Assembly (NCBI GenBank): GCA_964496425.1 | Contig: CAZBZO010000004.1 | Coordinates: 23,118 to 87,117 of the forward strand | From: an uncultured Candidatus Saccharibacteria bacterium | Lineage (GTDB): Bacteria > Patescibacteriota > Minisyncoccia > Phycocordibacterales > UBA9973 | Direction: 5' to 3' | Length of the DNA: 64,000 bases | Shown: positions 1 to 64,000 of the stretch, piece after piece | Numbering within the stretch: position 1 is the stretch's first letter | Layout: each line of letters starts with the position of its first letter | The notes under the pieces: generated by a model | What the model was told of the DNA's origin: nothing | Databases searched by the model: none | The model's input: only the letters and a program-made list of their open reading frames with translations | Program-made: the position numbers and the translations under genes

Positions 1-263
1 GGGTCCCACTGATCAGAAAGCCAGACATCGCGCTCGTAGACCTTTACTGGAGAATCAGTGGAGTACATAGAAAAAATCTCTTTGCCGGAGAAATCACTTA
101 CCCTCTTATAAAGCCCGCGCTCATTGCGAAATGAAAGCCGGCGCTGTACTCGGCACAGCGGGCAAAACGTCGGTGCCGGCACTTTCATCCGCTCGTAAAA
201 ATTGCGATCTTCCTGATCGATAATAAAATCTTGTTTGCAGTTTTGGCAAGTTTTTGTTTCCAT
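1..263 (-). CDS. N-terminal part of a cysteine-rich zinc-ribbon protein that continues past the window start and is a paralog of the 1205..2911 protein. My translation begins METKTCQNCKQDFIIDQEDRNFYERMKVPAPTFCPLCRVQRRLSFRNERGLYKR...SMY...VY...W.SDQWDP.
   Basis: Manual translation of the minus strand from the ATG at 263. It aligns motif by motif with the N-terminus of the 568-aa ORF (FII.., FYE., KV.AP.PTFCP.CR.QRR, NER.LY.R, SMY, W.SD.WDP). It is missing from the ORF track because it has no stop within the window. Confidence 0.6.
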   Translation of the reverse strand, partial: METKTCQNCKQDFIIDQEDRNFYERMKVPAPTFCPLCRVQRRLSFRNERGLYKRVSDFSGKEIFSMYSTDSPVKVYERDVWLSDQWD

Positions 264-265
264 TT

Positions 266-622
266 CTAATTATTATTTGGATCTTCCGATGAAGGCTGAT
301 CAAAAGGATCTATGGTTAACTTCTGTTGATGTATTCCACCTTTATCTGCCATTTCCTTAAAAAAATCTTCTACCGTCTCGTTGAGTTTAGCAACGAGAGC
401 ATCCGAGTGATCACCGCCTTCGTATGCTTGTACAAGAATATCCATCATATTGGCATGTTTTTTATCCATCATAGGATTTTTGCTCAAAGATTGCATGGTC
501 TCAAATGCACTTCTAAAATCTCTCTGATCCACATCCCACTTGATTGATCTGTATGTTATAGATTCTTTATAATTAGTAATCTTTTTTGGGTTAGGGCCTT
601 CGTTGTTACTTTTTGGAGGCAT
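266..622 (-). CDS. hypothetical protein, 118 aa, acidic
   Basis: Complete ORF lying between the hydrolase and the truncated paralog in the same orientation. It has no recognisable motif. Confidence 0.45.
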   Translation of the reverse strand: MPPKSNNEGPNPKKITNYKESITYRSIKWDVDQRDFRSAFETMQSLSKNPMMDKKHANMMDILVQAYEGGDHSDALVAKLNETVEDFFKEMADKGGIHQQKLTIDPFDQPSSEDPNNN

Positions 623-655
623 AATTTTATATTTATCTAATAATTATTCATTATC

Positions 656-1204
656 TCATAATAAATGTATTTTAATGGTAGCGAGAAGCGCTGGGAATTC
701 GCTCATCGGATAAAAATGCCCGGCGTTTGGTAGTTCGTAGTAATCAGTCGAGAGTTTTTCGTGGACAAACCTGGCTTCTTCGATCGGGATGAACGGGTCG
801 TCGAGTGAACTAAACTGCACAATCCATTTTTGATTGCGCTTAATGGCTTCCCAGTTCCACGGCGTATCAAAATAACCACTTGCCTTCTCATCTTCGTGGC
901 CCAAATCTGTATGATACGCAGCGATCAAAACTGATCCGAGGATTTTATGAGTCTCAGCGTAGCGCATCGCTGCTTCAGCGCCCGAAGACCAGCCTAGAAG
1001 AATTGTGTGCTCGTCCGCGCCTAAACTTTCAATAAAGGGCAACCAAAACTCCGCCCGAGCCAAAACCGAGTCAGGATACATGCCGGGCGAAATCACTTCT
1101 ACATCGAGTGTTTCAAGCTCAGACTTAAGCCATGGAAACCATTCGCTATCAGTTGATCCTCCACCATTGCCTGGTATAAAAATGACTTTAATCTCTTGAT
1201 TCAT
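656..1204 (-). CDS. small alpha/beta serine hydrolase (YdeN/RBBP9-like)
   Basis: 182 aa with a GWSSG nucleophile elbow, a downstream Asp and the C-terminal NAGHF His motif. Its start directly abuts the stop of the 568-aa gene, so the two are co-transcribed. Confidence 0.7.
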   Translation of the reverse strand: MNQEIKVIFIPGNGGGSTDSEWFPWLKSELETLDVEVISPGMYPDSVLARAEFWLPFIESLGADEHTILLGWSSGAEAAMRYAETHKILGSVLIAAYHTDLGHEDEKASGYFDTPWNWEAIKRNQKWIVQFSSLDDPFIPIEEARFVHEKLSTDYYELPNAGHFYPMSEFPALLATIKIHLL

Positions 1205-2911
1205 TTAATACACTTCATTTTGATAGCATTCGGGACAATAAATAATCGGTGCATATGCTTCATCATACACTGTCTCTACTTCAACAGCACACTTTGAACA
1301 GTCCCGATTTATAATTTTCAAAAATCGTCTCTTGGCAAGTCTGCGAGTATGACGAACATCGAAACAAACTCTCGGTAAAGGTAGATCCGTTTTGCGGTAG
1401 AAACTTAGTTCATCTTGAGTAATACGATAAACCCCTACTGAATAGGGCTGATCCTTATCTCCACATTCTAATACTTCTTTTAATATAGAATCATCTACTT
1501 CTCCTATCGTCTCAGGCAAATCAGAACTTTTTATAGTTGCCACGTAATTCTTTTTTTCTTTTTCTCGCCATCGATACCCTTTTGAGCCAGCTTCCTCTTT
1601 GGTAATGGGATAAAAATCTATAGCGGCTGTTTCATTGTAAGCAAACGGTGAAAGATCATCCGGGAAATATTCTCCGAAACCATAGGTGATCCCTCGCTTG
1701 TCTACATACGGCATGGCTTTCATATGCTCGATAATTTTAGGTACGAGGGATAAATATTCTTCTTTAGAATATTTCTTGTTTAGAATCGAATACTCGCCTT
1801 TCTTGAGTCCTATGCATCCAAAACAAAAACCTGATCCAGGACAAGAGTCGCTGTAGTAAAGATCATGCGCTCCCATCCAACACTGACTAGAAAAGTAAAT
1901 GTGAGAAATGTTGATCCCACAGTTCTCGGACTCATACACAAGTTCTGCGTGATTCCCCCATTGAAAAAAATCCATAACATCTTGTGCATCAAAAATCCAA
2001 AAAAGATACTTGCCATCTTTCACATTAAGACATCCAAGAGAATTCTTTACATTTTGACAATTGACGAGCCAGTTCCCAGAAACAGTATCAGACTTTAGAG
2101 AATGAATTGAGCGGTGAGGAAATTTTTTCCTGAACTCTTGGAACTGTTGCTTAAACTCCTCCAGGCCAGAAACAGTATTTAGCCCTAGCTCTTTTAGTTT
2201 CGTAAAATACTCTTCCTTTGTATATTTCTTATTGAAAATACAATATGATTGGCTTACCAAATTCACACACCCAATACAGTTGGAGCAATCACGACACGAA
2301 TACAAGAAAAATGATTCTCTACAACCATGGCTTTCTTGTGAAAAAAATGTCTTGTAACAGTTATTACAATCTATACATTCATAACATGACTCACAATCCC
2401 AAACACTAAAACAATCAATGCAATCGGTTATATTTCTTCCGACATAGGAATAGGATGAATCTATACTTCCACTCATACGAAAAACCATATAAGAATTTTT
2501 CATATCATGTGCTCTATGTGTATATTCGCTGTTTACAGATTCCCCTTGTTTAACCAACGCCATACGAGGAACTTTATTTTGAAGCTCAAAAAACTGCTCG
2601 AAGAATGGCCGATTGAAATCATATTCTTGACCATATTGATACGGGTCCCATGCATCGCTGTACCACTCAGATGTACGATAGACTGGAAATGGTGCTTCGG
2701 CAGGATACATACTCAGTATTTTCTGACTAGATAGATCACACTCTCGATAATAGAGGACACGTTCATTCGTTCCCATCATTCTTCGTATCTGCCGACATTC
2801 CGGGCAAAATGTCGGTGGCGCGACTTTGATTTTTTCATAAAACGAAAAATCATCCGGCTCGATGATAAATTCATTTTTACATTTGGCGCAAGCCTTATCT
2901 TGGGATTCCAC
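1205..2911 (-). CDS. cysteine-rich protein with N- and C-terminal zinc ribbons and an internal duplication; function unknown
   Basis: 568-aa ORF. N-terminus has CAKC..x17..CPECRQIRR and the C-terminus has CSKC...CPECYQ. The central region carries dense CxxC/CxC clusters and a repeated NKKY(T/S)KEEY(F/L) segment. Confidence 0.8.
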   Translation of the reverse strand: MESQDKACAKCKNEFIIEPDDFSFYEKIKVAPPTFCPECRQIRRMMGTNERVLYYRECDLSSQKILSMYPAEAPFPVYRTSEWYSDAWDPYQYGQEYDFNRPFFEQFFELQNKVPRMALVKQGESVNSEYTHRAHDMKNSYMVFRMSGSIDSSYSYVGRNITDCIDCFSVWDCESCYECIDCNNCYKTFFSQESHGCRESFFLYSCRDCSNCIGCVNLVSQSYCIFNKKYTKEEYFTKLKELGLNTVSGLEEFKQQFQEFRKKFPHRSIHSLKSDTVSGNWLVNCQNVKNSLGCLNVKDGKYLFWIFDAQDVMDFFQWGNHAELVYESENCGINISHIYFSSQCWMGAHDLYYSDSCPGSGFCFGCIGLKKGEYSILNKKYSKEEYLSLVPKIIEHMKAMPYVDKRGITYGFGEYFPDDLSPFAYNETAAIDFYPITKEEAGSKGYRWREKEKKNYVATIKSSDLPETIGEVDDSILKEVLECGDKDQPYSVGVYRITQDELSFYRKTDLPLPRVCFDVRHTRRLAKRRFLKIINRDCSKCAVEVETVYDEAYAPIIYCPECYQNEVY

Positions 2912-2980
2912 AAGCCAACTCTAGCGCACTCTTTGACTCTATGCAACGAGAGGAGTAGAGTTAAGAAAAACTTCCTTACC

Positions 2981-3901
2981 ATGAAAACAAACATCATAAT
3001 CCTGCTATGGGTGGTGTTTGCTTTCGCAACACTACCACAGAAAACTTGGAGCCAGACTCCATTTTGCGATTACCTTTGCAAGAAACAAGACTCATTGCCT
3101 ATCCGCGAGAAAACGCTATACATAATTTGGCACACAACTGAGGGCCCTTGGCCCGGATGTCGTAATTGGTTGATGCGTGGACCGTGGGGACACTTTGTTA
3201 CCACAAAAACAGGATTTACTGAACGAATCGTAGAAGACGAGCGCTTCGTAGAGCATGCTGGTCATTCTATGTACAATGGAGACACCGCAATATCTAGATT
3301 CTCCGTGAGTATTGAATTCGTACAATATCAGGGTGATACTATTACCCAAGCCCAATACGATAGTGGGATGGTTCTCACTAAATACTTACAGATGAAATAC
3401 TGTATACCTGACAGTTGTGTTTTAATCCATCCAGCAGTGGCATGTTTCTATCCCGGTGACTTCAAATCTAAAAAACGAGTAAGAGGCCGTACAATAATAG
3501 AGACTTATACGACCTACGCTCGAGGACGGAAGCAAGACGCATATGAATTCGCAAATACTGCTTCAAGAGCACGACTGGGAGTCGGACCAGGACCCAGATA
3601 CGATTTGGATGTAGTTATGGGAAGAATGGTTCCTGATGCAGCGCAAGAGAGACTTTTGTATGGAAAAAATTTCTCTATTGCAGAGCTTATAATGTTAAGA
3701 GAAATGATAGAGTATAGGGAAAATCCCATAGCTGTATCAACTTTATCTGTACGGAAATACGAAATATGTAATACCGTCTTGTGGGAAAATGAAATCATTT
3801 TCCAAAAACCCAAAAAGGCATTCTCGATTGATACATATTTCAAAAGAGAAGATGAAATCGGTATTACGGGAAAAGCATTTTTAAAATTTCTTAGCGAGTA
3901 A
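2981..3901 (+). CDS. secreted N-acetylmuramoyl-L-alanine amidase (Amidase_2/PGRP-type domain)
   Basis: The ORF runs from 2900, but the signal peptide MKTNIIILLWVVFAFATLPQKTWSQ begins at 2981. IIWHTTEGPW..., H...IEFV resemble the amidase_2 Zn-binding core. Confidence 0.65.
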   Translation: MKTNIIILLWVVFAFATLPQKTWSQTPFCDYLCKKQDSLPIREKTLYIIWHTTEGPWPGCRNWLMRGPWGHFVTTKTGFTERIVEDERFVEHAGHSMYNGDTAISRFSVSIEFVQYQGDTITQAQYDSGMVLTKYLQMKYCIPDSCVLIHPAVACFYPGDFKSKKRVRGRTIIETYTTYARGRKQDAYEFANTASRARLGVGPGPRYDLDVVMGRMVPDAAQERLLYGKNFSIAELIMLREMIEYRENPIAVSTLSVRKYEICNTVLWENEIIFQKPKKAFSIDTYFKREDEIGITGKAFLKFLSE

Positions 3902-3933
3902 ATCAGGCTTCGGTCAGATTTACTCGCTTTTTC
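3894..3933. terminator. perfect 11-bp hairpin (gcgagtaaatc/gatttactcgc) followed by tttttc, lying between the convergent amidase and trmD genes
   Basis: Inverted repeat read directly from the sequence. The first arm overlaps the amidase stop codon. Confidence 0.6.
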
Positions 3934-4606
3934 TTTGCTTCCACTTCTCTATTTCCTTATGATTCCCGGAAAGCAGTACTTTCGGCACGCGGTACTTTTT
4001 TTTATTATGAACCAGAATTTCTGGTCGAGTATAAAATTCACTTGATGAGATGCGTTCTTCTTCGAGCGATTCGAATTTGCCCAGTACTCCTGGAATCTGG
4101 CGAGATAGTGTATCAATCAGTATCATAGCTGGCAATTCCCCTCCTGTTACAACATAGTCCCCGATGGAAATTTTTTTAGTCTTCAATATTTTGTCCACAC
4201 GCGCATCAATACCTTCATAGCGGCCGCATAAAAGAATAATATCGGTATGTTTTTTTGCCACATTTTTTACATACGCGGTGGTGAGTTTTTCCCCTGAAGG
4301 TACGAAATTAACGATGAGCGTTTTTGATTTTTTATTTTTTTTAATTCTTTTTTCGATATGCTCTACCGCTTTCAAAATCGGCTCGGCGCGCATGATCATC
4401 CCCGGTCCCCCGCCAAACGGCCGATCATCCACGATCGCAGAAATGTTGCCGTCTGGCCAGACCTTTTTGTACTTGCCCACCACAAACTTCCGTGGATTGT
4501 AAAAATCCACCTTGATTTTTTTTTCTCGTATGGCCCGACCAATAATCGATTCTTTCAAATAGGAATCAAAGGATTCCGGGAAAATAGTAACTATATGATA
4601 GTTCAT
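3920..4606 (-). CDS. trmD: tRNA (guanine37-N1)-methyltransferase TrmD
   Basis: MNYHIVTIFPE..., ...GGGPGM..., LLCGRYEGIDARV, GDYVVTGGELPA. The ORF extends to 4669, but the conserved N-terminus starts at the Met at 4606. Confidence 0.9.
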   Translation of the reverse strand: MNYHIVTIFPESFDSYLKESIIGRAIREKKIKVDFYNPRKFVVGKYKKVWPDGNISAIVDDRPFGGGPGMIMRAEPILKAVEHIEKRIKKNKKSKTLIVNFVPSGEKLTTAYVKNVAKKHTDIILLCGRYEGIDARVDKILKTKKISIGDYVVTGGELPAMILIDTLSRQIPGVLGKFESLEEERISSSEFYTRPEILVHNKKKYRVPKVLLSGNHKEIEKWKQRKSE

Positions 4607-4650
4607 AGGCTGTAGGGTATAGGTTTTAGCAAAAAATGCAAATTGGATAG

Positions 4651-4684
4651 TACGACAAAAGCCGCCCATGGGCGGCTTTTGTCT
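4651..4684 (-). terminator. hairpin aaaagccgccc-atg-ggcggctttt between the KH gene and trmD; possibly an attenuator or internal terminator
   Basis: GC stem with T-runs readable on either strand. Confidence 0.45.
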
Positions 4685-4696
4685 TCACTTTAAAAC

Positions 4697-5017
4697 TTAA
4701 ATTCCTTTCAAATCTGCCATTGCTTCGTCCACTGAACTAGATGATGGTGCAGCACTCCCACTCATGTGCGTGCTTCCTTCTGGCTCGTTGATCTTCAGAT
4801 TCACGCGAGCATTGTTTTTCATGCCAATGACGCGAAGAAGCGTGCGGATCGCCTTGGCAGTGTTGCCCATGCGTCCGATGACCTTGCCCATGTCGGCAGG
4901 ATTTACAGAAAGCGTGATAAGTACACCCATTTCATCCACTGTGCGATCAATCTTTACATCAGAAGGGTTATCGACGAGAGATTTGACCACGTACTCAAGA
5001 AATGCTTTATCTTCCAT
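4697..5017 (-). CDS. KH-domain RNA-binding protein (KhpA/YlqC-like)
   Basis: 106 aa with VIGRMGNTAKAIRTL, the KH GXXG-like core. It sits in the canonical position between rpsP and trmD. Confidence 0.8.
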   Translation of the reverse strand: MEDKAFLEYVVKSLVDNPSDVKIDRTVDEMGVLITLSVNPADMGKVIGRMGNTAKAIRTLLRVIGMKNNARVNLKINEPEGSTHMSGSAAPSSSSVDEAMADLKGI

Positions 5018-5079
5018 ATGTTTGCTGTACGGTCTATTTGTATTTTAATGCAGCGTTTCGACTTCGACTGCTTATAGCT

Positions 5080-5108
5080 AGTATAGTATGACCAAAAGCG
5101 AGTGTCAA
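5080..5108 (-). promoter_or_regulatory. sigma70 consensus promoter TTGACA-17-TATACT, reading toward the KH-trmD genes
   Basis: On the minus strand: ttgaca (5108-5103), a 17-nt spacer, tatact (5085-5080). It lies about 55 nt upstream of the KH start codon. Confidence 0.6.
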
Positions 5109-5138
5109 TAAAAAAGAAGCAGTCATATCGACTGCTTC
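5107..5138 (-). terminator. rho-independent terminator after the propeller-repeat gene (gaagcagtc-atatc-gactgcttc, then a U-run on the minus strand)
   Basis: 9-bp stem. The minus-strand downstream sequence is cttttttatt. Confidence 0.6.
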
Positions 5139-5158
5139 TTCCTCTACAAAAGAGGATT

Positions 5159-6712
5159 TTACATTTTCTGAATTTTCTTACTTACATATGTACCATTATT
5201 TTTAATAATACTGATGATATACATACCAGGCAAAAAATTCTTTGTGTTAAAGTTATTACCTTCTATCCCCACCAACCGAACTCGTCCTATCACGTCGGTT
5301 ATTGTTACCATTTGGAAGTTACCTTCAATCACAATATAGTCGGTAAAGGGATTTGGGTAAACCTTATAATCACTATTAGTAGTAGAAATAACACCGGTTG
5401 GAATTGAACGTTCAAGCATGGCAACCCATATATCGTACTCACCATGGTTGCCTGTAACATCACCGTCAATCGACATACTATGTCCTGCGACGATATAGGA
5501 TCCATAGGAAGTTTGTGTAATTACACATATTCCCCCTTCGACTTCTGTGCCACCGAGGCATTTCTGCCATTCTATATCTCCATCGATAGTGAGTTTCAAT
5601 ATCCAAAAATCATACCAGCCGTGATTACCAGACACATCGCCGTCATTGGACATAGTTGCTCCCGCAACAATATATCCGCCATCAATCGTTTGCTTTACCG
5701 AAAACGATTGGTCGTCCGACACACCACCGAGTGATTTTTGCCATTGGATATTTCCCACTGTATCAAGCTTCACAATCCAATAATCATTACCCCCGTGATT
5801 GCCGGTAACATCAAAGTTAAGGGAACTAGCGTTGCCAGATAAAATATATCCTCCGTCAATCGTTTGTTCAATTGAGTATCCTGCAACATCAATGTCGCTC
5901 CCGCCAAGGCACTTCTGCCACTGTATTACTCCAACCGAATCCAATTTCACCACCCAATAATCAGAGCTGCCATGAATTCCGGAAACATCACCGTTTGATG
6001 AATACGTCCAACCACTGGCGATGTATCCACCATCTTTTGTCTGCCGAATACAAAAAGGGAAATCCACAGATGTGCCTCCCAATGATTTTTGCCATTCGAT
6101 GTTCCCTACGGCATCTAACTTGGCTATCCAATAATCCAAATTGCCGTGGTTGCCAGAAACATCACCATCATTCGAAGCTGAAGCTGAAACTACGATGTAA
6201 CCACCGTCATTCGTTTGGCGAACAGAAAAGGACTCTTCGTCTTCGGTGCCACCAAGGCATTTCTGCCATTCAATAATTCCAAGCGTGTTAATTTTAACGA
6301 CCCAGGTATCGGTCATGCCGTGGTTACTTGAGACATCAAAATCATTAGAGTAACTGAAGCCCGATACAATAAATCCTCCATCAGCAGTCTCTGTAATAGA
6401 GCGTGCTTGATCGGAGCCGCTGCCACCCAAAGACACCTGCCAGATCAGATTTCCACTGGTATCAATTTTTACAATCCAGAAATCATGATCTCCATGGTTA
6501 CCGGACACATCACCGTCATCTGAGTTGCTATAGCCGGCAAAAACGAAGTTGCCATCTGAGGTTGGAGTAAGTGCATACACCACCTCGATGCTACTCCCAC
6601 CAAAGGATTTTTCCCATTTGATTTCAGGCGCTTGCGCTTGTGCAAAATAAAAAGAAAAAATCAATGCCGCACAACTCATGGCTGTCAGCAGGAAATTGGA
6701 AAACTGTTTCAT
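5159..6712 (-). CDS. secreted repeat protein with about 9 tandem ~55-aa propeller-like repeats and a C-terminal T9SS type-A (Por) sorting domain
   Basis: Repeats of consensus W(Q/E)KSLGG(S/T)..D...SI.QT.DGGYI..G...S.DGDVSGNHG..D.W(V/I)VKLD..G.I. The C-terminus YKVYPNPFTDYIVIEG...VTITDVIGRVRL...FLPGMYIISI...NGTYVSKKIQK matches the T9SS CTD pattern. A signal peptide follows the Met at 6712. Confidence 0.75.
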   Translation of the reverse strand: MKQFSNFLLTAMSCAALIFSFYFAQAQAPEIKWEKSFGGSSIEVVYALTPTSDGNFVFAGYSNSDDGDVSGNHGDHDFWIVKIDTSGNLIWQVSLGGSGSDQARSITETADGGFIVSGFSYSNDFDVSSNHGMTDTWVVKINTLGIIEWQKCLGGTEDEESFSVRQTNDGGYIVVSASASNDGDVSGNHGNLDYWIAKLDAVGNIEWQKSLGGTSVDFPFCIRQTKDGGYIASGWTYSSNGDVSGIHGSSDYWVVKLDSVGVIQWQKCLGGSDIDVAGYSIEQTIDGGYILSGNASSLNFDVTGNHGGNDYWIVKLDTVGNIQWQKSLGGVSDDQSFSVKQTIDGGYIVAGATMSNDGDVSGNHGWYDFWILKLTIDGDIEWQKCLGGTEVEGGICVITQTSYGSYIVAGHSMSIDGDVTGNHGEYDIWVAMLERSIPTGVISTTNSDYKVYPNPFTDYIVIEGNFQMVTITDVIGRVRLVGIEGNNFNTKNFLPGMYIISIIKNNGTYVSKKIQKM

Positions 6713-6782
6713 ACGAACGTTTTTTGGTTTAATTTTTGAAGAAATAGAATTTGTCTCCCAAACCATACCACTCAAAACACAA

Positions 6783-6822
6783 AAGCGCAAGGCCGAGGGG
6801 CCGTGCGCTTTTGTTAGTATTT
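6783..6822. terminator. hairpin agcgcaaggcc-gagg-ggccgtgcgct flanked by A/T runs; a bidirectional terminator after rpsP
   Basis: Imperfect 10-bp GC stem with one mismatch. There is a T-run on both strands. Confidence 0.5.
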
Positions 6823-6831
6823 TTTTGATTA

Positions 6832-7137
6832 TTACGCTGCTTTCAATTCTTTGCGTTTCTTGGTTGGACTCTTGCGTGGAAGGACATTTTTCTTGCGGCC
6901 TTCAACGAGTTTTTTTGAAATGAGGAAATTCTGCATAGTATCCGAAGTCTGTGCGCCGACACTCATCCAATATTTGATGCGGTCTTCTTTTAAGGTCACT
7001 TCCCCTTTCTTTGGATCGTACGCACCGAGGATTTCCAAAAAGCGCCCACTTTTGGTGCTGTTTTTTGAGTCCGTCAGAACGACTCGAAATGAGGCTTCGT
7101 TCTTACGGCCAATGCGCTGCAATCTGATCATTAACAT
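6832..7137 (-). CDS. rpsP: 30S ribosomal protein S16
   Basis: MLMIRLQRIGRKNEASFRVVLTDSK...ILGAYDP, classic bS16. Confidence 0.95.
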   Translation of the reverse strand: MLMIRLQRIGRKNEASFRVVLTDSKNSTKSGRFLEILGAYDPKKGEVTLKEDRIKYWMSVGAQTSDTMQNFLISKKLVEGRKKNVLPRKSPTKKRKELKAA

Positions 7138-7143
7138 CCCGCT

Positions 7144-7173
7144 ATCTTACCAGAATGGGCTTGAAAGGTCAAC
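7144..7173 (-). promoter_or_regulatory. sigma70-like promoter TTGACC-17-TAAGAT ending 6 nt before the rpsP ATG, which implies a leaderless rpsP mRNA
   Basis: On the minus strand: ttgacc (7173-7168), a 17-nt spacer, taagat (7149-7144), then agcggg-ATG. Confidence 0.45.
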
Positions 7174-7290
7174 AGGCCCTTCTGGGATATAGCTTTAGGA
7201 GGCTACAGAGCTTTTTGCTATACTAGGAAAAGCATTTGTTTTAAGCAATGCTACGACATTATTATTAATACTATAAAAATTTATATAGAA

Positions 7291-8055
7291 ATGAAAACAC
7301 AAAAAATAGTTACATCGTTGATACTGGTAGCTTTCTTGGCAACTGGCATTTCGGTCGCCCAAGCAGAAACACCAGCCTTGGATAAAATGGTAGCGCCACA
7401 AAAGCCTACTCTTATGCCAAAGCCATATGAGAATCCATCTGTGATGGTTCCCAAAGATCGCCCAATGCCGACAAGTGCAAGTGGTGTTATGCCAGTAAAA
7501 GGTGGTATCAGCCATCCGTTTGGGCAATTACCAGAAGTAGCAGAAGCCAATCGAGCTCGCGTACAGGCTATGATCGAAAGTCACAAAACAGAGATCACTG
7601 AACGACAAGACGCACTGAAAGCCAAACTTATTGAACACAGAGACCAATTGGCAGAGCGTTTTGGAGAAAAAAAGGCTGGAGAAATTGTACAGGTACGTGA
7701 AAATGTAGCTGAGCAATTTGGTGAAGTCTTGCTCAAACTCCGAAGTGCGGAAGAAAAGCTCGACAATCTACTCTCAATGCTTGAAGAACGCGGTATGGAT
7801 ACTGCAAGCAACCGTGCAGTATTTGAAACTGCCTCAAGTGATATCGCTGCAGCTGAAACCGCTATCGCCAATCTGCAAAATATCGCGGCAAGCGATACTG
7901 ACGGTGCAGCCACAGTAAAAGAAGCGGGTGCTCGCGCACGTACTGCTGTAGAAAAAGCAAAACAATCAACACTTGCTGCATTCACTGCAATCCGAACTCT
8001 TATTAGCGCCGAAGCTTCCGTGAAAACAAACACTGAAGCGACAGCAAGTAACTAA
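7291..8055 (+). CDS. secreted Ala-rich coiled-coil protein, unknown function
   Basis: Signal peptide MKTQKIVTSLILVAFLATGISVAQA, followed by helical heptad-like A/E/K-rich sequence. Confidence 0.6.
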   Translation: MKTQKIVTSLILVAFLATGISVAQAETPALDKMVAPQKPTLMPKPYENPSVMVPKDRPMPTSASGVMPVKGGISHPFGQLPEVAEANRARVQAMIESHKTEITERQDALKAKLIEHRDQLAERFGEKKAGEIVQVRENVAEQFGEVLLKLRSAEEKLDNLLSMLEERGMDTASNRAVFETASSDIAAAETAIANLQNIAASDTDGAATVKEAGARARTAVEKAKQSTLAAFTAIRTLISAEASVKTNTEATASN

Positions 8056-8070
8056 CACACATACAAATTT

Positions 8071-8343
8071 ATGGAACCAAACACAAACCCAGCCGCAACG
8101 ACGACAAATATCAACACCACAGTGACAGACAAGAGCAGCAATAAAATGGTTGTAGTACTCATCATACTCGTTGCCATCGTTGCTTTAGCCTTCTATGTCA
8201 TGAAGCAAAAGGAAAGCGCGATGATCACACCACAAAATCCATCTCAGCAATCAACTGGCGATGACACACTCGATGAGCTCAATAGTATTGAAGCAGATCT
8301 CAATAGTGTCGACACCGCCACACTCGACGCCGGCCTCGAATAA
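8071..8343 (+). CDS. small single-pass membrane protein
   Basis: 90 aa with a central TM segment VVVLIILVAIVALAFYV. It is followed by a terminator. Confidence 0.5.
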   Translation: MEPNTNPAATTTNINTTVTDKSSNKMVVVLIILVAIVALAFYVMKQKESAMITPQNPSQQSTGDDTLDELNSIEADLNSVDTATLDAGLE

Positions 8344-8360
8344 ACATTTTGTAAGTCTCA

Positions 8361-8390
8361 AAAAAGGCTCGTATGAGCCTTTTTTGTTTG
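8361..8390 (+). terminator. rho-independent terminator (aggctc-gtat-gagcct followed by tttttg)
   Basis: Hairpin plus T-run immediately after the stop at 8343. Confidence 0.6.
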
Positions 8391-8437
8391 CCTTAAAACA
8401 TACAAATACCCTAGAAAAGATATGTTATGATAGAAAA

Positions 8438-10360
8438 ATGAAGAATACTAAAGAGCCAAAAAAGAGCGCTCCGGCTTTGATTGGCACTATTTCTCTTACC
8501 AGTAAAGGCGTCGGCTATGTCCGTCTTTCTGCAAGTCTTGAGGATGATATTGAGATTGAAAATAGATTTTTGCGCACGGCACTTCACGGCGACACCATAG
8601 AACTTCTCCTTCACCCACGGCGACCCAAACAGCGTACGACCGGCGAAGTGGTCAGTATAATTTCTCGAGCCAAGGCAGGCTTTGCAGGTACACTGATCGT
8701 TGAGGGCGACACTCTTGTCCTCGATGCGGACGACCAAAAACTTTACACCTCGATCTTGGTACCAAAAGCAAATCTTCATGGCGCCAAAGCAGGAGAGAAA
8801 GTATTCGTAAAAATTATTTCTTGGCAGGATCCAAAAAAACTACCCTTAGGAGAAGTCGCGCAAATATTGGGCGCGCCGGGCGAACATGAAGCTGAGATTG
8901 CGGCAATTTCGCTAGAAAAAGGATTCAATTCGCTTTTTCCCAAAGATGTCGTCGATGAATCAGAGCGGTTAGATCATAAGATGCCAGATATTTCTAGCCG
9001 CCGAGATTTTCGCACTACGCCGACCTTCACTATCGATCCGTTTGACGCCAAAGATTTTGACGATGCACTTTCAGTTCTCAAACTTCCAGACGGCAAATTT
9101 GAGATTGGTATCCATATTGCTGATGTGTCTCACTACGTGCGCCCAGGCAGTGCAATTGATAAAGAAGCATTTAAACGCGCAACATCGGTGTATCTTGTCG
9201 ATCGCACGATTCCCATGCTCCCAGAAATACTTTCCAACGATCTCGCAAGCCTGAAGCCTGATGTTGATCGCCTCACGATGAGTGCAGTGTTTATCATGGA
9301 TATACATGGCGCCATTCACGGAGAATGGTACGGCAAGAGTATTATCCATTCCGATAAGCGTTTTACCTATGAAGGAGCGCAAGAAATACTTGATGCAAAG
9401 CAAGGTGAATTCTATAGCGAGCTTCATACATTAAACAAACTTGCCAAAATCCTTGAAAAAAACAGACTCGCCGACGGCGCTTTAGTGCTTGAAACAGAGG
9501 AAGTAAAATTCGAACTCGATAAAAAAGGAGTACCGATTGCTGTCTACAAAAAAGTCCGTGGCGATACGCACAAGCTGGTAGAAGAATTCATGCTCCTTGC
9601 GAACCGAAAGGTAGCTGAGTTCATTACAAAAAAATCAAAGAAAAATATTTTTATTTATCGTGTCCATGACCTGCCGGACCCTGACAAACTTGCTGATTTA
9701 AAGAGCTTTTTGAGCCAGCTCGGTCATAAGATTTCGGGAACAGGAAAAGTCTTGCTGGCAAAAGACTTGAGCACCTTTTTAAAACGCATTGCGAGCCATC
9801 CAGAGAAAAGTATGATTGAAATGACGATCGTGCGCTCGATGGCCAAAGCCGTATACTCAACGACCAACATCGGCCACTATGGCTTAGCTTTCAAACACTA
9901 CACGCACTTTACTTCCCCAATCCGCCGGTATCCGGATTTGGCTGTGCATCGGCTCTTGGAAAGTTATCTTTCAGGTCATTCACCCAAACCAGAATCAATC
10001 AAAACCTACGACGAGATCTCACGACATTCATCGGTACAAGAAAAGAAAGCTGCTGAAGCCGAACGTGCCAGCGTGAAATATAAGCAAGTAGAATACATGA
10101 GCAAACGCATCGGCACTACACTTACTGGTACTATTTCTGGGGTGACCGATTGGGGGCTCTATGTGGAAGAAAAAGAAACAAAATCAGAAGGCATGATTCC
10201 TATCCGCAACTTGGGCGCCGAATATTTCACATTCGATAAGACAAAAATGGCTATTATCGGACAAAAAACTCGTACCCGCTATCGCTTGGGTGACACGATC
10301 CGCATTAGTGTTGCCGAAGCGAACCTCGGTACCAAAACGATCACTTATGCGCTTGCTTAA
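8438..10360 (+). CDS. rnr: ribonuclease R (RNase II/R family 3'-5' exoribonuclease)
   Basis: RNB-domain motifs (IDPFDAKDFDDALS, HIADVSHYV, LVEEFMLLANRKVA, GHYGLAFKHYTHFTSPIRRYPDLAVHR) and a C-terminal S1 domain. The start is taken at the ATG at 8438, because the upstream in-frame region overlaps the previous gene. Confidence 0.9.
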   Translation: MKNTKEPKKSAPALIGTISLTSKGVGYVRLSASLEDDIEIENRFLRTALHGDTIELLLHPRRPKQRTTGEVVSIISRAKAGFAGTLIVEGDTLVLDADDQKLYTSILVPKANLHGAKAGEKVFVKIISWQDPKKLPLGEVAQILGAPGEHEAEIAAISLEKGFNSLFPKDVVDESERLDHKMPDISSRRDFRTTPTFTIDPFDAKDFDDALSVLKLPDGKFEIGIHIADVSHYVRPGSAIDKEAFKRATSVYLVDRTIPMLPEILSNDLASLKPDVDRLTMSAVFIMDIHGAIHGEWYGKSIIHSDKRFTYEGAQEILDAKQGEFYSELHTLNKLAKILEKNRLADGALVLETEEVKFELDKKGVPIAVYKKVRGDTHKLVEEFMLLANRKVAEFITKKSKKNIFIYRVHDLPDPDKLADLKSFLSQLGHKISGTGKVLLAKDLSTFLKRIASHPEKSMIEMTIVRSMAKAVYSTTNIGHYGLAFKHYTHFTSPIRRYPDLAVHRLLESYLSGHSPKPESIKTYDEISRHSSVQEKKAAEAERASVKYKQVEYMSKRIGTTLTGTISGVTDWGLYVEEKETKSEGMIPIRNLGAEYFTFDKTKMAIIGQKTRTRYRLGDTIRISVAEANLGTKTITYALA

Positions 10361-11348
10361 AAACATACTTATCGCTTTTTTCTCTTTTAGCGCCGTCGTA
10401 GGTTGGTACGCTCTCGGCCAGATACCACAGACCATCACCTATGCGCCGCAAGCAGCCTCTGCCATCGTTGCTGTTACGCCACCGCCAGTGCAAACAAAAG
10501 AAACGACACTTGTTTTTGTTGGCGACGTCATGCTTGATCGTGGTGTGAAATATTCTGTTGATAAAAATTTCTTTGGTAACTACGCGACACTTTTTGATAA
10601 TGGAGGATACCTCAAAGAGGCTGATATTGCCTTTGGTAACCTCGAAGGTCCTGTATCGGATCTTGGTAAAAATGTCGGAAGTATGTACTCATTTCGCATG
10701 GATCCGCAGATACTCCCTGTGCTAAAAAACACGGGCCTTGATATCGTTTCTTTTGCTAACAACCATGTTGGGGATTGGAGCAGTATTGCGTTTGACGATA
10801 CCCGGACACGGCTCACTGATGTTTCAATACTCTACACAGGCGCCGGTGACACCAAAATAGATGCGGAAACACCTACAGTAATTGTAAAAAACGGAACACG
10901 ATTTGGATTTTTGGGTTTCTCGGATGTGGGTCCCGTCTGGCTTGCCGCATCCGAAACAAAGTCAGGTATCTTACTTGCAAGCGATCCTCGTTTTGAAGAG
11001 ATTATTGCCGCTGCCAAACAGAAAGTGGATGTGCTTATAGTGTCAGTCCATTGGGGCGAAGAGTACCAGAAGGCTACGGATCGGCAAATTCTTCTCGCAC
11101 ACCGCGCTGTTGATGCTGGCGCTTCCCTTGTCGTCGGACACCATCCGCATGTTGCTCAAGCTACAGAGAAGTACAACGGAGGGTATATTGCCTACAGCTT
11201 AGGAAATTATATTTTCGATCAGGATTTTTCAAAAGAAGTTATGGAGGGATTGGTGCTTACGGCAACATTTGAAGGAGATACCATAAAAAACGTTGAGAAG
11301 AAGATAAGTGTGATGAATAAATTTTTCCAACCCCAAGAATTGAAATAA
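10347..11348 (+). CDS. CapA/PgsA-family metallophosphoesterase-like protein
   Basis: N-terminal TM segment, GDVMLDRGV, ANNHVGDWS, SVHWGEEY, VVGHHPHV. The start is taken at MRLLKN, which overlaps the rnr stop. Confidence 0.75.
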   Translation: MRLLKNILIAFFSFSAVVGWYALGQIPQTITYAPQAASAIVAVTPPPVQTKETTLVFVGDVMLDRGVKYSVDKNFFGNYATLFDNGGYLKEADIAFGNLEGPVSDLGKNVGSMYSFRMDPQILPVLKNTGLDIVSFANNHVGDWSSIAFDDTRTRLTDVSILYTGAGDTKIDAETPTVIVKNGTRFGFLGFSDVGPVWLAASETKSGILLASDPRFEEIIAAAKQKVDVLIVSVHWGEEYQKATDRQILLAHRAVDAGASLVVGHHPHVAQATEKYNGGYIAYSLGNYIFDQDFSKEVMEGLVLTATFEGDTIKNVEKKISVMNKFFQPQELK

Positions 11349-11409
11349 AAAATTAAATGCCACCCCAAGAAAAACTTAGGATGGCATTTTACTCAATTTT
11401 ATTTACCTT

Positions 11410-11820
11410 TTAACTTAATTGTGGCTTTTTTCTTAACAATACCACTCCAAGTACTAAAAAATAACCAATCCAGCATATAGCGCCGAAACCGGTCCATACA
11501 AGGATAAGTGTACTATTTTTTACCTCATCATCTGAGAATTGAAAAATTACTGCTCCGGCAACACCAATAAGCCCTATCGTGTAACATGCCATTTCAATCA
11601 TAAATTGGAAAGTTTGTTCCATCATATTTTTTCTTTTCTCTTCTGAGGCAAACTTTCTAAAAAAGAAAGCTATTGCGGGGAAGATAAGTAAGAGAAGAGC
11701 ACAAAGAGTTATTACTCCTTTGATCTCTGTGTTTACACTCGGCTGCGTTTGAAACTCATTGATGGAAAACGCAAACAAGCCACATAATAGAAAAGTGATA
11801 CTTAAGAAAGTTTTTTTCAT
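11410..11820 (-). CDS. hypothetical membrane protein (about 4 TM segments)
   Basis: The hydrophobic ORF ends here. The start is taken at MKKTFLSITFLL to avoid overlapping smc. Confidence 0.45.
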   Translation of the reverse strand: MKKTFLSITFLLCGLFAFSINEFQTQPSVNTEIKGVITLCALLLLIFPAIAFFFRKFASEEKRKNMMEQTFQFMIEMACYTIGLIGVAGAVIFQFSDDEVKNSTLILVWTGFGAICWIGYFLVLGVVLLRKKPQLS

Positions 11821-11995
11821 GACCTTGGGTTTAGAGGTGAGTAAATGAACAATTATTGGATTGGAATATAGCATTAAAAGATCTGGTTGTGAAGCAGAAA
11901 CAAAGAGTACTAATGAAAAGATAATGCAATATTTTTGATTACAATCCGCAAACAAAAAGTCACTGTATTTACTAGAGATGATGGATGATGATGGC

Positions 11996-14263
11996 CTACT
12001 TGGCGATTTGGACTGCTTCGTCGAGTTTGATGGAGAGGAGCTTAGAAGCGCCGTCAGCGCCGACGGTGACGCCATAGAGCACTTGAGCGCGCGACATTGT
12101 TTCGCGATTGTGAGTCACCACAATGAGCTGAGAATATTTGGAAAGATTTTCAAGCATATCACCGTATTTGCGGCTGTTGGCCTCGTCGAGCGCGGCATCT
12201 GTTTCGTCAAGCACCAAAAACGGTGGTGGATTGACCTGTGACATAGCAAAGAGAAGGGCGATCGAGGTCAGTGAACGTTCACCGCCTGAGAGCATATGGA
12301 GATCTTTTACTTTTTTCTGTGGCAGTGACACATTGATATCAATGCCGCGCTCAAACTCAAGCTCATCTTCATCAGGATCGGCAATCTCGTCTTCAAGTTC
12401 CCCTTCCGCACGTGCGCGACGATGCTCCACGACAATAGAGAGAAACGCTGTACCGCCACCGAACATAAGCTTGAAAAATTCTTGGAATTGATGATTTATT
12501 TTTTCAATACCTTCTTTAAACTTTGTATCAAGGGTGTCTTTGAGCTCAGAAATAAGCGAGCGGAGTGATTCGATACTTTTCCGTATATCTTCAAGCTCAC
12601 GGGAAAGAAACTGATCGCGCGCAAGCGTGTCATCATATTCCTTGAGGACATCAGACCCAGAGCCGCCGCCAATATCTTCGAGTTTTATCTTAATGCGTTC
12701 GATTTTTTTGCGATGTATCTCTTGCAGGACTCGTGTTTCAGAAGTCAGGACATGTGGCTCTCGCACTGGAACAATATGATCAAGCGTCATACCAAGTAAG
12801 ACCTCGGCTTCTTTCATCTCTTCCGAAAATCGTGTTTCTTCATCGCCCAGGCGCGCACGCTCGAGAGCTAAAAGATTGCGAACGCCTTCCACTTCAGTCC
12901 GTTTACCAGAGAGCTCGTAAAACATCCGGTCCGTTTCGCGTTTCTCAGTATCCATACTCTGAAGTGCCCGCTCAATCATTTCCACCTCTCTCTTTCCTTC
13001 GTTTTCTTTTTCGATCATGCTGGCAAGCTCCTTTGCAAGCTCGGATTTTGTATTTTCAAGCGAAACGATTTCTTGACGTGGTATCGCTGATGCGGCGTCT
13101 TCACCAGCCGTTTTTGGCAGAGACAAAAGCGATCCAAGTTGTTCTTTGATCCGGCGCAACACTGACTCCATGTTCTCCTGTGTACCTCCTTCCAAGAGAG
13201 CATCAATGTCTGAGATAACACCTTGAGTGACACGCGAGAGTTCCTCGTAAGAAACTGATCGTTTTTCTTCTTGATGCGGCTTATTGTGCAATCCAAGCAA
13301 GGTCTCAAGTGAGCCTTCGATCCGACCGAGCTTTCGAGTCAATTCTTCATACTCTCTTCGAATATGAGCAAGGGTTTCTTGTTTTTCACGCAATGCCTCT
13401 CTTTTTTCACGAACATTGCTATCGTCCGTATCTGTTCTCTCTGTACTAGAGAGTTTGCTTGCGAGTCCAGCCAGCTCTTCGTCATTGGCTTTTTGTTTTT
13501 CGGCGAGCGCTTCATGGGCCTGAACCAAATACCCCCGCTCACTCCCCGCATACGTTTTGTACAACTCCTCAAGTTCGACGCGCATATCACGTGCTTTTTC
13601 TATCTTTTCCACCTGTTTTTTCAAAAAGCCCAAGTGCGGTGCGATTTCACGGCGAAGCGATTCCGCTTCCTTCATGTTCTCAGTCGTCTTTAAAAGCTTG
13701 CGTTCTGATTCGCGGATTTTGTATTGATAAATTTTAAGTCCGAGCGCGTCTTCGATCATCGCGCGGCGCTCTTTGGGACTGGTGGAGAGGATGCGATCAG
13801 CTTCGCCTTGCGAAATAATATGGTGACCGGAGCTACCAATATTGACCGATGCGAGTGCTTCGTTGACGTCTTTGAGTCGCACTTCAGTGCCGTTGATGAA
13901 ATAGCTACTGCCACCGTCACTTGCGACTTCTCGTGCGAAGCTCACATCGTCAAAATCAAGATTGGCAGACTGATTGTCTGATCCGGTAAATGAGAAAACT
14001 TTCTTGCGATTGTCGAAAGTGATGGTCACCCGTGCGCGGCTCTGTGATGCCATGCTTTTTGAACCTTTAAATATCAAATCACTGCTGCCTTTACCGCGCA
14101 TCGATTTCATCGACTGCTCGCCGAGTACAAAGCGAATCGACTCAACAACATTGGACTTACCAGAACCGTTGGGACCAACAATAGCCGTGACTGGTGTTTC
14201 AAATACCAAAGCTGTTTTTTTGCCGAATGATTTAAAACCGTTTAGTTCAAGTGATTTAAGCAT
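11996..14263 (-). CDS. smc: SMC-family chromosome segregation ATPase, short form (755 aa)
   Basis: N-terminal Walker A GPNGSGKSN, C-terminal LSGGERSLTSIALLFA...LVLDETDAALD, and a long coiled-coil middle. It sits in the conserved rnc-smc arrangement. Confidence 0.8.
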   Translation of the reverse strand: MLKSLELNGFKSFGKKTALVFETPVTAIVGPNGSGKSNVVESIRFVLGEQSMKSMRGKGSSDLIFKGSKSMASQSRARVTITFDNRKKVFSFTGSDNQSANLDFDDVSFAREVASDGGSSYFINGTEVRLKDVNEALASVNIGSSGHHIISQGEADRILSTSPKERRAMIEDALGLKIYQYKIRESERKLLKTTENMKEAESLRREIAPHLGFLKKQVEKIEKARDMRVELEELYKTYAGSERGYLVQAHEALAEKQKANDEELAGLASKLSSTERTDTDDSNVREKREALREKQETLAHIRREYEELTRKLGRIEGSLETLLGLHNKPHQEEKRSVSYEELSRVTQGVISDIDALLEGGTQENMESVLRRIKEQLGSLLSLPKTAGEDAASAIPRQEIVSLENTKSELAKELASMIEKENEGKREVEMIERALQSMDTEKRETDRMFYELSGKRTEVEGVRNLLALERARLGDEETRFSEEMKEAEVLLGMTLDHIVPVREPHVLTSETRVLQEIHRKKIERIKIKLEDIGGGSGSDVLKEYDDTLARDQFLSRELEDIRKSIESLRSLISELKDTLDTKFKEGIEKINHQFQEFFKLMFGGGTAFLSIVVEHRRARAEGELEDEIADPDEDELEFERGIDINVSLPQKKVKDLHMLSGGERSLTSIALLFAMSQVNPPPFLVLDETDAALDEANSRKYGDMLENLSKYSQLIVVTHNRETMSRAQVLYGVTVGADGASKLLSIKLDEAVQIAK

Positions 14264-14288
14264 GCTGAGAGTTCGTAAATTTCATAAA

Positions 14289-14984
14289 CTAATCAAGCCA
14301 CCCCTTGGTGATGAGCGCTTCCTGCGCCGCTTTCTGTTCTGCTTCTTGTTTTGATTTGCCCATGCCTCGCGCGATAAGATCAGTACCGAAATAAATACCA
14401 GTCGTAAAATGCTTATCGTGATCAGGTCCACTTTCAGCCAAGACTTTATACGCTGGCGTCACGCTGAAATATTCTTGAGCTTTTTCTTGGACAAGACTTT
14501 TGGCGTCACGCCAGAGCTTTTGGGTAACAATCGCTTCCGTGAGGGGCAAAAGGTAGGTGCCGATAAATTTTTCGGCAGACGCATAGCCTTGATCAAGATA
14601 GAGCGCTCCGACAACCGCTTCAAACGTATTGGCGAGAATATAACTTCGCGCTTTACCCATATCTTTGGCTTCGCCTTTTGAGAGAAGAAGAAAATCATTC
14701 ATCGAAAGCGTGCTGGCGATATCAGCGATCGTGACAGCATTTACCAAGGCTGCCCGATATGATGTCAGCTCCCCTTCAGGACTTTCTGGATATTTTTTAT
14801 AGAGATAGTCTGTCACGACAAGCTCAAGCACAGCATCGCCCAAAAACTCCAAGCGCTCGTTGTGCGAAAGCTTGAGTTTGGGATTTTCATTGATATAAGA
14901 GCGATGGATAAAGGCTTGCATGAGAAGACCTTTGTCTTTGAATGTGGTACCTATTTTCTTTTCGAACGGTTTAAAATCAATCAT
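14289..14984 (-). CDS. rnc: ribonuclease III
   Basis: ERLEFLGDAVLELVVTDYLY signature and a C-terminal dsRBD. Confidence 0.95.
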   Translation of the reverse strand: MIDFKPFEKKIGTTFKDKGLLMQAFIHRSYINENPKLKLSHNERLEFLGDAVLELVVTDYLYKKYPESPEGELTSYRAALVNAVTIADIASTLSMNDFLLLSKGEAKDMGKARSYILANTFEAVVGALYLDQGYASAEKFIGTYLLPLTEAIVTQKLWRDAKSLVQEKAQEYFSVTPAYKVLAESGPDHDKHFTTGIYFGTDLIARGMGKSKQEAEQKAAQEALITKGWLD

Positions 14985-15035
14985 AGAAATTTCTTAATAT
15001 ATAATTCGTACAATCGTGTGAAGTGTCCTTAAATT

Positions 15036-15941
15036 TTATTCTTCTTTTTCGCTCGTTAGTATGGCAATAGATTTTGCCAAGAGCCCCGTCACATCATCAT
15101 AGATCTTGAGCGCTCCGAGCTCTTCCATGGTAAACCACTTGGCCCCATCGAGTCCGCCAGATTTCTCCAGTACCACTTCTATAAACGGCGATTCTGCGAG
15201 GAAAAATGTCACCTGCTTTCGAATCTTACCGTCGGTAGGATGATTGGCGATATATTCGCTGTCGCCAAGTTTTTCCTTGATCGTTATGTCGAGATTGATT
15301 TCTTCTTTTATCTCTCGCACTGCCGCTTGACCAACATCTTCACCTTTTTCAACGCCACCTTTGGAAAGTGTCCAGTATCCAAAAACATCGTGGACAAGTG
15401 CAAAATAAATAGTTCCCTCGTGACGAGCGTAGACGACCGCTCCAGCTTTTTGCTCAATCGGAAGCTTGGTAATGTCTACCGGCTCGTTTGATTTTTTCTT
15501 TTTGCTGGTATCGTTTTTGCCGGGCTCGCCGATTTCTTTATAGACTGCGCCGAGCACACCGTTGATAAACTTGCTAGAGTTTTCTCCACCAAATGTTTTA
15601 GCAAGCTCGATGGCTTCATTGATCGCCACTTTCGGCGGCACTTCTTCACGATCACCAAAAAGAAGCTCAGCGAGGCCCATACGCAAAATGTTGCGATCAA
15701 CAGCGTTGATCTTGTCTATCGGCCATTCTGGTGCGGCTTTTTCTATGATGTCGTCGATGAGTGTGCGTTTCTTTTGGATATTACCAAGAATCGTCATCAT
15801 AAACGGCGTATCATCGAGTCCCGGAGCAAACTCTTCGGTGTCACGCGTAAGAATTTCTTTCAATTCTTCAGGGTGGCCTCTAAAATCCCACTCGAAGAGT
15901 GTTTGGAGGATTATTGATCTTGAGAGGTGGCGGTTTGCCAT
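15036..15941 (-). CDS. nusB: transcription antitermination factor NusB fused to a C-terminal Nudix hydrolase domain
   Basis: N-terminal ~140 aa is NusB-like (ILQTLFEWDF...NAVDRNILRMGLAELLF...NEAIELAKTFGGENSSKFINGVLG). The C-terminus carries the Nudix box GGVEKGEDVGQAAVREIKEEINL. Confidence 0.8.
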   Translation of the reverse strand: MANRHLSRSIILQTLFEWDFRGHPEELKEILTRDTEEFAPGLDDTPFMMTILGNIQKKRTLIDDIIEKAAPEWPIDKINAVDRNILRMGLAELLFGDREEVPPKVAINEAIELAKTFGGENSSKFINGVLGAVYKEIGEPGKNDTSKKKKSNEPVDITKLPIEQKAGAVVYARHEGTIYFALVHDVFGYWTLSKGGVEKGEDVGQAAVREIKEEINLDITIKEKLGDSEYIANHPTDGKIRKQVTFFLAESPFIEVVLEKSGGLDGAKWFTMEELGALKIYDDVTGLLAKSIAILTSEKEE

Positions 15942-16004
15942 AATTGTCTATTGTAAATGAAATGAACGAGATAGTCCTAAATAAAAAGAAACGGCCAAGC
16001 TATA

Positions 16005-16235
16005 TTATTTAGCTGCTTCTTTCTCTTTAGCCTTGTTTTTAGCGGCCTTTTTTTCTACCTTGGCTACAACATTGAGCACTTGACGCGCTCCGTAGTAACC
16101 ACATTTTCCGCAGGCAACATGCGGCATTTTAAGAGCACCACAGTGGCTGCATTTTGAAAAAGACTTCCCCTTCAACGCGTGATGGGAACGTCTATTAGCC
16201 GTGTGGCTCTTGGTGTGTCGCATTCGTATTACCAT
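16005..16235 (-). CDS. rpmF: 50S ribosomal protein L32
   Basis: RHTKSHTANRRSHHAL...CSHCGALKMPHVACGKCGYY, a bL32 with its Zn ribbon. The start may be the internal Met at aa 5. Confidence 0.9.
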   Translation of the reverse strand: MVIRMRHTKSHTANRRSHHALKGKSFSKCSHCGALKMPHVACGKCGYYGARQVLNVVAKVEKKAAKNKAKEKEAAK

Positions 16236-16271
16236 GTCGCCTAGTGTAGCAAATATGGCATAAAATGCAAA

Positions 16272-16883
16272 TTACTGAGGAACACTCACAAAGCGCGAAA
16301 GAAAGCTCTTACGGTGAAGCGCGCAGAGGCCGCTTTTCTTGAGGCATTGATAGTGCTTTTTGGTGCCATAGCCTTTATGGGTGTCAAAGAGATACTCTGG
16401 AAATTGTTTGGCATAGAGAGACATCCGGCGATCTCGAGTGACTTTGGCGCAAATAGATGCAAGCGCTATCACCGGCTCTTTTTCATCGCCTTTGATAATA
16501 GTCTTTTGATTTTTAAAATTCTTTGGCGCGTGAAGCCCACCGTCGAGGAGTATTGGATAGGAATTCTTAGCTGATAGTTTGGACAGGCAGGTATCAAGGG
16601 CTTTTTGAATAGCAGAATTGATACCGATCCGATCAATTTCTTTGGCTGGGATTAGCGTCACCGTAAAATCAAGAATCCCCTCTTTTTGCCACTCTTTAAT
16701 AATCGCAAACCATTTCTCTCGCTGTGCTGCTGTAAGTTTCTTCGAATCCCGAAGTGGAACCCCTACACTACTAATTAGTAATTTGTAATTAGTAATTTTC
16801 AATTGGAGCGCAGCGACAGAGACTGGTCCCGCAATCGGCCCCCGTCCCGCTTCGTCGATACCAATAACCTTATGGTGGACCAT
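16272..16883 (-). CDS. rnhB: ribonuclease HII
   Basis: MVHHKVIGIDEAGRGPIAGPVSVAA...DSKKL...ALASICAKV...GYGT. The ORF track extends it to 17465, but that part is antisense to dnaE, so the start is taken at the ATG at 16883. Confidence 0.9.
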   Translation of the reverse strand: MVHHKVIGIDEAGRGPIAGPVSVAALQLKITNYKLLISSVGVPLRDSKKLTAAQREKWFAIIKEWQKEGILDFTVTLIPAKEIDRIGINSAIQKALDTCLSKLSAKNSYPILLDGGLHAPKNFKNQKTIIKGDEKEPVIALASICAKVTRDRRMSLYAKQFPEYLFDTHKGYGTKKHYQCLKKSGLCALHRKSFLSRFVSVPQ

Positions 16884-16922
16884 ACTCGGCAATTGTAACG
16901 TATTTGCTATACTATCTCCATC

Positions 16923-19900
16923 ATGAGCTCCAAATTCGTTCATCTCCACACCCACTCCCACTATTCCCTCCTCGATGGACTCTCCAAAATTCCTGACATG
17001 GTGAAGATCGCAAAAAAGGCCGGCATGACAGCGATCGCTCTCACTGACCACGGCAACATGTACGGCGCAATTGAATTTTATAAAACATGCAAAGCCGAAG
17101 GCATCAAGCCTATCATCGGGGTTGAAGCCTACATGGCCGAGCGCAGTCTTGAACAAAAAGAATCCGGCATTGATTCCCGCCGCTACCACCTCACTCTGCT
17201 CGCCAAAAATGCCGACGGCTACAAAAATCTCATTCGTCTCGTGACCATCGCCAACCTTGAAGGCTACTACTACAAGCCGCGCATGGACCGCCGAATCCTC
17301 CGCGAATATCACGATGGCATTATCTGCCTCTCCGGCTGTATGGGGAGCGAACTCTCGCAAGCTATTCTCGGTGACAATATAGAAAAAGCTGAAGCCACTA
17401 TTCTCGACTACCAAGATATTTTTGGTAAAGAAAATTATTTTTTGGAGGTGCAATGTCACCCACACGTCGAAGGCGACAAGAAGCTCCGCGACGGCATCGT
17501 TGCCCTCGGCAAAAAATTCGGTATTCCGCTTGTGGCTACGTCTGACTCACATTATCCCTGCGTCGATGATCACAAAGCCCATGAAACACTACTCGCTATT
17601 CAAACAGGCTCCGACGGCACAACAGAAAATAAATTCACCTTCGGTGTTGATGATTATTCTTTGATCGACGAAGCGGAGGCTCTCAAAACATTTGCTGAAC
17701 TCCCCGAGGCGGTAGAAAATACGATGAAGGTCGCCGACATGTGCGATATTGAGCTTGCATTGGGCTCATGGGTCTTCCCTGATCTCAATCTTCCGGACGG
17801 CCTCTCGGCGGATGAAATGCTCCACGGTCTGGCTTTTGCTGGTTTTGAAAAGCGTAATCTTGAAAAGAATCCGGAAGCGCTAGAGCGTTTAGACTATGAG
17901 CTCGGCATCATCAAAATGAAAGGCTATGCGCCATATTTCTTGGTCGTGGGAGATCTTCTGCGCTTTGCACGAGAAAGCGGTATTCTCACCACCATTCGAG
18001 GCTCGGTCGCCGGATCGCTCACCACCTATCTTCTCGGTATTACCAACGTCAATCCATTTGAATACAATTTGCCGTTTGAACGCTTCCTCAATCCCGAGCG
18101 TCCCTCACCACCTGATATCGATATGGACTACGCCGATAACAGACGCGACGAAATGATTGAATACGCCAAGCAGAAGTACGGCGCTGATAAAGTGGCTCAG
18201 ATCGGTACTTTCGGCACCATGATGGCTCGTGGAGCGGTGCGAGACGTGGCGCGAGCACTGGGCTATCCCTATGGTATTGGAGATCGCATCTCCAAACTCA
18301 TCCCGCTTGGTTCGCAAGGTTTTCCGATGACCATCAACCATGCTATGGAACTCGTCGATGAGCTCAAAAAAGCGTACGACAAAGAAAGTGACACTAAGAT
18401 CATTATTGATCTTGCGAAAAAACTCGAAGGCTGCGTGCGCCACATCAGCGTCCATGCCGCAGGCGTCGTGATCGCTCCGCGGCCACTTTCGGAATTCACG
18501 CCGATTCAGCTCGATCCCAAAGGCGGCAAAGTTATCACGCAATACGATATGTATTCGATCGAAGATGCTGGGCTTTTAAAATTTGATTTTCTGGGTATCA
18601 GAAACCTCGCCATCCTAGGAGATGCAGTCACACTCGTAAAAAACAGACGCGAGATTGATATTGATATTGAAAACATTCCGCTTGATGACAAGCGTACCTT
18701 TGCACTTCTTGCCCGCGGCGATACCGTCGGACTCTTCCAGTTGAATGGGTCGGGACTCACACGGTTCTTGAAAGAGCTTAAGCCGACGACGATCCATGAC
18801 ATCAACGCCATGGTGGCGCTCTATCGTCCGGGGCCGATGCAGTTTATTCCAGACTACATCGCCCGCAAACACAATGCTTCGCTCATTCATTATTTTGATC
18901 CAGCGCTTGAAAGTATATTGAAGCGGACCTACGGTATTTTGGTCTACCAGGACGACCTCCTCACCATCGCGCACGACCTGGCCGGGTACACTTGGGGCGA
19001 AGTCGATAAATTCCGCAAAGCAGTCGGTAAAAAAATCCCAGAAGAAATGGAAGCCCAACGTGAAAAATTTATTCACGGCTGCGTGAAGACTTCCGGCTGG
19101 CCGCAGAAAAAAGCTGAGCGTATTTGGACGTGGATTGAACCGTTCGCAGCGTATGGATTCAACAAGGCCCATGCTGCCTCTTACGGGCGCGTAGCGTACC
19201 AGACGGCCTACATGAAAGCCAACTTTCCTGTCGAATATATGTGTGCAATCATGACTGCCGAGAGCGGTGATACGGAAAAAGTCGCCGAAATTATTTCTGA
19301 ATGCGAAAAAATGGGCATCACGGTCTTGCCGCCTGACGTAAACGAAAGCGCTGGCGGATTTACTGTGATATCGAGCAATGACAAAAAAGATGCTGATGGT
19401 AAGCTTGGTGTCATTCGCTTCGGGCTCTATACGATCAAAAATCTCGGGACAGATATCTCCGACGCTATCATAGCCGAGCGGGTGGCTAGCGGAACATTCG
19501 CTTCCCTTGCAAACTTTATTGAGCGCATCAAACACAAAAATCTCAATAAAAAATCCCTCGAGGCCCTCATCAAAAGTGGCACCATGGATTCGTTTGGCGA
19601 ACGCGGTAAGCTTTTCGGCAATGTAGAATTTATGCTTCGCTACAACAAAGAGCTCGGCGGCAATGAAAACCAGACATCACTCTTTGGCGACATGAAGGAT
19701 GCCTCTGCTCCACTGACGCTTGAAGAACATCCTGCCGCGACCCAAGAAGAAAAGCTTGGGTGGGAAAAAGAACTCTTGGGCCTCTATGTCTCTGGCCATC
19801 CGCTTGATAAGTACAAACACATACTCTCCAAAAATCAGGTTTCGATTAAACGAATCAGAGAAGAGCTTTTAAACGGTATGCCGATTCAGATCGGGTGTAT

Positions 19901-20120
19901 TATTGAGGAAGTTAAAATTATTATTACAAAAAAGAACGACCGCATGGCGTTTCTGCGAGTCGCAGACTTCTCCGGTAGTATCGAGGGGGTGATATTCACC
20001 AAGCCGTTCAAAGAACATATGGAAATTCTTGTCGCTGACGTTTGCATCGCTCTCTCCGGCCGAGTATCCGAGCGAAATGGTGAAAAAAGTATTGTAGTAG
20101 AGATGGTGAAGAAGTTATAA
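16923..20120 (+). CDS. dnaE: DNA polymerase III alpha subunit
   Basis: PHP domain HLHTHSHYSLLDG, polymerase core and a C-terminal OB fold; 1065 aa. The ATG lies 10 nt after a tatact -10 element. Confidence 0.95.
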   Translation: MSSKFVHLHTHSHYSLLDGLSKIPDMVKIAKKAGMTAIALTDHGNMYGAIEFYKTCKAEGIKPIIGVEAYMAERSLEQKESGIDSRRYHLTLLAKNADGYKNLIRLVTIANLEGYYYKPRMDRRILREYHDGIICLSGCMGSELSQAILGDNIEKAEATILDYQDIFGKENYFLEVQCHPHVEGDKKLRDGIVALGKKFGIPLVATSDSHYPCVDDHKAHETLLAIQTGSDGTTENKFTFGVDDYSLIDEAEALKTFAELPEAVENTMKVADMCDIELALGSWVFPDLNLPDGLSADEMLHGLAFAGFEKRNLEKNPEALERLDYELGIIKMKGYAPYFLVVGDLLRFARESGILTTIRGSVAGSLTTYLLGITNVNPFEYNLPFERFLNPERPSPPDIDMDYADNRRDEMIEYAKQKYGADKVAQIGTFGTMMARGAVRDVARALGYPYGIGDRISKLIPLGSQGFPMTINHAMELVDELKKAYDKESDTKIIIDLAKKLEGCVRHISVHAAGVVIAPRPLSEFTPIQLDPKGGKVITQYDMYSIEDAGLLKFDFLGIRNLAILGDAVTLVKNRREIDIDIENIPLDDKRTFALLARGDTVGLFQLNGSGLTRFLKELKPTTIHDINAMVALYRPGPMQFIPDYIARKHNASLIHYFDPALESILKRTYGILVYQDDLLTIAHDLAGYTWGEVDKFRKAVGKKIPEEMEAQREKFIHGCVKTSGWPQKKAERIWTWIEPFAAYGFNKAHAASYGRVAYQTAYMKANFPVEYMCAIMTAESGDTEKVAEIISECEKMGITVLPPDVNESAGGFTVISSNDKKDADGKLGVIRFGLYTIKNLGTDISDAIIAERVASGTFASLANFIERIKHKNLNKKSLEALIKSGTMDSFGERGKLFGNVEFMLRYNKELGGNENQTSLFGDMKDASAPLTLEEHPAATQEEKLGWEKELLGLYVSGHPLDKYKHILSKNQVSIKRIREELLNGMPIQIGCIIEEVKIIITKKNDRMAFLRVADFSGSIEGVIFTKPFKEHMEILVADVCIALSGRVSERNGEKSIVVEMVKKL

Positions 20121-20126
20121 AAAATT

Positions 20127-20153
20127 AAGCACCAACCCATGAGGTTGGTGCTT
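20127..20153. terminator. perfect 11-bp hairpin aagcaccaacc-catga-ggttggtgctt between dnaE and the convergent ORF
   Basis: Read directly from the sequence. The A/T run lies on the 5' side, so there is a U-run for the minus-strand transcript. Confidence 0.55.
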
Positions 20154-20173
20154 CTGCGATATTGTGTTTAGTA

Positions 20174-20530
20174 TTAAGGTATCATAAATACCCTCTCTTC
20201 AATCTTCCCCTCTGGATGAACAAGAGCGAAAGCATTCGGGAAAACAGGTGTAGTATCCGATGCGTACCCAAAGTCCTTAGTTGCGACATTGTAATATGGA
20301 TAACCCTCTTTTTCCGGAACCAGGGAATATATTCGTAAAACAGTGGCTCCGTCAATCTCTTTTTCCAAATTCTCTCCATCCATTTTAAGGGGTGTAGTGG
20401 AATGGAATTGGGAGCGTGCAAGAATATATAACTTTAATGCCTCAAAATTTGCTGGGTTTTGAGTGTGCCCGGCCAAATGCGAGGCAGGAAGGTAGTGATG
20501 CGGCCTCCAGATTGCTATCAGTTTCATCAT
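20174..20530 (-). CDS. hypothetical protein
   Basis: 118-aa ORF with no recognisable motif. It is followed by the hairpin at 20127. Confidence 0.4.
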   Translation of the reverse strand: MMKLIAIWRPHHYLPASHLAGHTQNPANFEALKLYILARSQFHSTTPLKMDGENLEKEIDGATVLRIYSLVPEKEGYPYYNVATKDFGYASDTTPVFPNAFALVHPEGKIEERVFMIP

Positions 20531-20941
20531 TGTTCAGTTTTTTCAGGTGAAGAAAAGAAATTTAATATTCGTTCAATTATCTCTAGGTCGCAAAGAAGCC
20601 AGAGTGTTATAAAGCAAATTGCCAAACCCAATAGTGGATATGGTTCAAGAAATTGCTGTAAATATTCCATGAGGATTAGTTTTTAAAAAGCATGAAATTA
20701 TTTAATTTCTGTCATCTTTTGAATGCCTTTTATGAGAAAGTAAATTACCCATAGCCAAAATAAGACAGTCAATGCCCAAGAACCTTCCCATTCGGAAACG
20801 CTCCTGAAAAATTCAAGAAAACGTTCTCCCATAGTGATGATTTTTAGGTTTAAATTTTCTCTACTTTACAATAAAATTCATACAAACACAAGCATGTTCC
20901 TACCTTTAATTCAAAGACCCTTTGTGTTAGCATAAGGCAAT

Positions 20942-22720
20942 ATGGATACTGAAAAACTCTCTCATGTGCGCCATACCCTGGCCCACCTTTTAGCCCAAGC
21001 GGTACAGACTCACTATAAAGACGCCAAGCTGACGCTTGGTCCGGCGATCGACGACGGATTTTATTACGACATCGATTTTGGAGAAGATAAACTCACCGAA
21101 GACACGCTCGCAGAAATCGAAAAGACCATGAGAAAAAATCTCCCGTCTTGGACAGCATTTACTCATCAAGAAGTGAGCAAAGAAGAAGCCGAAAAGATTT
21201 TTGTCGGTAATCCATTCAAGCTCGAACTTATCAAAGAAATTGCCGAACGTGCCGCCTCCGCAGAAGGCTCCGGCGAGCCGAGGGAGAAAATTACGCTCTA
21301 CACATGCGGAGGCTTTACGGACCTCTGCCGCGGTGGGCATGCAGAAAATCCAGCCGAAGAAATTGCCCCTGACTCTTTCAAACTCGATCGTGTTGCTGGC
21401 GCATACTGGCGTGGAGATGAAAAAAATAAAATGCTGACTCGTATTTATGGTTTGGCTTTTGCATCCAAGAGCGACCTCGATGCCTATATCGTCCAACAAG
21501 AAGAAGCCAAGAAGCGTGACCACCGCAAGCTCGGGCGCGAACTTGATCTTTTTGCTTTTTCGGATCTTGTGGGAGTCGGTATGCCACTTTTTACTCCGAA
21601 AGGAAATATTGTTCGCGAAGAGATCATAGGATTTTCACGTGAACTCAACAAAGAACTTGGCTTCGGTGAAGTACATACTCCAAATATAAACAAAGCAGAA
21701 TTGTTTAAGATTTCAGGCCATTATGATAAGTATAAGGAAGATATGCTCTCAGTACGATCACAGTATGTATCAGATGAAATGTTTTTGAAGCCCATGAACT
21801 GTCCGCAACATACCCAAATATACGCATCAGCACCACGGAGTTATCGCGACTTACCGATTCGTTATTCCGATTTTGCAGTACTGTATCGAGATGAACGACC
21901 AGGAGAAATGTCGGGCTTAACACGTTTGCGGTCTTTCTCTCAAGACGATGGACACATTTTCTGCCGAGAAGATCAAATAGAAAGTGAAATTTCAAATATT
22001 CTTGCCGCTATACAAAAAGCACTTACGACGTACGGCATTGGATACTGGATGCGACTTTCCTTGCGCGATCCAAACAAAAAAGAGAAATACTTGGGCACTG
22101 ATGAAATCTGGGAAAAATCAGAAGGTCTCATGCGTACTCTCTTGACCGAAAAACAAATCACCCACAAAGAAGCACTCGGCGAGGCTGCCTTCTATGGTCC
22201 CAAAATTGACATTATGGCAATCGACGCGATAGGACGGGAATGGCAGATTTCAACTGTCCAACTAGACTTCAACCAACCAGCGCGGTTTGAGCTTGAATTC
22301 ACCGACAAAGATGGATTGCGGAAAACACCAGTGATGATTCACCGCGCTCTCATCGGCTCCCCTGATCGCTTCTTAGGTATATTGATTGAGCATTATGCTG
22401 GCGCTTTCCCTACCTGGCTCGCGCCTATCCAAGTCGCACTTGTACCGGTCAAAGAAGAGCATGAGGCTCATGCCAAGATCCTGGAAGGAAAACTTCGCGA
22501 GCATTCTATTCGTACTGAAATAGTAACCGGCAACGAAAGCCTCGGTAAGCGCATTCATGCAGCCAAAAAAATGAATACACCGTATGTGATCGTTCTCGGT
22601 GACAAAGAAGCAAGTGGCAGTCTCACCGTCGAGACGCGCACTGAAAAACTTGAAGGAGTGACGATCGAAGCATTGCTCGAACGTCTCAGTAGCGAAGTGA
22701 AAAATCGAATTTTAAATTAA
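20942..22720 (+). CDS. thrS: threonyl-tRNA synthetase lacking the N-terminal TGS domains
   Basis: Begins at the second additional domain (HVRHTLAHLLAQAV). Class II core and anticodon-binding domain are present; 592 aa. Confidence 0.95.
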   Translation: MDTEKLSHVRHTLAHLLAQAVQTHYKDAKLTLGPAIDDGFYYDIDFGEDKLTEDTLAEIEKTMRKNLPSWTAFTHQEVSKEEAEKIFVGNPFKLELIKEIAERAASAEGSGEPREKITLYTCGGFTDLCRGGHAENPAEEIAPDSFKLDRVAGAYWRGDEKNKMLTRIYGLAFASKSDLDAYIVQQEEAKKRDHRKLGRELDLFAFSDLVGVGMPLFTPKGNIVREEIIGFSRELNKELGFGEVHTPNINKAELFKISGHYDKYKEDMLSVRSQYVSDEMFLKPMNCPQHTQIYASAPRSYRDLPIRYSDFAVLYRDERPGEMSGLTRLRSFSQDDGHIFCREDQIESEISNILAAIQKALTTYGIGYWMRLSLRDPNKKEKYLGTDEIWEKSEGLMRTLLTEKQITHKEALGEAAFYGPKIDIMAIDAIGREWQISTVQLDFNQPARFELEFTDKDGLRKTPVMIHRALIGSPDRFLGILIEHYAGAFPTWLAPIQVALVPVKEEHEAHAKILEGKLREHSIRTEIVTGNESLGKRIHAAKKMNTPYVIVLGDKEASGSLTVETRTEKLEGVTIEALLERLSSEVKNRILN

Positions 22721-22742
22721 ATCCTCAGACTAATTTTTCTAT

Positions 22743-24278
22743 CTACTCGACGGGTTCCTCTTCATCCAAAAGACCGAGTTGATTGGCGCGCTCAGACAAG
22801 GCAGAATAGATATCTTGTTGCATTTTTTGTTGCAAATACGCTGAACGTTCATACCTGAAAAAAAGTACCTTCCAATACGGTATGCGTTGTGAATCTGTAA
22901 GTGTTTTAAACTCAGAAAAAAGCGTGGCAAGTGCGTTGCGCATGTTCTGCGCTATAGTATCGAGTACTTCAAACAACTCCTTATGATGAGAGAAATAAGC
23001 GCCTATCATCCGTCTGTCGCCGCTAAAGAAAATCGAGGTTAGTTTTATCGACAAATCTTCGATCTCGGGTTTGATAGTTATCTCTTTCGTAAAATAATTT
23101 TCATGAATTTGGTTAACAAGCGTTTGATTCAAATCTTCAAACTCTTCTTCCAAATTACCTAAGGAAGTATTGCTTTCTTTACTTGCATCGAAGATAGTTG
23201 CAATTTCTTTATAGTGACTACCAGGATTTCTTTCTTCTTGTTTTAATGCTTCCCGAATAATGTATGTCAGCTCATCATATAAACCATTATTCTGCAAATT
23301 GCTAAAATCAGTAGATGCAAAATTATGCTCGCCAAAAATAGTCTCGAGATTTTTTACCGTTAACCCTGAATCTGACGATGATTCATCATTTGGTGAATGG
23401 CGTAGTAGAGAGTACATATCTATTTTGTCATCAACTTTCATGTGTATTAAGTCTCTTTGGAAAAGAATATGCACCAAAGCATTGACCGTGTGGCGAGCAA
23501 TCGCTACATCACGTCTATCTTCGAAGTCATAGATATCTTTATCGGATCGCATAAATTGTCCAGCGCCTCTTGTAGACCGAGTATTTGCAGAGAGCCAAAT
23601 AGACTTCTCGTATTTACTCTGAAGATCGGCATAGTATTTTGAAATAAAATGCTCCTCGAGAACGTTTTTTGTTGATTCCCGAGTCACACGAAACATGCTG
23701 CGCATATACTCATTGTCGAGGATTTGCTCTTCTGTTTTTTCGTTTCCGCTCCCGCTTCCAACATACGCAAGTACCTCTTTTTTATCCGCAAGTTTCAATC
23801 CGAACCATTCACTCGTCGTTTGAATGCCGCTTTTACGAAGGAGCGCCAGGGCACGAAAAATATTTTCGTTGCCATGCTCTTTGGCAATGCTATTTTGAAG
23901 TATTTCAAAACCTCTCTCGTCCAATGCCGCAAGGTCGGGGTACGGTAACATCATTCTTTGTTTTTGAGATTTATCATTAAGATCATGGTCTTCGAGATCG
24001 TTTGCATGCACCAGCCAGTCATAATAATATGGCTCGCTTAGAGCAAGATTGCTACCATTTCTCCCCTCAGGGACGTGTTCAAGTATATTAACTATGTTTT
24101 TCTTAAACTCATTGGAAACAGGCTTATCACGATAATCAAACACTGATGACATATGCAATCGGTGGAGCTTTCCGACGAGATCTTGTTTTGAAGAACGCAT
24201 ACGCTCCCTAGCTTCTGGCGAAGTAAAATAGGAAGGTGGAAGAGAAAGTGTATGACTGTGGGGAAGCTGTTCGTGCAT
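22743..24278 (-). CDS. hypothetical protein, 511 aa, no recognisable domain
   Basis: Long clean ORF convergent with thrS. Acidic and helical; I see no motif. Confidence 0.65.
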   Translation of the reverse strand: MHEQLPHSHTLSLPPSYFTSPEARERMRSSKQDLVGKLHRLHMSSVFDYRDKPVSNEFKKNIVNILEHVPEGRNGSNLALSEPYYYDWLVHANDLEDHDLNDKSQKQRMMLPYPDLAALDERGFEILQNSIAKEHGNENIFRALALLRKSGIQTTSEWFGLKLADKKEVLAYVGSGSGNEKTEEQILDNEYMRSMFRVTRESTKNVLEEHFISKYYADLQSKYEKSIWLSANTRSTRGAGQFMRSDKDIYDFEDRRDVAIARHTVNALVHILFQRDLIHMKVDDKIDMYSLLRHSPNDESSSDSGLTVKNLETIFGEHNFASTDFSNLQNNGLYDELTYIIREALKQEERNPGSHYKEIATIFDASKESNTSLGNLEEEFEDLNQTLVNQIHENYFTKEITIKPEIEDLSIKLTSIFFSGDRRMIGAYFSHHKELFEVLDTIAQNMRNALATLFSEFKTLTDSQRIPYWKVLFFRYERSAYLQQKMQQDIYSALSERANQLGLLDEEEPVE

Positions 24279-24330
24279 AAAAGTATTATATGCTGTATTT
24301 TTAATTCAACATACACACGTTCGGCCTTTG

Positions 24331-24870
24331 TTACTGGCCGAGTTTTGCGGTAAGATCACGCAGCGCATTGCCACGATGGGAATAGGTGTTTTTTTCTTCA
24401 GGCGTTGACTCTGCCATGACTTTTTCTCTACCTTCTGGTACGAGGAAACAATCAAATTCAAATAGATCGACTGGTGCTGGCACAACCGTGCCATGGACGC
24501 TTCCCTCGCCGACAATAAGCGTGTCTTTGTCTTTCATGAGTGCAAGTCTACATACTGCATGAGCCTTCGTGTCAGCAAAACGACGGGACACCTCCACAGC
24601 CGGCATTGCCTCCCAAAAATCGCGCGAATATGGGCCAGGAAAACCATTGAGCTCAGCGAGATGAAAAGACACATCATCCACCAAAACTGGCTTTTGAAAA
24701 TGCTCATATGCTTGTTTTACTTTATGCGCCAAAATCTTCTCCGGTGTACCTTGGATCTCATAGGCATCAGGCACCATTCCCTGCTCGCAATCAAAAAACT
24801 CCTTGAGGTATGCCTCAAGCTCTTTGTATTTGTAGGCGTTGCCAGTGACTATGATAAGTGAAGGTTTCAT
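24331..24870 (-). CDS. rdgB: non-canonical purine NTP pyrophosphatase (Ham1/RdgB family)
   Basis: LIIVTGNAYKYKE, SHRGNAL. Confidence 0.85.
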   Translation of the reverse strand: MKPSLIIVTGNAYKYKELEAYLKEFFDCEQGMVPDAYEIQGTPEKILAHKVKQAYEHFQKPVLVDDVSFHLAELNGFPGPYSRDFWEAMPAVEVSRRFADTKAHAVCRLALMKDKDTLIVGEGSVHGTVVPAPVDLFEFDCFLVPEGREKVMAESTPEEKNTYSHRGNALRDLTAKLGQ

Positions 24871-24900
24871 AGTTGCAATCTAATAACCTTTACATGAGAA

Positions 24901-25221
24901 CTAAGAATTAAGTAGATTAAATTTTAAGCGATACTTACATGAGTCTTCAACGATGTGAAGATCATCATGTGTTGTACTGCTCTCAGCGGTACACATATTA
25001 ATTCTTTGTATGGGGCATTCTTTTGCTACCGAAAAAATAATAACTGAAAATACAATATTTGAATACTCACAAGTTTCACAAATAGATTCGCCGACTACTC
25101 CTGGACTGCACGCACAATCTGATTTTTGACAAGTAAAAAATTTAGGTTTCCCTGTTACAAGACCAGGGAGAACAAACCCGATACATATTATAACAGCTAG
25201 GACAATAATAAATATTTTCAT
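24901..25221 (-). CDS. small secreted cysteine-rich protein
   Basis: Signal peptide or TM segment, then 9 Cys in 80 aa. Confidence 0.45.
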   Translation of the reverse strand: MKIFIIVLAVIICIGFVLPGLVTGKPKFFTCQKSDCACSPGVVGESICETCEYSNIVFSVIIFSVAKECPIQRINMCTAESSTTHDDLHIVEDSCKYRLKFNLLNS

Positions 25222-25223
25222 AA

Positions 25224-27278
25224 CTAAATATCAAGCTCCGCCATCTTGGCATGGGTTTGGATGAAAGTTTTGCGTGGAGCGACTTCTGAGCCCATCAACA
25301 TATCAAATACTTTGTCAGCATCTACTGCATCAGTGATACCAACTTGCTTGAGAATACGACGAGCTGGATCCATTGTTGTCTCCCAGAGCTCTTCTGCGTT
25401 CATTTCTCCGAGACCTTTATACCGCTGGATATGAATCTTGGTAGATTTTGGTTTTCCACCCTTTGTTTCTGTTGTTTCCTCGCCGTTTTCTTCGGCCTCA
25501 TTTTCCTCACTCGAATCAGTCTCTTCTATTTCTAGATCTGGCGCATCTTTGCCGATAATACCCACTTTTTCTTCATCGCTATAAGCATAGAAAATCTCTT
25601 TGCCTTTTTTGATCTTATAGAGTGGCGGCTGAGCGATGTAAATAAATCCCCCATCGATCAGTGGTCGGAAATAGCGGTACAAAAGTGTAAGAATCAGTGT
25701 GCGAATGTGCGCACCATCCACGTCCGCATCTGTCGCAATGATGATTTTGTGGTATCGAAGACGTGAAATATCAAAAGTGTCCCCGATCGCTGTCCCCATG
25801 GCGACGACGAGATTTTTGATCTGTTCTGAGGCGAGCATCTTATCGAGACGTGCACGCTCAATGTTCAATATTTTTCCTCGAAGCGGGAGTATGGCTTGTG
25901 TACGACGATCACGGCCAGTCTTGGCTGTGCCGCCTGCAGAATCTCCTTCCACGATAAATATTTCTGACTCTGATGCATCTTTGGTCTGACAGTCAGCAAG
26001 CTTACCAGGAAGCGTCATACCTTCAAGTGCGCCCTTTCGAAGGACGGAGTCCTTTGCAGCTTTGGCAGCCTTACGAGCACGGACAGCGAGTATTGCTTTG
26101 CCGATAATAGCTTTGGCTTCTTCGGGATTTTCTTCCAAGAAATTTGAAAAAGCTTCACCGAAAACAGTGTTGGTCGCTCCTTGTGCTTCCACCGAGCCGA
26201 GCTTGCCTTTGGTCTGACCTTCAAATTGGATTTCACGAAGCTTGACCGATATCACTACCGTCAGACCTTCGAGCACGTCTTCACCGGTAAATCCTCCATC
26301 TGCTTCTTTGATATAGCCTTCCTTTTTTCCGTAGGAATTGAGAAGACGTGTGAGCGCAGTTTTGAAACCAGTCACATGCGTACCACCTTCTTGAGTATAA
26401 ATATTGTTTGCAAACGGTACGATCTTGGAAGATATATCGTCAACGTACTGAAGCGCGATCTCGACTTGAGCTCCTTCTGCTTCTTTGTCGACATAAAACA
26501 CGCTGCTGTGGATCGGCTTTTGATGATTGTTGTAAAACTTTACCAAAGACACCAAGCCACCTTCAAAATAAAATGAATGTGATGGCGCTTCAAGACCAAG
26601 CTCACTAAACCAAAACACATCGTCAAGGTCGAGCTTGCCTTCATGCTCTCGTGCATCGATGACTGTAATACGAAGACCTTTTACTAAATAGGCTTGCTGG
26701 CGAAAATGATTCACAATCGTGTTCCAATCGAATTTTACTTCTTTGAAAATTTCTATATCAGGCTTGAAGGTAATGATCGTACCACGAAGCTTTGAGCTGG
26801 CAACTTTTTTGACGGCAGCTTTTTTCTTACCTTGCGAATATTCTTGGAGATACTTGCCCCCGTCACGGTGCACCTCAGCACGGGTAAGAATCGAGAGTGC
26901 ATTCACCACAGATGCGCCGACACCATGAAGTCCTCCGGAGACTTTGTAGCCTTCCCCGCCAAATTTTCCTCCTGCATGGAGCGTGGTCATGACTGTCTCA
27001 AGCGCTGAAACTTTTGTTTTAGAATGAATATCAACAGGGATACCACGGCCATTGTCGGCAACGCGAACTCGCTCGTCTGGAAGCAAGGTGACTTCAATAC
27101 GATTACATTCGCCTGCCATCGCTTCGTCGCGAGAGTTATCAAAAATTTCCCAAATCAAATGATGGAGTCCTTCTACGCCCGTGCCGCCAATATACATACC
27201 CGGACGCTTTCGTACTGGCTCAAGACCTTCCAACACAGAAATGTCTTCTGCTCCATATGATTTCTTTTTTTCAGCCAT
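25224..27278 (-). CDS. gyrB: DNA gyrase subunit B
   Basis: GHKL ATPase, Toprim and C-terminal domain; RPGMYIGGTG..., EGDSAGG. Confidence 0.95.
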   Translation of the reverse strand: MAEKKKSYGAEDISVLEGLEPVRKRPGMYIGGTGVEGLHHLIWEIFDNSRDEAMAGECNRIEVTLLPDERVRVADNGRGIPVDIHSKTKVSALETVMTTLHAGGKFGGEGYKVSGGLHGVGASVVNALSILTRAEVHRDGGKYLQEYSQGKKKAAVKKVASSKLRGTIITFKPDIEIFKEVKFDWNTIVNHFRQQAYLVKGLRITVIDAREHEGKLDLDDVFWFSELGLEAPSHSFYFEGGLVSLVKFYNNHQKPIHSSVFYVDKEAEGAQVEIALQYVDDISSKIVPFANNIYTQEGGTHVTGFKTALTRLLNSYGKKEGYIKEADGGFTGEDVLEGLTVVISVKLREIQFEGQTKGKLGSVEAQGATNTVFGEAFSNFLEENPEEAKAIIGKAILAVRARKAAKAAKDSVLRKGALEGMTLPGKLADCQTKDASESEIFIVEGDSAGGTAKTGRDRRTQAILPLRGKILNIERARLDKMLASEQIKNLVVAMGTAIGDTFDISRLRYHKIIIATDADVDGAHIRTLILTLLYRYFRPLIDGGFIYIAQPPLYKIKKGKEIFYAYSDEEKVGIIGKDAPDLEIEETDSSEENEAEENGEETTETKGGKPKSTKIHIQRYKGLGEMNAEELWETTMDPARRILKQVGITDAVDADKVFDMLMGSEVAPRKTFIQTHAKMAELDI

Positions 27279-27388
27279 AGTTTTGGTAAATAAATGCCGC
27301 CAGAGGCGGATCCGCCTTTGGCGGAAAATAGTGTTTATAAAGGGTTTTTTCTACCCTTAGAGTATAGCATATTTACAACCACAATGGA

Positions 27389-27417
27389 AGTATGAGAAGG
27401 CAGTTTTTACCTTGCAA
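27389..27417 (-). promoter_or_regulatory. candidate gyrB promoter TTGCAA-17-CATACT
   Basis: Minus-strand hexamers with a 17-nt spacer. A second TGnTATACT element lies closer to the gene. Confidence 0.35.
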
Positions 27418-27429
27418 AATAAAGGTATT

Positions 27430-29253
27430 TTAGCGTATTTGCCAATTTTCTTCCTCTTTTATTTTTGCTGCTATTTTATCCATTACGGCATTGACTTCAA
27501 CATCGGTCAGGGTGCGATCGGGGGCTTGAAAAACGAGCCGGAACGCATATGACACTTTGTCCTCTTTTTTATATTCATCCACTAATTTCGGCTCATAAAC
27601 AAGCAACTCTCCTGCATTCTCTTTTATAACTTTATAAACTTTACCACTTTCGACTTCTGTTGGTACCCATATAGAAATATCGCGTGTGATAAATGGGTAG
27701 AGAGACCACATCGAAAATCGTTGAGTGTGGTGGTGTAGCTGTGAAGCAGGTAGCAAATCCCCGTATGTCTCACCACTTGCCACTTCCAGTTCATGCGTTT
27801 TTATAAATTCTTCAAGTGACATTTCAGTAAGATTTTTCTTGTCGCCATACGCCACATGTATCATTTCCCCTTTTTTCGTAAAGACAGTACCAATTTCAAA
27901 AATTTTTGCTTGCGTATTTAAAAGCGGTAAATTGCGCTCGTTGAGAAGGATGGCTTCCTTGATGCCGTCAGAGAGGTTGGTGCGGAGAAACTTTTTGTCT
28001 GACGCACTTGCTAATACCTCCACATCGCCCGTGTTACGAAATCCATAAGTCATGACTTCAGAATATTCATCTTTGAGAAGTTTTTCACGCGCATGGAGTA
28101 TGTGTAAAAATACTGGATTGGCCTTCGGTGCAAAATCAATCTTTGGAAGCACGGGGGTGATTTTGTCGTATCCAAGAATACGGCCGATTTCTTCAGCTAG
28201 GTCGTGAGGTCCCGTAAGATCAAGGCGCATGCACGGCACAGTGAATGTAAATAACTCTCCTTCACGCACAAATGTCCACGAGTAGCGCTTAAAAATATCT
28301 TCAATCATTTCGCCAGTCACCGCACTACCGAGATGATGATTGATATACTCGACAGTAAATTCGATTTTCTTTTCTTCGTAGGGCGCATGATTCACATCAA
28401 CAATTTCTTCAAAAACCGCATCCGGACACATCTCAGCAATCAAGGCCGAGAGTTCCATCATGCCATACGCTGCAGCTTCCGGGCTCAAATCATTTTCAAA
28501 TCGCTTGCGCGCATCGGAAAGTATGCCAAGCCGCGCACCAGTGCGGCGCACTGTGACAGGATCGAAGTTGGCCACTTCAAGCATGAGCTCAGTCGTGTCC
28601 TCTGCAATTCCCGAATCAAGTCCCCCTTTCACCCCCGCCAGAGCCAATGTTTTCCCTTCACCGTCCGTAATAACCATATCTGAATCCTGCAACTTCACTT
28701 TCATTTTTTCCGAACCCAAAAGCTCAAGTTCTTCTCCATCCTTCGCATTCGTAATTCGTAATTCGTAATTCCTAACTTTTCTTGTATCGAACGCATGCGT
28801 TGGCTGTCCGCAGTCAAACATAGTGAGGTTGGTCGCATCGACGATATTGTTGATACTCCGCTGGCCAATCGATTCCAAGTGTTTCACTACCCAATCAGGT
28901 GACGGACCGACTTTTATGTTACGGACGATCCGTCCCATATAGCGGCGACATTTGTCTGTTTGAATATCGATTTTGAGATTGGTTTTTCCAATATCGGTAA
29001 TTGTTTTGTATTTGGGTCTTGGATCTTGATATGCGAGCCCAAGTTGTCCAGCAAGCTCCATACCGATCCCATGATGCGATAGAAGATCATGCGCGCGATG
29101 TGGCAGAATATTGATATCAAAAATAGTGTCTCCGTCTGACAATTTCTCTACCCCCTCCACCTCACATAAATGATAGTTAAAAACATCCACAAGCGATTCT
29201 GCTTCAGGAATTTCGGGTACGTACCATTTAAGCCAGTTGTAAGAGATTTTCAT
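27430..29253 (-). CDS. pheT: phenylalanyl-tRNA synthetase beta subunit, short form lacking the N-terminal tRNA-binding domain
   Basis: B3/B4, B5 and catalytic-like domains; 607 aa. Confidence 0.9.
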   Translation of the reverse strand: MKISYNWLKWYVPEIPEAESLVDVFNYHLCEVEGVEKLSDGDTIFDINILPHRAHDLLSHHGIGMELAGQLGLAYQDPRPKYKTITDIGKTNLKIDIQTDKCRRYMGRIVRNIKVGPSPDWVVKHLESIGQRSINNIVDATNLTMFDCGQPTHAFDTRKVRNYELRITNAKDGEELELLGSEKMKVKLQDSDMVITDGEGKTLALAGVKGGLDSGIAEDTTELMLEVANFDPVTVRRTGARLGILSDARKRFENDLSPEAAAYGMMELSALIAEMCPDAVFEEIVDVNHAPYEEKKIEFTVEYINHHLGSAVTGEMIEDIFKRYSWTFVREGELFTFTVPCMRLDLTGPHDLAEEIGRILGYDKITPVLPKIDFAPKANPVFLHILHAREKLLKDEYSEVMTYGFRNTGDVEVLASASDKKFLRTNLSDGIKEAILLNERNLPLLNTQAKIFEIGTVFTKKGEMIHVAYGDKKNLTEMSLEEFIKTHELEVASGETYGDLLPASQLHHHTQRFSMWSLYPFITRDISIWVPTEVESGKVYKVIKENAGELLVYEPKLVDEYKKEDKVSYAFRLVFQAPDRTLTDVEVNAVMDKIAAKIKEEENWQIR

Positions 29254-29256
29254 AAT

Positions 29257-29967
29257 TTAAAACTGATTAAGTCGCAAATCACCCTGGTAAAAGAGTCGCA
29301 CGTCGGGAATATTCCAGCGGATCATAGCAATACGATCAAGCCCGCCGCCGAAGGCGAATCCCTGGACTTTTTTCGGATCAAGGCCGAGATTTTCCAAAAC
29401 TTTCGGGTGAAGCATACCGCCGCCCATCATTTCAAGCCACTTACCTTTAAACTTAGCATGCACTTCCACTGACGGCTCGGTAAATGGAAAGAAGCTCGGA
29501 CGAAATTCAATTTCCGTGTCCTCGCCGAGCACCGCTTTGTAAAATTTGATCAATACGCCTTTCATATGGGCGAGCGTAATATCACTACCTACCATGCATC
29601 CATCGATCTGATAAAACTGCATTTCGTGTGTCGCATCAGTAGCTTCATTGCGAAACACTTTGCCGATAGAAATATACGCAGCAGGAATTCTTCCATTTTT
29701 CGCAGATTCCTCCAACATCCGCGCACTCACCGATGTCGCATGCGTACGAAGCACACCTGCTGCTCCCTTTTCACTTTTTGCTTCTCCTTTTATCCAAAAC
29801 GTATCTTGCATATCACGGGCTGGGTGATCTTTGGGCACGTTAAGCACATCAAAGTTATACCATTCGGTTTCCAGTTCTGGCCCCATGGCAATTTCAAATC
29901 CCAAATCAGCAAAAACCCGATAGGCTTCGTTTTGGAGGATGGTGAGAGGATGTTGAGTACCGTTCAT
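29257..29967 (-). CDS. pheS: phenylalanyl-tRNA synthetase alpha subunit, minimal catalytic core of 236 aa
   Basis: Class II motifs (PARDMQDTFW, FRPSFFPFTEPSVEV, GGGMLHP). Confidence 0.9.
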   Translation of the reverse strand: MNGTQHPLTILQNEAYRVFADLGFEIAMGPELETEWYNFDVLNVPKDHPARDMQDTFWIKGEAKSEKGAAGVLRTHATSVSARMLEESAKNGRIPAAYISIGKVFRNEATDATHEMQFYQIDGCMVGSDITLAHMKGVLIKFYKAVLGEDTEIEFRPSFFPFTEPSVEVHAKFKGKWLEMMGGGMLHPKVLENLGLDPKKVQGFAFGGGLDRIAMIRWNIPDVRLFYQGDLRLNQF

Positions 29968-29969
29968 AT

Positions 29970-30197
29970 TTAACGTCGTTTTACGGAATATTTTTCCCTA
30001 CTCCGACTATAGTCTATCTTAAATGACCGTCCATCCTTATCCTTAAAATACGCTTTGTGATTTTTGTAAGCCTCTACAAAAAGCGCTCCTACCTCTCCAC
30101 GGTCAAGTTTGTCTAAATACTCAACACCCTTTTTATCGTCATCACTTTCATATGACGCCTCCCATTCTTTTTTTTCATGTATATATTTACTGCTCAT
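29970..30197 (-). CDS. hypothetical small charged protein 2 nt upstream of pheS
   Basis: 75-aa ORF, K/D/E-rich. Confidence 0.4.
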   Translation of the reverse strand: MSSKYIHEKKEWEASYESDDDKKGVEYLDKLDRGEVGALFVEAYKNHKAYFKDKDGRSFKIDYSRSREKYSVKRR

Positions 30198-30361
30198 AGG
30201 TATATCTTAGCTATTTTACGAGAGAGCACAAGGGCAGAGAGTATGCTATCCTTTTTATATGACCCGCACGACCCTTGTCACCCTCATTAGCCTCATCATC
30301 ATTTTTGGCCTTCTTGGCTTGTATATTGGCTGGCGTGACAACGGTCCAAATGACACATCAC

Positions 30362-31459
30362 CTAGCTTAGAACAATAAGATCCCGGAGTTTGCAATACTC
30401 ACATTTTTTTTCATTGCAACGCTCATTCCAAAACGAAAGGGTGATAATTTCCTCGGCAGTTTTTTGGATAAGTGCTGTGAGCTCACGCACTTCTTCGTCG
30501 GTGATTTCAAATTCTTCTTTGCGATACTTTCCGCTATCGTCGGGCTCAATAAAATCAAGTGTACCGGAATGCATCGACAATTTACCGTCATTGTAATGAC
30601 TCAAAAGTAATTTATAGAATGTCATCTGCCGATAATAATTGCCGTCCGCGCTTCGCGTTTTGCCCAAGATTTCGTTTCGTGTTTTTGGTTTGCCGGTTTT
30701 ATAGTCGACAACGTTTACAAGATTGTCATTCACAAACTCCAGCTTGTCGAGTACACCAGTGAGTTTGATGTCGCCTGCGATCAAAACACCGTTGATGCGA
30801 TATTCCGTGACACAATTAAGATTCCATGTACCAGCGTAGGCGTCGTACCAGCCTCCAAGTGAGCGAATACCTTTTTCACGCAGGAGCACGACTTCCCCAG
30901 GTGGAATGGATTGCCGGTTCAAGTATCCCTCAAAACTCTCAAGTAGAAAATCCTTGCCTGTCTCTTCTTCTTTGATGCGTTTGAAAAAGTCCTGGAGCGC
31001 ATGATGGACCGCAATACCGTAGGCTTGCGGGATCTCCGGTGCTTTGGGAATACGGATGAGATTGATATAAAAATATTTCCAGGGGCATTCGAGGTAGTTG
31101 TTTAAGGCAGTCGGTGAAAATCCTTGCGCACGGAAAAGCTCGGTGACAAAAGCACGATGATCTTCAATGCCGGACACTGGTGTGGCATGTCTAAAAAAAA
31201 TGTCACGATTCTTCAGATAGTCCTTTCCAATCGCTTCCGTATCTACTTTTTCAATAAGCTCGGGTTTTATTTCGCCAATAAACGAACTCGGCAATTGCTC
31301 CCTGCCATCATCATTCTCTCTGGCATAACTAATCGTCACGCCTTTCTTCGCCCGTGTCAGCGCCACATAAAATAAGCGCCGCTCTTCGGCGTTGGCGTCA
31401 TTTGAAGTATCAGCAATCTCTTCAGTCTTCTCTTTAATTTTAGCTTTAGTTTTTGGCAT
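30362..31459 (-). CDS. PD-(D/E)xK nuclease with a 4Fe-4S cluster (Cas4/AddB-like), beginning with UvrD helicase motif VI
   Basis: N-terminus EERRLFYVALTRAKKGVTISY is helicase motif VI. The nuclease core has LECPWKY, DYKTGKP and the C-terminal CNEKKCEYC. Confidence 0.75.
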   Translation of the reverse strand: MPKTKAKIKEKTEEIADTSNDANAEERRLFYVALTRAKKGVTISYARENDDGREQLPSSFIGEIKPELIEKVDTEAIGKDYLKNRDIFFRHATPVSGIEDHRAFVTELFRAQGFSPTALNNYLECPWKYFYINLIRIPKAPEIPQAYGIAVHHALQDFFKRIKEEETGKDFLLESFEGYLNRQSIPPGEVVLLREKGIRSLGGWYDAYAGTWNLNCVTEYRINGVLIAGDIKLTGVLDKLEFVNDNLVNVVDYKTGKPKTRNEILGKTRSADGNYYRQMTFYKLLLSHYNDGKLSMHSGTLDFIEPDDSGKYRKEEFEITDEEVRELTALIQKTAEEIITLSFWNERCNEKKCEYCKLRDLIVLS

Positions 31460-31607
31460 TAGTTCTATCGTACAGGAATGAGCTTAGGATTCCAAGTTAG
31501 TAAAAATGAAAAAGACTAACCTTGCTAGTTTAAAATCTTGCCTTGTATTTTTCTCAGAGTGAGCGTACTATTGGGGTATTAATATATATATAAATTCTAA
31601 TACAAAC

Positions 31608-32351
31608 ATGGAAAACAAATTTAAAAACATAATAGAAAATAACCAATTTAATACAAATTTTAAGAGATTAAGAAATTTTCTGGTTGCTTCGTTAGCTGTT
31701 TTTTCACTTAATAAAGCGGAAGGTCAAGCACTCAAAAAAGATTTGATGATAAGCCCAGAACAACAAATTTCAATTATAAATGAGATACGCACCATTGATA
31801 GTTTGGTGCTAGAGCTCACAGATCGTTTTGGTAATAAACAATCATTGACTGAATTGGTAAACGAAAAGGAAAAAAGCCTCGCGGGTCAATATGGAGAAGA
31901 TTATGTGAATAAATATGTATCTGCGACAGACCCTAGATTTGTTGTTTACAGATACGGAACTAATATAGAAGGTCCAGTTGAATTTAAAGATGAAAATTTT
32001 CCCGCTGATTATCCTATAAAACAATATCGATATTACGGTTCGCATGGTAATGATATTTATATAGGTGATAAAAAATGTGAAATCGTTTGTAGTTATGCGT
32101 ATGAATCATCAACCGATTCTACAAAACAAAACATAGTAAATGTTATAGATTATTCGGGAGATATCCCACTTACTGAAAAGTGTAACGATACTTTAAATTT
32201 TGCAAAGTTCGGCTATACTGAATCTGAATCTACAGATGTATCATTAAATAATAAAATGTCTGTTCATAACTATACATATGAGGATTTGATTGAGAATCTT
32301 AACAATGTAAATGCTTTAATAAAATTAGAAATTTCTAAAAAAAGTAAATAG
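31608..32351 (+). CDS. hypothetical secreted protein encoded in an AT-rich insert
   Basis: 247 aa with an N-terminal hydrophobic segment LVASLAVFSLNKAEGQ. The region 31460-32460 is visibly AT-richer than its flanks. Confidence 0.5.
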   Translation: MENKFKNIIENNQFNTNFKRLRNFLVASLAVFSLNKAEGQALKKDLMISPEQQISIINEIRTIDSLVLELTDRFGNKQSLTELVNEKEKSLAGQYGEDYVNKYVSATDPRFVVYRYGTNIEGPVEFKDENFPADYPIKQYRYYGSHGNDIYIGDKKCEIVCSYAYESSTDSTKQNIVNVIDYSGDIPLTEKCNDTLNFAKFGYTESESTDVSLNNKMSVHNYTYEDLIENLNNVNALIKLEISKKSK

Positions 32352-32461
32352 AAAATATTCTATCTCCAGGTTTAACCTGGGAAGTTATGGATTTGGTCAC
32401 CAAAGTGGATAAGTGGAGCGAAAATTTGACAAGCCTCCTACTAACAAGGTTTACTGCAAGA

Positions 32462-34426
32462 TTAGTCCTTACTAGTGGTAAGTTGATACACTCTATCGAT
32501 CAATTTTAACCGCTCCACATTTCTTTTATCACCAAAATGGCCAGCATAGGCGTGAATGATGTAGACGTATTCAAACTCTAGTCCTTTGGCGCGATGTACC
32601 GTCATCAGTCGTACTTTGTTTTTATCGAGTGTTCCCTTTCGTCTCCTGATGAAAAGATTGTGCTCACGGATGGTGTCGATGTAGGTGAAAAAGTCAGCTA
32701 GTGTGGCACCGGATTTGCGTGCAATAATTTTTCGTGCTTCGTCAAAAAGATTGGAAAGCGCATCCATCCGCTCTTCGAGCGCAGGACCTTTGAGGATGCT
32801 ATCGAGGAGTCCGCTTTCGGTCATAACTCGCTCGAGAAACGGCAAGAGTGGTTCGTTGTGGCTTTCACTGACCCAGTCTGACAATCGGGAAAACATGTTC
32901 TCAAGCGCAGTCTTATTTTCTAGCGGGACCCTAGCTAAACTCGCTTTGTCTAAGAGAAAATCATACAGTGTTATTTTGGTCGCTGTTTCATCATTTCCAC
33001 GAACATCATATGCGCTACGAATCACGCGATAGACATCGAGTGGTGCAATGCCCCAGAGATCAACATGGAGTGCCGTAGCAAGTATTTCATTGTTGCCGTA
33101 TTCATGAATAGCACGCAAGACGGCAATAAATTTTGCTACATCGGGCTCGGAGAAAAGATCTTGATCGGACTCGATAGTATACGGAATATTCATTTTGGCT
33201 AAAATATTGGCCATCGGAAACGCATCGGCATTGTTGCGATACAATACGGCAATCTCGCTAGCTGTAACTCCTGATTTTATTTTTTCTTTAATATCTGTGG
33301 CGACAAAATAGAGCTCTTCATCCGTCTTGGCGAATTCTGCAATTTTGATTTTTGACTCAGAGTGATTGCTCTTTGCTGCAAGCGATTTTTGGCTCGCAAT
33401 CAAACTCTCTGCCGAGTCGAGAATGGATTGTGTCGAGCGGTAGTTTTCCGAAAGTGCAATCAATTTCGCGTCAGAATACATATCCCGGAAATAATAAAAG
33501 TTTTCAAGCGATGCACCTTGAAAGCGGAAGATGGCTTGTTTTTCGTCACCCACGACAAAAAGATTTGGGCTCGAGTGGAAGCGTGCCATAAGCTCGAGGA
33601 TTTTATTTTGCGCATTGTTGGTGTCTTGATGCTCGTCGACCAGCATGTACTGGTATTCTTCTTGGAGTATCTGGAGAAGGCCAGCATTATCGGAAAGCGC
33701 TCGTAGTACTTCCATAATCATATCGGTAAAGTCGTAGAGCTTTCCCTCGGCAAGCACTTTTTCATAGGCGCTATACATCACCCCAAGTTCCTTATTTTTA
33801 GCAATCAATTTTTCAAGTTTGAGATACTCCCCTTTCACCTTACCTATGTGTGCACCTTTGGCATGCACTTTATCTGGAATATTTTCATACGCTCGCTCTT
33901 CCGCCGCCACAAGCTCCGCAAAACGCTCGCAGGATATGCCTTCGCGCTTAAGCTCGCCGATCGATGAGACAATATCTCGCACATATAAATATCGATCACC
34001 ATATGGTCGCAAAAGAACGAAGGGAATATTTTTCTCTTCAATCAAATCCTTCACCACCCCGACTTGATCCACTTCGGTGATCGGCCGCGAGCCGATAATG
34101 CGCGGAAAATATTCTGGGTAGGTGTTGATGATATGCTCAGCAAATCCGTGAAATGTATGGATGGCGACCTGATAGGCCTGTGAACCGATCAGGCTAGCCA
34201 GACGCTTCCGCATGTTGGCAACTGCTGCTTCAGTAAAAGTAAGTGCCAATATCTGCTCCGGTGCGGTATCTGTACATTTCAAAATGTTGGCAATGCGAAG
34301 CGTGAGAATCTGGGTCTTCCCGGTGCCGGGACCCGCGATCACCATGACCGGCCCTTCAATCATATCGACAGCTTCTCGTTGGGCACTATTGAGCTTTTTG
34401 TATTCTTCTTCAAACGTCGGTTCCAT
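32462..34426 (-). CDS. UvrD/PcrA-like SF1 helicase, truncated after motif V
   Basis: Motif I AGPGTGKT, II VDEHQDTN, III VVGDEKQAIFRFQGA, IV YRST, V LMTVHRAKGLEFEY. The start is taken at MEPTFEEEYKKLNSAQREAV. Confidence 0.85.
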   Translation of the reverse strand: MEPTFEEEYKKLNSAQREAVDMIEGPVMVIAGPGTGKTQILTLRIANILKCTDTAPEQILALTFTEAAVANMRKRLASLIGSQAYQVAIHTFHGFAEHIINTYPEYFPRIIGSRPITEVDQVGVVKDLIEEKNIPFVLLRPYGDRYLYVRDIVSSIGELKREGISCERFAELVAAEERAYENIPDKVHAKGAHIGKVKGEYLKLEKLIAKNKELGVMYSAYEKVLAEGKLYDFTDMIMEVLRALSDNAGLLQILQEEYQYMLVDEHQDTNNAQNKILELMARFHSSPNLFVVGDEKQAIFRFQGASLENFYYFRDMYSDAKLIALSENYRSTQSILDSAESLIASQKSLAAKSNHSESKIKIAEFAKTDEELYFVATDIKEKIKSGVTASEIAVLYRNNADAFPMANILAKMNIPYTIESDQDLFSEPDVAKFIAVLRAIHEYGNNEILATALHVDLWGIAPLDVYRVIRSAYDVRGNDETATKITLYDFLLDKASLARVPLENKTALENMFSRLSDWVSESHNEPLLPFLERVMTESGLLDSILKGPALEERMDALSNLFDEARKIIARKSGATLADFFTYIDTIREHNLFIRRRKGTLDKNKVRLMTVHRAKGLEFEYVYIIHAYAGHFGDKRNVERLKLIDRVYQLTTSKD

Positions 34427-34517
34427 AGACTCATCATAGGTGATTTCAAAGCCAAAACAAAATGACCTTCCAGATGAGCGGAAGGCCATTAAATTTATTC
34501 GAACGAGAGATACTTTG

Positions 34518-34955
34518 TCATCCTGAGCGCTTGAGATGATAATGAGGCGCAAAAAGACACACAAATAAAATAAACAAGCTTGCGAACATCGATGAGAATA
34601 TTATCATCGGTAAGATAGTAAGCCATGTGGGACTTATTCCCAGCCAATGAAAAATATTAATTACAGCAACAGTTACAACTGCATAATTACAGATATAAAA
34701 TAGTTGCGCGATCTTAATATTTTTAATCAACAAAAATACCTGCAACAGCGCAACGAAAACACCAATACCGGCGCACAACATAAATCCTATGAGGTCCTGG
34801 TTATTCCAAGATTTGTATACATAGTATGCAAATGGGAAAAATCCAAGTAATGTAAAAAAACTGAGTGCTTTTGCCAATAATATTGGTAGCACAGATCCGA
34901 TGATTTTTAGGCGCATGTGAAACAAATTTTGAGGTGAGGAGAAATTCAAATACAC
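34518..34955 (-). CDS. hypothetical membrane protein (4 TM segments)
   Basis: Hydrophobic ORF. Confidence 0.5.
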   Translation of the reverse strand: MYLNFSSPQNLFHMRLKIIGSVLPILLAKALSFFTLLGFFPFAYYVYKSWNNQDLIGFMLCAGIGVFVALLQVFLLIKNIKIAQLFYICNYAVVTVAVINIFHWLGISPTWLTILPMIIFSSMFASLFILFVCLFAPHYHLKRSG

Positions 34956-35004
34956 AAAATCTTTATGATTTCGAGGTCATTTGAACATATTTAGTGAGTC
35001 AAAG

Positions 35005-36306
35005 TCAACCAAGCAACGCATCCCCCACCTTATACGCTTCCCCGGCGCCCATAGTGACCAGCACATCGCCAGAGCCAAGATTTGTATCACGGAGAATTTT
35101 TTCTGCCTCCGAAAAGCTGCACGCTTGGGCTTTTATACCCTTTTTTTGAACCGCATCAGCGAACTTTTCCGACGAAACTTCCGGATCAGGGCTCTCGCGA
35201 GCGAAATATATAGGCAGTACTATCACTTCATCGGCATCAGCAAAAGACGCGACAAAATCATCAAACAAGGCTTTGGTCCGCGAATACAGATGCGGCTGGA
35301 AAACTACCGTGAGGCGTTTCTCATTTTTGGGATAGAGCTCACGCAAAGCTTGTAGGCTGGCTTTGATCTCTGTCGGATGATGCGCATAGTCGTCGTAGAC
35401 GATTGCACCCGCGCTCGTCGTCCCCTTTTTCTCAATTCTTCGCGCAGTGCCAAAAAATGCCGAAAGTGAAGTCTCGTATTCTTTTTCACCGATACCGAGG
35501 TAGTCGAAGGCTGCGGAGGCAATCGTAGCATTCATTTGATTGTGGATACCTGGAAGCGCAAGTGCTCGACGCTTTTCGAATGAGTCCGCGTCAATCACTC
35601 GTGCAGCAATACCTTTCACGACTTCAGGAATATTTGGGAAAGACATGTTTACGATCACGACACCGTCGGCCGGTACTTTTTCTGCCAGAGTACGAAAGGC
35701 GCTTTTGATATCGTCGAGATCTTTATAATAGTCGAGGTGATCGGCGTCGACATTGGTAATGAGGAGCACTTTTGGAGAGAGATTGAGAAAACTACGGCGA
35801 TATTCGTCGGCTTCAACGACAAGATATTTACTGTTGCCCTTCACAAAGTTGGTATCGATGTCCGAGATAAGCGAGCCGACAATCACCGTCGGGTCGTAGC
35901 CCACATCCATAAGCACATGCGCCACCATGCAGGTCGTGGTAGATTTGCCGTGACAGCCGGCAATAGCGATCGTGTATTTATCTCTAGAAATACTTTCAAG
36001 CATTTCAGGATATGAAAATACTTGGGGAAATCGCGCTCGCACAGAAGCTAGGAAATCCTTGGCATAGACTTCAAGTGCCCTCGTGTAGATCACCAAGTCT
36101 GTATCGGGAGGTATCGTTTCCAAACGTTGACCAATATAGACACGTGCACCTTCGCGTTCAAGCGTATCGACAAGCGCCGAGCGTTCATGGTCTTGGCCAC
36201 TTACCTCTTTCCCTTCGCCCAAGAGCATACGAGCTATCGCCGAGACACCGATGCCGCCGATGCCTAAGAAGTGAACTTTTTTTATTTTTGTGAGGTCTAT
36301 ATTCAT
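35005..36306 (-). CDS. murC: UDP-N-acetylmuramate--L-alanine ligase
   Basis: VHFLGIGGIGVSAIA, GCHGKSTTT. Confidence 0.95.
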   Translation of the reverse strand: MNIDLTKIKKVHFLGIGGIGVSAIARMLLGEGKEVSGQDHERSALVDTLEREGARVYIGQRLETIPPDTDLVIYTRALEVYAKDFLASVRARFPQVFSYPEMLESISRDKYTIAIAGCHGKSTTTCMVAHVLMDVGYDPTVIVGSLISDIDTNFVKGNSKYLVVEADEYRRSFLNLSPKVLLITNVDADHLDYYKDLDDIKSAFRTLAEKVPADGVVIVNMSFPNIPEVVKGIAARVIDADSFEKRRALALPGIHNQMNATIASAAFDYLGIGEKEYETSLSAFFGTARRIEKKGTTSAGAIVYDDYAHHPTEIKASLQALRELYPKNEKRLTVVFQPHLYSRTKALFDDFVASFADADEVIVLPIYFARESPDPEVSSEKFADAVQKKGIKAQACSFSEAEKILRDTNLGSGDVLVTMGAGEAYKVGDALLG

Positions 36307-36328
36307 TTTAAGTAGAATTTCCCCATAA

Positions 36329-37660
36329 TTATTTCAACCCCTTCACTATTTCTACAAACTGATCATTGCGGTCGTACACATTTATAAATTGGCCAAAGGA
36401 AGCAAAAGCTGGGCTAAAAAGTATAACGTCTCCCGGCTTAGCTTTTGCCTGAGCGTTTACAATAGCTTCTTTGAGGGTTAGAGCATCTTCAGCTTTCAAT
36501 TTTGATTTCCGGGTCAAAATCTTAAACTTTGTGGTACCTGATCCTGGAAGCAAGATCACTGCTTTACAGAAAATTGAGATCTCTTGCGCTAGTTCCCAGG
36601 CATCAAGCCCTTTATCGGCACCACCCATAATGAGAACAATATTTTTCTTCTCAGGATCACCGACCGCACGGAGCGCTTTGATCGTCGAGTGAGGCGTGGA
36701 AGAGCTATTGTCGTTATAAATTTTTACATCGCCTATTTTCTTTACATATTCGAGCCGACCAGACACGGCCTTAAACGACTCCACTGCTTTTTTGATAGCA
36801 GCCATTGGTATGTGAAGCGTACGTGCAGTTGCTATCGCTTGGGCAACATTGGCATGATTGTGCTCGCCGAGGATTGGAATTTGCCAAAACATTGGCACAT
36901 AGGAACCATGCGCCAAGACTAGAGTCCCAGGATAATTTTCTGGAATACGCTTTGCAATGTCTTCCGAGACTACGAGAATATCGCCCCTTTTCTGATATTT
37001 AAAAATGTTGGCTTTATCGGCAAAATAACTTTTGAGATCATTATCATAATAATTCATATGCTCTGGCGTGAAGTTCGTGAAGAGCGCGATATGAGGAGAA
37101 ATCTTTGCATCACCAAATCCTTGAAGCTGCCAACTCGAAAGCTCAAGGACGACAATGTCGCCGGATTTTATTTTCGGCAACAGATTGAGGGTGGCCACAC
37201 CACGAATGTTGCCAGCAATATGCGCCCGCTTCCCTGCGACTTTCAGTATTTCATATATGAGCGTCGAGGTTGTTGTTTTACCTCTTGTTCCCGTCACCCC
37301 AATGACTGTAATATTTTTCGGGGCGAGTGCAACAAAGAGTTCGTCATCCATACGGATCGGTATGCCTCGCGCGCGAGCATGAGCAATATACATTGAATCA
37401 AGCCGCACGCCTTGAGCTTTGAGTACAAAATCACAATCTTCAAAATCTTTGAAGTCATGGCGGCCAAGCACCAGTCTGACATTTTTGTATTTTTTAAGCG
37501 GAGCCACCGAAGCCGCAAGTTCTTTCTCGGTTTTAAGATCCGTCACCGTCACCTGCGCTCCTGCTTTCGCTAAAAAGACCGTATCTCCTAAGCCCTTTCC
37601 AAGAAGCCCAAGACCCATGACGGTCACTTTTTTACCTTTTAGGAAGGCTTTGTAGGTCAT
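36329..37660 (-). CDS. murD: UDP-N-acetylmuramoylalanine--D-glutamate ligase
   Basis: VTVMGLGLLGKG, GVTGTRGKTTT. Confidence 0.9.
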   Translation of the reverse strand: MTYKAFLKGKKVTVMGLGLLGKGLGDTVFLAKAGAQVTVTDLKTEKELAASVAPLKKYKNVRLVLGRHDFKDFEDCDFVLKAQGVRLDSMYIAHARARGIPIRMDDELFVALAPKNITVIGVTGTRGKTTTSTLIYEILKVAGKRAHIAGNIRGVATLNLLPKIKSGDIVVLELSSWQLQGFGDAKISPHIALFTNFTPEHMNYYDNDLKSYFADKANIFKYQKRGDILVVSEDIAKRIPENYPGTLVLAHGSYVPMFWQIPILGEHNHANVAQAIATARTLHIPMAAIKKAVESFKAVSGRLEYVKKIGDVKIYNDNSSSTPHSTIKALRAVGDPEKKNIVLIMGGADKGLDAWELAQEISIFCKAVILLPGSGTTKFKILTRKSKLKAEDALTLKEAIVNAQAKAKPGDVILFSPAFASFGQFINVYDRNDQFVEIVKGLK

Positions 37661-37679
37661 AGTGCCATAGTACCACGAC

Positions 37680-38369
37680 CTACCTACGAGGGAAAACTAA
37701 CAGTTTTTGCGGAGAATGAGTCAATACAGTGGCACCAGTCTTTGTTACTATATATGTATCTTCTATACGGATACCAAGACGATTTTTGATATAGAGCCCT
37801 GGCTCGATCGTAAAAATCATATTTTGTTTAAATGTCGGCAAAAGGCGTTTCCAGTATATCCGCGGTGCCTCGTGAATACGCGTGCCCACACCATGACCGA
37901 GCGTATGGATAAAATATTTTCCATACACACCAAGCGCATCGCGTACCACAAAGTCAGCCAGCGCACATTTGGCTCCAGCACGCACAACTCTCTCCGCAGT
38001 TTGTTTTGCGGCTAAAACAAGAGCATATATCTCCTTCTCTTTTTTGCTCGGCTGGCCGACGTATACGGTCCGGGTCATGTCAGACATATATTTTTGATAC
38101 ACCACGCCAAAATCAATAATCACAAAACCCTTGAGCTTTGCATCGGTCGATGGTGGATGGATGTCGTTGCCGGCACGCGGGCCAGACGTCACGATTGGTG
38201 GGAAGCTTGGCTTTACTCCGCGCTTTTTCATTTCAGCCAGTATAAAATCCCGGAGCTCGATTTCGGTCCCAAAATAAAAATTACCGACAATCTTTTTAAA
38301 AATAGTGTCAGTGATCTCGCATGCTTTTTCGATTTTTGTGATTTCAGAAGCAGTTTTAACTATTGGCAT
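37680..38369 (-). CDS. M24-family metallopeptidase (pita-bread fold, catalytic domain only)
   Basis: HTLGHGVGTRIHE, IEPGLY, IRIEDT. Confidence 0.8.
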   Translation of the reverse strand: MPIVKTASEITKIEKACEITDTIFKKIVGNFYFGTEIELRDFILAEMKKRGVKPSFPPIVTSGPRAGNDIHPPSTDAKLKGFVIIDFGVVYQKYMSDMTRTVYVGQPSKKEKEIYALVLAAKQTAERVVRAGAKCALADFVVRDALGVYGKYFIHTLGHGVGTRIHEAPRIYWKRLLPTFKQNMIFTIEPGLYIKNRLGIRIEDTYIVTKTGATVLTHSPQKLLVFPRR

Positions 38370-39180
38370 TTTTTTCGAGATACGAAAATAGAATCGGTAA
38401 CCCCGGATAACTTACGTACTTTGGATCATTGTCTTTAATTTTTTGCTTATACTCTTTGAACGGTATCCAGCGAATATCTGATACTTCACTTTTCTGTAGC
38501 TTGACTGTACTACTATCAAAATCTTTTTGTACGCTATAAATATCTACATACTCATTATTTTTAACACCATTTGGAAAAGTATTCTTTCCAAAAATCGATC
38601 CGAGATAGGTAAAACTATCTTCGCTAAAAACAAGCCCGAGTTCTTCTCTGGTTTCTTCAACTGCAGTTTCTATAGAAGATACGCCGCTCGGGATATGCCC
38701 CCCAGAAGATAAAAACCACATTGACGGATATACCCACATATTAGGTGAGCGAAGCTGGAGCAGAATCTCATTTTGAGAATTATAGATATAGACATGTACC
38801 ACGCGGTGCCATAAACCTTGAGCGTGAACTTCCTTGTTAGAAACCACACGCCCTGTCTTTCCCCCGTTTTCATCAAGAACATCAAGCATTTCTTCACTGT
38901 TCGTAACTGATAACTCTTCCTTTGTAACTATTTCTCCCCATCGCCACTTTGGCTTTTCGCCTTTCAGATAACATACAAGAAAGAGGGCAACTGTACTAAT
39001 TACAAATGGTATTACAAATCCGATCAGCGTATCGCTTGCCGAATGCGAAGATTGATCAATATCTTTAAACTGCCAGACAAGCGCGGCAATATAGATGCCC
39101 ATAACCAGCCAGCCTTCCCACGTAGCCGGATACCATCCCCAACCGTATTTTTTAGCTTTAAACCAATAGTTCTTGCTCAC
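38356..39180 (-). CDS. membrane-anchored Nudix hydrolase
   Basis: Two N-terminal TM segments, then a Nudix box GGHIPSGVSSIETAVEETREELGLVF. Confidence 0.7.
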   Translation of the reverse strand: MSKNYWFKAKKYGWGWYPATWEGWLVMGIYIAALVWQFKDIDQSSHSASDTLIGFVIPFVISTVALFLVCYLKGEKPKWRWGEIVTKEELSVTNSEEMLDVLDENGGKTGRVVSNKEVHAQGLWHRVVHVYIYNSQNEILLQLRSPNMWVYPSMWFLSSGGHIPSGVSSIETAVEETREELGLVFSEDSFTYLGSIFGKNTFPNGVKNNEYVDIYSVQKDFDSSTVKLQKSEVSDIRWIPFKEYKQKIKDNDPKYVSYPGLPILFSYLEKNANS

Positions 39181-39193
39181 TCAGCTAGTATAC

Positions 39194-39466
39194 CTAATCC
39201 TTAAATTTCCACCACAATACTTTTTTGTCTTTGTATCCCGGATGCTTTGCCATATAGACCAGAGACCTACAGACATAGAGCATGCAACGATCTACGTGCG
39301 TTCCTGCGAGCTTTTCAAGCTTGGCATACATTTTCTCGGGATCTGCACTCTTCATATCAGCAAGCGACCGGTAACCAAGCGAATAGATATCCTCTGCTGT
39401 CGCGGGACCGACATTGGGAAGTTTCTGTAGTGCCTTGAGAATCTGTTTTTTATTTTCTATCGCCAT
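39194..39466 (-). CDS. helix-hairpin-helix DNA-binding protein (Cdd1-like)
   Basis: LPNVGPATAEDIYSLGYRSLADM HhH motif; 90 aa. Confidence 0.5.
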   Translation of the reverse strand: MAIENKKQILKALQKLPNVGPATAEDIYSLGYRSLADMKSADPEKMYAKLEKLAGTHVDRCMLYVCRSLVYMAKHPGYKDKKVLWWKFKD

Positions 39467-39725
39467 ATTTTTCGATCCACCACTTTTTAATCATAGGCAA
39501 AGACTGCGTCGAAAGATAAAATCCGAGGGCGGGCACTAATGCATTTACGAACGGATTTTCATTTTTAATAATTATCAAGAAAACTACTGCCACTACATAG
39601 GTCAGTAGGCAAATCGAAAACACGCGAAAGTGGCTTCGTTCCCAGGCTTTATCAAGCTCCACGCGCTGATTGCGCACTTTCACATGCTCGATTTCCGTTT
39701 CGAGTTTTTGCAATCTCTCTTCCAT
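39450..39725 (-). CDS. small membrane protein with an N-terminal coiled coil
   Basis: 91 aa with one or two TM segments. Confidence 0.45.
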   Translation of the reverse strand: MEERLQKLETEIEHVKVRNQRVELDKAWERSHFRVFSICLLTYVVAVVFLIIIKNENPFVNALVPALGFYLSTQSLPMIKKWWIEKYGDRK

Positions 39726-39784
39726 TGATTATTCCAATCTTTTTTATTAACTATTTACTACTAACTACTTTCTATTTACTGCCT

Positions 39785-40231
39785 CTACATCCACGCTCCT
39801 AAAATCGCACCGAATACAAGGAGGGATACAAGTTGGAATCCTGCAGTGATAAAGAAAAGATGCCACGCGTAAACTCGAGGCCGAGCGCTCCACATGGCGT
39901 TACCGGCATTGATTGGCATTGCAAACCCAAGCCAGGTCCAAAACGCAGCTGAGAGTCCTGCTGTGGCGCCTGCAGTACCCAAATAGCTCATGGCCATAAC
40001 AATAATATGAGATAAGACAAAGAGTTGAATCAAAAGAAGCACAAATTGGGTCAGATAGAGCTTCCACATACCTTTTTGTATTTCTGCCATTTTTTCTGGT
40101 GACATGTTCATGTCCATACCAGTTGCTTTTATAAAAGCAGGTCCAAAAAGCATTTTGGAATGCCAGAGCATTCCGATCACCATACCAACAATGCCACAAA
40201 CAAGAATCGCGAGATAATTTACTTCAATCAT
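39785..40231 (-). CDS. hypothetical integral membrane protein
   Basis: 148 aa with 4 TM segments. Confidence 0.55.
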   Translation of the reverse strand: MIEVNYLAILVCGIVGMVIGMLWHSKMLFGPAFIKATGMDMNMSPEKMAEIQKGMWKLYLTQFVLLLIQLFVLSHIIVMAMSYLGTAGATAGLSAAFWTWLGFAMPINAGNAMWSARPRVYAWHLFFITAGFQLVSLLVFGAILGAWM

Positions 40232-40311
40232 GAAATAGTAAGTAGTAAATAAGTTAGTAGTAAGTAAAAACTTACACGAACTACACTACAAAAATTAATT
40301 AATAAATTCGA

Positions 40312-40848
40312 CTATTGATTTTTAATAACGAAATCCGAAAATATTTTCAAATCTTCACTTGATACTGCGTTTCGAGCGCTCGTATGTGCAACCCATGTGC
40401 GGTAACCTTTAAGACATGTAAATGCAGAGACTCCTGGAACGAATGGCCCAAATTGATCCGGTGTACACGCTGACCAAGCTGGCGGGTTGCCCCAATGATC
40501 CCCCCAGCTAATTACCATATCATGATCTGGCGGCATAGTTCCTCGAAAAGTAGGAATTGCATCTGCAGTAAGCGCCTGCGGATCCATAGGAACAGCACTT
40601 GTATCTGAATAATATTCAATAATATTCATCTCTTGCGGATAATAGAAACCAAATGTAGGGGACTTGAGCCATCCGTCAGGAATCGACTCAATAATAGGAT
40701 CAGCTGTGTTGTTTGTTTCAATTTGTCCAGGCAATATCAAATTTTTATCTACATATCCTTCTTCTTTTTTCTCTACAATGAGCCAAATAATGATCGCCAC
40801 TAGAACTAGTATTACTACAATGAGCACCTTATTTGTTTTCGGGGACAT
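40312..40848 (-). CDS. N-terminally anchored exported protein
   Basis: MSPKTNKVLIVVILVLVAIIIWLIV anchor. The N-terminus is paralogous to the next gene. Confidence 0.55.
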   Translation of the reverse strand: MSPKTNKVLIVVILVLVAIIIWLIVEKKEEGYVDKNLILPGQIETNNTADPIIESIPDGWLKSPTFGFYYPQEMNIIEYYSDTSAVPMDPQALTADAIPTFRGTMPPDHDMVISWGDHWGNPPAWSACTPDQFGPFVPGVSAFTCLKGYRTWVAHTSARNAVSSEDLKIFSDFVIKNQ

Positions 40849-40876
40849 AGTTAAAAAATTATTTTAATAATTTCGA

Positions 40877-41404
40877 CTAATTTAAGTTATAAATATCAAC
40901 TCCTGGCTGTAAGCCATTTTCTGGATAGTAAATCGTTTGTGTACAGGTTTTACTAATCGCACTGCATGCCATTTCTTCAGAAGTAGCAACGTGGTCGGAA
41001 GGATAAAAAGCACCACATGAGCCAACTTTTATTCCTGTTTCATCATACGCCGTGACCCCACCATCCGCCATACCTACGTACGGATTACTCACAAAGAAGG
41101 TATTGCCTTGGTATAAACATTCCTTCACGCTGCCAGTTGGATATTGCGCTACGAGCCCTTTCAAAAAGGTAATCTTTGGATCTGGGGCAGGCGGTTGTGG
41201 TGTTGGAGTAGGAGTTGGTGTCGGAGTTACAACCGGCTGCTGATCCTCCTCGGTTGGATTTGTGGTTGGTTGTATTTGGTCAGATGAAGTATTGTATGGA
41301 TTTATATCTTGAACATTGATTTTCGGCTTAAATGCAATATAGGCTAAAAGTGCGATAGCAATGAGGAGAAGTATAATAACGATCGGATTTGTTTTTGATG
41401 ACAT
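40877..41404 (-). CDS. N-terminally anchored exported protein with a TPTPTPTPQPP linker
   Basis: MSSKTNPIVIILLLIAIALLAYIAF anchor, a Pro/Thr linker and 4 Cys. Confidence 0.55.
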   Translation of the reverse strand: MSSKTNPIVIILLLIAIALLAYIAFKPKINVQDINPYNTSSDQIQPTTNPTEEDQQPVVTPTPTPTPTPQPPAPDPKITFLKGLVAQYPTGSVKECLYQGNTFFVSNPYVGMADGGVTAYDETGIKVGSCGAFYPSDHVATSEEMACSAISKTCTQTIYYPENGLQPGVDIYNLN

Positions 41405-41426
41405 AAATATTTTATTATTTTAAAAT

Positions 41427-41696
41427 TTATTCAAGAGGAAATTTATCTTCAGCCTTGAGATATGTATTGAGTTCCTGCAAGGCTTCGGTATCAAAATGCG
41501 CACCATGCCAATCCTCCCATTCGTCGTCTGAATTAAATTTTTTTGCAACTTCTGTGAGAATTGAACTTGAAATTTTCCCTTGCTCGACTAAGTCATTAAG
41601 CTTATCTAATACATTCAAATTTCCATCAACAAATTCTTTGACTTCTTTCGGAGTCGAGTTTTCTATTTCTTCAAACCGATCAAAATTTCCAATCAT
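41427..41696 (-). CDS. hypothetical acidic protein
   Basis: 89-aa ORF. Confidence 0.4.
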   Translation of the reverse strand: MIGNFDRFEEIENSTPKEVKEFVDGNLNVLDKLNDLVEQGKISSSILTEVAKKFNSDDEWEDWHGAHFDTEALQELNTYLKAEDKFPLE

Positions 41697-41735
41697 AATT
41701 TTCTACTATTAGTTAATAAAATTCACGTACCATAA

Positions 41736-42068
41736 TTATACCTCGTGATGGGTATTTTGGCTGTGGAGAGTGGGGGCGTGGATTTGTTTGGAATGTTTAC
41801 TGAAAACTACGTAAAAATCTTTATATTGGAGCCCTTGGAGTATGACGCCGAAAATAAGGGCAAACAAAAAGCCAGAATACATACCTGAGCCCACCAGTAT
41901 GAAAAAGAGGAGGAGGGCGCATATCCACGCTCGGATATAGATGGTTACGCCATATCCTTCATTGTTGATAGTCGTGAGCACGCCTCGTTTGGCAGTACCT
42001 TTACCCAAGAGATGTTCAGCGACGAGAAACCCACAGGCGACAAAAAGTAGGAAAAGTATGATGCTCAT
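41736..42068 (-). CDS. hypothetical membrane protein
   Basis: 110 aa with 3 TM segments. Confidence 0.5.
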   Translation of the reverse strand: MSIILFLLFVACGFLVAEHLLGKGTAKRGVLTTINNEGYGVTIYIRAWICALLLFFILVGSGMYSGFLFALIFGVILQGLQYKDFYVVFSKHSKQIHAPTLHSQNTHHEV

Positions 42069-42093
42069 AGACTTAGGATAGCGCGTTGAGACT

Positions 42094-42131
42094 AAAAAGC
42101 AAAGAGCCCGCTTGCGGGCTCTTTGCTTTTT
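42094..42131 (-). terminator. rho-independent terminator (gcaaagagccc-gcttgc-gggctctttgc flanked by A5 and T5); bidirectional
   Basis: Perfect 11-13 bp stem with T-runs on both strands, downstream of the DoxX gene. Confidence 0.7.
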
Positions 42132-42143
42132 GAGTCATTGAGA

Positions 42144-42701
42144 TTATTTCATTCCTTCAGTCTTTTCGTGTCCGGTGCACATACCACCTTTACAGGTATC
42201 GCATCCATCACAAGCACTTTTGCAGTCTGATCCGCACATCATATGACATACGCATCCCTTACCTTTACATGTGCCTTTCTTGCAGCATCCACATACGCAT
42301 GGACCGAGTGCCCATCTGCCAGGACCTGAAAGCGCAATTGTGAGCGCAGACGCGAGAAGCATAAGCTCATATTCAAAGCCTTGCATGCCAGCATTGCCCA
42401 TAAGGCCGCCAGCCCATTTCAATTTGAATATCACCACCGCCATAATAATAACGAGAAGGAATCCAGCAAGACGCGTGAAGATACCAAGCACCATACCGAT
42501 ACCGCTTAAAAATTCAGTCCAGGCGACAATGCCAGCCCAAAATGTAGCAAATCCGAGAGAGCCGAAAAACGCTTCAGTACCATCCATATTGTGGATTTTC
42601 ATCCAACCGTGAGCAATAAAAATAACACCGAGCACGACGCGCAAGATAAGAAGTCCGCATTTTTTCCCTCCCCAGCTCTTCATCATTTTGTGTTCCATCA
42701 T
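42144..42701 (-). CDS. DoxX-family membrane protein with a C-terminal metallothionein-like Cys-rich tail
   Basis: DoxX-like 4-TM N-terminus (LLILRVVLGVIFIAHGWMK...), then CVCGCCKKGTCKGKGCVCHMMCGSDCKSACDGCDTCKGGMC. Confidence 0.75.
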   Translation of the reverse strand: MMEHKMMKSWGGKKCGLLILRVVLGVIFIAHGWMKIHNMDGTEAFFGSLGFATFWAGIVAWTEFLSGIGMVLGIFTRLAGFLLVIIMAVVIFKLKWAGGLMGNAGMQGFEYELMLLASALTIALSGPGRWALGPCVCGCCKKGTCKGKGCVCHMMCGSDCKSACDGCDTCKGGMCTGHEKTEGMK

Positions 42702-42832
42702 ATTTTATAATTGCCTACCATTTCGGTAAGCGGTTATGGTTTTAATCTCTTTAGTATACTTCAAAGATACTTTTGCTGCTACTCTTTTTTGCTTCAAAGA
42801 AACACCTCGCAATTCCTATAAAAATGCTCGAC

Positions 42833-43648
42833 TTAGATAGGCAGAAAACAACCATCTTCTTTTCTAAAAGAATCTCCGTTCACTAAATTTAGTACTACAG
42901 TTATATCCTTGCATTCATCATCACCCGGTCTACCTTCTTTGTAAGTGCCGAACAAGACAGGCGTGCCTGGATCAAAACCGTAAAAGGGTTCCCCAAAATA
43001 TAAAAAGTCAGTTTGAATACCGTAACTTTTAATTAGTTCGCCTCCTATCTTAGATTTAAGATTTTCCAACGCACTAGCAAAATCAGAGAAATAAAGATGC
43101 TCTATGGGAATAATGTTTAATGGTGGGTCACTTTTTACTATTTTATCTCTCATCATTAGCAAAAAAGAATCGTAGGAAATTGGTTGATTTTTAATATTAT
43201 TGAAGTTTGGGTCCGTATCTTTTTGGTAATAATGGAAATAATAATTTGAGATTAATTCATCTCTTCTTTTTATCGTCATCCAGTCAATATTCAAAAAATA
43301 ATTTATTTCTACAAAATCAGTACTATTAGGCTGATCCACGAAAACTTTTTCTATTTTAATATGATCTTTAATATAGTTTTCTGTTACGCCGTAATTTTCC
43401 TGTAAATACCTCTTCCAATACGATATGTAGGTTTCACAATGGATGTCGGGGCAGGTAAAATCAAGCAAATTAAGGTACGTTTCATTGTTCTCTGCCACGA
43501 AAGCAGTGATTTTATCTTCTAAAGAACCGGATTTGACTTGTATAGGGAATGGAGATAGTCCAACCTTCTCCAATAGAAATACTTGAAAACCTATTATCAC
43601 AATAGCAATAATTGTAATTACTAAAAATATTTTTGTTGATTTTTTCAT
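42833..43648 (-). CDS. N-terminally anchored hypothetical protein, AT-rich gene
   Basis: 271 aa with an N-terminal TM segment. The sequence is N/K/Y/F-rich. Confidence 0.5.
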
Positions 43649-44097
43649 TCTTTTTTCTTAAAACACAAGCTTGCCGAATTGGTACAAAACCGCTTGCCAG
43701 TTGTTTCTTTGGGCCCATCGTCGAAGATATGCCCGAGATGGGCGCCGCAATTGCCGCACACAACTTCGCTTCGTACCATGCCATGGGAAGTATCAGTGAT
43801 AGTCTTCACGGCTTCCGGTGACAGCGCTTGATCAAACGACGGCCAGCCAGTGCCCGAATCAAACTTCGCATCACTTTTGAAAAGCGGCGCATCACATACT
43901 TTGCAGGTATACATCCCTGAATCATGATTGTTGAGTAGTTCTCCCGAAAACGGCGCTTCGGTCCCCTTTTCTTGCGTAATTCGATACTCTTCTTCCGTCA
44001 ATTTCTTTTTTGTCCCGTTAGAAGTAGACACTTTGTTCGTGTCGTCGGTTCTAATGGGATTGAGTTCATCTTTATCCATATGTGTATATTTTATCAC
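43645..44097 (-). CDS. msrB: peptide-methionine (R)-S-oxide reductase MsrB
   Basis: [35 protein letters not shown]. Confidence 0.9.
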
Positions 44098-44144
44098 ACT
44101 ATTTTCGGATAACGTACCTTACCCATGGTATACTATTTTTATAA

Positions 44145-45377
44145 ATGAAATTATTTACTCCTACACTTTTAGGCATTGCCGGCATTCTGCCAGCTATTTT
44201 CTGCTTCGTATTTTTTTTGTATCGCGAACCATCTTCAGCAATCAAAAGCGATCTTGCTGCTTCAGTGTTTCAAACGACGATTGATCCGGCAGCGCTTCGC
44301 CAAAGCTATCAGGAAAGTGAACGAAAAATAAAAATTCTCATCATGCCTGGACATGAGCCAGACTTTGGTGGCACTGAATATAAAACATTTAAGGAGCGAG
44401 AGTGGACCGTAGCTCTCGGCCAAGATATTGCCAATGAATTTTTGGACAATGATCAATATGAGGTACTCGTTGCTCGTGGCACAAGCGACTGGCATCCGCT
44501 CCTCAAAGAGTATTTCGTTCGCGAAGAAGCCAATATAGAGGCGTACCGTGAAGAAAAACGGCAAGCATTATCTGGCTTTCTGGAAAGTGGGGAGCTCAAA
44601 CGAAATGAAGAAAATGTAGTACATAATGTCGCGTCGCCGACTGCTGCACTGCATCTTTTCGGTATTAATAAATGGGCAAACGAAAACAATATTGATATTA
44701 TTCTTCACATTCATTTCAATGACAATGCTCGCAAGAAAACAAGCGTGCCTGGTACTTACTCTGGATTTACTATTTATGCCCCTGAGCGCCAGTACGGTAA
44801 TGCAAGTGCTTCGCTTGCTGTTGCTCAAAATATTCATGATCGTCTCTCGACACTCTTTGCAGTCAGCGACTTACCGAAAGAATCCGATGGTGTCGTGGAA
44901 GACCAAGACCTGATTGCTATTGGTCAAGGTGATAGCGTCAAAGCAGCGGCCTTGCTTATTGAATACGGGTATATTTATGAATCACGTTTTGCTGAGCCAG
45001 AGCTGCGTGAAAAAATATTCAAAGAGCTCGCACTCCAAACATATCTTGGCGTGGAAGATTTTTTTGCAGGTGAGGGAACGAAAAGCTCGCCTTCGACGAC
45101 GCTCATAGACGCAAACTGGAATCCCCAAAATCTCAAAGAAACATCGGAAGATCCGAACGTGCTCGGCCTACAAGCGCTGCTGACAAAAAAAGGCTTTTAC
45201 CCGCCGGCGGGCGAAACCAAAAATGATTGTCCACTCTCAGGCTACTATGGTGAATGTACCGTCGAAGCAATAAAAGATTTTCAATCCGCCATTGGTCTTG
45301 AGACCACGGGCGCTGTTGGACCAAAAACCCTCCAAGCATTCGAATCTGCACGAGATACGCTTTTACTGTTTCAGTAA
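44145..45377 (+). CDS. N-acetylmuramoyl-L-alanine amidase (Amidase_3) with a C-terminal peptidoglycan-binding domain
   Basis: N-terminal TM segment, IMPGHEPDFGG, HIHFND. The C-terminus LQALLTKKGFY...GYYGECTVEAIKDFQSAIGLETTGAVGPKTL is PG_binding_1-like. Confidence 0.8.
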   Translation: MKLFTPTLLGIAGILPAIFCFVFFLYREPSSAIKSDLAASVFQTTIDPAALRQSYQESERKIKILIMPGHEPDFGGTEYKTFKEREWTVALGQDIANEFLDNDQYEVLVARGTSDWHPLLKEYFVREEANIEAYREEKRQALSGFLESGELKRNEENVVHNVASPTAALHLFGINKWANENNIDIILHIHFNDNARKKTSVPGTYSGFTIYAPERQYGNASASLAVAQNIHDRLSTLFAVSDLPKESDGVVEDQDLIAIGQGDSVKAAALLIEYGYIYESRFAEPELREKIFKELALQTYLGVEDFFAGEGTKSSPSTTLIDANWNPQNLKETSEDPNVLGLQALLTKKGFYPPAGETKNDCPLSGYYGECTVEAIKDFQSAIGLETTGAVGPKTLQAFESARDTLLLFQ

Positions 45378-45379
45378 AA

Positions 45380-46633
45380 TTACGCTCGGGTAATATCTCG
45401 GGGGAAAAAAATATGGAGCGTCCAATCAACGACGATTTTGATTTTCTTTGAGCGTGAAATGAATTTGAAGAGATAGACTGTCCGCCAGATAAACCAGGCC
45501 AGTTTGCCATAGAGTTTGAGGCGTCCAATATTGCCGACCGCATCCCATTGCCCAAGCGATACCAGCTCCCCCGAAGATGCGAAATGAAACGGCAGAAGTG
45601 AATCGCCTCGGAGAAGTCTCGAGAAATTTTTGCCAAAATGCTTACCCTCTGCCACTGCAATCTGCGCAAGCATCGGCAAGACGGTACCATCATCATTCTC
45701 GAAATGAGCAACGTCACCCAAAGCGAAAATATTTTGATGCTGTGGGAGACGAAAATTGTGGTCGACAATAATACGTCCTTGTTTATCCAGTGGAACTATT
45801 TCCGAAAATGTCGGTGTATTGGGCGATACCCCTGCCGTCCAGACGACAGTACCAGCGGGTATCGTAGCTCCGTCAGAGAGTAGCACCTCCCCTTTGCGGA
45901 CTTCCTTGACCTTGGCATTCAAATGGAGTTCCACTTTCTTGCGCGCCAAGGTTCTCGCTGCACGAGCACGGGCATGCGGAGCAAATGGTGACAAGAGTTC
46001 ACTTCCTGCATGGACGAGATGAATACGTATGGCTTCTTTGGGAATTTCTTTATGATAAAATTTCTCAAACGTGTCGTAAAACAGCTCAGCGGCCTCAGCC
46101 GCAAGCTCCACTCCGGTCGGACCGCCGCCGACAATAACAGTCGAGAGAAGCGCTCGTTTGGCTTCAGTATCAGAAAGCAAGCTCGCTGTTTCAAACATTT
46201 CAATAAAGTTGTTACGCAACCGAATAGCATCCATAAGCGATTTCAAAACATATGAGTGTTCCTCCGCGCCAGGCGTATTAAAAAAGTTGGTACTCGCTCC
46301 TGTCGCTATTACCAAATAGTCATACGACAGCACTTCTGCAGATGTGTGTACTGTCTGTGCTTGTGGGTCGACAGATATCACATCAGCCACCACCAAGCGC
46401 GCCTGGTGACGGTAGATGATTTCCCGGATTGATTCCACAACTTGATGATGTGCGAGCCCCCCGGTCGCAGCTTCATGAAGGAGCGGGGTAAAAAGAAAAT
46501 AATTGGTCTTGTTCACAATCGTGATTTCAAGATCCTCTGCTACTTGTTTACATACAGACAAATGTGCATACAAGCCGGCAAATCCAGCTCCTAAAATAAC
46601 TAATTTTTTCTTTTGTGTGGTTATAGTATTCAT
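45380..46633 (-). CDS. ndh: type II NADH dehydrogenase (NDH-2 family flavoprotein)
   Basis: LVILGAGFAGL and VVGGGPTGVELAAE dinucleotide folds, ALGDVA. Confidence 0.85.
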   Translation of the reverse strand: MNTITTQKKKLVILGAGFAGLYAHLSVCKQVAEDLEITIVNKTNYFLFTPLLHEAATGGLAHHQVVESIREIIYRHQARLVVADVISVDPQAQTVHTSAEVLSYDYLVIATGASTNFFNTPGAEEHSYVLKSLMDAIRLRNNFIEMFETASLLSDTEAKRALLSTVIVGGGPTGVELAAEAAELFYDTFEKFYHKEIPKEAIRIHLVHAGSELLSPFAPHARARAARTLARKKVELHLNAKVKEVRKGEVLLSDGATIPAGTVVWTAGVSPNTPTFSEIVPLDKQGRIIVDHNFRLPQHQNIFALGDVAHFENDDGTVLPMLAQIAVAEGKHFGKNFSRLLRGDSLLPFHFASSGELVSLGQWDAVGNIGRLKLYGKLAWFIWRTVYLFKFISRSKKIKIVVDWTLHIFFPRDITRA

Positions 46634-46712
46634 TAAAGCAAAGATAAAAACCTGTATTTTGATTATACACTACACGGGTCTGCTATAAATAAAATCTCAA
46701 ATCGCCCTGCTA

Positions 46713-48005
46713 CTATGGGTTTTTGATCACTCCCATAAATATTATTTCTTGAGTTTGAGTATCTCGGATCGAGACAAAAAACGGCCGATTAACTTCCATG
46801 TAAAATGTTTTTTCAGTATTAACTCCAGCCGAAGTGAGACCCACGCCAATACTGGTCACCGCAGCAGCTTCAGTACCTTCTTCATTTACATCAATGTATG
46901 TCTTGTGTTTAACTTCACTTATGACGAGTCCTTCACCAATACCAGAAAAATCAGCGCCGCTAAAAGCGACCCCCATACCAAGTTGTGTCAAAAGTGGAAT
47001 GAGGCTTTTTTCGTACTCCATTTTAAATTTTGGAAGCAAAATCGTTCCCTCAGTCGTTTGATATTTATTTATCCAGCTATTCCAGGTGGTTGCCGTGAGG
47101 TTTTGAACAAATGAATCGAGATTTTTGGGTAAGAATACGTCCATGACAATGCGCTTACTTTTCCCATACGGCATACTAATACTTTGGAAATCCACCGTTT
47201 CCAAATATGAAAAATCACCTCGTTGCTGCATGAGTGGATGCTTCTTTGCAACACCAGAAGAAAGAGTAAAGTCTCGCTCTTGAGTCATAGACGTACTAAA
47301 TTCACTTGTCCATGTGCCTTTAAAATAAATAGCATTGATTAAATACATGACCATTGTGGAAGGAATCGGCGGAGTGACAATCGTCTGTATCTTACCTTTG
47401 GTATTTTTACTTACCCAAGCATTTATCGTGTCAGCAGCCGTAGGAGCTTCAAAATTAAGTGTTGAGATTTCGGCATTGAAATAATTCGCAACGATAGTAA
47501 GAAAATCTTTTTTAAAATCCATACCCTTTCTCGCCCACAGAGAGTTGGCGACCGATAGTTCTACGTCGGGATCAGGATTTTTCAAGATATTGATAAGCCC
47601 CAGACTTTCTTGATTGACCGTCGCGAGGTCGAGATTCTGAAACTGCAAAGTGTTTTGTATGGCAGTCTTAGTCTCTCCTGCCGCACCGTTATAGACCATT
47701 GACAATGCAAGAGCAATACTTGATGGCGAAATGAAAATATTATTTTCATTTGCATCTTCTACAAGGATTTTCAAGCTATTAAATCCGAATGTAGTGTGGG
47801 CAAGTGAAATATTTTTCGGAGCTTGAGATTGGACAGATGGATTCGGGGTCGGAATTGGTACAACGCTATCATCGACATCACCAATTGGTACCACTTCAGG
47901 TATTTTTTCTATAGAACTTTTCCGTAAAACAAGGTAGCCGCCGGCGCCCGCAATAAGAAGAATAACAATAAGGATACCAAGAGGAGCAAAACCTTTTTTA
48001 TTCAT
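46713..48005 (-). CDS. serpin (serine protease inhibitor) with an N-terminal anchor or signal
   Basis: NAIYFKGTW and the C-terminal FYMEVNRPFFVSIRD serpin signatures. A reactive-centre loop region is present. Confidence 0.85.
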   Translation of the reverse strand: MNKKGFAPLGILIVILLIAGAGGYLVLRKSSIEKIPEVVPIGDVDDSVVPIPTPNPSVQSQAPKNISLAHTTFGFNSLKILVEDANENNIFISPSSIALALSMVYNGAAGETKTAIQNTLQFQNLDLATVNQESLGLINILKNPDPDVELSVANSLWARKGMDFKKDFLTIVANYFNAEISTLNFEAPTAADTINAWVSKNTKGKIQTIVTPPIPSTMVMYLINAIYFKGTWTSEFSTSMTQERDFTLSSGVAKKHPLMQQRGDFSYLETVDFQSISMPYGKSKRIVMDVFLPKNLDSFVQNLTATTWNSWINKYQTTEGTILLPKFKMEYEKSLIPLLTQLGMGVAFSGADFSGIGEGLVISEVKHKTYIDVNEEGTEAAAVTSIGVGLTSAGVNTEKTFYMEVNRPFFVSIRDTQTQEIIFMGVIKNP

Positions 48006-48077
48006 ATGATAATAGTATCACCATAGATTCAGTCCAGCAAATTTAACTATACACCATAAACTATTACCTACTATTTG

Positions 48078-48159
48078 TGGGCGCGGAGAGATTTGAACTC
48101 TCAAGAGTTTCCCCATACGCTCCTGAAGCGTACGCGTATACCAGTTCCGCCACGCGCCC
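48078..48159 (-). tRNA. tRNA-Leu (anticodon CAG)
   Basis: Manual fold: acceptor GGGCGCG/CGCGCCC, 3-bp D stem with an 11-nt loop, anticodon stem TACGC/GCGTA with loop TTCAGGA, 13-nt variable arm, T arm GAGAG-TTCAAAT-CTCTC, discriminator A. The CCA is not encoded. Confidence 0.85.
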
Positions 48160-48192
48160 AAATGATTGCCGTCGATTGTAAGTCCTCCACTA

Positions 48193-48990
48193 TTAATTCC
48201 CAAAATATTTTGGGTTGAGGAGATCAGCAATATCGGAAAGCGCAATATCAATGGTCACGATACCACTCGCATACGAAGCAACTTGATATGAATTGAACAC
48301 TATAGTGAGCTCATTTTCTCCAACATAGAAATTTTGATAATTGTCCGCTACCGGCTCGACTCCTTCTTTAAACCAATTAGCGCCAAAACGCCCCTCAAGC
48401 TTTTCTGTCGCAATCTGTGCGAGTGCTGGCAAATATGCTGCGCCTGACTTAAAAATAGTAGAAAGACCAATCGAGGCCCCTGTTCCAACATCATAACTTT
48501 GCGTCAAGGCAAAATTGTTGGGGTGCGCGGCGCCGCTTGAATACTGCGAGATATCAAGCTCAATGCCCAAAATCCCGTGCGCCGGACCAAAGACTTCATA
48601 GACTGTTGCAAAGGTGCTTTTGTCGTCCGCGTAAAGACTCGGATCTTGTTCGGGAAAGCTCGCGAGGTTGTCTTTGAATGCTTCAATCGAGGCTACCACT
48701 TTTTTGGCAATATCAGCATTGATTGCGTCGTTTACAGACTCTGAGAGTCCGGCAACCTTAGGATAGGTCGCATCGATAGTATATGCAGCAGTGTTTTCAG
48801 AAATCTCTCCCTCTTTCGTAGTGACCGATACGGTTTCCTCTGCGGGGGTGATACTCTCTGGTACTCCAAGCTCAACAGCAGACGGAGAAGGGCTCAGGGG
48901 CGATTTATAGATCGCTAAGTACGCCAATCCGCCGACAATAGCAATGATTACCACAATTTTCACAATTTTGCCTTTTTTCTTTCGAGCCAT
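48193..48990 (-). CDS. N-terminally anchored protein, possibly DUF3298/RsiV-like
   Basis: 265 aa with an N-terminal TM segment. The DUF assignment is from memory only and is weak. Confidence 0.5.
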   Translation of the reverse strand: MARKKKGKIVKIVVIIAIVGGLAYLAIYKSPLSPSPSAVELGVPESITPAEETVSVTTKEGEISENTAAYTIDATYPKVAGLSESVNDAINADIAKKVVASIEAFKDNLASFPEQDPSLYADDKSTFATVYEVFGPAHGILGIELDISQYSSGAAHPNNFALTQSYDVGTGASIGLSTIFKSGAAYLPALAQIATEKLEGRFGANWFKEGVEPVADNYQNFYVGENELTIVFNSYQVASYASGIVTIDIALSDIADLLNPKYFGN

Positions 48991-49030
48991 ACCTTTATTC
49001 TAGCAAATCCCGCCCACTAACCGAAATACA

Positions 49031-49058
49031 AAAAGCCCCGCTCGGCGGGGCTTTTTTG
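49031..49058. terminator. bidirectional terminator aaaa-gccccgc-tcg-gcggggc-tttttt
   Basis: Perfect 7-bp GC stem flanked by A4 and T6. Confidence 0.65.
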
Positions 49059-49065
49059 TAAAACT

Positions 49066-49128
49066 TTATTTCTTAGCTTTTTTCTTTTTCTTTACTTCTT
49101 TCTTTTGTGATGCGTTTCCTTTTGCCAT
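49066..49128 (-). CDS. candidate 20-aa lysine-rich peptide MAKGNASQKKEVKKKKKAKK
   Basis: Small ORF found by hand; it ends just upstream of the terminator at 49031. It shares the MAK.ASQ N-terminus with the 41-aa ORF at 53104. It is below the ORF-track cutoff and could be a chance ORF. Confidence 0.25.
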   Translation of the reverse strand: MAKGNASQKKEVKKKKKAKK

Positions 49129-49201
49129 AGTAAATTTATTTTATATTAATAATATCTAAATTGTACCACAGAGCACCGTGGCGCCAATCGTCGAGATGAA
49201 G

Positions 49202-49561
49202 TTAGCCGAGCACATCATGATTTTTCTTAGGGACATCGTATGCTACTTCGTGAATAACCTTGTCGGTCGTCTTCTTTGTGAGACGCATCGCGAAGAGAAT
49301 AATTTTTCGAATAATCATAAAGATCGCCACGCTTATAAAAAGACTGATCCAAAAGAGCACTCGGAAAAATCCCATGGCATGACCGAAAAGATCTGTACAA
49401 CCCAAAATAAAAAAGAGTATGAGCCCGATCCCTGCTACAATCACGGGCCCGAGGATAAGACCAATCAACATATCGCGGACTTCGCCCGCGCCAAAGGCTC
49501 CGGGATTGGCCCGGAGCTCTTGTATCATCTTTTTGGTTTTAAACAATTGGAATATCAACAT
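49202..49561 (-). CDS. hypothetical membrane protein
   Basis: 119 aa with 3 TM segments. It is preferred over the overlapping plus-strand ORF 49178..49618. Confidence 0.45.
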   Translation of the reverse strand: MLIFQLFKTKKMIQELRANPGAFGAGEVRDMLIGLILGPVIVAGIGLILFFILGCTDLFGHAMGFFRVLFWISLFISVAIFMIIRKIILFAMRLTKKTTDKVIHEVAYDVPKKNHDVLG

Positions 49562-49575
49562 GATTTCCCCTACAC

Positions 49576-49917
49576 CTACTGTACAGTAGGATCTTTTTCG
49601 ACAACCACAGTCTTTTGAAGCACGACTGGTGCTTCGGCTTGCTCAAGCTTACCTTCTGTTTCAGAAAGCTTTTGCTTATGCACTGCCAAATCTTTTTCAA
49701 GTCGCTTAGCATGAGCGCGCAAATCGTTCAGCCTGAGCATTTCCGGAATAGAAAGGAGCCAGCTCACAAGCATACCAGCGACAACAGCGAGGAGCAGAAG
49801 GAGCGCCAAGCTTCCGTCGGCCTGCCAAGTGAAAAAACTCACCGTGACTGGCGTCATGTTTTGGAGAATAAAAATAATAATCGCCCCGCCAAATATAATA
49901 CCAATAATAAATAACAT
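49576..49917 (-). CDS. LapA-domain (DUF1049-like) membrane protein
   Basis: Two TM segments, the FFTWQ motif, then a coiled-coil tail. Confidence 0.55.
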   Translation of the reverse strand: MLFIIGIIFGGAIIIFILQNMTPVTVSFFTWQADGSLALLLLLAVVAGMLVSWLLSIPEMLRLNDLRAHAKRLEKDLAVHKQKLSETEGKLEQAEAPVVLQKTVVVEKDPTVQ

Positions 49918-49978
49918 AGAATTTTCTCTTTACGCTTATAATCGTTCGGCCTATGTTAGTAGTATAGCAAAATGTACG

Positions 49979-50701
49979 CTACTGTCCGAGGCAGGAAAGA
50001 AGCTCAGGTGATGACGTCCAGCCGCACTCCCCGCTTACCTGTCGTTCACAAGTCGCCGTTTTGTAACAGGCATAAGTTTCGTTATATTCGCAGGTCGAGG
50101 CCATATCTTTTTGGTCTGAGCAGATCTGACTGCTGCAGCCGCCGACATAACATCCAGAAACAGGAACTGGCGATGGTGCAATAGGCGCAGGCGCGAGACT
50201 TTCAACCAAGAGTCCGTTTACAACCTTGAAATATTTTTTCATGGGTACATTTGGTATGGAAGTCATTGGCTCACTTGGCATACGATCCAGGTAGGTTATA
50301 ACGATTTGATCAGAGGTACTGTTGATAGAAACTGGAACAATGCGATCTCCCACAAAAAGAGTATTCTTCCCGACAAAACCCGCATCAGAGCCTTCTGCGA
50401 AAGCAATATAATAAAACGTTCCACTACCACTACTTGCAGATGTAAGCACAAATGTCACGTCAGGAATACCCTCCCCAGTGAAATCTGCCACTTTTTCGTA
50501 CCCCACATACTTGGTCTGCTCTGCTTCTGATGTAGATACTCCACCCGTAAGGGTTACTGACTGGCCTTCTATGGTGTACGTTGTATTTTTATACCCCACG
50601 AGAGTATCTGGGGAAATAACACGTTGATCGGACCGGTACGCTATAAACGCTGCAAAAATAAGAACAACTGCAACAACAAGTATGACCATGAATGTTTTCA
50701 T
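49979..50701 (-). CDS. exported protein with a C-terminal 10-Cys module
   Basis: N-terminal TM segment or signal. The C-terminus is GCYVGGCSSQICSDQ...CEYNETYACYKTATCERQVSGECGW...LSC. Confidence 0.55.
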   Translation of the reverse strand: MKTFMVILVVAVVLIFAAFIAYRSDQRVISPDTLVGYKNTTYTIEGQSVTLTGGVSTSEAEQTKYVGYEKVADFTGEGIPDVTFVLTSASSGSGTFYYIAFAEGSDAGFVGKNTLFVGDRIVPVSINSTSDQIVITYLDRMPSEPMTSIPNVPMKKYFKVVNGLLVESLAPAPIAPSPVPVSGCYVGGCSSQICSDQKDMASTCEYNETYACYKTATCERQVSGECGWTSSPELLSCLGQ

Positions 50702-50713
50702 ATTTCAATTCTA

Positions 50714-51130
50714 TCATTTGAGCGTATGGAGTCCAAGACGCTTGAGTTCTCTCCGGCGTACCTGCCAATCCGGTATTGTTTTCGCGACCAAATCCCAAAA
50801 ATCTTTTGAATGGTTGAACTGCCCGATGTGGCAGAGCTCATGGACCACGATGTAGTCGGCAAGATGGGGCGGCAATAGTACGATGCGATAATTGAAATTG
50901 AGATTGCCGCGCTTAGAACAGCTGCCCCAGCGAGTCTTCTGATTGCGAATGGCAATGCGATGATAGGAAAAGCCGTAAAATTGATTGAAGTGCGAGAGAC
51001 GCGCATGAGCCAGCGATCGGGCCGCCTCGCGGTATGTTTCATATGTTTTCCGAGAGGAGCGCCGACGACGTGGCAGCGATACTGTCGTCCGCACAAAAAA
51101 CGGAGAGAAGAGAAAAGATGATCGCATCAA
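50714..51130 (-). CDS. YgjP/DUF45-family (M48-like) metal-dependent hydrolase
   Basis: WGSCS...NLNFN...VVHELCHI..NHS..FW. Confidence 0.8.
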   Translation of the reverse strand: MMRSSFLFSPFFVRTTVSLPRRRRSSRKTYETYREAARSLAHARLSHFNQFYGFSYHRIAIRNQKTRWGSCSKRGNLNFNYRIVLLPPHLADYIVVHELCHIGQFNHSKDFWDLVAKTIPDWQVRRRELKRLGLHTLK

Positions 51131-51720
51131 AGTGGCATATGGCCTGCTGATTGCCAGAAGCGAATCGCATCAATCGGATGAACAAGCATAATAATATTAA
51201 GTGTTAGATTGTCACGAACAAACCAGAGTGTGCCAAGCTCCATCAAAATAATAAGTACTATAATAATCCAGAGCTTACTACGAGCCGCAACGACAAATCC
51301 GAGTCCCACAAAGAAAATATCAGAAAGTGAGTTGAAAATACTATCACCGATATACCCAAGGGAGATCGTCACCTCGCGATAGCGGTTGATAATGATAGGA
51401 GAATTTTCCAACATTTCCCAAAGCGCTTCAAGTAAAATCGCGAGCACAAAACGATACCGCAGAGGCATCTTCCGAGCAACCAGCCATAAAAGACCATAAA
51501 AAAGCAATCCGTGGATGAAGTGAGAGAATGAGTATGGATCAGCAAAACGCTGGGATTGTTCTGCACTCCAAATATCTCCTTCCCACAGTCCGATTGATCC
51601 ATCCGGACCAAACGGTAGTCGGCCGAGAGCGTATTCATACAAAGCGACCGCCGCAAATATCACGATCGTCAGAGCCAACACCCATTTATATCGTTTGAAG
51701 AAAATCGTGATGGTGGTCAT
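51127..51720 (-). CDS. hypothetical integral membrane protein
   Basis: 197 aa with 5-6 TM segments. It overlaps the downstream gene by 4 nt (ATGA). Confidence 0.55.
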   Translation of the reverse strand: MTTITIFFKRYKWVLALTIVIFAAVALYEYALGRLPFGPDGSIGLWEGDIWSAEQSQRFADPYSFSHFIHGLLFYGLLWLVARKMPLRYRFVLAILLEALWEMLENSPIIINRYREVTISLGYIGDSIFNSLSDIFFVGLGFVVAARSKLWIIIVLIILMELGTLWFVRDNLTLNIIMLVHPIDAIRFWQSAGHMPL

Positions 51721-51751
51721 ACATTTTTAAAATTGTAAAAATGCATATTGC

Positions 51752-52669
51752 TTACCCGCCAATGGCTACGCCTTCTTCGCTTTCTTGTTGTTTGAGAGTA
51801 GAGAGCACATTATTTAATAGTGGCGCTTCATAGTAGAGTGATCGAAAAGCCAACGTGTAGTTGAGACGATGGAGAAGTGTCGCGTTTTCTACTCCGACGT
51901 AGCGAAGATGCCAGGGCTCATACATATAGCCGGTCTTATCTTCCGAACCGTCAGGATAGCTAATGATAAATCCATACAGATGAGCATTATCTTTGATCCA
52001 TGTGCTTTCGGGACTATTAGCAAATCCTTTTCCAAGAGACACTTCACTTGAAACATCAAGCGTCGTGCCGAGCTGGTGCTCGCTATGACCCGACGGCGCC
52101 ACTCGATGATGGAGACCGGTGTTTAAGGTCGGCGCGTAGAGATCATACAGATAGCTCTGCATCGAGTATGATCGATAGCCTGATACTGCCACAAGCGACA
52201 GATCTTCTTTCGCCATATCGGCGGCCATACGGGCTACATTGGCGGCAGTGGATGACTCCAAACAAATCGTCTGGTTGTTGGTGAGAATAACCGTCGAAAC
52301 ATCTACCAAGCCAGGCGGCACATAGGAAGCCGGCAAACCAGCCGTAGCATTGATGGTTTTGAGAAAATATTCTTTGGCTTCTGGGCGGCCAGTCGCGGTA
52401 AACGTCGGCGCAGCTTGCGGACAGGTGCCTTTTGGCAAAAGAATCGGGGTCGGCGCGACGTCACTTAAAAGCGTATCAATCGAAGTAATAGATTCGAGAG
52501 TGCGAAGCTTCTCGCTGACTGGATCTATGACCGTAGGCGTGGCATTTGGAGCAAATGAAACAGCGTGTGCGCGTGAAATGGAGAAAAAAATACACGCAAC
52601 AAAAATAAAACTTGTGAAAAAAATTAATTTTGTGATGCGCATATAACTATAGACTTTATTGTACATCAA
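51752..52669 (-). CDS. D-alanyl-D-alanine carboxypeptidase, M15B/VanY family
   Basis: SGYRSYSMQ, SEHQLGTTLD, EPWHLRY. Signal peptide present. Confidence 0.8.
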   Translation of the reverse strand: MMYNKVYSYMRITKLIFFTSFIFVACIFFSISRAHAVSFAPNATPTVIDPVSEKLRTLESITSIDTLLSDVAPTPILLPKGTCPQAAPTFTATGRPEAKEYFLKTINATAGLPASYVPPGLVDVSTVILTNNQTICLESSTAANVARMAADMAKEDLSLVAVSGYRSYSMQSYLYDLYAPTLNTGLHHRVAPSGHSEHQLGTTLDVSSEVSLGKGFANSPESTWIKDNAHLYGFIISYPDGSEDKTGYMYEPWHLRYVGVENATLLHRLNYTLAFRSLYYEAPLLNNVLSTLKQQESEEGVAIGG

Positions 52670-52730
52670 AATTTCCTACAATGAGTATAAAAGTGTGGAT
52701 TACTGCCTCTGTATTTTTGAAACGTTAGGA

Positions 52731-52765
52731 AAATAAAAAACCGGACAAGTCCGGTTTTTTATTTT
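52731..52765. terminator. bidirectional terminator aaaaaa-ccggac-aa-gtccgg-tttttt
   Basis: Perfect hairpin with A/T runs on both sides, downstream of the SWIB gene. Confidence 0.65.
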
Positions 52766-52777
52766 CCCTTATATACC

Positions 52778-53050
52778 TTAGGAGAGGTGCTTGGAAACGA
52801 GTTTGGTCATTTCAAACATATTCACTACGGCTTTTCCGCCAAACACCTTTTTCAAGGCTTCGTCGGCGACGATATTGCGCTTATTCTTTGGATCTTGAAG
52901 ATCGTGCTTCTTGATGTAGACCCAGAGTGCTTTCACGACCTCAGAGCGAGGCATAGGACCTTTTCCGACGACAGCCGCGAGCTCTTCGCTCACTGTCATT
53001 GGCTTCATAAATGCAGAGTTTGCTTTTGCTGGCATATGTGTAGCAGGCAA
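52778..53050 (-). CDS. SWIB/MDM2-domain protein
   Basis: PMPRSEVVKALWVYIKKHDLQDPKNKRNIVADEALKKVFGGKAVVNMFEMTKLVSKHL, the canonical bacterial SWIB. Confidence 0.8.
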   Translation of the reverse strand: MPATHMPAKANSAFMKPMTVSEELAAVVGKGPMPRSEVVKALWVYIKKHDLQDPKNKRNIVADEALKKVFGGKAVVNMFEMTKLVSKHLS

Positions 53051-53103
53051 TACCCTCTCGGGTATGCAGCTTAAATTAACTTTTTAATAATACCTCCAAA
53101 GTT

Positions 53104-53229
53104 CTACGCTCTCTTCTTGCGACGAGCCGCTTTTGCAGCTAGCATCTCTTTTTTCACTCCGAGACGCTTTTTCGTTTTTCGAGAACGCGATGTCTTATTT
53201 TTAATATCCTGACTTGCTCGTTTTGCCAT
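53104..53229 (-). CDS. candidate 41-aa highly basic peptide MAKRASQDIKNKTSRSRKTKKRLGVKKEMLAAKAARRKKRA
   Basis: Found by hand. It lies in the gap between the SWIB and SGNH genes and is a paralog of the 49066 peptide. Confidence 0.35.
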   Translation of the reverse strand: MAKRASQDIKNKTSRSRKTKKRLGVKKEMLAAKAARRKKRA

Positions 53230-53312
53230 ATGGATGAGTATACCGTACTTAGAGGCATTTGTCTTCCCCTAGGGAAAGTTATACACAGGTGGCACAATCC
53301 GAGGCCCTAAGC

Positions 53313-53927
53313 TTATTTTTTGATAAGAGGCAAGATTGCATCTTCGAGCCGCTCGGCAATCTTGGCATAGCCGGCATCATTGGGATGAATAGCGTCAGAC
53401 ATATATGCACTGTTTCCAAGGAGACCACTTAAAATGTTAGGTATATACGACAAATCATAGTCTTTGGCAATCGAGGCATACATTGGCGCAAATGGGTCCG
53501 AAAGGACTCCGCCTCGCACACCCACCAAGACCACCACCGTACCATTGGCCTCAAGCTGACTGACAATGTTCCTGATATTTTCTTCCGTCGCCTCGATCGG
53601 TACTTTTTTGAGAAAGTCATTACCACCAACCAACAAAATGACAAGCCCTGGATCACGATCGAGCACCGCACTGATCCGGGCCAATGCATCAGCGGACGTG
53701 TCGCCGTTTTTCCCAAAATTTTCAATCGGTACGCCAAGACTCGCCCCGAGCACTGACACAAAGTCATGCCCCGGTGTCGCTCCGTAGCCCACCACCAAAC
53801 TATCGCCAAATGCCACGATCGTATTATTTTTTATTTCCGGCACCGGCTCTCCACCACACAAAAAGAAATATCCAGCCACTACGGCCAGTATCACCACCGC
53901 CCCAATTCCAATCCCCCACTTTTTCAT
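53313..53927 (-). CDS. SGNH/GDSL hydrolase (arylesterase-like)
   Basis: AFGDSL, GGNDF, DAIHPN. N-terminal TM segment. Confidence 0.85.
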   Translation of the reverse strand: MKKWGIGIGAVVILAVVAGYFFLCGGEPVPEIKNNTIVAFGDSLVVGYGATPGHDFVSVLGASLGVPIENFGKNGDTSADALARISAVLDRDPGLVILLVGGNDFLKKVPIEATEENIRNIVSQLEANGTVVVLVGVRGGVLSDPFAPMYASIAKDYDLSYIPNILSGLLGNSAYMSDAIHPNDAGYAKIAERLEDAILPLIKK

Positions 53928-54073
53928 GTTTATAGTATAACGCTAATCAATCACATAATCTTTACACCATTTCCCCACGAAACGCCTCGTTGACGTAGGC
54001 ACCTCCAAAAGATTAGATGATGAATGGTGGCTGACCCAATTCCTCAATCCTCCAACACTTTTTTAAAATAATT

Positions 54074-54523
54074 TTAGTGACTCGTAATATAGAGCGCCAA
54101 TAGCACTAGTCCACCCCACCAGCCAATATCGGAAAACACCAAACTTACCATAATCTTTCTCTGTAACGAATCCGGTAAAAGTTCCGTCTGTCGTCCTTCG
54201 CGTTCTCGCGCTAATAAAAAAGGACTTACATACAAAGACAAAAACAATCCGTTCAAAATCAAAATGCCTGCAATAATCGCGTGATAAAAAGGAATTCCGG
54301 AAAATGGTTCATTGCGATACAAAATAATTCCTCCGATGATGGCCAAGAAAATACCGATCCAGATCAGAGGTTTGGTAACTTTGTGTGTCCGTATTGTCGC
54401 TTCAGTCCAGTACGATGACTTTCTGCCAAGAAATCCGTGAATATCAATTACCGTCACGGCTCCGAGACCGATAATAAATCCAGCAATGAGGACAAATAAC
54501 CCAATGAAATCTAAAGTAATCAT
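54074..54523 (-). CDS. hypothetical membrane protein
   Basis: 149 aa with 4 TM segments. Confidence 0.5.
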   Translation of the reverse strand: MITLDFIGLFVLIAGFIIGLGAVTVIDIHGFLGRKSSYWTEATIRTHKVTKPLIWIGIFLAIIGGIILYRNEPFSGIPFYHAIIAGILILNGLFLSLYVSPFLLAREREGRQTELLPDSLQRKIMVSLVFSDIGWWGGLVLLALYITSH

Positions 54524-54927
54524 TATCTATTTAAATACGTAATAGTTAACTGCAAGCACGTAGCAAATGTTCCCCAGAGTAAATACGGGATGTTGGCGTA
54601 GACAACCCAGCGCAGTGTTGGTACAGCGTGCCAGAGACTATAGAGTGCCCAGATGAGTGTACCGAGGACGAGTAGTATATCGATGGATGCCAGAAGATTA
54701 TTTTTGAGCCCAAATTGTATCGGTGTGAAAGCGAAATTGAAAAGGAGGTTGAGCGCAAATGGTAGAGCCACGATCCAGGGAATCTGCTTGGTGAACGCTT
54801 GATAGAAGACGGTACCGAAAGAAATGGCGATAATCACATAGAGCACCGTCCACACCGGCCCAAAGAGCCAGCTTGGAGGCGCCCATGATGGTTTAATAAG
54901 TTGTGAGTACCAGTTGTATGTGGTCAT
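54523..54927 (-). CDS. tspO: TspO/MBR tryptophan-rich sensory protein
   Basis: KPSWAPPSWLFGPVWTVLY... Confidence 0.85.
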   Translation of the reverse strand: MTTYNWYSQLIKPSWAPPSWLFGPVWTVLYVIIAISFGTVFYQAFTKQIPWIVALPFALNLLFNFAFTPIQFGLKNNLLASIDILLVLGTLIWALYSLWHAVPTLRWVVYANIPYLLWGTFATCLQLTITYLNR

Positions 54928-54931
54928 GGGA

Positions 54932-55792
54932 TTATTCTAAGATTTTATAATTTGGTATTTTATAGTTTTCTTTTAACCAAAGAAAGTAATCATCGTTAGC
55001 TTTAGGATTTAAGTGTTTTAACAACTGCTTACCAACAGGAGAAAGTCCAAAGAATCCAGGCATACTAATTTTTAGTGTATTTACATCCTCTGGTGTAGTC
55101 GGTGAAAATAAAATGACTTTATCAAAGTAAACAGTCTTAAAATTTTTCTTCTCAGGATTTTCCATTGATTCGGTCATATCATTTGGCAAAAATAGTGCAA
55201 GACTTTGCAATAACTGAAGACTCCCAAAGTCCACTGCAAGTTCATTCATAAATCCTTTAGCATTTTCGGGTAAAGAAAATAAGTCTTGTGGTACCTGATA
55301 ACCATTTACTAATAAACTGCATATTTTTTCAAATAACTCCAGCTCACTTTTGCCAAGCATTTTAATAATTTGGAGCATGCTCATTGAGTAAGTGCCGGGC
55401 GCGTTATATTCTCCTGCAAGAATCTTTGCTATCAATTCTTGCATTTCGTCATTTGAAATTCCTTTGGCATGATCAAGAAACCCCCAAAAAACATCGTTAT
55501 CCATGCCGACCTCGCTAGGTTTTGAAGAATCAATATACTTTGTTGCTCTTGCTCCAATGTTTATTAGGTTTGTGTTTGACCTAAAAGCAGAAACATATTG
55601 AATAGCCAGACCTTTTTCTTTTGCATCGTCGTACCCATCAAGAATATGTTTTTTGATTACCCCACCCTGTGCATTCCATTCGCTTATTTTAAAACCAAGC
55701 AACTTATCAATCACTGTCGAAAATAATGGTGTGTTGGCTACTTTAGTGGAGTTTTCAATTGCAGTAGTAAGTGCTGTTGTTGGATCAATCAT
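54932..55792 (-). CDS. hypothetical protein co-transcribed with the Type IIG RM gene (4-nt gap)
   Basis: 286 aa with no motif recognised. The gene is AT-rich. Confidence 0.6.
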   Translation of the reverse strand: MIDPTTALTTAIENSTKVANTPLFSTVIDKLLGFKISEWNAQGGVIKKHILDGYDDAKEKGLAIQYVSAFRSNTNLINIGARATKYIDSSKPSEVGMDNDVFWGFLDHAKGISNDEMQELIAKILAGEYNAPGTYSMSMLQIIKMLGKSELELFEKICSLLVNGYQVPQDLFSLPENAKGFMNELAVDFGSLQLLQSLALFLPNDMTESMENPEKKNFKTVYFDKVILFSPTTPEDVNTLKISMPGFFGLSPVGKQLLKHLNPKANDDYFLWLKENYKIPNYKILE

Positions 55793-55796
55793 ATAT

Positions 55797-58211
55797 TTAT
55801 TTTTTCAAAAACCCTAATTCATATACTTGCGGTTCTAGTTTTTCAGAAAGTTTTTTATATACATTTTCAAAATCAACAAAGCTAACTTTTGTAAAATCAC
55901 CACTGTCATTTCTTTTCTTGAGTGCATTCCTTATTTGATACCATCCCACATCTGGTCGATTTAATTTTAATTCATCTCTCACGCTACGTTCATCAGTATG
56001 TGCGAAATATGATTGCCACAACTTCTTACCTTCTTCGAGTGCAGCACGAGCTTCTGCGGAAAATTCTTTTCCCTGCATATACTCAACCATAAAGTTGGAC
56101 TCGAAACGGTCAGGAGCTCCAACTTCTTCTTCAGTAAATGGTATAAAATGATTTACAATTGACCACTTCTTATCATTCCACTCCAAATCATTAGCACTCG
56201 CTGTTAGATTGCTTCCATTAAATAGCATCCAAATCAAACAATCATTTTTGAATTCGTCAGTAAGTTCGCCAGTTGGTTGTAAAAATTGATCACGATCATT
56301 TTGCCATGTAGGTTTAACAATACGGCGCACGGTTAGAATGATTGCAGTTTTTAATAAGTTGTCTGCATTTACGTAAAAACCATCGCCCTGGCTGTATACA
56401 GACGAAAACAGCACTGTCTGGTTTACATTTTGCATGTCACTTGCTTTAACCCAAAAGTAGCCTATCGCACCGTCGGACCATTTTGACAACCGCACTTTAC
56501 TTGTAGTGGGAGTAACCGCTGATTTTAGGGGGACAACTTCAGTGTCATTAGGTTTTGGTCGTTGCACCCAAAGATTTAAGTAAGTTGATGACGGTAAATT
56601 ATAGAATACTTTCTCTCCAATTGGACGCGCCTCTTTATCAAGAACATCAACTGTTATTTTTGAGATTTGACTGAGATGTCCATCACCATGGCTTGTTCGC
56701 CATACAAGAAAACCAATTGGGAAGTTACCCTTCAGGCCTTCAAAAGATTTACTGTGAACAATGAAACCGCCAAGATAGTCAGCATCCCATTGCTTACGAA
56801 ATTCCTCAAAATTAGGAGCATTTACATATTTCAGCTTACTAAACATTGCAAGAGTTGCCTGTGGTATTTCTTTTGCAATTCGAGTAGCAAACTGAGTAAA
56901 CAATTCTTGGCTTGCTTTACCATACCCAGTCATACCAACCTCTCCATACTTAGTTTTTGCAACATTATCTTTACCTTCTTTACCAAGCGTACTTCCTGCT
57001 TCCGCATAAGGTGGATTAATCAGCACCAAAATTTTCTTTCCACTCTTTATTACCTGCTGTAGTGCTTCTGGGATTTTATTCGTTATGCTGTAGTCAATTT
57101 TTCCGTCATCAGTGATGTCATCGTTGAGATAGTCGTATTGAAATTTTGTAGCTGCAACACATGTCTTGGTAGCACGCATAACATTAATATCTGGAGCATC
57201 AAGCGTGCTCATATAAATATTGCGCGGATTCGAATGCTTTACTTCAAGGTTTCCTACACCACAGCACATATCCCAAACTATGTATTCTTGTTGCCAATTG
57301 TCTCCCAATACTTCAGTGAGTTTGTCATATGCCTTATCTACCACATGAAGAGGTGTATAGTATGCCCCCTTAAAACTTCGTTCATCAACTGGAATCAAAC
57401 TATCACGTCGTTCAAGTAGATAGTCACGATATTCCTGTTTTGGTGGCTTGTCATAGATTGCCCAAAACTTCCGATACCCCTCTTTGTTTCCTAATTCATA
57501 AATAACCCCTCCAAGAGCAAATACGGCTGCCCCATTTTTATGCAACAACTCAGCGGGAAGATTTTGATGAGTAGACACCGTACCGTCATGCATAATATCA
57601 GCAAAGAAAAGGAGGGCATAATCTTCAGGATTTACACCCTTTATTTCTTGTCCGATCATTGCAACCCACTTATCAAAAACTTGCTTCAGATTATCTGGAG
57701 TAATTTGTGTACGAACTATATCTCCTGTTTTGATAGCACTTTTTATGGCCGCTAGAAATTCTTTTTCGTGTGTAGAAATCTTATAAGAGACGAAATGCGC
57801 ACCAATGTATGCGGAAACAATATCAAGAGCTTCTTGGGTATAGCTACTCGCAGATTTACCCCATTTTATAATTTTCTTTTCAAGCAATGGAAGAGCATCT
57901 TCAGTCTTCATAATTGCAGCTTTTTCAGTATCAATGACACACAGAAAAGGTGGAATTTTTTCTCCTCGATCAAGGGCAGCTTGAATGTAATGCAAAAGCT
58001 GTGTGAACATTTCATATGTTGTGGTATTGCTTTTATCTTTTGCTTCAAACCATACTTCATCCGTTTGGATGTCAATCAGGTTTTTATGAAAACCTTTAAG
58101 ACCAATGGCTTTAATATAAGCGTCTTTGACGTCTTCCTCACTTTTTGCTTTCTTTAATGTTTCGTAGAGAGTCATACATTTATAATTTGATGGCTGAATA
58201 AGTTTTTCCAA
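55797..58211 (-). CDS. Type IIG restriction-modification enzyme, MmeI-like (N-terminal PD-ExK nuclease, gamma-class N6-adenine MTase, C-terminal specificity domain)
   Basis: N-terminus LID(47)...E(56)AK(58) fits a D-x8/9-E-x-K nuclease motif. MTase motif X GAYYTPLHVV (aa 282), motif I WDMCCGVGNL, motif IV LINPPYAEAG, then about 350 aa of C-terminal domain. The gene is visibly AT-rich. Confidence 0.7.
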   Translation of the reverse strand: MEKLIQPSNYKCMTLYETLKKAKSEEDVKDAYIKAIGLKGFHKNLIDIQTDEVWFEAKDKSNTTTYEMFTQLLHYIQAALDRGEKIPPFLCVIDTEKAAIMKTEDALPLLEKKIIKWGKSASSYTQEALDIVSAYIGAHFVSYKISTHEKEFLAAIKSAIKTGDIVRTQITPDNLKQVFDKWVAMIGQEIKGVNPEDYALLFFADIMHDGTVSTHQNLPAELLHKNGAAVFALGGVIYELGNKEGYRKFWAIYDKPPKQEYRDYLLERRDSLIPVDERSFKGAYYTPLHVVDKAYDKLTEVLGDNWQQEYIVWDMCCGVGNLEVKHSNPRNIYMSTLDAPDINVMRATKTCVAATKFQYDYLNDDITDDGKIDYSITNKIPEALQQVIKSGKKILVLINPPYAEAGSTLGKEGKDNVAKTKYGEVGMTGYGKASQELFTQFATRIAKEIPQATLAMFSKLKYVNAPNFEEFRKQWDADYLGGFIVHSKSFEGLKGNFPIGFLVWRTSHGDGHLSQISKITVDVLDKEARPIGEKVFYNLPSSTYLNLWVQRPKPNDTEVVPLKSAVTPTTSKVRLSKWSDGAIGYFWVKASDMQNVNQTVLFSSVYSQGDGFYVNADNLLKTAIILTVRRIVKPTWQNDRDQFLQPTGELTDEFKNDCLIWMLFNGSNLTASANDLEWNDKKWSIVNHFIPFTEEEVGAPDRFESNFMVEYMQGKEFSAEARAALEEGKKLWQSYFAHTDERSVRDELKLNRPDVGWYQIRNALKKRNDSGDFTKVSFVDFENVYKKLSEKLEPQVYELGFLKK

Positions 58212-58284
58212 AATCGTGCGACAATATTAGTCGAAAAATACCACATTTTAAAGGTTTTTTCAAGACAACAGACTATTACTTTAC

Positions 58285-58313
58285 TTGACTTTTGGGCATA
58301 TTTGTGCTATTAT
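58285..58313 (+). promoter_or_regulatory. sigma70 promoter TTGACT-17-TATTAT
   Basis: ttgact (58285-58290), a 17-nt spacer, tattat (58308-58313), upstream of the ORF at 58386. Confidence 0.55.
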
Positions 58314-58323
58314 ATAAGAGAAA

Positions 58324-58369
58324 GGTTAGAAAACGCCTGGGCTTTAAGGAGCCTACACGTTTTCTAACC
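58324..58369 (+). promoter_or_regulatory. perfect 12-bp inverted repeat ggttagaaaacg/cgttttctaacc with a 22-nt spacer, in the leader of the 58386 ORF; an operator or leader hairpin
   Basis: Read directly from the sequence. It lies between the promoter and the start codon, and no T-run follows it. Confidence 0.5.
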
Positions 58370-58385
58370 TAAACCCTTTCTTTTC

Positions 58386-58625
58386 ATGAGACCATTCTTT
58401 CACCTTTTCATGACGAATCACAGGTGGTTCGTAGGAACATTATTTGTCTTGTTTATTTTATTTTTGTTTTTCTGGGTAGCATTCTTCCCTTCTTCCTTAC
58501 AGGAATCATGGAACCGATTTATGCTCCTTTTGCAAAATATTTTATATGCGACATTAGCAGCAGGAGTGATAGTTGGTATTTGGAGATGGATTCTATTTCC
58601 TAAGGGAAAGAAAAATCCGCATTAG
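58386..58625 (+). CDS. small membrane protein (2 TM segments)
   Basis: 79 aa. It has its own promoter, and the terminator hairpin at 58647-58681 follows. Confidence 0.45.
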   Translation: MRPFFHLFMTNHRWFVGTLFVLFILFLFFWVAFFPSSLQESWNRFMLLLQNILYATLAAGVIVGIWRWILFPKGKKNPH

Positions 58626-58646
58626 CACAAAAAAAATTGTGCTCAA

Positions 58647-58681
58647 AGGATTCTGTTAATTAATAACGGAATCCTTTTTCT
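58647..58681 (+). terminator. hairpin aggattc...gaatcct followed by ttttt
   Basis: 7-bp stem with an AT-rich loop. A second hairpin gcacaa-a8-ttgtgc lies just upstream. Confidence 0.5.
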
Positions 58682-58702
58682 TTTTACTTTACTTCAAAAA
58701 TA

Positions 58703-59638
58703 TTAGAGCGAAGGGCACACTGTTGCACCTTCAGCAAGGGCACTTTGCACTTCCCCTTTGAACTCTGTACTATCCACGCAGTAATACGTGCCGGTACTGA
58801 GCGCCGCTTGTGCTGCATAACTTTCTTTTGCGTCAAAGCAGACTGGTTCAATACCATTTGTATTTTTCACCTCAGCAAGCAAGGTCAAAGCATTTACATC
58901 ACTGCAGAAACCTTCATAGTTCGCCGTATCATCTTGGCTTGTAGTCATAGAATATATTTCCGCTTGAGCACGCATACTCATAAGTGTCGCTTCGGCGCGA
59001 GCATCTCCGGCCTTCGTGCGAGCACTAGAAAGCGAAGCCAGTACAATCGCCGAGAGAATACCGATAAAAACCATCACAAAGAAGACGATGATTATGATGA
59101 CCACTAGATTCTTTGCCTTCACTTTTTTCACTTCTGCCATATTAATGTTTTGCACATCTGCCGCAGAATATTCGCGCGGAACCACGATAGTGCCAGAGAG
59201 TGAGTCATGCCAGCCCATGGGATAGGCTCCGAATAAATACGAAAATGGTTCAAATGGAATGAGCCGAGCGAATGAACGACCAAGTATCTGACTGAAAGTA
59301 GGCTTCCCACCGTCGAGTCGGACCACCTTTGTCTTGCTGGCAAGCTTGCCAGGAGTTTTCTGCCATATCAATTCACAAAAGACATAAAAGGCGGTTGAGA
59401 AAAGCATACTGATTATTACTTGCGGACCCTTGGAAATGACTGGCTGTATTAGGGCCATCACGATCAGAAGGAGTACAAAAATTACGATCCGATCGAGAAT
59501 ATAGTTCACCAATCGCTGACTGGTTGTAGCAGGCGCCTTGCTGATGGCTGCATCAAACGGCTTCGCCATCACTGCGCCACATTTACCACAACTCGCCGCT
59601 CCTTCCGACAGTTCAGTTCCACATTTTTGACAATACAT
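58703..59638 (-). CDS. zinc-ribbon / RDD-family membrane protein with a C-terminal pilin-like exported domain
   Basis: MYCQKCGTEL...CGKCG Zn ribbon. RDD region QRLVNYILDRIV...TKVVRLDGG. A late TM segment is followed by SLSSARTKAGDARAEATLMSMRAQAEIY and 4 Cys. Confidence 0.65.
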   Translation of the reverse strand: MYCQKCGTELSEGAASCGKCGAVMAKPFDAAISKAPATTSQRLVNYILDRIVIFVLLLIVMALIQPVISKGPQVIISMLFSTAFYVFCELIWQKTPGKLASKTKVVRLDGGKPTFSQILGRSFARLIPFEPFSYLFGAYPMGWHDSLSGTIVVPREYSAADVQNINMAEVKKVKAKNLVVIIIIVFFVMVFIGILSAIVLASLSSARTKAGDARAEATLMSMRAQAEIYSMTTSQDDTANYEGFCSDVNALTLLAEVKNTNGIEPVCFDAKESYAAQAALSTGTYYCVDSTEFKGEVQSALAEGATVCPSL

Positions 59639-59784
59639 ATATATAGTTAGTTTTACCTATCGGATTTCGATACTCCGATTTAATAATCTCTACGATAAGG
59701 ATCCCATACTTTTATGGTTTTTTCAAGCCGTAGAAACGACAAAAAACTCCCGGAGGAGTTTTTTGTGCGGAGGGTTGTGGTGGT

Positions 59785-60705
59785 TTATAAGGTCGTTGTA
59801 AACGTGCCATCAACACCCATACCAATGTCACCTTCAGCATCTGTTGAGCTGACGACGAAGTGGTAAAGCGTTTCAGCTGAGAGCCCACTTACGGCTACTG
59901 AGTGCTCAGTCACCAGAGCGGCATCTGAGGCAGTGCTACCGTAAGATTCATCAAGGCCAAAGGAAACCATAGAGTCGGAGGCAACGTCTGTACTCCATGT
60001 AATCGTAGCGCTTGTATTAGCAATATCTATTACTTGTACATTGGAAACGATTGGAAGAACAGCTGCTGTTTCGCCGAAACTATAGTCCTCTGACATAGCT
60101 TCATTGCCACCAAGATCTTTGGCAATGATTTGGTAATGATACTCGGTATCAGCACTCAAACCTGAAAGCGTAACATGGTGGTATGTGCTGTAGACTACCT
60201 TACCTTTGGTAGTGCCGTATGATTCGTCTGTACCATACATGAGCTTTGTCCAAGTAAGCTCATCGGTGTACCAGCTAATCATCACTGTGCCATCTTCGTT
60301 TTCTGTTACCATGACATCAGAAATAACTGGCAAAGTAGTGTCATTAGCGGCATCTGCCATATACGCATCAAGCTCTTCTTGGGTAAGATCTACACAATCA
60401 GCAGCCTTGTTTGGAAGGGCGCGCTTGAAGAAGATATAGACGCTACCATCGGGATCAGTACAGCCGACGAGTGTTTGATTGTCGTTGAGGAGATTTTGCT
60501 CATCGAGCGAAATTCCTTCTTGATTGTTAGTGTTAGCGAGAAATGCTGCACCACTCGTGCCAAGCGTAGTAGAGAGTGAAGCATTTTTTTGTGATTGACG
60601 CGCTGCCTCTGGTGCTCGCTCCCGCGCATCAGCTTGTCGGACGACAGCAAATGTTGGTGCGATCAAAAGTGCTAAAGCTAAAAATAATGATGTAAATTTT
60701 TTCAT
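59785..60705 (-). CDS. secreted protein with two fibronectin type III-like domains
   Basis: Signal peptide, then two repeats: ISWYTDELTWTKLMYGTDESYG...HHVTLSGLSADTEYHYQI and ITWSTDVASDSMVSFGLDESYG...HSVAVSGLSAETLYHFVV. Confidence 0.65.
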   Translation of the reverse strand: MKKFTSLFLALALLIAPTFAVVRQADARERAPEAARQSQKNASLSTTLGTSGAAFLANTNNQEGISLDEQNLLNDNQTLVGCTDPDGSVYIFFKRALPNKAADCVDLTQEELDAYMADAANDTTLPVISDVMVTENEDGTVMISWYTDELTWTKLMYGTDESYGTTKGKVVYSTYHHVTLSGLSADTEYHYQIIAKDLGGNEAMSEDYSFGETAAVLPIVSNVQVIDIANTSATITWSTDVASDSMVSFGLDESYGSTASDAALVTEHSVAVSGLSAETLYHFVVSSTDAEGDIGMGVDGTFTTTL

Positions 60706-60992
60706 ATATAATTGTGTAAATACAGTCTGCGCTTACGAAATCCTTTTATAGTCTTTATAATAATGAAATTTCATATGCGTATACTGCATATAGATAAATT
60801 AATAATACCAACCCTCACACTAGTCGTAACGCATCACGATGGAATTCGTTACACACTTATCGACATTGGAGGACAGAATTCGGCTCGGGGCAAGGGAAAG
60901 CTGTCACACTCCATACTCTTCATACGGTATACCTCTATAGCGAAAGACCGCTACGACACTTTTGATTGTTCGAGCGGTCTTTGCCGTTTATA

Positions 60993-62078
60993 CTACGTAT
61001 TCAAATCTGTCTCATCTTCTATTTCCCCCACCAATTGCTCCAAAATATCTTCCAAGGTCACCAATCCGATCACAGTGTGAGTATCATCTTTGGCATGCAC
61101 CAAATACATATGTGCTTGTCGGCGATTCATGGCTCGAAACGCTCGTTCCAAAGAAACACTTTCATCAATACGCGCGATTGGTCGTACAAATCCGACTACC
61201 GGCTCGCCACGCTGATCGGAATTTAAAATTTTCATAATCGTATTGGCGTGAATGTAGCCAATAATATTGTCTTCACTGCCCTGATAGACCGGATAGCGGG
61301 AATGTTCTGTCTCGCCGATATAGTGAGCGATTTGATCGACGGGTACGGCGCCGTCGACAAAGTAGACTCGCGGCAAGGGCGTCATGATTGAGCCGACAGT
61401 AATATCATCAAATTTAAAAATATTTTCGATCAACGTATGCTCGTCGTAGCCGATGCCGCCGAACTCCGCACTCATACGCGACATGATTCGTACTTCTTCT
61501 TCGCTGATATGCCCTGAGTGAACGACGCCAAACATTTTATTGACTTGCGTATTGAAGGCCACGAGCGCCCAGGTGATGGGCCAGGACACAATACTAAAAA
61601 TATAAAGCGGCCAAGCAAAAACTTGCGCCACGGCGATATTTTTGGCAAAGGCAATAGACTTGGGGATAATTTCACCGAGGATAAGGATGACAACAGTGGT
61701 GATACCAGTCACCACGCCGAGACTAATCGAGGAAGTAGCCCTGACCGCTACCGCGGCAGCATATGAGCCAGCTGAAAGCACAACAATGTTGCTGCCTAAA
61801 AGAATAGTGATAAGGAGGCGCTCCGGATCGCTTCGTAAGCGATCGATCAGCTTGGCATTCCAAGCATTTTCCTGCTTGAGAAGCCTGATCCGTGAGGCAT
61901 GGAGACTCATAAAGGCTGTTTCAGAAGCCGAGAAAAAGGCAGTGAGGGCAATGAGTATGATAAAAATAATTATTTCCACAGATTGATTATACGGTATTTG
62001 AGATTTAAACGCATAGCACTTTAGAATACCCTCTATGACAATACTAGAGTGGTATAATAAAATTATGAGTGAATTCAA
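60993..62078 (-). CDS. HlyC/CorC (CNNM) family transporter: DUF21 membrane domain plus a CBS pair
   Basis: FFSASETAF, the CBS pair and the C-terminal CorC domain. The true start may be the GTG at 61979 (VEIIIFI...). Confidence 0.8.
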   Translation of the reverse strand: MNSLIILLYHSSIVIEGILKCYAFKSQIPYNQSVEIIIFIILIALTAFFSASETAFMSLHASRIRLLKQENAWNAKLIDRLRSDPERLLITILLGSNIVVLSAGSYAAAVAVRATSSISLGVVTGITTVVILILGEIIPKSIAFAKNIAVAQVFAWPLYIFSIVSWPITWALVAFNTQVNKMFGVVHSGHISEEEVRIMSRMSAEFGGIGYDEHTLIENIFKFDDITVGSIMTPLPRVYFVDGAVPVDQIAHYIGETEHSRYPVYQGSEDNIIGYIHANTIMKILNSDQRGEPVVGFVRPIARIDESVSLERAFRAMNRRQAHMYLVHAKDDTHTVIGLVTLEDILEQLVGEIEDETDLNT

Positions 62079-62139
62079 ACCGCCGCAACCAAATAATCAA
62101 GATAATTTCAAGTCTCAGCAAGAACAATCAGACATAAAA

Positions 62140-62619
62140 ATGGAAGTTGCTAAACCAGAAAATTGGGAAGCATATAAGGAACTCCGCCTTTTGGCAATTG
62201 GAAAAACAAAATCTGGACCCGATGATGAACAAATTATAGAGGAAGAAGCAAGGAGTAAGGAAGAATGGCAAAAGGATTTATCTGGTGAAAATAAATTTCT
62301 TATGCTGTCTTGGAATGGCACCGAGGCAATTGGAATGGGCCTTGCAGAAGAAAAAGATGAGAAAGGGGTTTGGAAGATGTGGTCTGGTTATGTAAAGCCA
62401 GAATTTCGTGGAGGTGTTGGAAAAAGAATGTTTGAAGCCCGTTTGAATGAGATACGACGGCGAGGCGGTAAAAAAGTAACGCTCTATGTAAAAAGCGAAA
62501 ATAAAAGATCTATCCATATCGCCGAATCATTTGGTTTTAAAAAAATGGGTACAGGAGCATCCAAGGACTTATATCTCTTGCAACTAGATTTAACTACTCC
62601 TCGGGAGGCCATTAAATAA
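62140..62619 (+). CDS. GNAT-family N-acetyltransferase
   Basis: Motif A RGGVGKRM. The ORF opens at 62035, but that would overlap the divergent CNNM gene, so the start is taken at MEVAKP. Confidence 0.65.
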   Translation: MEVAKPENWEAYKELRLLAIGKTKSGPDDEQIIEEEARSKEEWQKDLSGENKFLMLSWNGTEAIGMGLAEEKDEKGVWKMWSGYVKPEFRGGVGKRMFEARLNEIRRRGGKKVTLYVKSENKRSIHIAESFGFKKMGTGASKDLYLLQLDLTTPREAIK

Positions 62620-62914
62620 CTGATTAACCGAATCCTGCCTTCACTTGGCAAGGCGGATTTTATCACGCCGTAGCCTTGCTCCAGCATGGCGGGCCGTGTG
62701 AGTTAAGTACTCAAGCTCTCAACCCTTATAAGGCGCTATTCTAGTACTTTTATCGGTGTCTCGCTAAAGCATATGACCACTATATCCTTTATTAAAATAA
62801 GGGCCATCTACCAAGAACGAGACAAATGAGACACTTATTGACCAAGATTAAAAGAGAAGTTTTTAAGGCTAACTGACATTGACTTTTCTTATTTTTTATG
62901 GTAGTTTATGGGTA

Positions 62915-62988
62915 ACTTATTATGTTTTAGTGACCTAATTTCCTTTTGTGAATTAAAGGGTGATTTGGTAACTAAAACATAATAACTA
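62915..62988 (+). promoter_or_regulatory. inverted repeat acttattatgttttag ... ctaaaacataataa (about 42-nt spacer) spanning the promoter and start codon of the SF2 helicase gene
   Basis: Arms at 62915-62930 and 62973-62988. A ggtaact direct repeat lies on both arms. The region is AT-rich. Confidence 0.5.
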
Positions 62989-64000
62989 TGCGAACTTTAA
63001 AAACAAAAGGTGGCAGGGTTATTAGACCCTACTCCTACCAAAAAACATCTTTTAAGTTGCTCGTTAATGCACTTCAAAAGTATCACCGTGCCCTTATGGT
63101 AATGGCCACAGGATTGGGTAAGACAATTACTTCAATTCTCGTGCTATTGCATTTCCTCAAACCCAAAAGTCGAGTACTCTTTTTATGTCATGACACTGGT
63201 ATCTTAGACCAGGCATTTAAAGACTACAGGGATTTTTTGGGTGACGCATATTCATGCACCAAGTTCTACGGACAGAAAAAAGATTGGAATGCTGACACGC
63301 ACAACATCGTGTTTGCCACATTTCAATCCATGGCTTCACATTTGGCCGACAATGGAAAGAAGAATATTTTTTCTAAAACTCACTTTGATTACATCATCGT
63401 GGATGAAGGCCACCATGCAAAAGCCGAAACTTATGAATCAGTTCTGGACTATTTCATTGCAAAATGGAAGATGGCCATGACTGCGACACCTGATCGTGAA
63501 GACGAAGAGGACATTACAGAAATTTTCGGTAAACCAGTCGTGAACATTGAGCTTCCTGAAGCAATTGCCAAAGGATGGCTTACACCAGTGGACTACCGTG
63601 TACTCTCTGATGGCCTCAATGAAGAAATGATTCAAAAGCTTGTTGCTGATGTATTAGACAATAATGTTCGTATCACTGAAAAACAAATCAATGAGCGGAT
63701 ATTCGTTAAAATACGTACTCAGGAGCAAGTAAAGGAAATCCTTAAGGAAAGCAAAGATAAGCAGGCGATCATTTTTTGTCAGAATATTACCCACTTACGA
63801 CATGTAGCAGAGTTTCTGCCTCAATCCGTATGGGTACATTCAAATCAAACAGATGATGAAAACGATGAAGCTATGAAAGCTTTCAAACAAAAGAAAGCTC
63901 GTCATATCTTGGTTGTTGATAAGTTTAATGAAGGGATTGATATCCCTAGCGTTGAACTCATTGTGTTTTTGCGTGGTACTGATTCAAGAAGGATATTCCT
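62988..64000 (+). CDS. SF2 DEAH-box helicase (Type III restriction Res-subunit-like), N-terminal 337 aa; continues past the window end
   Basis: Manual translation gives MRTLKTKGG... Motif I MVMATGLGKT, Ia/Ib, motif II IIVDEGHHA, motif III MTATP, and a later block HILVVDKFNEGIDIP. It is missing from the ORF track because it has no stop in the window. Confidence 0.8.
   Translation, partial: MRTLKTKGGRVIRPYSYQKTSFKLLVNALQKYHRALMVMATGLGKTITSILVLLHFLKPKSRVLFLCHDTGILDQAFKDYRDFLGDAYSCTKFYGQKKDWNADTHNIVFATFQSMASHLADNGKKNIFSKTHFDYIIVDEGHHAKAETYESVLDYFIAKWKMAMTATPDREDEEDITEIFGKPVVNIELPEAIAKGWLTPVDYRVLSDGLNEEMIQKLVADVLDNNVRITEKQINERIFVKIRTQEQVKEILKESKDKQAIIFCQNITHLRHVAEFLPQSVWVHSNQTDDENDEAMKAFKQKKARHILVVDKFNEGIDIPSVELIVFLRGTDSRRIF

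Follow-up and report, generated by a model that had tools for sequence, protein, structure and literature searches.

Introduction

Patescibacteria account for a large share of bacterial diversity, with genomes of only about 1 Mb. They are thought to be host-dependent episymbionts and possess type IV secretion genes, according to PMC12102498. That paper also counts 5,713 VirD4-like ATPases in 2,918 Patescibacteria genomes, places only 148 of them near virB4, and leaves their function open. Its searched passages contain no mention of the neighboring genes described here.

Other described systems resemble parts of the locus. The Pfam families zf_Tbcl and zf_Tbcl_2, annotated as "probable treble clef", share the paired CxxC pattern of the terminal fingers of the proteins studied here, while covering only about 40 residues at each end. 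The antifreeze protein of Tenebrio molitor is a Cys-rich β-helix with 12 residues per turn; it is secreted and has a disulfide-bonded core, with Cys every 6 residues. For the hydrolase gene of the locus, and not for its Cys-rich proteins, the described relatives are RBBP9 and YdeN. The aromatic-aminopeptidase pocket of RBBP9 includes Tyr99, Leu103, Glu108, and Phe140 (PMC8866121).

The DNA analyzed, referred to as the window, is a stretch of 64,000 nucleotides. Two of its first four genes encode members of a protein family that we label the F family, comprising A568, B590, C565, and their relatives. The family appears to be undescribed: Pfam holds models for the terminal fingers only, no solved structure matches, and no paper on the family was found. 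A proposed functional association is with orphan VirD4-like T4CP ATPases, which are frequent direct upstream neighbors, in their long form share a finger with the F proteins, and are, like them, widespread in Patescibacteria. Unlike these ATPases, F proteins have no P-loop or ATPase domain, and the ATPase is proposed as a partner and not as a relative.

Gene Organization of the Locus

Four genes occupy the start of the window:

1205..2911, minus strand: A568, full-length F protein of 568 aa with a GTG start (open reading frame list; alignments of homologs and paralogs)
656..1204, minus strand: serine hydrolase of RBBP9/YdeN type, 182 aa (PF06821 match; RBBP9 alignment)
266..622, minus strand: orphan open reading frame of 118 aa, flanked by the hydrolase on one side and B590 on the other (open reading frame list)
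1..263, minus strand: start of B590, its first 87 codons, running off the window (translation)

The original prediction described four near-gapless genes on one strand, and its coordinates are right. The gaps across A568, the hydrolase, the 118-aa frame, and B590 are 0, 33, and 2 nt, with the hydrolase start codon immediately after the A568 stop codon. As suggested there, the spacing is close enough that the four could share one transcript. The N-terminal motif ascribed to both Cys-rich proteins (CxxC...KVxAPxPTFCPxCRxQRR...NERxLY...SMY...VY...WxSDxWD) is likewise present, and the two N-termini align ungapped over 84 residues at 50% identity (E = 3e-27).

B590 is not a pseudogene fragment, because a public contig identical to window positions 1-2911 (L003, one of the three contigs, L001-L003, of the window's own organism) carries it as an intact gene of 590 aa at L003:3675-5447. 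A third copy, C565 (565 aa), follows at L003:6395-8092, and the three proteins are about 40% identical to each other. A568 has its closest orthologs at 81% and 75% identity. Homologs of 62-81% identity align with it from residue 1; public gene calls start A568 at Met45, 44 codons late, and thereby lose the first zinc ribbon. The protein contains 31 Cys (5.5%), compared with 0.8% in the other window frames of at least 150 aa.

Domain Architecture of A568

The protein divides into the following regions, all on the minus strand:

2762..2911, minus strand: ZnR1, residues 1-50; Cys4 set C8, C11, C36, C39 intact, then an Arg-rich helix (CPxCRxxRR); resembles zf_Tbcl
2636..2761, minus strand: ZnR2, residues 51-92; degenerate in A568, with only C58 remaining
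2219..2551, minus strand: residues 121-231, central repeat R1; built of ~12-residue units lined with Cys and Ser
2117..2218, minus strand: helical hairpin between R1 and R2, residues 232-265; both AF2 models give DSSP helices at 232-242 and 247-261
1766..2116, minus strand: central repeat R2, residues 266-382; aligned to R1 by hhalign; ends in FGC...YxILNKxYxKEEY
1472..1765, minus strand: long helix and acidic α/β domain, residues 383-480; motif GEFFPxxxSPFxYNETxA; pLDDT >90
1322..1471, minus strand: ZnR3, residues 481-530; basic duplicate of ZnR1
1208..1321, minus strand: ZnR4, residues 531-568; Cys4 set C538, C541, C559, C562 intact; zf_Tbcl_2 type

On profile comparison, the F proteins, A568 among them, are built from two internal duplications; one accounts for the double zinc-ribbon modules at the two termini, the other for the two central Cys/Ser-lined repeats. 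The terminal modules are homologous to each other (hhalign probability 99.7%), as are their parts, ZnR1 with ZnR3 (99.4%, E = 6e-22) and ZnR2 with ZnR4 (97.8%). R1 and R2 align at 99.9% (E = 8e-33). The motif that closes R2 is nearly invariant across the family, with N378 invariant and C366 and Y381 more than 95% conserved. Pfam has no model for R1 or for the acidic α/β domain, and roughly 400 residues between the terminal fingers are unmatched.

Two of the four terminal fingers, ZnR1 and ZnR4, are intact in A568. ZnR3 is half-degenerate in its subfamily, keeping C483 and C516 and having Val at position 519. The second zinc ribbon that had been recognized at the C-terminus is ZnR4, with the spacing C538-x2-C541-x17-C559-x2-C562; that of ZnR1 is C8-x2-C11-x24-C36-x2-C39. 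Throughout the family, ZnR4 fits CxxC-x(16-17)-CxxC with (T/V)xYxPxRPxxVYCxxC, the consensus being TxYxPxRPExVYCExCY. PF13451 (zf_Tbcl) finds 26 of 80 diverse members at E < 0.1, the best at 4.9e-6; it has no match in A568 and scores the 87-aa B590 fragment at 22.2 bits, below its gathering threshold of 24. PF23477 (zf_Tbcl_2, gathering threshold 27 bits) finds 41 of the 80 at E < 0.1, giving 27.4 bits for member P0128, 26.1 for C565, and no match for A568.

Metal Sites and Central Cysteines

Cysteine co-variation was examined over 508 F members, with ZnR2 as the control site. About 35% of the family, C565 among them, have an intact ZnR2 (CxxC...CxxC), and the site behaves as an all-or-none unit: 177 members have four Cys, 245 have one, 80 have none, 6 have two, and not a single one has three. 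The Cys of ZnR1 are 95-97% conserved and co-vary, and those of ZnR4 are 97-98% conserved. Retention or loss of these cysteines as a full set is the behavior of metal ligands, and the terminal fingers are accordingly read from the alignments as structural Cys4 metal sites. The earlier view of A568 and B590 as duplicated metal-binding proteins holds to this extent.

The central region is different. The Cys density pointed out in the original prediction is present, but its CxxC clusters are not supported as metal sites, since intermediate Cys counts are common there and fit independent variation of the positions. In the rung at residues 176-185, 0, 1, 2, 3, and 4 Cys occur in 33, 75, 147, 113, and 140 members, a graded distribution that fits independent variation. 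Pairwise Cys correlations reach at most 0.47 in the central region, against 0.97-1.00 in ZnR2. Central Cys positions exchange freely with Ser, Val, or Thr among paralogs, and neither His nor any other metal ligand is conserved. Given this independence, the central cysteines are probably interchangeable small core residues and not obligate metal ligands.

These observations bear on the alternative that the CxxC and CxxCxxCxxC runs bind many metals or iron-sulfur clusters, making the family a storage, metallochaperone, or redox protein. The sheer Cys content of A568 would suit such a protein, as would the two complete CxxCxxCxxC rungs of R1 (residues 176-185 and 206-215) and the behavior of C209, C212, and C366, which are more than 90% conserved and almost never Ser. 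AF2 confidence is also lowest in R1, as might occur with a cofactor missing from the model. Against the graded counts, the low correlations, the free exchange, and the missing ligands, this multi-metal reading is highly improbable.

Predicted Fold of the Central Repeats

Two AF2 models of A568 were obtained, with pLDDT 80.9 and pTM 0.84 in one and pLDDT 86.7 and pTM 0.88 in the other. ZnR1 is modeled as a β-hairpin plus helix. Cys and Ser occupancy has an autocorrelation of 0.70 at lag 3 and 0.68 at lag 12, and the modeled strands of the central region are 12 residues apart, as in R2 (strands 349-352, 361-364, and 373-376). The R1 region is modeled at a pLDDT of only 58-74. Foldseek found no significant match among solved structures, with left-handed β-helix enzymes appearing at E values of about 6-8.

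The periodicity and the models suggest that the central repeats are solenoid-like and may represent a new kind of cytoplasmic β-solenoid. By analogy, the antifreeze β-helix also repeats every 12 residues and places small Cys-type residues at regularly spaced inward positions. The F proteins differ from it in being apparently cytoplasmic, in placing Cys or Ser every 3 residues, and in exchanging Cys with Ser.

Distribution and Age of the F Family

Clustering at 90% identity divides the F family into more than 7,000 clusters, and all named matches come from Patescibacteria. At 50% identity there are 5,111 clusters, nearly all of those listed being 550-600 aa long, and GTDB species genomes contain at least 562 matches. 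As seen here, the range of the family is almost only Patescibacteria (CPR bacteria), and it is essentially absent from phage collections. No description of the family was found in the literature searched; in one source, a member goes by the name "Zn ribbon nucleic-acid-binding protein". With no transmembrane segment or signal peptide found, F proteins are, by sequence, cytoplasmic proteins of about 570 aa.

The tandem paralogy first noticed in the window is genuine and is the norm for the family, whose loci of roughly 20 kb hold same-strand arrays of 1 to 12 copies. The extreme is L014, where 12 adjacent F genes span 21.8 kb. Within a locus the best paralog identity has a median of 43% and a maximum of 61%, while that to other species is 59%, and 91% of F genes have a nearer relative outside their own locus. 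Since no within-locus pair exceeds 61% identity, recent expansions are absent. Judged by these identities, the paralogs are ancient, and many have been kept side by side.

The Hydrolase and the Orphan Reading Frame

The assignment of the hydrolase to the RBBP9/YdeN type, with its GWSSG motif, proved sound. It matches PF06821 (Ser_hydrolase) at 32.3 bits (cutoff 22), the human RBBP9 structures 9fcr and 2qs9 over the full length at E = 5e-50, and the Bacillus YdeN structure 1uxo at E = 2.4e-9. Its GWSSG, AAY, DLG, EDE, DDPF, and GHF segments align with human RBBP9 residues, and it retains the pocket residues that PMC8866121 describes. The 182-aa protein is, on this alignment, probably an aminopeptidase. 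Homologs at 60-83% identity occur in varied bacteria.

Pfam, NCBIfam, and PHROG searches gave nothing of note for the 118-aa frame, and PADLOC gave a marginal match to DpdD (E = 1.1e-3). The frame was found only in contigs from the window's own organism; elsewhere its slot is filled by different genes.

The first reading of the locus had proposed that the F proteins and the hydrolase form a dedicated functional module. In such a module, for example, the Cys-rich proteins might present, gate, or regulate the substrates of the aminopeptidase, or themselves be processed. The abutting start and stop codons speak for this, as does the view from the hydrolase: among nine hydrolase-centered loci of other organisms, six lie within about 1-3 kb of an F gene (six of eight once a locus clearly from another bacterium is set aside). 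In L167/168, L171, and L172 the F gene ends at most 4 bp before the hydrolase start; in L169/170 and L176 it lies within about 0.8 kb; and in L165/166 an F fragment and two VirD4-like ATPases adjoin the hydrolase. The link is recurrent, because the adjacent F genes span at least three subfamilies.

Viewed from the family, however, the hydrolase is found in none of the 75 F-centered loci from other species, three of which have only weak, opposite-strand α/β-hydrolase matches. The nearest orthologs of A568, which lie in different gene surroundings, and all 11 other loci of its subfamily are without it. The hydrolase subfamily, at 60-65% identity, also turns up where no F genes are near, for example in Xylophilus and in a complex-I-bearing genome. 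Furthermore, the window, L167, L171, and L172 share truB-region synteny (L172 also rpsP, a KH gene, and trmD), and these four positive loci therefore count as roughly one ancestral event. The N-terminus of F proteins (MET..C) is non-aromatic, which rules them out as RBBP9-type substrates. The adjacency to family genes that the original prediction pointed to thus stands, as a recurrent, one-sided, and partly inherited association, whereas the module in the form proposed is not supported: the hydrolase is an optional and not a defining partner, and a dedicated module is quite unlikely.

Association with VirD4-like ATPases

A VirD4-like ATPase is present in 27 of the 75 family loci. Of 38 ATPase genes, 24 are adjacent to an F gene, 16 of them directly upstream on the same strand. 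This adjacency spans different F subfamilies and both ATPase forms, with the B590 subfamily the commonest directly downstream of the long form. In an ATPase-centered sample, an F gene occurs in 19 of 80 loci and in seven of the eight closest relatives of the long form. Since the other 61 loci have no F gene and place the ATPase in a housekeeping block (SecD-SecF-sigma/HARE-HTH-membrane protein-ATPase-pgk), the adjacency could partly be inherited gene order. The 64-kb window and contigs L001-L003 contain no VirD4-like ATPase.

The two protein groups also share a domain. Long VirD4-like ATPases carry a zf_Tbcl_2 finger (42-50 bits, E = 1e-11 to 1e-13) with which the ZnR4 finger aligns. A ZnR4 HMM, searched against the open reading frames of the fetched F-centered and ATPase-centered loci and of the window, matches only F proteins (246) and ATPases (32).

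Alternatively, the arrays could encode exported effectors, or a fast-evolving conflict or defense repertoire, which the ATPase would pass to a secretion channel and which would act on hosts or phages. The multi-copy tandem layout next to coupling-protein-like ATPases fits this, as do the episymbiotic lifestyle and type IV secretion genes attributed to Patescibacteria in PMC12102498. The paralogs, however, are old, with closer orthologs in other species; the ATPases are almost never near virB4, according to the same paper; and several zinc-stapled domains would resist the unfolding required for export. PADLOC models have no match in A568, B590, C565, or the hydrolase. Together with the missing signal peptide and the near absence from phage collections, this makes an effector or defense role very unlikely.

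Proposed Role of the F Proteins

The best explanation, to which we give a probability of about one in three, is that F proteins are non-enzymatic partners, either adaptors or clients, of a VirD4-like ATPase. Cys, Pro, Gly, Asn, and aromatics make up the nearly invariant residues, and because they form no obvious catalytic set, F proteins are read as binding or scaffold proteins. Each anciently diverged paralog would confer a different specificity. The likeliest working partner would be the orphan VirD4/TrwB-like P-loop ATPase of Patescibacteria, since it often stands immediately upstream of the start of an F array and its long form shares the zf_Tbcl_2 finger with the F proteins. The F proteins would then serve as adaptors or clients (of protein or nucleic acid) for an ATPase motor whose gene lies away from the type IV secretion marker virB4. 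In the genome of the window, the array would have moved away from any such ATPase, and the hydrolase and orphan frame would be co-transcribed passengers or at most lineage-specific accessories.

F proteins could instead be RNA- or DNA-binding housekeeping factors independent of the ATPase, standing in for factors that Patescibacteria lack, with each paralog devoted to its own RNA or its own step in ribosome, tRNA, or transcription processes. Ortholog conservation is on a par with that of housekeeping genes (62-81% across Nomurabacteria), and arrays lie near trmD, a KH gene, rpsP, and truB (window locus and L172), near dnaG-rpoD (L083), and near rpoB-rpoC (L171). Conserved Arg follow the treble-clef fingers in Arg-rich helices (R40, R43, and R44; R520 and R524), ZnR3 is basic (family median charge +5, median pI 9.4), and the name given to one member points the same way. 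Nevertheless, the whole proteins carry an acidic net charge (median -7; -6 for residues 401-480), and, with only ZnR3 clearly basic, simple nucleic-acid binding is weakened. No known RNA-binding domain was detected, up to 12 or more paralogs per genome would be unusual for such factors, and the shared finger and direct adjacency to the ATPase are left unexplained. A housekeeping role of this kind is unlikely.

Returning to the ATPase partnership, a broader and more tentative version, somewhat unlikely as a whole, sees in the F family the partner set so far missing for the orphan VirD4-like ATPases. Together with the conserved membrane and sigma/HARE-HTH proteins encoded upstream, they would form a substrate-handling machine independent of type IV secretion, in which a dozen or more ancient paralogs each carry their own specificity on a zinc-ribbon-capped, cytoplasmic Cys/Ser solenoid of 12 residues per turn. 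No description of such a machine was found in the literature searched.

Significance

The co-variation test offers a cheap way of separating real metal sites from Cys-rich cores, and the late start call means that the public annotation of A568 misses its first zinc finger. The proposed partnership provides a concrete, testable candidate role for the roughly two VirD4-like ATPases per genome, for which the literature offers no explanation, given their lack of linkage to type IV secretion genes. That so small a genome devotes up to 12 adjacent, old gene copies to one family suggests a role central to the Patescibacteria lifestyle.

Genes of the locus

Three paralogues of the F family, a group of large Cys-rich proteins with terminal zinc ribbons, belong to the locus at the start of the window and are denoted A568, B590, and C565. 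The portion within the window consists of four genes.

2911..1205, minus strand: A568, Cys-rich ORF of 568 aa, GTG start (ORF list)
1204..656, minus strand: serine hydrolase, 182 aa (ORF list; PF06821)
622..266, minus strand: 118-aa ORF (ORF list)
263 and out of the window, minus strand: 5′ end of B590, 87 codons inside the window (translation)

The successive gaps between these genes are 0, 33, and 2 nt. The N-termini of A568 and the cut B590 align over 84 ungapped residues with 50% identity (pairwise alignment, E = 3e-27), which, together with the coordinates, confirms the original prediction of tandem Cys-rich paralogues on one strand. That the upstream copy is a pseudogene fragment is ruled out by L003, a public contig of the same organism that is identical to window 1-2911 and carries an intact B590. 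Past the window, the gene order on L003 is B590 (590 aa), a divergent 280-aa gene, C565 (565 aa), and truB. The three paralogues have a mutual identity of about 40%. The 280-aa gene (L003:5463-6305, minus strand) lies just past window position 1, is encoded opposite to the second and third F paralogues that flank it, and has only one weak homologue (L065) among the fetched F-centred loci.

Public calls for A568 (524 aa; P0001, L001-L003) begin at Met45 and drop the first zinc ribbon (window 2780-2911, minus strand), while the GTG at 2911 gives back this N-terminal ribbon, which is found in every homologue. Cysteine makes up 5.5% of A568 versus 0.8% of the other window ORFs of at least 150 aa. 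No transmembrane segment was found in A568, and a promoter and terminator scan of window 1-3300 gave no interpretable signal. Scans of the 64 kb for tRNAs and Rfam families returned a single tRNA (Leu-CAG, 48077-48159, minus strand), far from the F locus; nothing else from Rfam reached the gathering score.

Divergent from A568 is an Amidase_2 (N-acetylmuramoyl-L-alanine amidase) gene (window 2900-3901, plus strand), and the pairing of amidase and F gene is kept in sister contigs L167/L168 with an F gene of another subfamily. Between rpsP and a KH-domain gene lies a 543-aa secreted repeat protein (window 5159-6790, minus strand) with several repeats of the type GG..DGD.SGNHG..D.W..K.D, recognized by eye. 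Its C-terminus matches the Por_Secre_tail sorting domain PF18962 (32.8 bits, cutoff 27), a type IX secretion sorting signal that is unexpected in Patescibacteria.

Architecture of the F proteins

Profile-profile comparison relates residues 1-90 of A568, the N-terminal module, to residues 480-568, the C-terminal one (probability 99.7%, E = 5e-27), and the central repeat R1 (118-232) to R2 (268-384) (probability 99.9%, E = 8e-33). By these profiles, F proteins contain two internal duplications, one of the terminal modules and one of the central halves. Each terminal module has two fingers, ZnR1 and ZnR2 in the first and ZnR3 and ZnR4 in the last. In Pfam terms, ZnR1 and ZnR3 resemble zf_Tbcl and ZnR4 resembles zf_Tbcl_2. 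Intact Cys4 sites in A568 are those of ZnR1 and ZnR4, with ligands lost in ZnR2 and ZnR3, and all four fingers are kept in C565.

Overall confidence is high in two AF2 models (pLDDT 80.9 and pTM 0.84; pLDDT 86.7 and pTM 0.88). They place short strands with a 12-residue spacing at the ends of R1 and R2, and have a pLDDT of only 58-74 in R1. The combined Cys and Ser occupancy of R1 has an autocorrelation of 0.70 at lag 3 and 0.68 at lag 12, a periodicity that may reflect a narrow solenoid with Cys or Ser at the inward positions. Beetle antifreeze protein is a secreted, disulfide-bonded beta-helix with a 12-residue Cys-rich period. The F central repeat is reminiscent of it in this period; no fold match to the F protein was found.

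Metal binding by the central CxxC clusters is disfavored by the co-variation of cysteines across 508 aligned, non-identical members. For ZnR2, used as a control, 177 members have four Cys, none have three, 6 have two, 245 have one, and 80 have none, with pairwise correlations of 0.97-1.00 among the three variable ligands. In the alignment, this joint retention or loss is the pattern expected of a true metal site. Unlike ZnR2, the central cysteines vary independently. For the rung 176/179/182/185, the numbers of members with 0, 1, 2, 3, and 4 Cys are 33, 75, 147, 113, and 140, and for the rung 206/209/212/215 the all-Cys fraction is 0.66 versus 0.63 expected under independent variation. Most central cysteines are therefore probably individually replaceable core residues; C209, C212, and C366, which are conserved in more than 90% of members, may have another role. 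That the protein is instead a multi-metal or Fe-S protein is very improbable: these three conserved cysteines would fit it, and the graded counts of the central rungs would not.

Against Pfam, NCBIfam, PADLOC, and PHROGs, the three paralogues gave only the terminal fingers and a weak match of the central repeat to phrog_15341 (E = 1.7e-5), which is of unknown function. The likeness to zf_Tbcl and zf_Tbcl_2 is confined to roughly 40 residues of the terminal fingers, with A568 below both thresholds, and these Pfam domains are themselves without known function. No PDB match was found by sequence, with either the single protein or a profile, or by fold. A literature search for the F family, for its Pfam fingers, and for expanded Cys-rich families among CPR bacteria found no description.

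Extent and age of the family

The F family has more than 7,000 matching clusters at 90% identity, and every named one is from Patescibacteria and annotated as hypothetical. At 50% identity there are 5,111 clusters at E ≤ 1e-3 and 2,206 at E ≤ 1e-30, and nearly all of the 150 listed have lengths of 550-600 aa. Confirmed matches in GTDB species genomes number at least 562. The 78 loci retained from the GTDB scan span Nomura-, Jorgensen-, Lipton-, Staskawicz-, Kaiser-, Sungii-, Morani-, and Magasanikbacteria, among others. Taxa are given as labelled by the depositors; one MAG, named Bdellovibrionales, has a typical Patescibacteria context.

F genes sit in same-strand arrays of 1 to 12 copies per retained locus. 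The single-cell Patescibacteria genome AH-259-L05 (L014:1-21773) has 12 contiguous F genes on one strand over 21.8 kb, and the array continues beyond the fetched sequence on either side. Within a locus, an F gene and its closest copy share a median of 43% identity and at most 61%, against a median of 59% for the best match in another species; 91% of F genes are closer to a relative elsewhere. The low identities inside arrays rule out recent amplification or an arms race. A phage origin was likewise rejected: tblastn against 50,697 phage records gave no match, and IMG/VR yielded one partial match. A role as exported effectors or a defence repertoire is quite improbable; the multicopy arrays might suggest one, and the low identities within them and the lack of a PADLOC match speak against it.

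The neighboring serine hydrolase

The hydrolase scores above the Pfam cutoff for Ser_hydrolase. Its similarity to human RBBP9 (E = 5e-50) far exceeds that to Bacillus YdeN (2e-9). Sequence comparison indicates that it keeps the aromatic-aminopeptidase pocket residues of RBBP9, as assigned in PMC8866121. Homologues with 60-65% identity are patchily distributed among Burkholderiales, Limnocylindrales, and some Patescibacteria.

The hydrolase had been proposed as a dedicated partner of the Cys-rich proteins, and the answer depends on the side from which the pairing is viewed. From the F side the proposal fails, as the hydrolase is absent from all 75 F-centred loci and from beside the nearest A568 orthologues. 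From the hydrolase side, an F gene or fragment is present in six of nine loci from other organisms, and the notion that the hydrolase is never associated with F genes was dropped. An F gene ends at most 4 bp upstream of the hydrolase in L167/168, L171, and L172 and lies within about 0.8 kb in L169/170 and L176, while in L165/166 an F fragment and two VirD4-like ATPases adjoin it. The other three loci have no F gene beside the hydrolase, and one of them is clearly not CPR. The adjoining F genes belong to at least three subfamilies. Around truB, L167, L171, and L172 are syntenic with the window, with L172 also keeping rpsP, the KH gene, and trmD, so that these loci and the window count as roughly one ancestral arrangement. 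The chance of the remaining pattern is about 1% by a rough estimate, which makes the link suggestive, not proven. A true module of F proteins and hydrolase is unlikely.

The position directly after the hydrolase varies. It holds the 118-aa ORF in the window (266-622, minus strand), which is unique to the source organism, and elsewhere other genes: a 96-aa MarR-like HTH protein in L172 (8637-8927) and a 298-aa protein in L171 (8592-9488). In L167 it is empty.

Association with VirD4-like ATPases

The commonest non-family neighbor is a TrwB/VirD4/HerA-like P-loop ATPase, present in 27 of 75 F-centred loci. The neighborhood samples are the best-scoring 75-80 loci, with ORFs called mechanically. 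Of 38 ATPase genes, 24 adjoin an F gene, 16 of them directly upstream on the same strand. The recurring order is a sigma-r4/HARE-HTH protein, a 460-aa membrane protein, the ATPase, and then the F array. Several F subfamilies and both ATPase forms are involved, with the B590 subfamily most frequent directly after the long ATPase.

The long ATPase, of about 700 aa, has a zf_Tbcl_2 finger with a strong match (E = 1e-11 to 1e-13). Among the ORFs of the window and of the loci fetched around F genes or ATPases, the ZnR4 HMM matches 246 F proteins, 32 ATPases, and no other ORF. In long ATPases such as L084:6226-8328 and L007:2293-4386, the finger is at residues about 450-483, immediately after the motor domain, with about 200 residues of low-complexity tail beyond it.

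Sampling from the ATPase side gives a weaker link, with an F gene in 19 of 80 ATPase-centred metagenome loci, rising to seven of eight loci for the closest relatives of the long form. The remaining ATPases belong to a housekeeping block that also includes SecDF, pgk, a DHH protein, RNase H, and MurJ, and the conservation of this block suggests that the ATPase and membrane protein have a core cellular role and are not a mobile element. In L128:1646-15782 and many of L126-L164, the order is SecD, SecF, sigma-r4/HARE-HTH, (purC), 460-aa membrane protein, ATPase, pgk, DHH phosphoesterase, RNase H, MurJ. A 2025 survey counts 5,713 VirD4-like proteins in 2,918 Patescibacteria genomes, just 148 of them near virB4, and leaves the function open (PMC12102498).

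No VirD4-like ATPase is found in the 64-kb window or in L001-L003, contigs from the source organism. F proteins may be nucleic-acid-binding housekeeping factors independent of the ATPase; such a role would leave the adjacency and the common finger unexplained, and it is rather doubtful.

Possible role of the F proteins

The F family is very large and without a characterised relative, and its members combine a double duplication with terminal metal sites and an ancient tandem paralogy. Its genes are recurrently adjacent to those of VirD4-like ATPases that have a finger in common with F proteins. Cys, Pro, Gly, Asn, and aromatics account for the nearly invariant positions, and the proteins are thus probably non-enzymatic. 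F proteins may serve as adaptors or clients of the VirD4-like ATPase, with the paralogues supplying differing specificities, a tentative reading to which we assign a probability of about 0.35.

Follow-up and report, generated by a model that had tools for sequence, protein, structure and literature searches.

A lone gene that encodes T9SS cargo of the Bacteroidota type has probably been acquired horizontally by one Paceibacteria/Nomurabacteria-like lineage of CPR bacteria, in which the product would leave the cell by Sec export only. The protein itself is of a known kind, and what is unexpected is its CPR host. It is encoded between rpsP and khpA in the window (the whole stretch of 64,000 nucleotides of DNA analysed here) and is composed of a Sec-type signal peptide, a seven-bladed propeller, and a C-terminal domain (CTD).

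Host and insertion site

The order of the genes on the minus strand, as given by open reading frames and Pfam profiles, is rpsP, the inserted gene, khpA (the KH gene), and trmD. An earlier note on this DNA had placed a 517-aa gene between rpsP and the KH gene, and an intact open reading frame was found there. The features of the locus are as follows, with positions counted in the window:

3920-4609, minus strand: trmD, 229 aa (PF01746, 2.2e-35)
4654-4683, minus strand: khpA terminator (fold of -26.6 kcal/mol, z -5.91)
4697-5017, minus strand: khpA (KH-domain protein), downstream neighbour, 106 aa (PF13083, 4.2e-21)
5050-5071, minus strand: khpA 5'-leader hairpin, GCAGUCG-AAGUCGAAA-CGCUGC with GUCG in the loop, conserved and ancestral
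5080-5108, minus strand: khpA promoter, TTGACA-17-TATACT, 11 of 12 positions matching in the promoter scan
5110-5156, minus strand: terminator of the inserted gene, an inverted repeat with hairpins at 5140-5156 and 5115-5139 followed by a T-run at 5110-5114
5159-6712, minus strand: inserted gene, ATG at 6712 and stop at 5161-5159, 517 aa, intact 1554-nt open reading frame
6713-6778, minus strand: leader of the inserted gene, 66 nt between the rpsP terminator and the ATG
6779-6814, minus strand: intrinsic terminator hairpin of rpsP, an inverted repeat (-25.3 kcal/mol, z -7.47) with a U-rich tail to about 6771
6832-7137, minus strand: rpsP (ribosomal protein S16), upstream neighbour, 101 aa (PF00886, 1.3e-17)

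The window carries housekeeping genes and peptidoglycan enzymes (Mur ligases, VanY, and amidases with PG_binding_1). A search with TrmD recovered 80 loci at 57-76% identity, nearly all of them titled Ca. Nomurabacteria, Paceibacteria, or Patescibacteria, and the RpsP and KhpA proteins of the same loci are 57-75% and 64-86% identical to those of the window. Judged by these neighbouring proteins, the host is a Paceibacteria/Nomurabacteria-like CPR bacterium, which agrees with the earlier description of the genome as CPR-like: identities to MAGs of Ca. Nomurabacteria and Paceibacteria span 57-86% over the three proteins.

That rpsP and the KH gene are normally contiguous was confirmed by synteny comparison. 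In the 61 relatives in which the two genes occur together, the median gap is 135 bp and the gap is at most 260 bp in 57, and a homologue of the inserted gene lies between them in none (0/61). Because none of these genomes has the gene and their rpsP and khpA are mostly about 135 bp apart, we consider the insertion to be lineage specific. Other lineages carry different material in the same spacer, namely a reverse transcriptase with an unknown open reading frame (locus L034), a 2OG-Fe(II) oxygenase (L067), and further cargo in L049 and L023; the rpsP-khpA spacer is evidently a site that tolerates insertions. A mobile element or genomic island, which would be marked by an integrase or transposase, direct repeats at its ends, and an unusual composition, was considered and rejected, as the insert is a single gene with host-like GC content and codon usage. 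The sole exact direct repeat flanking the insert is a 10-mer (5064-5073 and 5128-5137). This repeat, AAGCAGTCGA, lies in the terminator of the gene and in the khpA leader and was rejected as a target-site duplication, about 1.6 such pairs being expected by chance in 1.8 kb.

In insert-free relatives, a GC-rich hairpin stands where the rpsP terminator is here, a -10 box (GATATAAT/TATACT) keeps the same spacing to the khpA leader hairpin, and their terminator, promoter, and leader hairpin follow in the same order as in the two flanks of the insert. On this comparison, the rpsP terminator, which lies outside the insert, and the khpA promoter are both ancestral. The TTGACA-17-TATACT promoter reported earlier in front of khpA is thus present, but it is not the "fresh" promoter that it was taken for, since the relatives without the insert have it too. 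When sequences were folded one by one, the khpA leader hairpin formed in 52 of 65 upstream regions of Paceibacteria khpA genes, with compensatory changes in the stem; MAFFT combined with RNAalifold gave no structure for this leader, its loops of variable length being poorly aligned, and Rfam returned nothing above threshold for the hairpin or elsewhere in 4600-7300.

Both terminators named in the earlier note, that of rpsP and that of the inserted gene, were found. The latter, a double hairpin at 5115-5156 with its T-run abutting the khpA -35 box, folds at -23.5 kcal/mol (z -5.05). No sigma-70-like promoter reached the scan threshold in the leader between the rpsP terminator and the ATG, where the best candidate by eye is TTGGGA-18-AAAAAT with 8 of 12 positions. 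The insert has brought its own terminator only and no clear promoter, and expression would therefore probably depend on read-through from rpsP or on a weak promoter. The proposal of a "self-contained transcriptional unit" is not supported, since the rpsP terminator and the khpA promoter are ancestral and the inserted gene has no promoter at threshold. In this lineage, the genes of the rpsP-khpA-trmD cluster are each followed by a separate terminator in any case. The leader also contains no Shine-Dalgarno sequence; this is uninformative and was rejected as a Bacteroidota signature because an SD-like motif precedes only 5 of 45 host genes.

Domains of the encoded protein

The three parts of the protein are encoded as follows:

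6635-6712, minus strand: Sec-type signal peptide, aa 1-26
5399-6631, minus strand: seven-bladed beta-propeller, aa 28-438, seven repeats of 58-59 aa each
5162-5377, minus strand: T9SS type-A CTD, aa 446-517, a seven-stranded Ig-like sandwich

The propeller had been described as "about nine ~55-aa repeats". There are instead seven of 58-59 aa, as seen in seven W-x-K-x-LGG motifs (at W33, 91, 149, 207, 265, 324, and 382), in a DNA repeat period of 174-177 nt with copies 61-74% alike, and in the AlphaFold model (pLDDT 91.5), which has 28 propeller strands and so seven blades. Each blade follows the pattern S-N-D-G-D-V-S-G-N-H-G ... D-x-W-V-V-K-L ... G-x-I-x-W-Q-K-x-L-G-G. The best solved relative, and the only clearly homologous solved structure, is the C-terminal seven-bladed propeller of CylK, the Friedel-Crafts alkylating enzyme of cylindrocyclophane biosynthesis (PDB 7FH6, 7RON). 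It was matched by profile with an E value of 8e-34 over residues 30-438 and by Foldseek with an E value of 2.8e-24, 25% identity, and an rmsd of 3.8 A. The aligned part of CylK comprises chain residues 255-664 and is preceded by an N-terminal domain of about 250 aa. In CylK, the N-terminal domain and the propeller together form the active site. The protein studied here lacks that domain, its signal peptide running straight into blade 1 in the model, and it has a CTD, which CylK does not. We therefore rejected a CylK-like enzyme, and CylK activity should not be transferred to this protein. Membership in the distantly related SBBP ("delta-60") beta-propeller repeats (PF06739; NF047494, LipL53) was also rejected: NF047494 matched with an E value of 1.2e-11 and 44 bits against a cut-off of 400, and PF06739 gave no match at E<=1.

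The T9SS-type CTD recognized in the earlier note was borne out by both curated models, PF18962 (32.9 bits against a cut-off of 27, aa 451-514 of 517) and TIGR04183 (31.7 bits against a cut-off of 23, rising to 37.1 bits when only the final 80 aa are scored), and by these models it is a bona fide type-A CTD. A type-A CTD is a seven-strand Ig-like beta-sandwich (PMC10202324), and AlphaFold places seven strands within residues 450-516, in a block with pLDDT of 83-94 that follows a low-confidence linker (439-445). The family profile matches solved CTDs (8glk_D, 1e-8; 8glj_D, 4.9e-7; also 8qb1_A). The motifs YPNPF, D-x-x-G-R (TDVIGR), G-M-Y (PGMYII), and the terminal KKIQK (SKKIQKM) align with consensus columns of 50 homologues, so that motif B (PNP) and the C-terminal lysines are kept; motif B and the lysines of motif E are needed for secretion (PMC10202324). 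The CTD is about 8 residues short of the family consensus and ranks 46th of 51 by score. It shares 24% identity with the CTDs of its homologues, which share 23% among themselves. As far as these alignments tell, the CTD bears no sign of decay, which would fit a domain still in use as well as a transfer too recent for erosion.

The host of T9SS cargo is expected to be a diderm member of the Bacteroidota, but the flanks of this gene and the 80 related loci belong to Ca. Nomurabacteria/Paceibacteria. More than 3000 type-A CTD proteins are known from 104 Bacteroidota genomes, and CTD-bearing proteins have been described as restricted to that phylum (PMC10202324). Against this restriction stands an intact, canonical type-A CTD cargo gene on CPR contigs, among CPR core genes. 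We found no literature that links T9SS, Por_Secre_tail, or TIGR04183 with Patescibacteria/CPR.

The signal peptide was recognized by inspection from a Lys-containing n-region, a hydrophobic core, and an AQA motif; cleavage would fall between MKQFSNFLLTAMSCAALIFSFYFAQA and QAPE, and in the AlphaFold model the helix of residues 2-23 stands apart from the fold. No T9SS is known from single-membrane CPR cells, nor any PorV/PorU machinery there by which the CTD would be recognized or cleaved off. CTD proteins are said to have a distribution that "strictly correlates" with that of PorK/L/M/N, SprA/Sov, PorV, and PorU (PMC10202324), and no T9SS part is among the approximately 47 proteins of the 64-kb window for which there is Pfam information. 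CPR bacteria are held to have no outer membrane (10.1101/2025.01.22.634366). Since a Sec signal peptide alone would suffice where there is no outer membrane to cross, the "unrecognised export route" raised in the earlier note would not be needed. The likeliest mechanism would be export through Sec only, with retention of the CTD as an inert domain of Ig-like fold.

Origin of the gene

Homologues of the protein number in the thousands at 40-57% identity, and no donor above 57% identity was found among 5.8 billion proteins. Nine of the 11 matches from named organisms come from Bacteroidota, for example Ulvibacter antarcticus (P0020) and a Bacteroidia bacterium (MEO8147399.1, P0106). These two and the best full-length match (P0021) cover 97-100% of the protein at 42-53% identity; the contig of P0021 also encodes a CHU_C (type-B CTD) protein and PagL. 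The Bacteroidota proteins, titled "T9SS type A sorting domain-containing proteins" and of about 510-540 aa, have the same architecture from end to end: a signal peptide, seven repeats of about 58 aa (SNDGDVxGNHG / WQKxLGG), and a type-A CTD. Unlike them, the protein studied here has a host that is a CPR bacterium and not diderm, with no T9SS genes in the 64 kb in view. Of the non-CPR groups that have passed genes to Patescibacteria, Bacteroidota are one of the more frequent (PMC12455944). With the gene present in 0 of 61 relatives and homologues that, where identifiable, are mostly T9SS cargo proteins of Bacteroidota, horizontal acquisition, which the earlier note had suggested, is the best explanation, and the family distribution points to a Bacteroidota-like donor. 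The locus would be a clean example of Bacteroidota-to-Patescibacteria transfer, with the site resolved to a spacer of about 135 bp between a terminator and a promoter.

By composition, the gene resembles its host. Its GC and GC3 contents of 42.3% and 39.4% compare with 43.7±4.3 and 41.6±7.2 for the window, and its synonymous codon usage ranks 41st of 45 by distance, among the most host-typical. The tetranucleotide correlation with the window is 0.65 against 0.82±0.06; we attribute this to the internal repeats and do not take it as a sign of foreign origin. Six contigs were compared, drawn from three assemblies at NCBI and three Logan run assemblies, and over the junctions their identity is 99.86-100%. 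These contigs contain no SNPs inside the gene, which makes them uninformative as a test of selection.

A second CTD family in CPR

Another CTD family occurs in the same CPR group. Its representative is OGI72260.1 (UniRef100_A0A1F6VRG7) from Ca. Nomurabacteria RIFCSPHIGHO2_02_FULL_38_15, with relatives P0122-P0127 and P0136-P0138. The UniRef100_A0A1F6VRG7 entry is titled [quoted passage not shown]. Like the inserted gene's product, these proteins combine a Sec signal peptide with a C-terminal type-A-like CTD, which was detected with the CTD HMM built here (E 1.5e-8), by hhalign (92.8%, E 3.9e-7), and against PDB 8glk_D (E 5e-4). They differ from it in having an unrelated all-beta passenger and in being vertically inherited with conserved synteny. 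In L028, L087, and L088, the order is a DUF192 gene, a gene for a PAP_N/fn3 protein, and then the CTD gene. Synteny is looser in L170, which has DUF192 and an unannotated gene for 585 aa. The CTD gene and the 16S rRNA gene are convergent in both L028 and L170. The CTD of P0138, a deep member, scores 39 bits, above the Pfam cut-off, whereas most others lie under it at 17-22 bits. The CTD is the least conserved part of the protein, with 45% pairwise identity where the passenger has 63%, and two members have lost the PNP motif. The AlphaFold model of a family protein reached a pLDDT of only 66 and was left out of the fold search. We found no full-length Bacteroidota homologues of the family. One CTD protein besides the inserted gene's product was present in about 1.9 Mb of related CPR DNA sampled, and by these counts CTDs persist in CPR, if rarely. 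A vertically inherited CTD family thus exists in the same CPR group as the acquired gene, and in the curation of MAGs a CTD match should not be taken as a proxy for the presence of a T9SS or for Bacteroidota contamination.

Interpretation of the insertion

We propose that a Bacteroidota-type cargo gene, with its signal peptide, propeller, and CTD, would have entered one CPR lineage by horizontal transfer and landed in the approximately 135-bp rpsP-khpA spacer, exactly between the existing rpsP terminator and khpA promoter, and therefore neither neighbour is disrupted. The gene kept or gained its own terminator. The signal peptide alone would carry the protein out of a cell with a single membrane, and the CTD would most likely remain on the protein, inert and Ig-like. 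The propeller may then bind in the manner of a lectin or adhesin, on a protein that is released from the cell or loosely associated with it. The undecayed CTD tells against the inert view, and so does the stably inherited second family, in that CTDs seem not to be simply discarded in CPR.

It is conceivable, although unlikely, that the CTD has a function in CPR, serving in sorting, anchoring, or interaction and recognized by a so far overlooked, T9SS-independent system, for instance in attachment to the cell wall or S-layer or through a peptidase other than PorU. This would be a new use of a well-known secretion tag. The endemic OGI72260.1 family and its synteny, the score of P0138, and a CTD in the inserted gene that is no more diverged than Bacteroidota CTDs are from one another all speak for it. 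However, CTD proteins are few in the CPR DNA sampled, the endemic CTD is the least conserved part of its protein and mostly below the Pfam cut-off, the loss of PNP in two members looks like relaxed constraint on T9SS-specific motifs, and no candidate for the reader machinery is known. We give little credence to the broader reading that CTDs have been retained in single-membrane CPR for a use there, so that the inserted gene and the 16S-linked endemic family are one phenomenon; one possibility for such a use is a handle that docks on, or is ligated by, the surface-exposed PorV/PorU attachment complex of a Bacteroidota host cell, and another is a sorting or anchoring tag for an undescribed CPR system. 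A more specific version, that the lineage is an epibiont on T9SS-bearing Bacteroidota and that the propeller's CTD docks on the host's PorV/attachment complex by mimicry or hijack, seems very improbable to us. The gene family and its CTD are typical of Bacteroidota, which are found alongside Patescibacteria and pass genes to them (PMC12455944), and in a published model, CTD motifs B, D, and E touch the extracellular loops of PorV (PMC10202324), motifs which this CTD keeps. The idea is nevertheless entirely speculative, and cultivated Paceibacteria relatives described in the literature attach to methanogenic archaea. The gene could still hint at the physical partners of these uncultivated epibionts.

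The gene could also be a silent or decaying relic, acquired, tolerated at a neutral intergenic site, hardly expressed, and heading for loss. This is rather improbable. In its favour, a strong terminator lies directly before the gene and no promoter reaches threshold; only one sampled lineage has the gene, streamlining is the rule in CPR genomes, and elsewhere in the group this spacer is occupied by unrelated cargo. But the 1554-nt frame is fully intact, the seven blades and the CTD are predicted at high confidence, the terminator belonging to the gene is well formed, and a fully host-like codon usage takes time, during which an unselected frame would normally gain stops. That a Bacteroidota gene was misjoined to a CPR contig during assembly or binning is hardly credible. 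The source assemblies are very large metagenomes and the tetranucleotide correlation is poor, yet for a gene with internal repeats a low 4-mer value is to be expected, and each junction lies exactly between regulatory elements that belong to the ancestral spacer. Because independent assemblies, six contigs assembled separately, are near-identical across the junctions and the codon usage (like the GC content) is that of the host, we conclude that the locus is not a chimera.

A secreted propeller is not without parallel among CPR bacteria. A Nomurabacteria protein grouped with the SBBP propellers (L083, 7877-10837) matches the propeller HMM at 1e-45 with 27% identity, so CPR do deploy secreted propellers; this native protein is anchored by PG_binding_1, which is peptidoglycan binding, and not by a CTD.

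An intact CTD gene in a CPR genome

This CPR genome carries an intact gene for a propeller protein with a Sec signal and a T9SS type-A C-terminal domain (CTD), placed between a terminator and a promoter. As the earlier note had read it, a 517-aa ORF stands between rpsP and the KH-domain gene khpA; it is intact, and its neighbors are confirmed by Pfam. The minus-strand gene order is rpsP, focal ORF, khpA, trmD, with the following elements:

6832-7137 (-), rpsP (Pfam Ribosomal_S16, 1.3e-17)
6779-6814 (-), rpsP terminator (-25.3 kcal/mol, z -7.47)
5159-6712 (-), focal 517-aa ORF (ATG at 6712, stop at 5161-5159)
5115-5156 plus T-run (-), double-hairpin terminator of the focal gene (-23.5 kcal/mol, z -5.05)
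5108-5080 (-), khpA promoter TTGACA-17-TATACT (11 of 12 positions)
5050-5071 (-), khpA leader hairpin, directly after the -10 box, at the predicted mRNA 5' end
4697-5017 (-), khpA (Pfam KH_KhpA-B, 4.2e-21)
3920-4609 (-), trmD (Pfam tRNA_m1G_MT, 2.2e-35)

One genome per GTDB species was scanned with TrmD as the seed, which gave 80 loci. Almost all bear the titles Ca. Nomurabacteria, Ca. Paceibacteria/Paceibacterota, Minisyncoccia, or Patescibacteria, and many are SRA-derived bins labeled "uncultured Ca. Saccharibacteria." Their proteins are identical to those of the window at 57-76% (TrmD), 57-75% (RpsP), and 64-86% (KhpA) of positions, in agreement with the earlier impression that the other genes look CPR-like. 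Because the best TrmD match is just 76% identical, the species of the window is absent from that genome collection. The window also encodes DnaE, ThrRS, GyrB, PheS/T, SMC, RNase R, RNase III, and UvrD-like helicases, together with the peptidoglycan enzymes Mur ligase (two), VanY, and amidases (one with PG_binding_1). An outer membrane is regarded as missing from CPR bacteria (10.1101/2025.01.22.634366).

Misassembly joining a foreign gene to a CPR contig can hardly be credited, since independent contigs share both junctions: the same arrangement was found in three NCBI metagenome assemblies (JACCDY, JACCDT, and JACCEA) and three Logan run assemblies (SRR10036056, SRR10036059, and SRR10036065), all 99.86-100% identical to the window across the junctions. 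The composition of the gene is also host-like, with a GC content of 42.3% and GC3 of 39.4% (window genes, 43.7 ± 4.3 and 41.6 ± 7.2) and a synonymous codon usage nearer to the window pool than that of most genes (distance 0.101, rank 41 of 45). A chimeric locus is thus very unlikely. The tetranucleotide correlation with the window is low (0.65 versus 0.82 ± 0.06), but this was rejected as a foreign or chimeric sign because it is expected from an internally repetitive gene; the missing Shine-Dalgarno sequence was dismissed as well, 40 of 45 host genes being equally without one. The host-like codon usage suggests either a transfer that was not very recent or a donor of similar usage.

Insertion into the rpsP-khpA spacer

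Synteny in relatives, a check proposed in the earlier note, was examined in the 61 related loci in which rpsP and khpA are both present. The two genes are separated by a median of 135 bp, and by at most 260 bp in 57 loci, and a homologue of the focal gene occupies the spacer in none of the 61. The spacers of 14 relatives follow a fixed order of rpsP stop, GC-rich terminator hairpin, -10 box, conserved hairpin, and khpA start. Since these relatives have no insert, the rpsP terminator and the khpA promoter are ancestral, and in the window they are parted, with the terminator on one side of the insert and the promoter and leader hairpin on the other. The focal gene entered exactly between the two. 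The KH-trmD promoter had been taken as fresh, and that reading does not hold: neither this promoter nor the rpsP terminator came with the insert, which does have a terminator of its own. The insert proper consists of a 66-nt leader, the ORF, and the double-hairpin terminator. No sigma-70-like site reached the scan threshold in the leader, where the best candidate by eye is TTGGGA-18-AAAAAT (8 of 12), so that, with the flanking promoter ancestral, a self-contained transcription unit is not supported. The gene would then have to be expressed from a weak promoter or by transcripts that read through the rpsP terminator.

Four relatives carry spacer inserts unrelated to the focal gene, which makes the spacer a repeatedly used insertion site:

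L034, 2803-5615, 2.8 kb, 324-aa RVT_1 reverse transcriptase and 247-aa unknown ORF
L067, 4432-5639, 1.2 kb, 2OG-Fe(II) oxygenase
L049, 328-1045, 0.7 kb
L023, 4502-4958, 0.44 kb

The khpA-trmD gap is likewise variable (>400 bp in 22 of the 61 loci), and in the Nomurabacteria locus L028 it is occupied by an IS200-like Y1 transposase.

The khpA leader hairpin recurs in loci L009-L086, about 45-55 nt before khpA; in the 14 spacers it has the consensus GCAG-gu-UGUA[GUCGA]UACA-CUGC, and the khpA start follows after about 45 nt. The fold occurs in 52 of 65 Paceibacteria khpA upstream regions, displays GUC(G/A) in the loop, and shows compensatory stem changes (GCAG/CUGC, CCAGA/UCUGG, UCAG/CUGA, AGUCUU/AAGACU, GGGG/CCCC, and GGGCAU/AUGCCU). 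It has no Rfam match and may represent a cis-regulatory element not yet described, such as a site of KhpA autoregulation. The exact 10-mer AAGCAGTCGA (-) lies on either side of the khpA promoter, at 5064-5073 in this hairpin and at 5128-5137 in the focal terminator hairpin; it may mean nothing, because chance alone would give about 1.6 such pairs in a region of 1.8 kb.

The focal protein

The T9SS CTD models, against which the earlier note had proposed searching the C terminus, both score above cutoff: PF18962 Por_Secre_tail gives 32.9 bits at aa 451-514 (curated cutoff, 27) and TIGR04183 gives 31.7 bits (cutoff, 23). The last 80 residues taken alone reach 37.1 bits. An AlphaFold model built from the alignment with 50 full-length homologues (mean pLDDT, 91.5) comprises the following parts:

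aa 2-23, signal peptide MKQFSNFLLTAMSCAALIFSFYFAQA/QA, N-terminal helix
aa 31-433, propeller, 28 strands forming seven four-stranded blades
aa 439-445, linker between propeller and CTD, low confidence
aa 450-516, CTD, seven-strand sandwich

The W-x-K-x-LGG motif recurs at W33, 91, 149, 207, 265, 324, and 382, and the gene has a DNA repeat period of 174-177 nt with copies 61-74% alike. Together with the seven modeled blades, these spacings give seven repeats of 58-59 aa and not the roughly nine of ~55 aa counted previously. The loop SNDGDVxGNHG is invariant across all blades, which suggests a putative repeated ligand- or metal-binding site.

The sole clearly homologous solved structure for the propeller is that of the Friedel-Crafts enzyme CylK (profile E value of 8e-34 over residues 30-438; Foldseek, 2.8e-24 with 25% identity). 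The focal protein lacks the N-terminal domain of CylK, and the two therefore have the fold alone in common. The family profile also matches the solved T9SS CTDs 8glk_D (1e-8), 8glj_D (4.9e-7), and mirolase 8qb1_A. The focal CTD retains YPNPF (motif B), D-x-x-G-R, G-x-Y, and the lysine-rich end SKKIQKM, the features on which CTD recognition is reported to depend (PMC10202324). The protein lacks a C-terminal membrane helix, an LPXTG motif, and a peptidoglycan-binding domain. In this it differs from a native CPR propeller of a Nomurabacteria MAG (L083, 7877-10837, +), which ends in PG_binding_1 and exemplifies wall anchoring of such proteins. That 987-aa protein, encoded 1.2 kb downstream of trmD, has SBBP repeats, DUF7948, and InlB-type B-repeats.

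Origin of the gene

Among 5.8 billion proteins, the only high-identity matches were the focal protein itself (clusters of 506 and 517 aa), followed by thousands of homologues with 40-57% identity. Homologues aligned over their whole length (97-100% coverage and 42-53% identity) share the architecture of the focal protein. Of the 11 organism-named matches, nine are from Bacteroidota (Ulvibacter antarcticus and Bacteroidia, Bacteroidales, Chitinophagales, and unclassified Bacteroidetes/Bacteroidota bins); the other two, from Kosmotoga and Methanoregula, match in the propeller only and have different C-terminal domains. The best full-length match, P0021, lies on a 72-kb contig with a CHU_C (type-B CTD) protein and PagL nearby, a setting of the diderm, T9SS type. 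The distance of the focal protein from its homologues equals that among the homologues themselves (propeller, 52% versus 54%; CTD, 24% versus 23%), and its CTD scores in the lower part of what the family shows (rank 46 of 51).

Judged by its sequence, fold, and architecture, it is an ordinary propeller-type T9SS type-A cargo protein of the Bacteroidota family. However, that family has diderm Bacteroidota hosts and co-occurs with T9SS genes, whereas the focal gene has a CPR host and no T9SS component among the genes of the 64-kb window. From the family distribution, we infer that the donor phylum was probably Bacteroidota, which are reported to be among the more frequent non-CPR gene donors of groundwater Patescibacteria (PMC12455944). 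The CPR host, the absence from relatives, and the Bacteroidota-type homologues support well the earlier reading of horizontal acquisition.

CTDs elsewhere in CPR bacteria

Stop-to-stop ORFs were scanned with a CTD HMM made from the 50 homologues, in the window and the 80 trmD loci (0.87 Mb in all) and in another 80 Paceibacteria-like metagenome loci found with gyrB as the seed (1.11 Mb). Beyond the focal gene, one match was found in the two samples, the 509-aa OGI72260.1 of Ca. Nomurabacteria RIFCSPHIGHO2_02_FULL_38_15. Its C terminus scores 32.6 bits with this HMM (E value of 1.5e-8) and 20.7 bits with Pfam, below cutoff; it aligns with the CTDs of the focal family (hhalign probability, 92.8%; E value, 3.9e-7) and matches the solved CTD 8glk_D. 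The protein carries a signal peptide as well, and its all-beta passenger belongs to no Pfam family. Relatives with 54-57% identity come from contigs encoding an RpoB that shares 68% identity with that of Nomurabacteria, and the synteny DUF192, PAP_N/fn3 protein, CTD protein is kept in three loci (L028, L087, and L088). A more divergent, partial relative, P0138, has a canonical CTD (39 bits) in another CPR-like MAG (L170), where DUF192 is followed by an unannotated 585-aa gene replacing the PAP_N/fn3 gene.

L028, 9008-10534 (-), OGI72260.1; 16S rRNA at 7000-8633 (+)
L087, 10001-11539, CTD gene
L088, 8001-9536, CTD gene
L170, 2540-4708 (+), CTD gene (P0138); 16S rRNA at 5025-6898 (-)

The 16S rRNA gene is convergent with the CTD gene in both MAGs, L028 and L170. 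That of L170 spans 1874 nt against a 1533-nt model and so carries an insertion.

Searched with a profile, 1.84 billion representatives gave no more than three full-length clusters of this family and a few partial relatives; about 70 further proteins match the CTD segment only, at their own C termini, and all seven tested are PF18962 members above cutoff. The family thus comprises secreted all-beta proteins of about 510 aa (one member, 722 aa) that end in a type-A-like CTD, which, given the conserved synteny and CPR contigs, is vertically inherited in these CPR bacteria. The CTD is the least conserved part (45% pairwise identity versus 63% for the passenger), scores mostly below the Pfam cutoff, and has lost the PNP motif in two members. 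Rather than a conserved signal, this pattern suggests that constraint on the T9SS-specific surface has been relaxed.

CTD proteins have been described as "restricted to" Bacteroidota, with a distribution that tracks the T9SS core genes "with few exceptions" (PMC10202324). The focal gene and the Nomurabacteria family are such exceptions. Our literature search found no paper linking T9SS CTDs with CPR bacteria, but the bare fact of a CPR CTD protein is already in the databases, as one of the two proteins, OGI72260.1, has an automatic UniRef name.

Fate of the product

We suggest that the signal peptide takes the focal protein across the single membrane and that the CTD, neither needed nor removed without an outer membrane and PorV/PorU, would stay as a C-terminal Ig-like domain. 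The product would be a released or loosely associated binding module. The "unrecognised export route" raised earlier is not well supported. A T9SS-independent function of the CTD in CPR bacteria seems unlikely; the inheritance of a CTD in the Nomurabacteria family is consistent with it, and the apparent loosening of that domain speaks against it. That the focal gene is a silent relic is rather improbable; no promoter in its leader reaches the scan threshold, but its reading frame is intact, and the seven blades and CTD are confidently modeled. Docking of the CTD on the T9SS attachment complex of a Bacteroidota host would make use of the retained CTD motifs, and we regard it as highly improbable. 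If the CTD were functional in CPR bacteria or in CPR-host contact, and only then, the significance of the finding would rise sharply.

Other features of the window

Only 5 of the 45 window genes have a Shine-Dalgarno-like motif, and in several the ATG is preceded, at 7-12 nt, by a TATACT/TATAAT-like box (for example, upstream of 16923, 44145, 46713-48005, and 53313-53927), which together suggest that leaderless or very short-leader mRNAs are widespread in this organism. Against a mean GC content of 43.7%, markedly low values were found at 31608-32351 (+) (29.7%), 42833-43648 (-) (32.1%), and 54932-58175 (-) (35-38%); these genes have no Pfam family or a DUF only (DUF2806; a 792-aa protein without a match) and are possibly other acquired or fast-evolving genes. 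A full-length serpin of 430 aa (46716-48005, -; PF00079, 1.6e-107) adjoins tRNA-Leu(CAG) at 48077-48159.

Follow-up and report, generated by a model that had tools for sequence, protein, structure and literature searches.

A probably natural two-gene helicase-nuclease, divided between motifs V and VI around exchangeable cargo, in an uncultured Candidatus Saccharibacteria bacterium

In AddA, RecB and AdnB (of AddAB, RecBCD and AdnAB), a RecB-family PD-(D/E)XK nuclease is joined covalently behind an SF1A UvrD-like motor. In UvrD/PcrA, motif VI touches the gamma-phosphate of ATP and the DNA, and cuts within a RecA-like fold are usually destabilising. The nrdA gene of phage Aeh1 is reportedly in pieces, split by mobE, a free-standing homing endonuclease; an insertion at a tolerated site is said to divide this essential enzyme gene, and the polypeptides to reassemble non-covalently with retained activity. 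In replacement-type flexible genomic islands, strains differ in unrelated genes between conserved flanks. Fractured genes (Dassa et al. 2009), known from phage-like metagenomic loci, combine a split intein and, between the halves, an endonuclease that is free-standing (PMC2677866), and split genes also occur in the reduced-genome symbionts Nanoarchaeota (PMC3655853).

Here we analysed a window of 64,000 nucleotides from an uncultured Candidatus Saccharibacteria bacterium (GCA_964496425.1 CAZBZO010000004.1:23118-87117), in which two neighbouring genes (Table 1) share features with each of these systems. As in AddA, RecB and AdnB, an SF1A motor precedes a RecB-family nuclease, but domain 2A is where the chain breaks, and motif VI goes with the nuclease. 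The proposed likeness to Aeh1 nrdA is that of a split enzyme which would reassemble; unlike nrdA, the window has no endonuclease, its split is inherited and recurs among bacterial lineages, and its insert is exchangeable. With fractured genes the locus shares a DNA-metabolism enzyme in two adjacent halves, an unrelated gene between them, a break beside conserved motifs and gene-control elements adjoining the downstream half. In contrast to fractured genes, it lacks a split intein or homing endonuclease, resides on a cellular Patescibacteria chromosome and not in a phage, and has variable cargo made up of orphan, membrane or toxin-antitoxin genes. The cargo resembles a flexible island in differing between strains and in including toxin-antitoxin and methyltransferase genes, whereas the flanking 'core genes' are here halves of one enzyme, encoded elsewhere by a single open reading frame. 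As in the Nanoarchaeota, a single-chain information-processing enzyme appears as two genes in an ultra-small, reduced-genome episymbiont lineage (PMC3655853); unlike those split genes, the halves are adjacent, the cut lies in a RecA-like domain and not at a domain boundary, and the gap serves as a cargo slot.

Table 1. Features of the split locus (window coordinates)
Feature	Position	Strand	Basis or remark
N half ORF, 654 aa: SF1A UvrD/PcrA-type motor, motifs I-V	32462..34426	-	Pfam, NCBIfam, motif strings
Predicted -10 box of N half, TATGAT, 6 nt upstream of ATG	34433..34438	-	sequence geometry
Walker A, N half	34313-34336	-	motif string
DEHQD, N half	33623-33640	-	motif string
Motif III, N half	33512-33553	-	motif string
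Motif V LMTVHRAKGLEFEYVYII, aa 607-624 of N half	32555-32608	-	motif string
RVYQL, conserved element of N half; ORF stops 5 aa later	32480-32494	-	
Variable cargo cassette, AT-rich (GC ~0.31)	31497..32480	.	without counterpart in L080
Cargo gene, 247-aa orphan protein	31608..32351	+	ORF length, hydropathy
Conserved block upstream of C half	31460..31496	-	retained in L080 although cassette differs
Predicted -10 box of C half, TACGAT, 7 nt ahead of ATG	31467-31472	-	sequence geometry
C half ORF, 365 aa: motif VI, then PD-(D/E)XK nuclease with 4 Cys	30362..31459	-	Pfam, motif strings
Lys-rich leader MPKTKAKIKEK..., C-half start	31391-31459	-	
Helicase motif VI AEERRLFYVALTRAKKGV, aa 24-41 of C half	31337-31390	-	motif string
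LECPWKY, C half	31073-31093	-	motif string
VVDYKTGKP (VVDYK motif), C half	30686-30712	-	motif string
QxxxY motif, C half	30605-30637	-	motif string
CNEKKCEYC, C half	30392-30418	-	motif string

The N half matched Pfam UvrD-helicase (2e-60) and positions 1-320 of the 350 in the UvrD_C profile, which confirms the UvrD/PcrA helicase recognised in the initial annotation; the ORF ends 30 aa beyond the motif V string, however, and not the about 15 aa given there. PcrA, UvrD and Rep were its top NCBIfam matches, all far under the equivalog cut-offs (294 bits vs 911, 235 vs 1144 and 235 vs 951, respectively), so that orthology to these three at equivalog level is not indicated; the same was found for addA_Gpos (147 bits vs 708) and recB (160 vs 696). 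Positions 322-349 of UvrD_C were matched by C-half residues 20-47, and the junction is therefore seamless at domain-profile level. This continuity supports the original reading of the ORFs as halves of one AddA/RecB/AdnB-like helicase-nuclease. The conserved motifs and the 1A/1B/2A/2B architecture of SF1A UvrD/PcrA/Rep helicases are complete across the two polypeptides, with motifs I-V on one and VI on the other. C-half residues 24-76 align to residues 593-648 of E. coli UvrD and, as judged by alignment to a modelled fused orthologue, the C half also contributes the final core strand of RecA-like domain 2A.

The remainder of the C half is a nuclease, as had been proposed together with its motif VI start: residues 114-360 matched PDDEXK_1 (6e-24, 85.7 bits vs a cut-off of 22), and the motif strings agree. 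LECPW, CNEKKCEYC, VVDYK and YYRQMTFY are conserved in 65 orthologues and correspond to the pattern of a Cas4/AddB-type Fe-S nuclease with predicted metal binding, in which a single Cys near the N terminus and a C-terminal Cys cluster accompany D...(D/E)xK and QxxxY motifs. The Pfam Cas_Cas4 score stayed under its cut-off (19.4 vs 22.7). We take the four-Cys layout to resemble that of the Fe-S nuclease of AddB and Cas4. In the 64-kb window, the large ORFs, such as those for DnaE, an SMC-like protein, RNase R and ThrRS, included no AddB-, AdnA-, RecC- or RecD-like partner.

The gap between the halves (31460-32461) has a GC content of 0.31 vs 0.45 in the flanks. The description of this DNA as about 1 kb of AT-richer sequence thus held for its composition, but its limits had to be shifted, since blastn homology with the closest relative, L080, ends at 32481 and restarts at 31496, with flanks of 84-88% nucleotide identity. 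The variable cassette takes in the last five N-half codons and the stop codon (32462-32479), so that the last five to six codons fall in variable DNA in this comparison, and L080 carries an unrelated 446-bp sequence at the equivalent place. The opposite-strand ORF is present as annotated; in DNA of such composition, an ORF of this length is expected with a probability of about 2e-10 per start. Its product begins with a basic stretch and a single hydrophobic segment at aa ~24-35, a putative signal peptide or membrane anchor, and the export signal noted before is likewise putative. The protein had no match in Pfam or NCBIfam, and none except itself among 5.8 billion proteins. The intervening DNA does look foreign. 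The identical arrangement occurs in three further public, independent assemblies (L081, L082 and L090, the last 100% identical to the window across 30596-33930), which shows that the split is not an assembly artefact.

With regard to expression, a TAnnnT motif starting at -12 to -14 formed a peak in 20 of the 61 window genes, whereas an SD-like motif preceded just 3 of the 61. The boxes of both halves fit this geometry, which is of leaderless type at the N half and appears to be the usual one for the genome. The C half is preceded by a conserved block comprising the 37 nt upstream of its ATG, and an extended -10-like motif lies 6-11 nt ahead of the C-half start in all eight split loci compared, plus L083. 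Judged by promoter geometry, each half would be transcribed from its own predicted promoter.

Uninterrupted orthologues, which the initial annotation had suggested looking for, are common: of 70 related Paceibacteria genome loci, 66 (about 94%) read through the junction as one fused gene of ~1000 aa, and the other four are split. Among the best 120 N-half homologues, 104 were fused ~1000-aa forms and 16 were split. The motor-nuclease order that is covalent in the fused orthologues is distributed over two separate genes in the window, and the concatenated halves align to these orthologues with just a small number of additional residues in the linker. In no fewer than 12 distinct loci the break falls in this same variable V-VI linker, and the cargo differs from one to the next, comprising orphan proteins of membrane or secreted type, a methyltransferase, PemK, Fic and HicAB. 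Besides the four genome loci and the 16 homologues, the split loci include L072, L073/74, L077, L080, L083, L091/92 and L093/94. All N halves bearing the VY element stop 0-8 aa past it, and L091 and L093, from a clade without this element, stop at the corresponding linker position.

L080 (95% aa identity to the window) has the same split with unrelated cargo. For this pair, dN/dS was 0.055 for the N half (650 codons) and 0.034 for the C half (102 codons) at a dS of about 0.59-0.75; L001 and L065 gave an omega of 0.13-0.15. Together, the window's two halves retain all 132 columns that are invariant in 65 fused orthologues. The split is older than the divergence of the window from L080, and the dN/dS values indicate that both halves have been under strong purifying selection since then, in the split state. 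The 247-aa cargo gene is the current occupant, much younger than the split, and the cargo alone is recent. The initial annotation had preferred to see a recent insertion by which the enzyme was split and, as this implies, broken, and this was not supported; its alternative, a naturally two-part enzyme, is the one that the data support. Relatives carrying the same two genes with unrelated genes between them, which it had named as speaking against an insertion, do occur.

Cargo has also been replaced between L001 and L065, a pair whose flanks likewise share 84-88% of their nucleotides. In their ~10 kb alignment the cargo gap is the sole replaced intergenic stretch, and one other unaligned stretch lies within the C-half coding region. 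In the L006 gap, a fragment of motif VI meets one of the N tail at a GAGAG microhomology, a junction that marks a tandem duplication of tail, cargo and head, and the L073/74 and L091 gaps contain ghost copies, now diverged, of the 3' end of the N half. From such footprints, the conserved halves most likely provide the homology anchors when cargo is exchanged, be it through ordinary recombination of one strain with another or through homology-facilitated illegitimate recombination.

For P0124, the nearest fused orthologue, AlphaFold2 gave a model with a mean pLDDT of 87.9. This model matched AddA (4cej_A, TM 0.53), AdnB (TM 0.56) and RecB over the full length, and PcrA/UvrD/Rep over the motor. 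Within the motor, confidence is lowest at the V-VI linker (residues 621-660), with pLDDT values of 62-78 that drop below 50 at 652-654. The point equivalent to the split falls after L644, leaving the motif VI helix (659-669) and a strand (672-681) on the C side.

Several other explanations have to be weighed against a stable two-subunit enzyme. The AT-rich gap with its orphan gene, the fused orthologues of close relatives and the recent arrival of the cargo, which L080 lacks, would all suit a recent disrupting insertion that left a young pseudogene pair and a lost enzyme. We regard this as very improbable: L080 and L072 share the split with different cargo, omega is 0.03-0.06 in both halves since the window-L080 divergence, no invariant residue has been lost, the ORFs are intact and a dedicated promoter block stands ahead of the C half. 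Nor did the suggested search for target-site duplications or inverted repeats yield anything beyond chance quality flanking the gap; the best boundary-proximal inverted repeat (12 nt, 92% complementarity) was one of 26 comparable chance pairs, direct repeats were absent from the gap boundaries, and no transposase was found, so that the gap does not qualify as an IS or transposon. The halves could instead have diverged in function and work separately, the N half as a DNA-binding ATPase that lacks motif VI, or as a scaffold without activity, and the C half as a stand-alone Cas4-like nuclease, which separate promoters and the abundance of stand-alone PD-(D/E)XK/Cas4 nucleases would allow. This seems unlikely, though worth keeping in mind, because motif VI and the next 2A strand, which have no role outside a motor, are still invariant on the C half. 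Furthermore, the halves are adjacent and co-oriented in every split locus despite cargo turnover and differing surrounding synteny, and branch lengths reveal no rate acceleration in the split lineages.

A single covalent protein might also be restored after transcription or translation by a group I or II intron, trans-splicing or a split intein, given the fractured genes of phage-like metagenomic loci, which have a free-standing gene between their halves (PMC2677866), and given that a break beside highly conserved motifs is typical of intein and homing sites. Nevertheless, such rejoining is hardly credible. Rfam detected no intron family in window positions 30000-35000 at E<=10, the three matches that did appear being at chance level and to unrelated families, and there is no Hint/intein Pfam match. 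An N-intein of ~100 aa has no room where N halves stop so close to the last conserved element or its L091/L093 equivalent; the C-half leaders, which are 3-50 aa long, Lys-rich and variable, lack the intein C-terminal block (a C-intein being ~35 aa with an HN end, then C/S/T). The cargo, encoded by the other strand, is not an endonuclease, and no endonuclease domain was found in it (Pfam, NCBIfam) or in the cargo of nine other loci. Finally, the recurrence of the split could reflect homing and not tolerance, if a site-specific selfish module (stop codon, cargo, outward promoter and MPKAxKK start) targeted the V-VI linker and spread between lineages. The same split site in at least four phylogenetically separate groups speaks for this, as do the MPKAxKK leader, which clade A and clade B split forms have in common with L077 but no fused linker has, and the TGTTAAGAT-N6-GTGCCnAAGA sequence common to L006 and L077 before and across the start. 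Being shared by many split forms, this leader agrees better with a common origin, or with an inserted module that they have in common, than with fissions that were independent and purely random. However, the cargo contents are unrelated and carry no conserved recombinase, endonuclease or transposase, no conserved cassette ends were found except the promoter block, and shared -10 boxes are expected by convergence since this geometry is genome-wide. The L083 leader derives from a fused relative's own linker, so at least one fission, by its sequence, is clearly independent and not module-borne. Altogether we consider a selfish module improbable. How many fissions were independent, as opposed to re-fusions or lateral spread of a split allele, is uncertain because the NJ trees have weak internal support within the largest split-containing clade.

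We therefore favour, as the probable explanation for this Paceibacteria/Nomurabacteria-like member of the Patescibacteria, a stable and natural two-subunit helicase-nuclease that would receive its motif VI in trans from the nuclease subunit and whose halves enclose a slot of rapidly changing genes; its assembly we infer. The break lies between motifs V and VI, in a surface linker of RecA-like domain 2A that is short, variable and poorly ordered; that cuts in such a fold usually destabilise it speaks against this reading. Transcription would start from a -10 box of its own for each half, the N half bearing motifs I-V and the C half bearing motif VI, the last 2A strand and the nuclease, and both proteins may reassemble non-covalently into one motor-nuclease. 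If the nuclease subunit donates motif VI, ATPase activity and translocation would need both subunits. The intergenic space created by fission would act as a small flexible island, open to quick gain, duplication and replacement of cargo.

A wider proposal, that the motif V-VI linker is a recurrently used, heritable cassette slot within a gene, has three parts, which we find conceivable but doubtful when taken jointly. Several independent fissions would have occurred at the same loop. After fission, the halves would serve as permanent homology anchors between which naturally competent Patescibacteria capture and swap foreign or duplicated genes (orphan surface proteins, toxin-antitoxin modules, Fic, methyltransferases) by homology-facilitated illegitimate recombination. 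The product would be an obligate heterodimer, its ATPase completed in trans by motif VI of the nuclease subunit. If true, this would amount to a new kind of flexible micro-island together with a natural split SF1 helicase.

For helicase enzymology, the locus would be a natural experiment in which an interruption of the chain between motifs V and VI is tolerated by an SF1A motor, which receives motif VI from a separate nuclease subunit. This suggests a gating of motor activity through subunit assembly and would offer a ready design for split-helicase tools. With regard to annotation, these two ORFs should be labelled neither as pseudogenes nor as unrelated 'UvrD' and 'PD-(D/E)XK' proteins. For genome evolution in the Patescibacteria, it shows that gene fission within a domain can be stable and recurrent, and that the new intergenic space can become a place where orphan, surface-protein and toxin-antitoxin genes come and go quickly.

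The initial annotation had described a helicase-nuclease gene split in two by an AT-rich stretch, and this observation was confirmed: both ORFs, their motifs and the gap are present at the coordinates listed in the table below. All the motif strings that had been quoted were located in the two ORFs, but the N half continues for 30 aa past its motif V string and not for about 15 aa as first stated. The N half covers positions 1-320 of the 350 positions of the Pfam UvrD_C profile, and residues 20-47 of the C half take up positions 322-349, followed by PDDEXK_1 at residues 114-360. In E. coli UvrD, the region that aligns with the C half (residues 593-648) comprises motif VI and the final elements of domain 2A. 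The nearest NCBIfam families of the two parts were PcrA/UvrD/Rep and AddA/RecB/Cas4, with every equivalog cut-off lying far above. The layout is not a chimera, since three other public assemblies have the identical arrangement. The neighbouring genes are core genes (M24 peptidase, MurD, MurC, PheS, PheT, GyrB, DnaE and an SMC-like protein), and the relatives of the window belong to Candidatus Nomurabacteria / Paceibacteria.

Features of the window and of related split loci (cargo, the gene or genes between the two halves)
Locus	Feature	Coordinates	Strand	Description
Window	N half	32462-34426	-	654 aa from ATG at 34426; Pfam UvrD-helicase 2e-60
Window	C half	30362-31459	-	365 aa; UvrD_C and PDDEXK_1 matches
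Window	Gap	31460-32461		1002 bp; GC 0.31 vs 0.45 in flanks
Window	Cargo ORF	31608-32351	+	247-aa orphan protein on the opposite strand; one N-terminal hydrophobic segment
Window	Hairpin	32366-32380		CCAGGT-TTA-ACCTGG; 15 nt past the cargo ORF stop, between two convergent genes
Window	Small ORF	29970-30197	-	75 aa, Lys/Asp-rich, between C half and pheS; no family match
Window	Por_Secre_tail protein	5159-6790	-	543 aa; type IX secretion C-terminal sorting match 8.5e-8, exceeding the Pfam cut-off
Window	Genes with -10 box (examples)	36329-37660, 46713-48005, 48193-48990, 49979-50701
L080	Cargo			86-aa membrane protein
L072	Cargo			Methyltransferase and 196-aa ORF
L001 / L065	Cargo			156-aa and 182-aa ORFs, unrelated
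L006	Cargo			Two paralogous membrane-anchored proteins
L006	Head-tail junction	6836-6922		Between the cargo paralogues
L014	Cargo			Membrane protein and lipoprotein-like ORF
L073 / L074	Cargo			287-aa (L073) or 369-aa (L074) protein, and PemK toxin
L073 (also L074)	N-half ghost	4257-4368		112 bp, upstream of cargo
L073	Cargo paralogue	11973-12878		81% identical to the cargo gene, ~7 kb downstream
L077	Cargo			133-aa ORF
L077	Y1 transposase gene	7098-7775		IS200/IS605 type; directly downstream of C half, outside the gap
L083	Cargo			178-aa Ala-rich membrane protein
L091	Cargo			4.3 kb: Fic, HicB, PaaX_M, three orphans
L091	N-half ghost	3209-3544		In the gap
L093	Cargo			Fic and HicAB
L093	RVT_1 gene	512-1597		Reverse transcriptase; directly upstream of the distal N-half part

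Two side observations concern other parts of the window. A 75-aa gene also stands at the equivalent position before pheS in the distantly related locus L077, and the Por_Secre_tail domain is unexpected in a Patescibacteria genome.

To place the split among related genomes, we used a scan with one genome per species, which gave 71 loci, 70 of them with both parts. In 66 of the 70, one open frame runs across the junction and encodes a protein of ~1000 aa; in the remaining four (L001, L006, L014 and L065; gaps of 0.6-2.2 kb) the gene is split at the site used in the window. The best 120 homologues of the N half comprise 104 fused (single-chain) proteins and 16 N-only proteins of 625-688 aa, all 16 of which end 0-8 residues past a conserved (I/L)xxVY element. 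Context look-ups added the split loci L072 (70% identical), L073/74, L077, L080 (95% identical), L083, L091/92 and L093/94; in L091 and L093, from a clade without the VY element, the N half terminates at the corresponding position in the same linker. The C halves start 3-50 residues ahead of D(D/A)ERRLFYVALTRA, and the stretch equivalent to their leader in fused proteins is a linker of variable sequence and roughly 10-60 residues. Literature searches brought up no relevant earlier account of a split UvrD-nuclease gene in Patescibacteria.

Apparently truncated C-containing proteins did not reveal a second clean split site. Four mid-length candidates on long contigs (P0027, P0096, P0111 and P0112) were rejected as other split positions; they are colinear frameshifted genes or reflect a scaffold gap, with no clean split carrying cargo. 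In the relatives L076, L088 and L066 the helicase part is broken up over several colinear frames, probably as a result of frameshift errors or as true pseudogenes; the L076 and L088 contigs exceed 700 kb and bear names suggesting long-read assemblies. Broken frames of this type inflate the apparent count of 'short' C-terminal proteins in databases. In L093 the distal N-half part begins near query residue 349, and the RVT_1 gene ahead of it suggests that the helicase gene is interrupted a second time there; Rfam gave no match to a group II intron RNA in L093 1-3000.

Comparison of the window with L080, its closest relative, points to an old split holding a young cargo. Both halves are 84-88% identical at the nucleotide level. 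Homology ends at 32481, six codons ahead of the N stop, and restarts at 31496, 37 nt before the C-half ATG; between these limits lie 984 bp in the window versus an unrelated 446 bp in L080. In a ~10 kb alignment of the split loci L001 and L065, the gap between the halves is the sole replaced intergenic stretch, the one other unaligned stretch lying within the C-half coding region. Between the window and L080, the N half had a dN/dS of 0.055 (650 codons, dS 0.59) and the C half one of 0.034 (the available 102 codons only, dS 0.75); the value between L001 and L065 was 0.13-0.15. The window's two halves keep 132 of the 132 alignment columns at which 65 fused orthologues show no variation; the fused sequences themselves miss on average 0.7 such columns in a leave-one-out comparison. 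Low dN/dS and the retained columns indicate that both halves are functional genes in the split state, which rules out a recent disabling insertion.

To locate the cut in the structure, the nearest fused orthologue, P0124 (1014 aa), was modelled with AlphaFold2 from a 65-sequence alignment (mean pLDDT 87.9, pTM 0.83). Foldseek searches with this model matched the motor to PcrA, UvrD and Rep and the full length to AddA, AdnB and RecB. Between the post-motif-V strand (613-618) and the helix of motif VI (659-669) the chain is mostly coil, and confidence is lowest here within the motor (block means 62-78, with 652-654 falling below 50). The position equivalent to the split comes after L644, with the motif VI helix and a strand (672-681) on its C side; by comparison with UvrD/PcrA structures, this is a core strand of the RecA-like domain 2A. 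Thus, although the model places the fission within a domain, the site is a flexible surface loop.

The recent insertion preferred by the initial annotation is therefore not supported, given the low dN/dS, the invariant columns and the split shared with L080; its alternative, a naturally two-part enzyme, is supported by the recurrence of the split in relatives and the low dN/dS of both halves. The target-site duplications or inverted repeats proposed as a check at 31460 and 32460 amounted to chance-level repeats only, and neither a transposase nor a target-site duplication or meaningful terminal repeat is present at the locus. An Rfam scan of 30000-35000 for an intron or other RNA family gave nothing above chance. 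A split intein with a homing endonuclease was also rejected, there being no room for an intein, no signature and no matching domains. The layout of the locus is similar to that of a 'fractured gene' as Dassa et al. 2009 (PMC2677866) use the term, but the locus lacks a split intein or homing endonuclease and is therefore not one. That the halves work independently of each other is unlikely, because motif VI and the 2A strand remain invariant on the C half and because the halves are adjacent and co-oriented at every split locus.

Neighbour-joining trees of the concatenated protein (61 taxa) and of the N half (112 taxa) both nested split forms at no fewer than four separate positions among fused forms, and Fitch parsimony, with the root fused, required 8 changes. 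The window group (bootstrap 100) has the fused P0124 as sister (82); a bootstrap-100 clade, weakly resolved internally, unites 11 split with 6 fused forms; L073/P0187 has the fused P0175 as sister (88); and L083/P0234 adjoins the fused P0170. The more distant L077 is an additional split case. Fission was independent in L083, since its leader MKDLNDSDNDERR is visibly derived from its fused sister's own linker LKSDFGNDERR. The leader MPKAxKK, absent from every fused linker, is common to L077 and to split forms of both the window clade and the large clade, and L006 and L077 share the promoter-start string TGTTAAGAT-N6-GTGCCnAAGA. Together these hint at one older split allele that may have been inherited, laterally recombined or repeatedly re-fused.

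The window's 247-aa cargo ORF has a length not explained by chance (P ~2e-10); its product gave no family match in Pfam or NCBIfam and no homologue except itself among 5.8 billion proteins. The hairpin beyond it may be a bidirectional terminator; it has no T-run and was not called by the terminator scan. As the table shows, cargo differs between loci, and no endonuclease, recombinase or transposase gene is among the cargo compared. The gaps of the split loci have only a short block before the C-half start in common, the sole exception being a weak 48-nt match of L073/74 to L083. A metagenome scan with the conserved C-half promoter block, meant to recover more strain variants, yielded just one further copy of the same strain, the third.

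Footprints of cargo change were found at several loci. The L006 junction joins a C-half head fragment (NDERRLLYAALIRESES, motif VI) to an N-half tail copy (ERERLPLIESVYKI*) at a GAGAG microhomology, which identifies it as the product of a tandem duplication of the entire tail-cargo-head unit. Promoter and initial ~45 codons are shared by the L006 paralogues (251 nt at 88% nt identity), whose C-terminal parts are unrelated. The ghost in L073/74 derives from the N-half 3' end, is 77% identical (nt) to the resident copy and ends VYKLI*; that in L091 is more decayed and corresponds to N-half residues 533-636 at ~30% aa identity. Judging from the junction and the ghosts, cargo may change by duplication. 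Alternatively, donor DNA may be captured through a homology anchor in one half and illegitimate joining at the other end; such homology-facilitated illegitimate recombination is known in naturally transformable bacteria.

Each half appears to carry its own expression signal. Among the 61 window genes, 20 have a TAnnnT box whose start lies 10-15 nt ahead of the ATG, with a sharp peak at -12 to -14, and only 3 have a Shine-Dalgarno-like motif, which suggests that transcripts are leaderless or have very short leaders and that this organism relies mostly on leaderless or non-SD initiation. About one third of the genes have -10 boxes ending 6-8 nt before the ATG, often in the extended form TGnTAnnAT. 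The N-half box TATGAT lies just downstream of the preceding gene's terminator hairpin and ends 6 nt short of the ATG; the C-half box TACGAT ends 7 nt before its ATG, within the 37-nt block conserved with L080. An extended -10-like motif 6-11 nt before the C-half start is present in all eight split loci compared and in L083. A generic sigma-70 scan of the gap gave nothing exceeding shuffled expectation, and literature searches yielded nothing relevant on leaderless initiation in Patescibacteria.

The evidence supports a naturally two-part enzyme whose physical assembly and activity are predicted. It also supports a split that is recurrent in the family and provides a slot for rapidly exchanged genes. 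The window locus resembles known cases of gene fission, genes in pieces and flexible islands.
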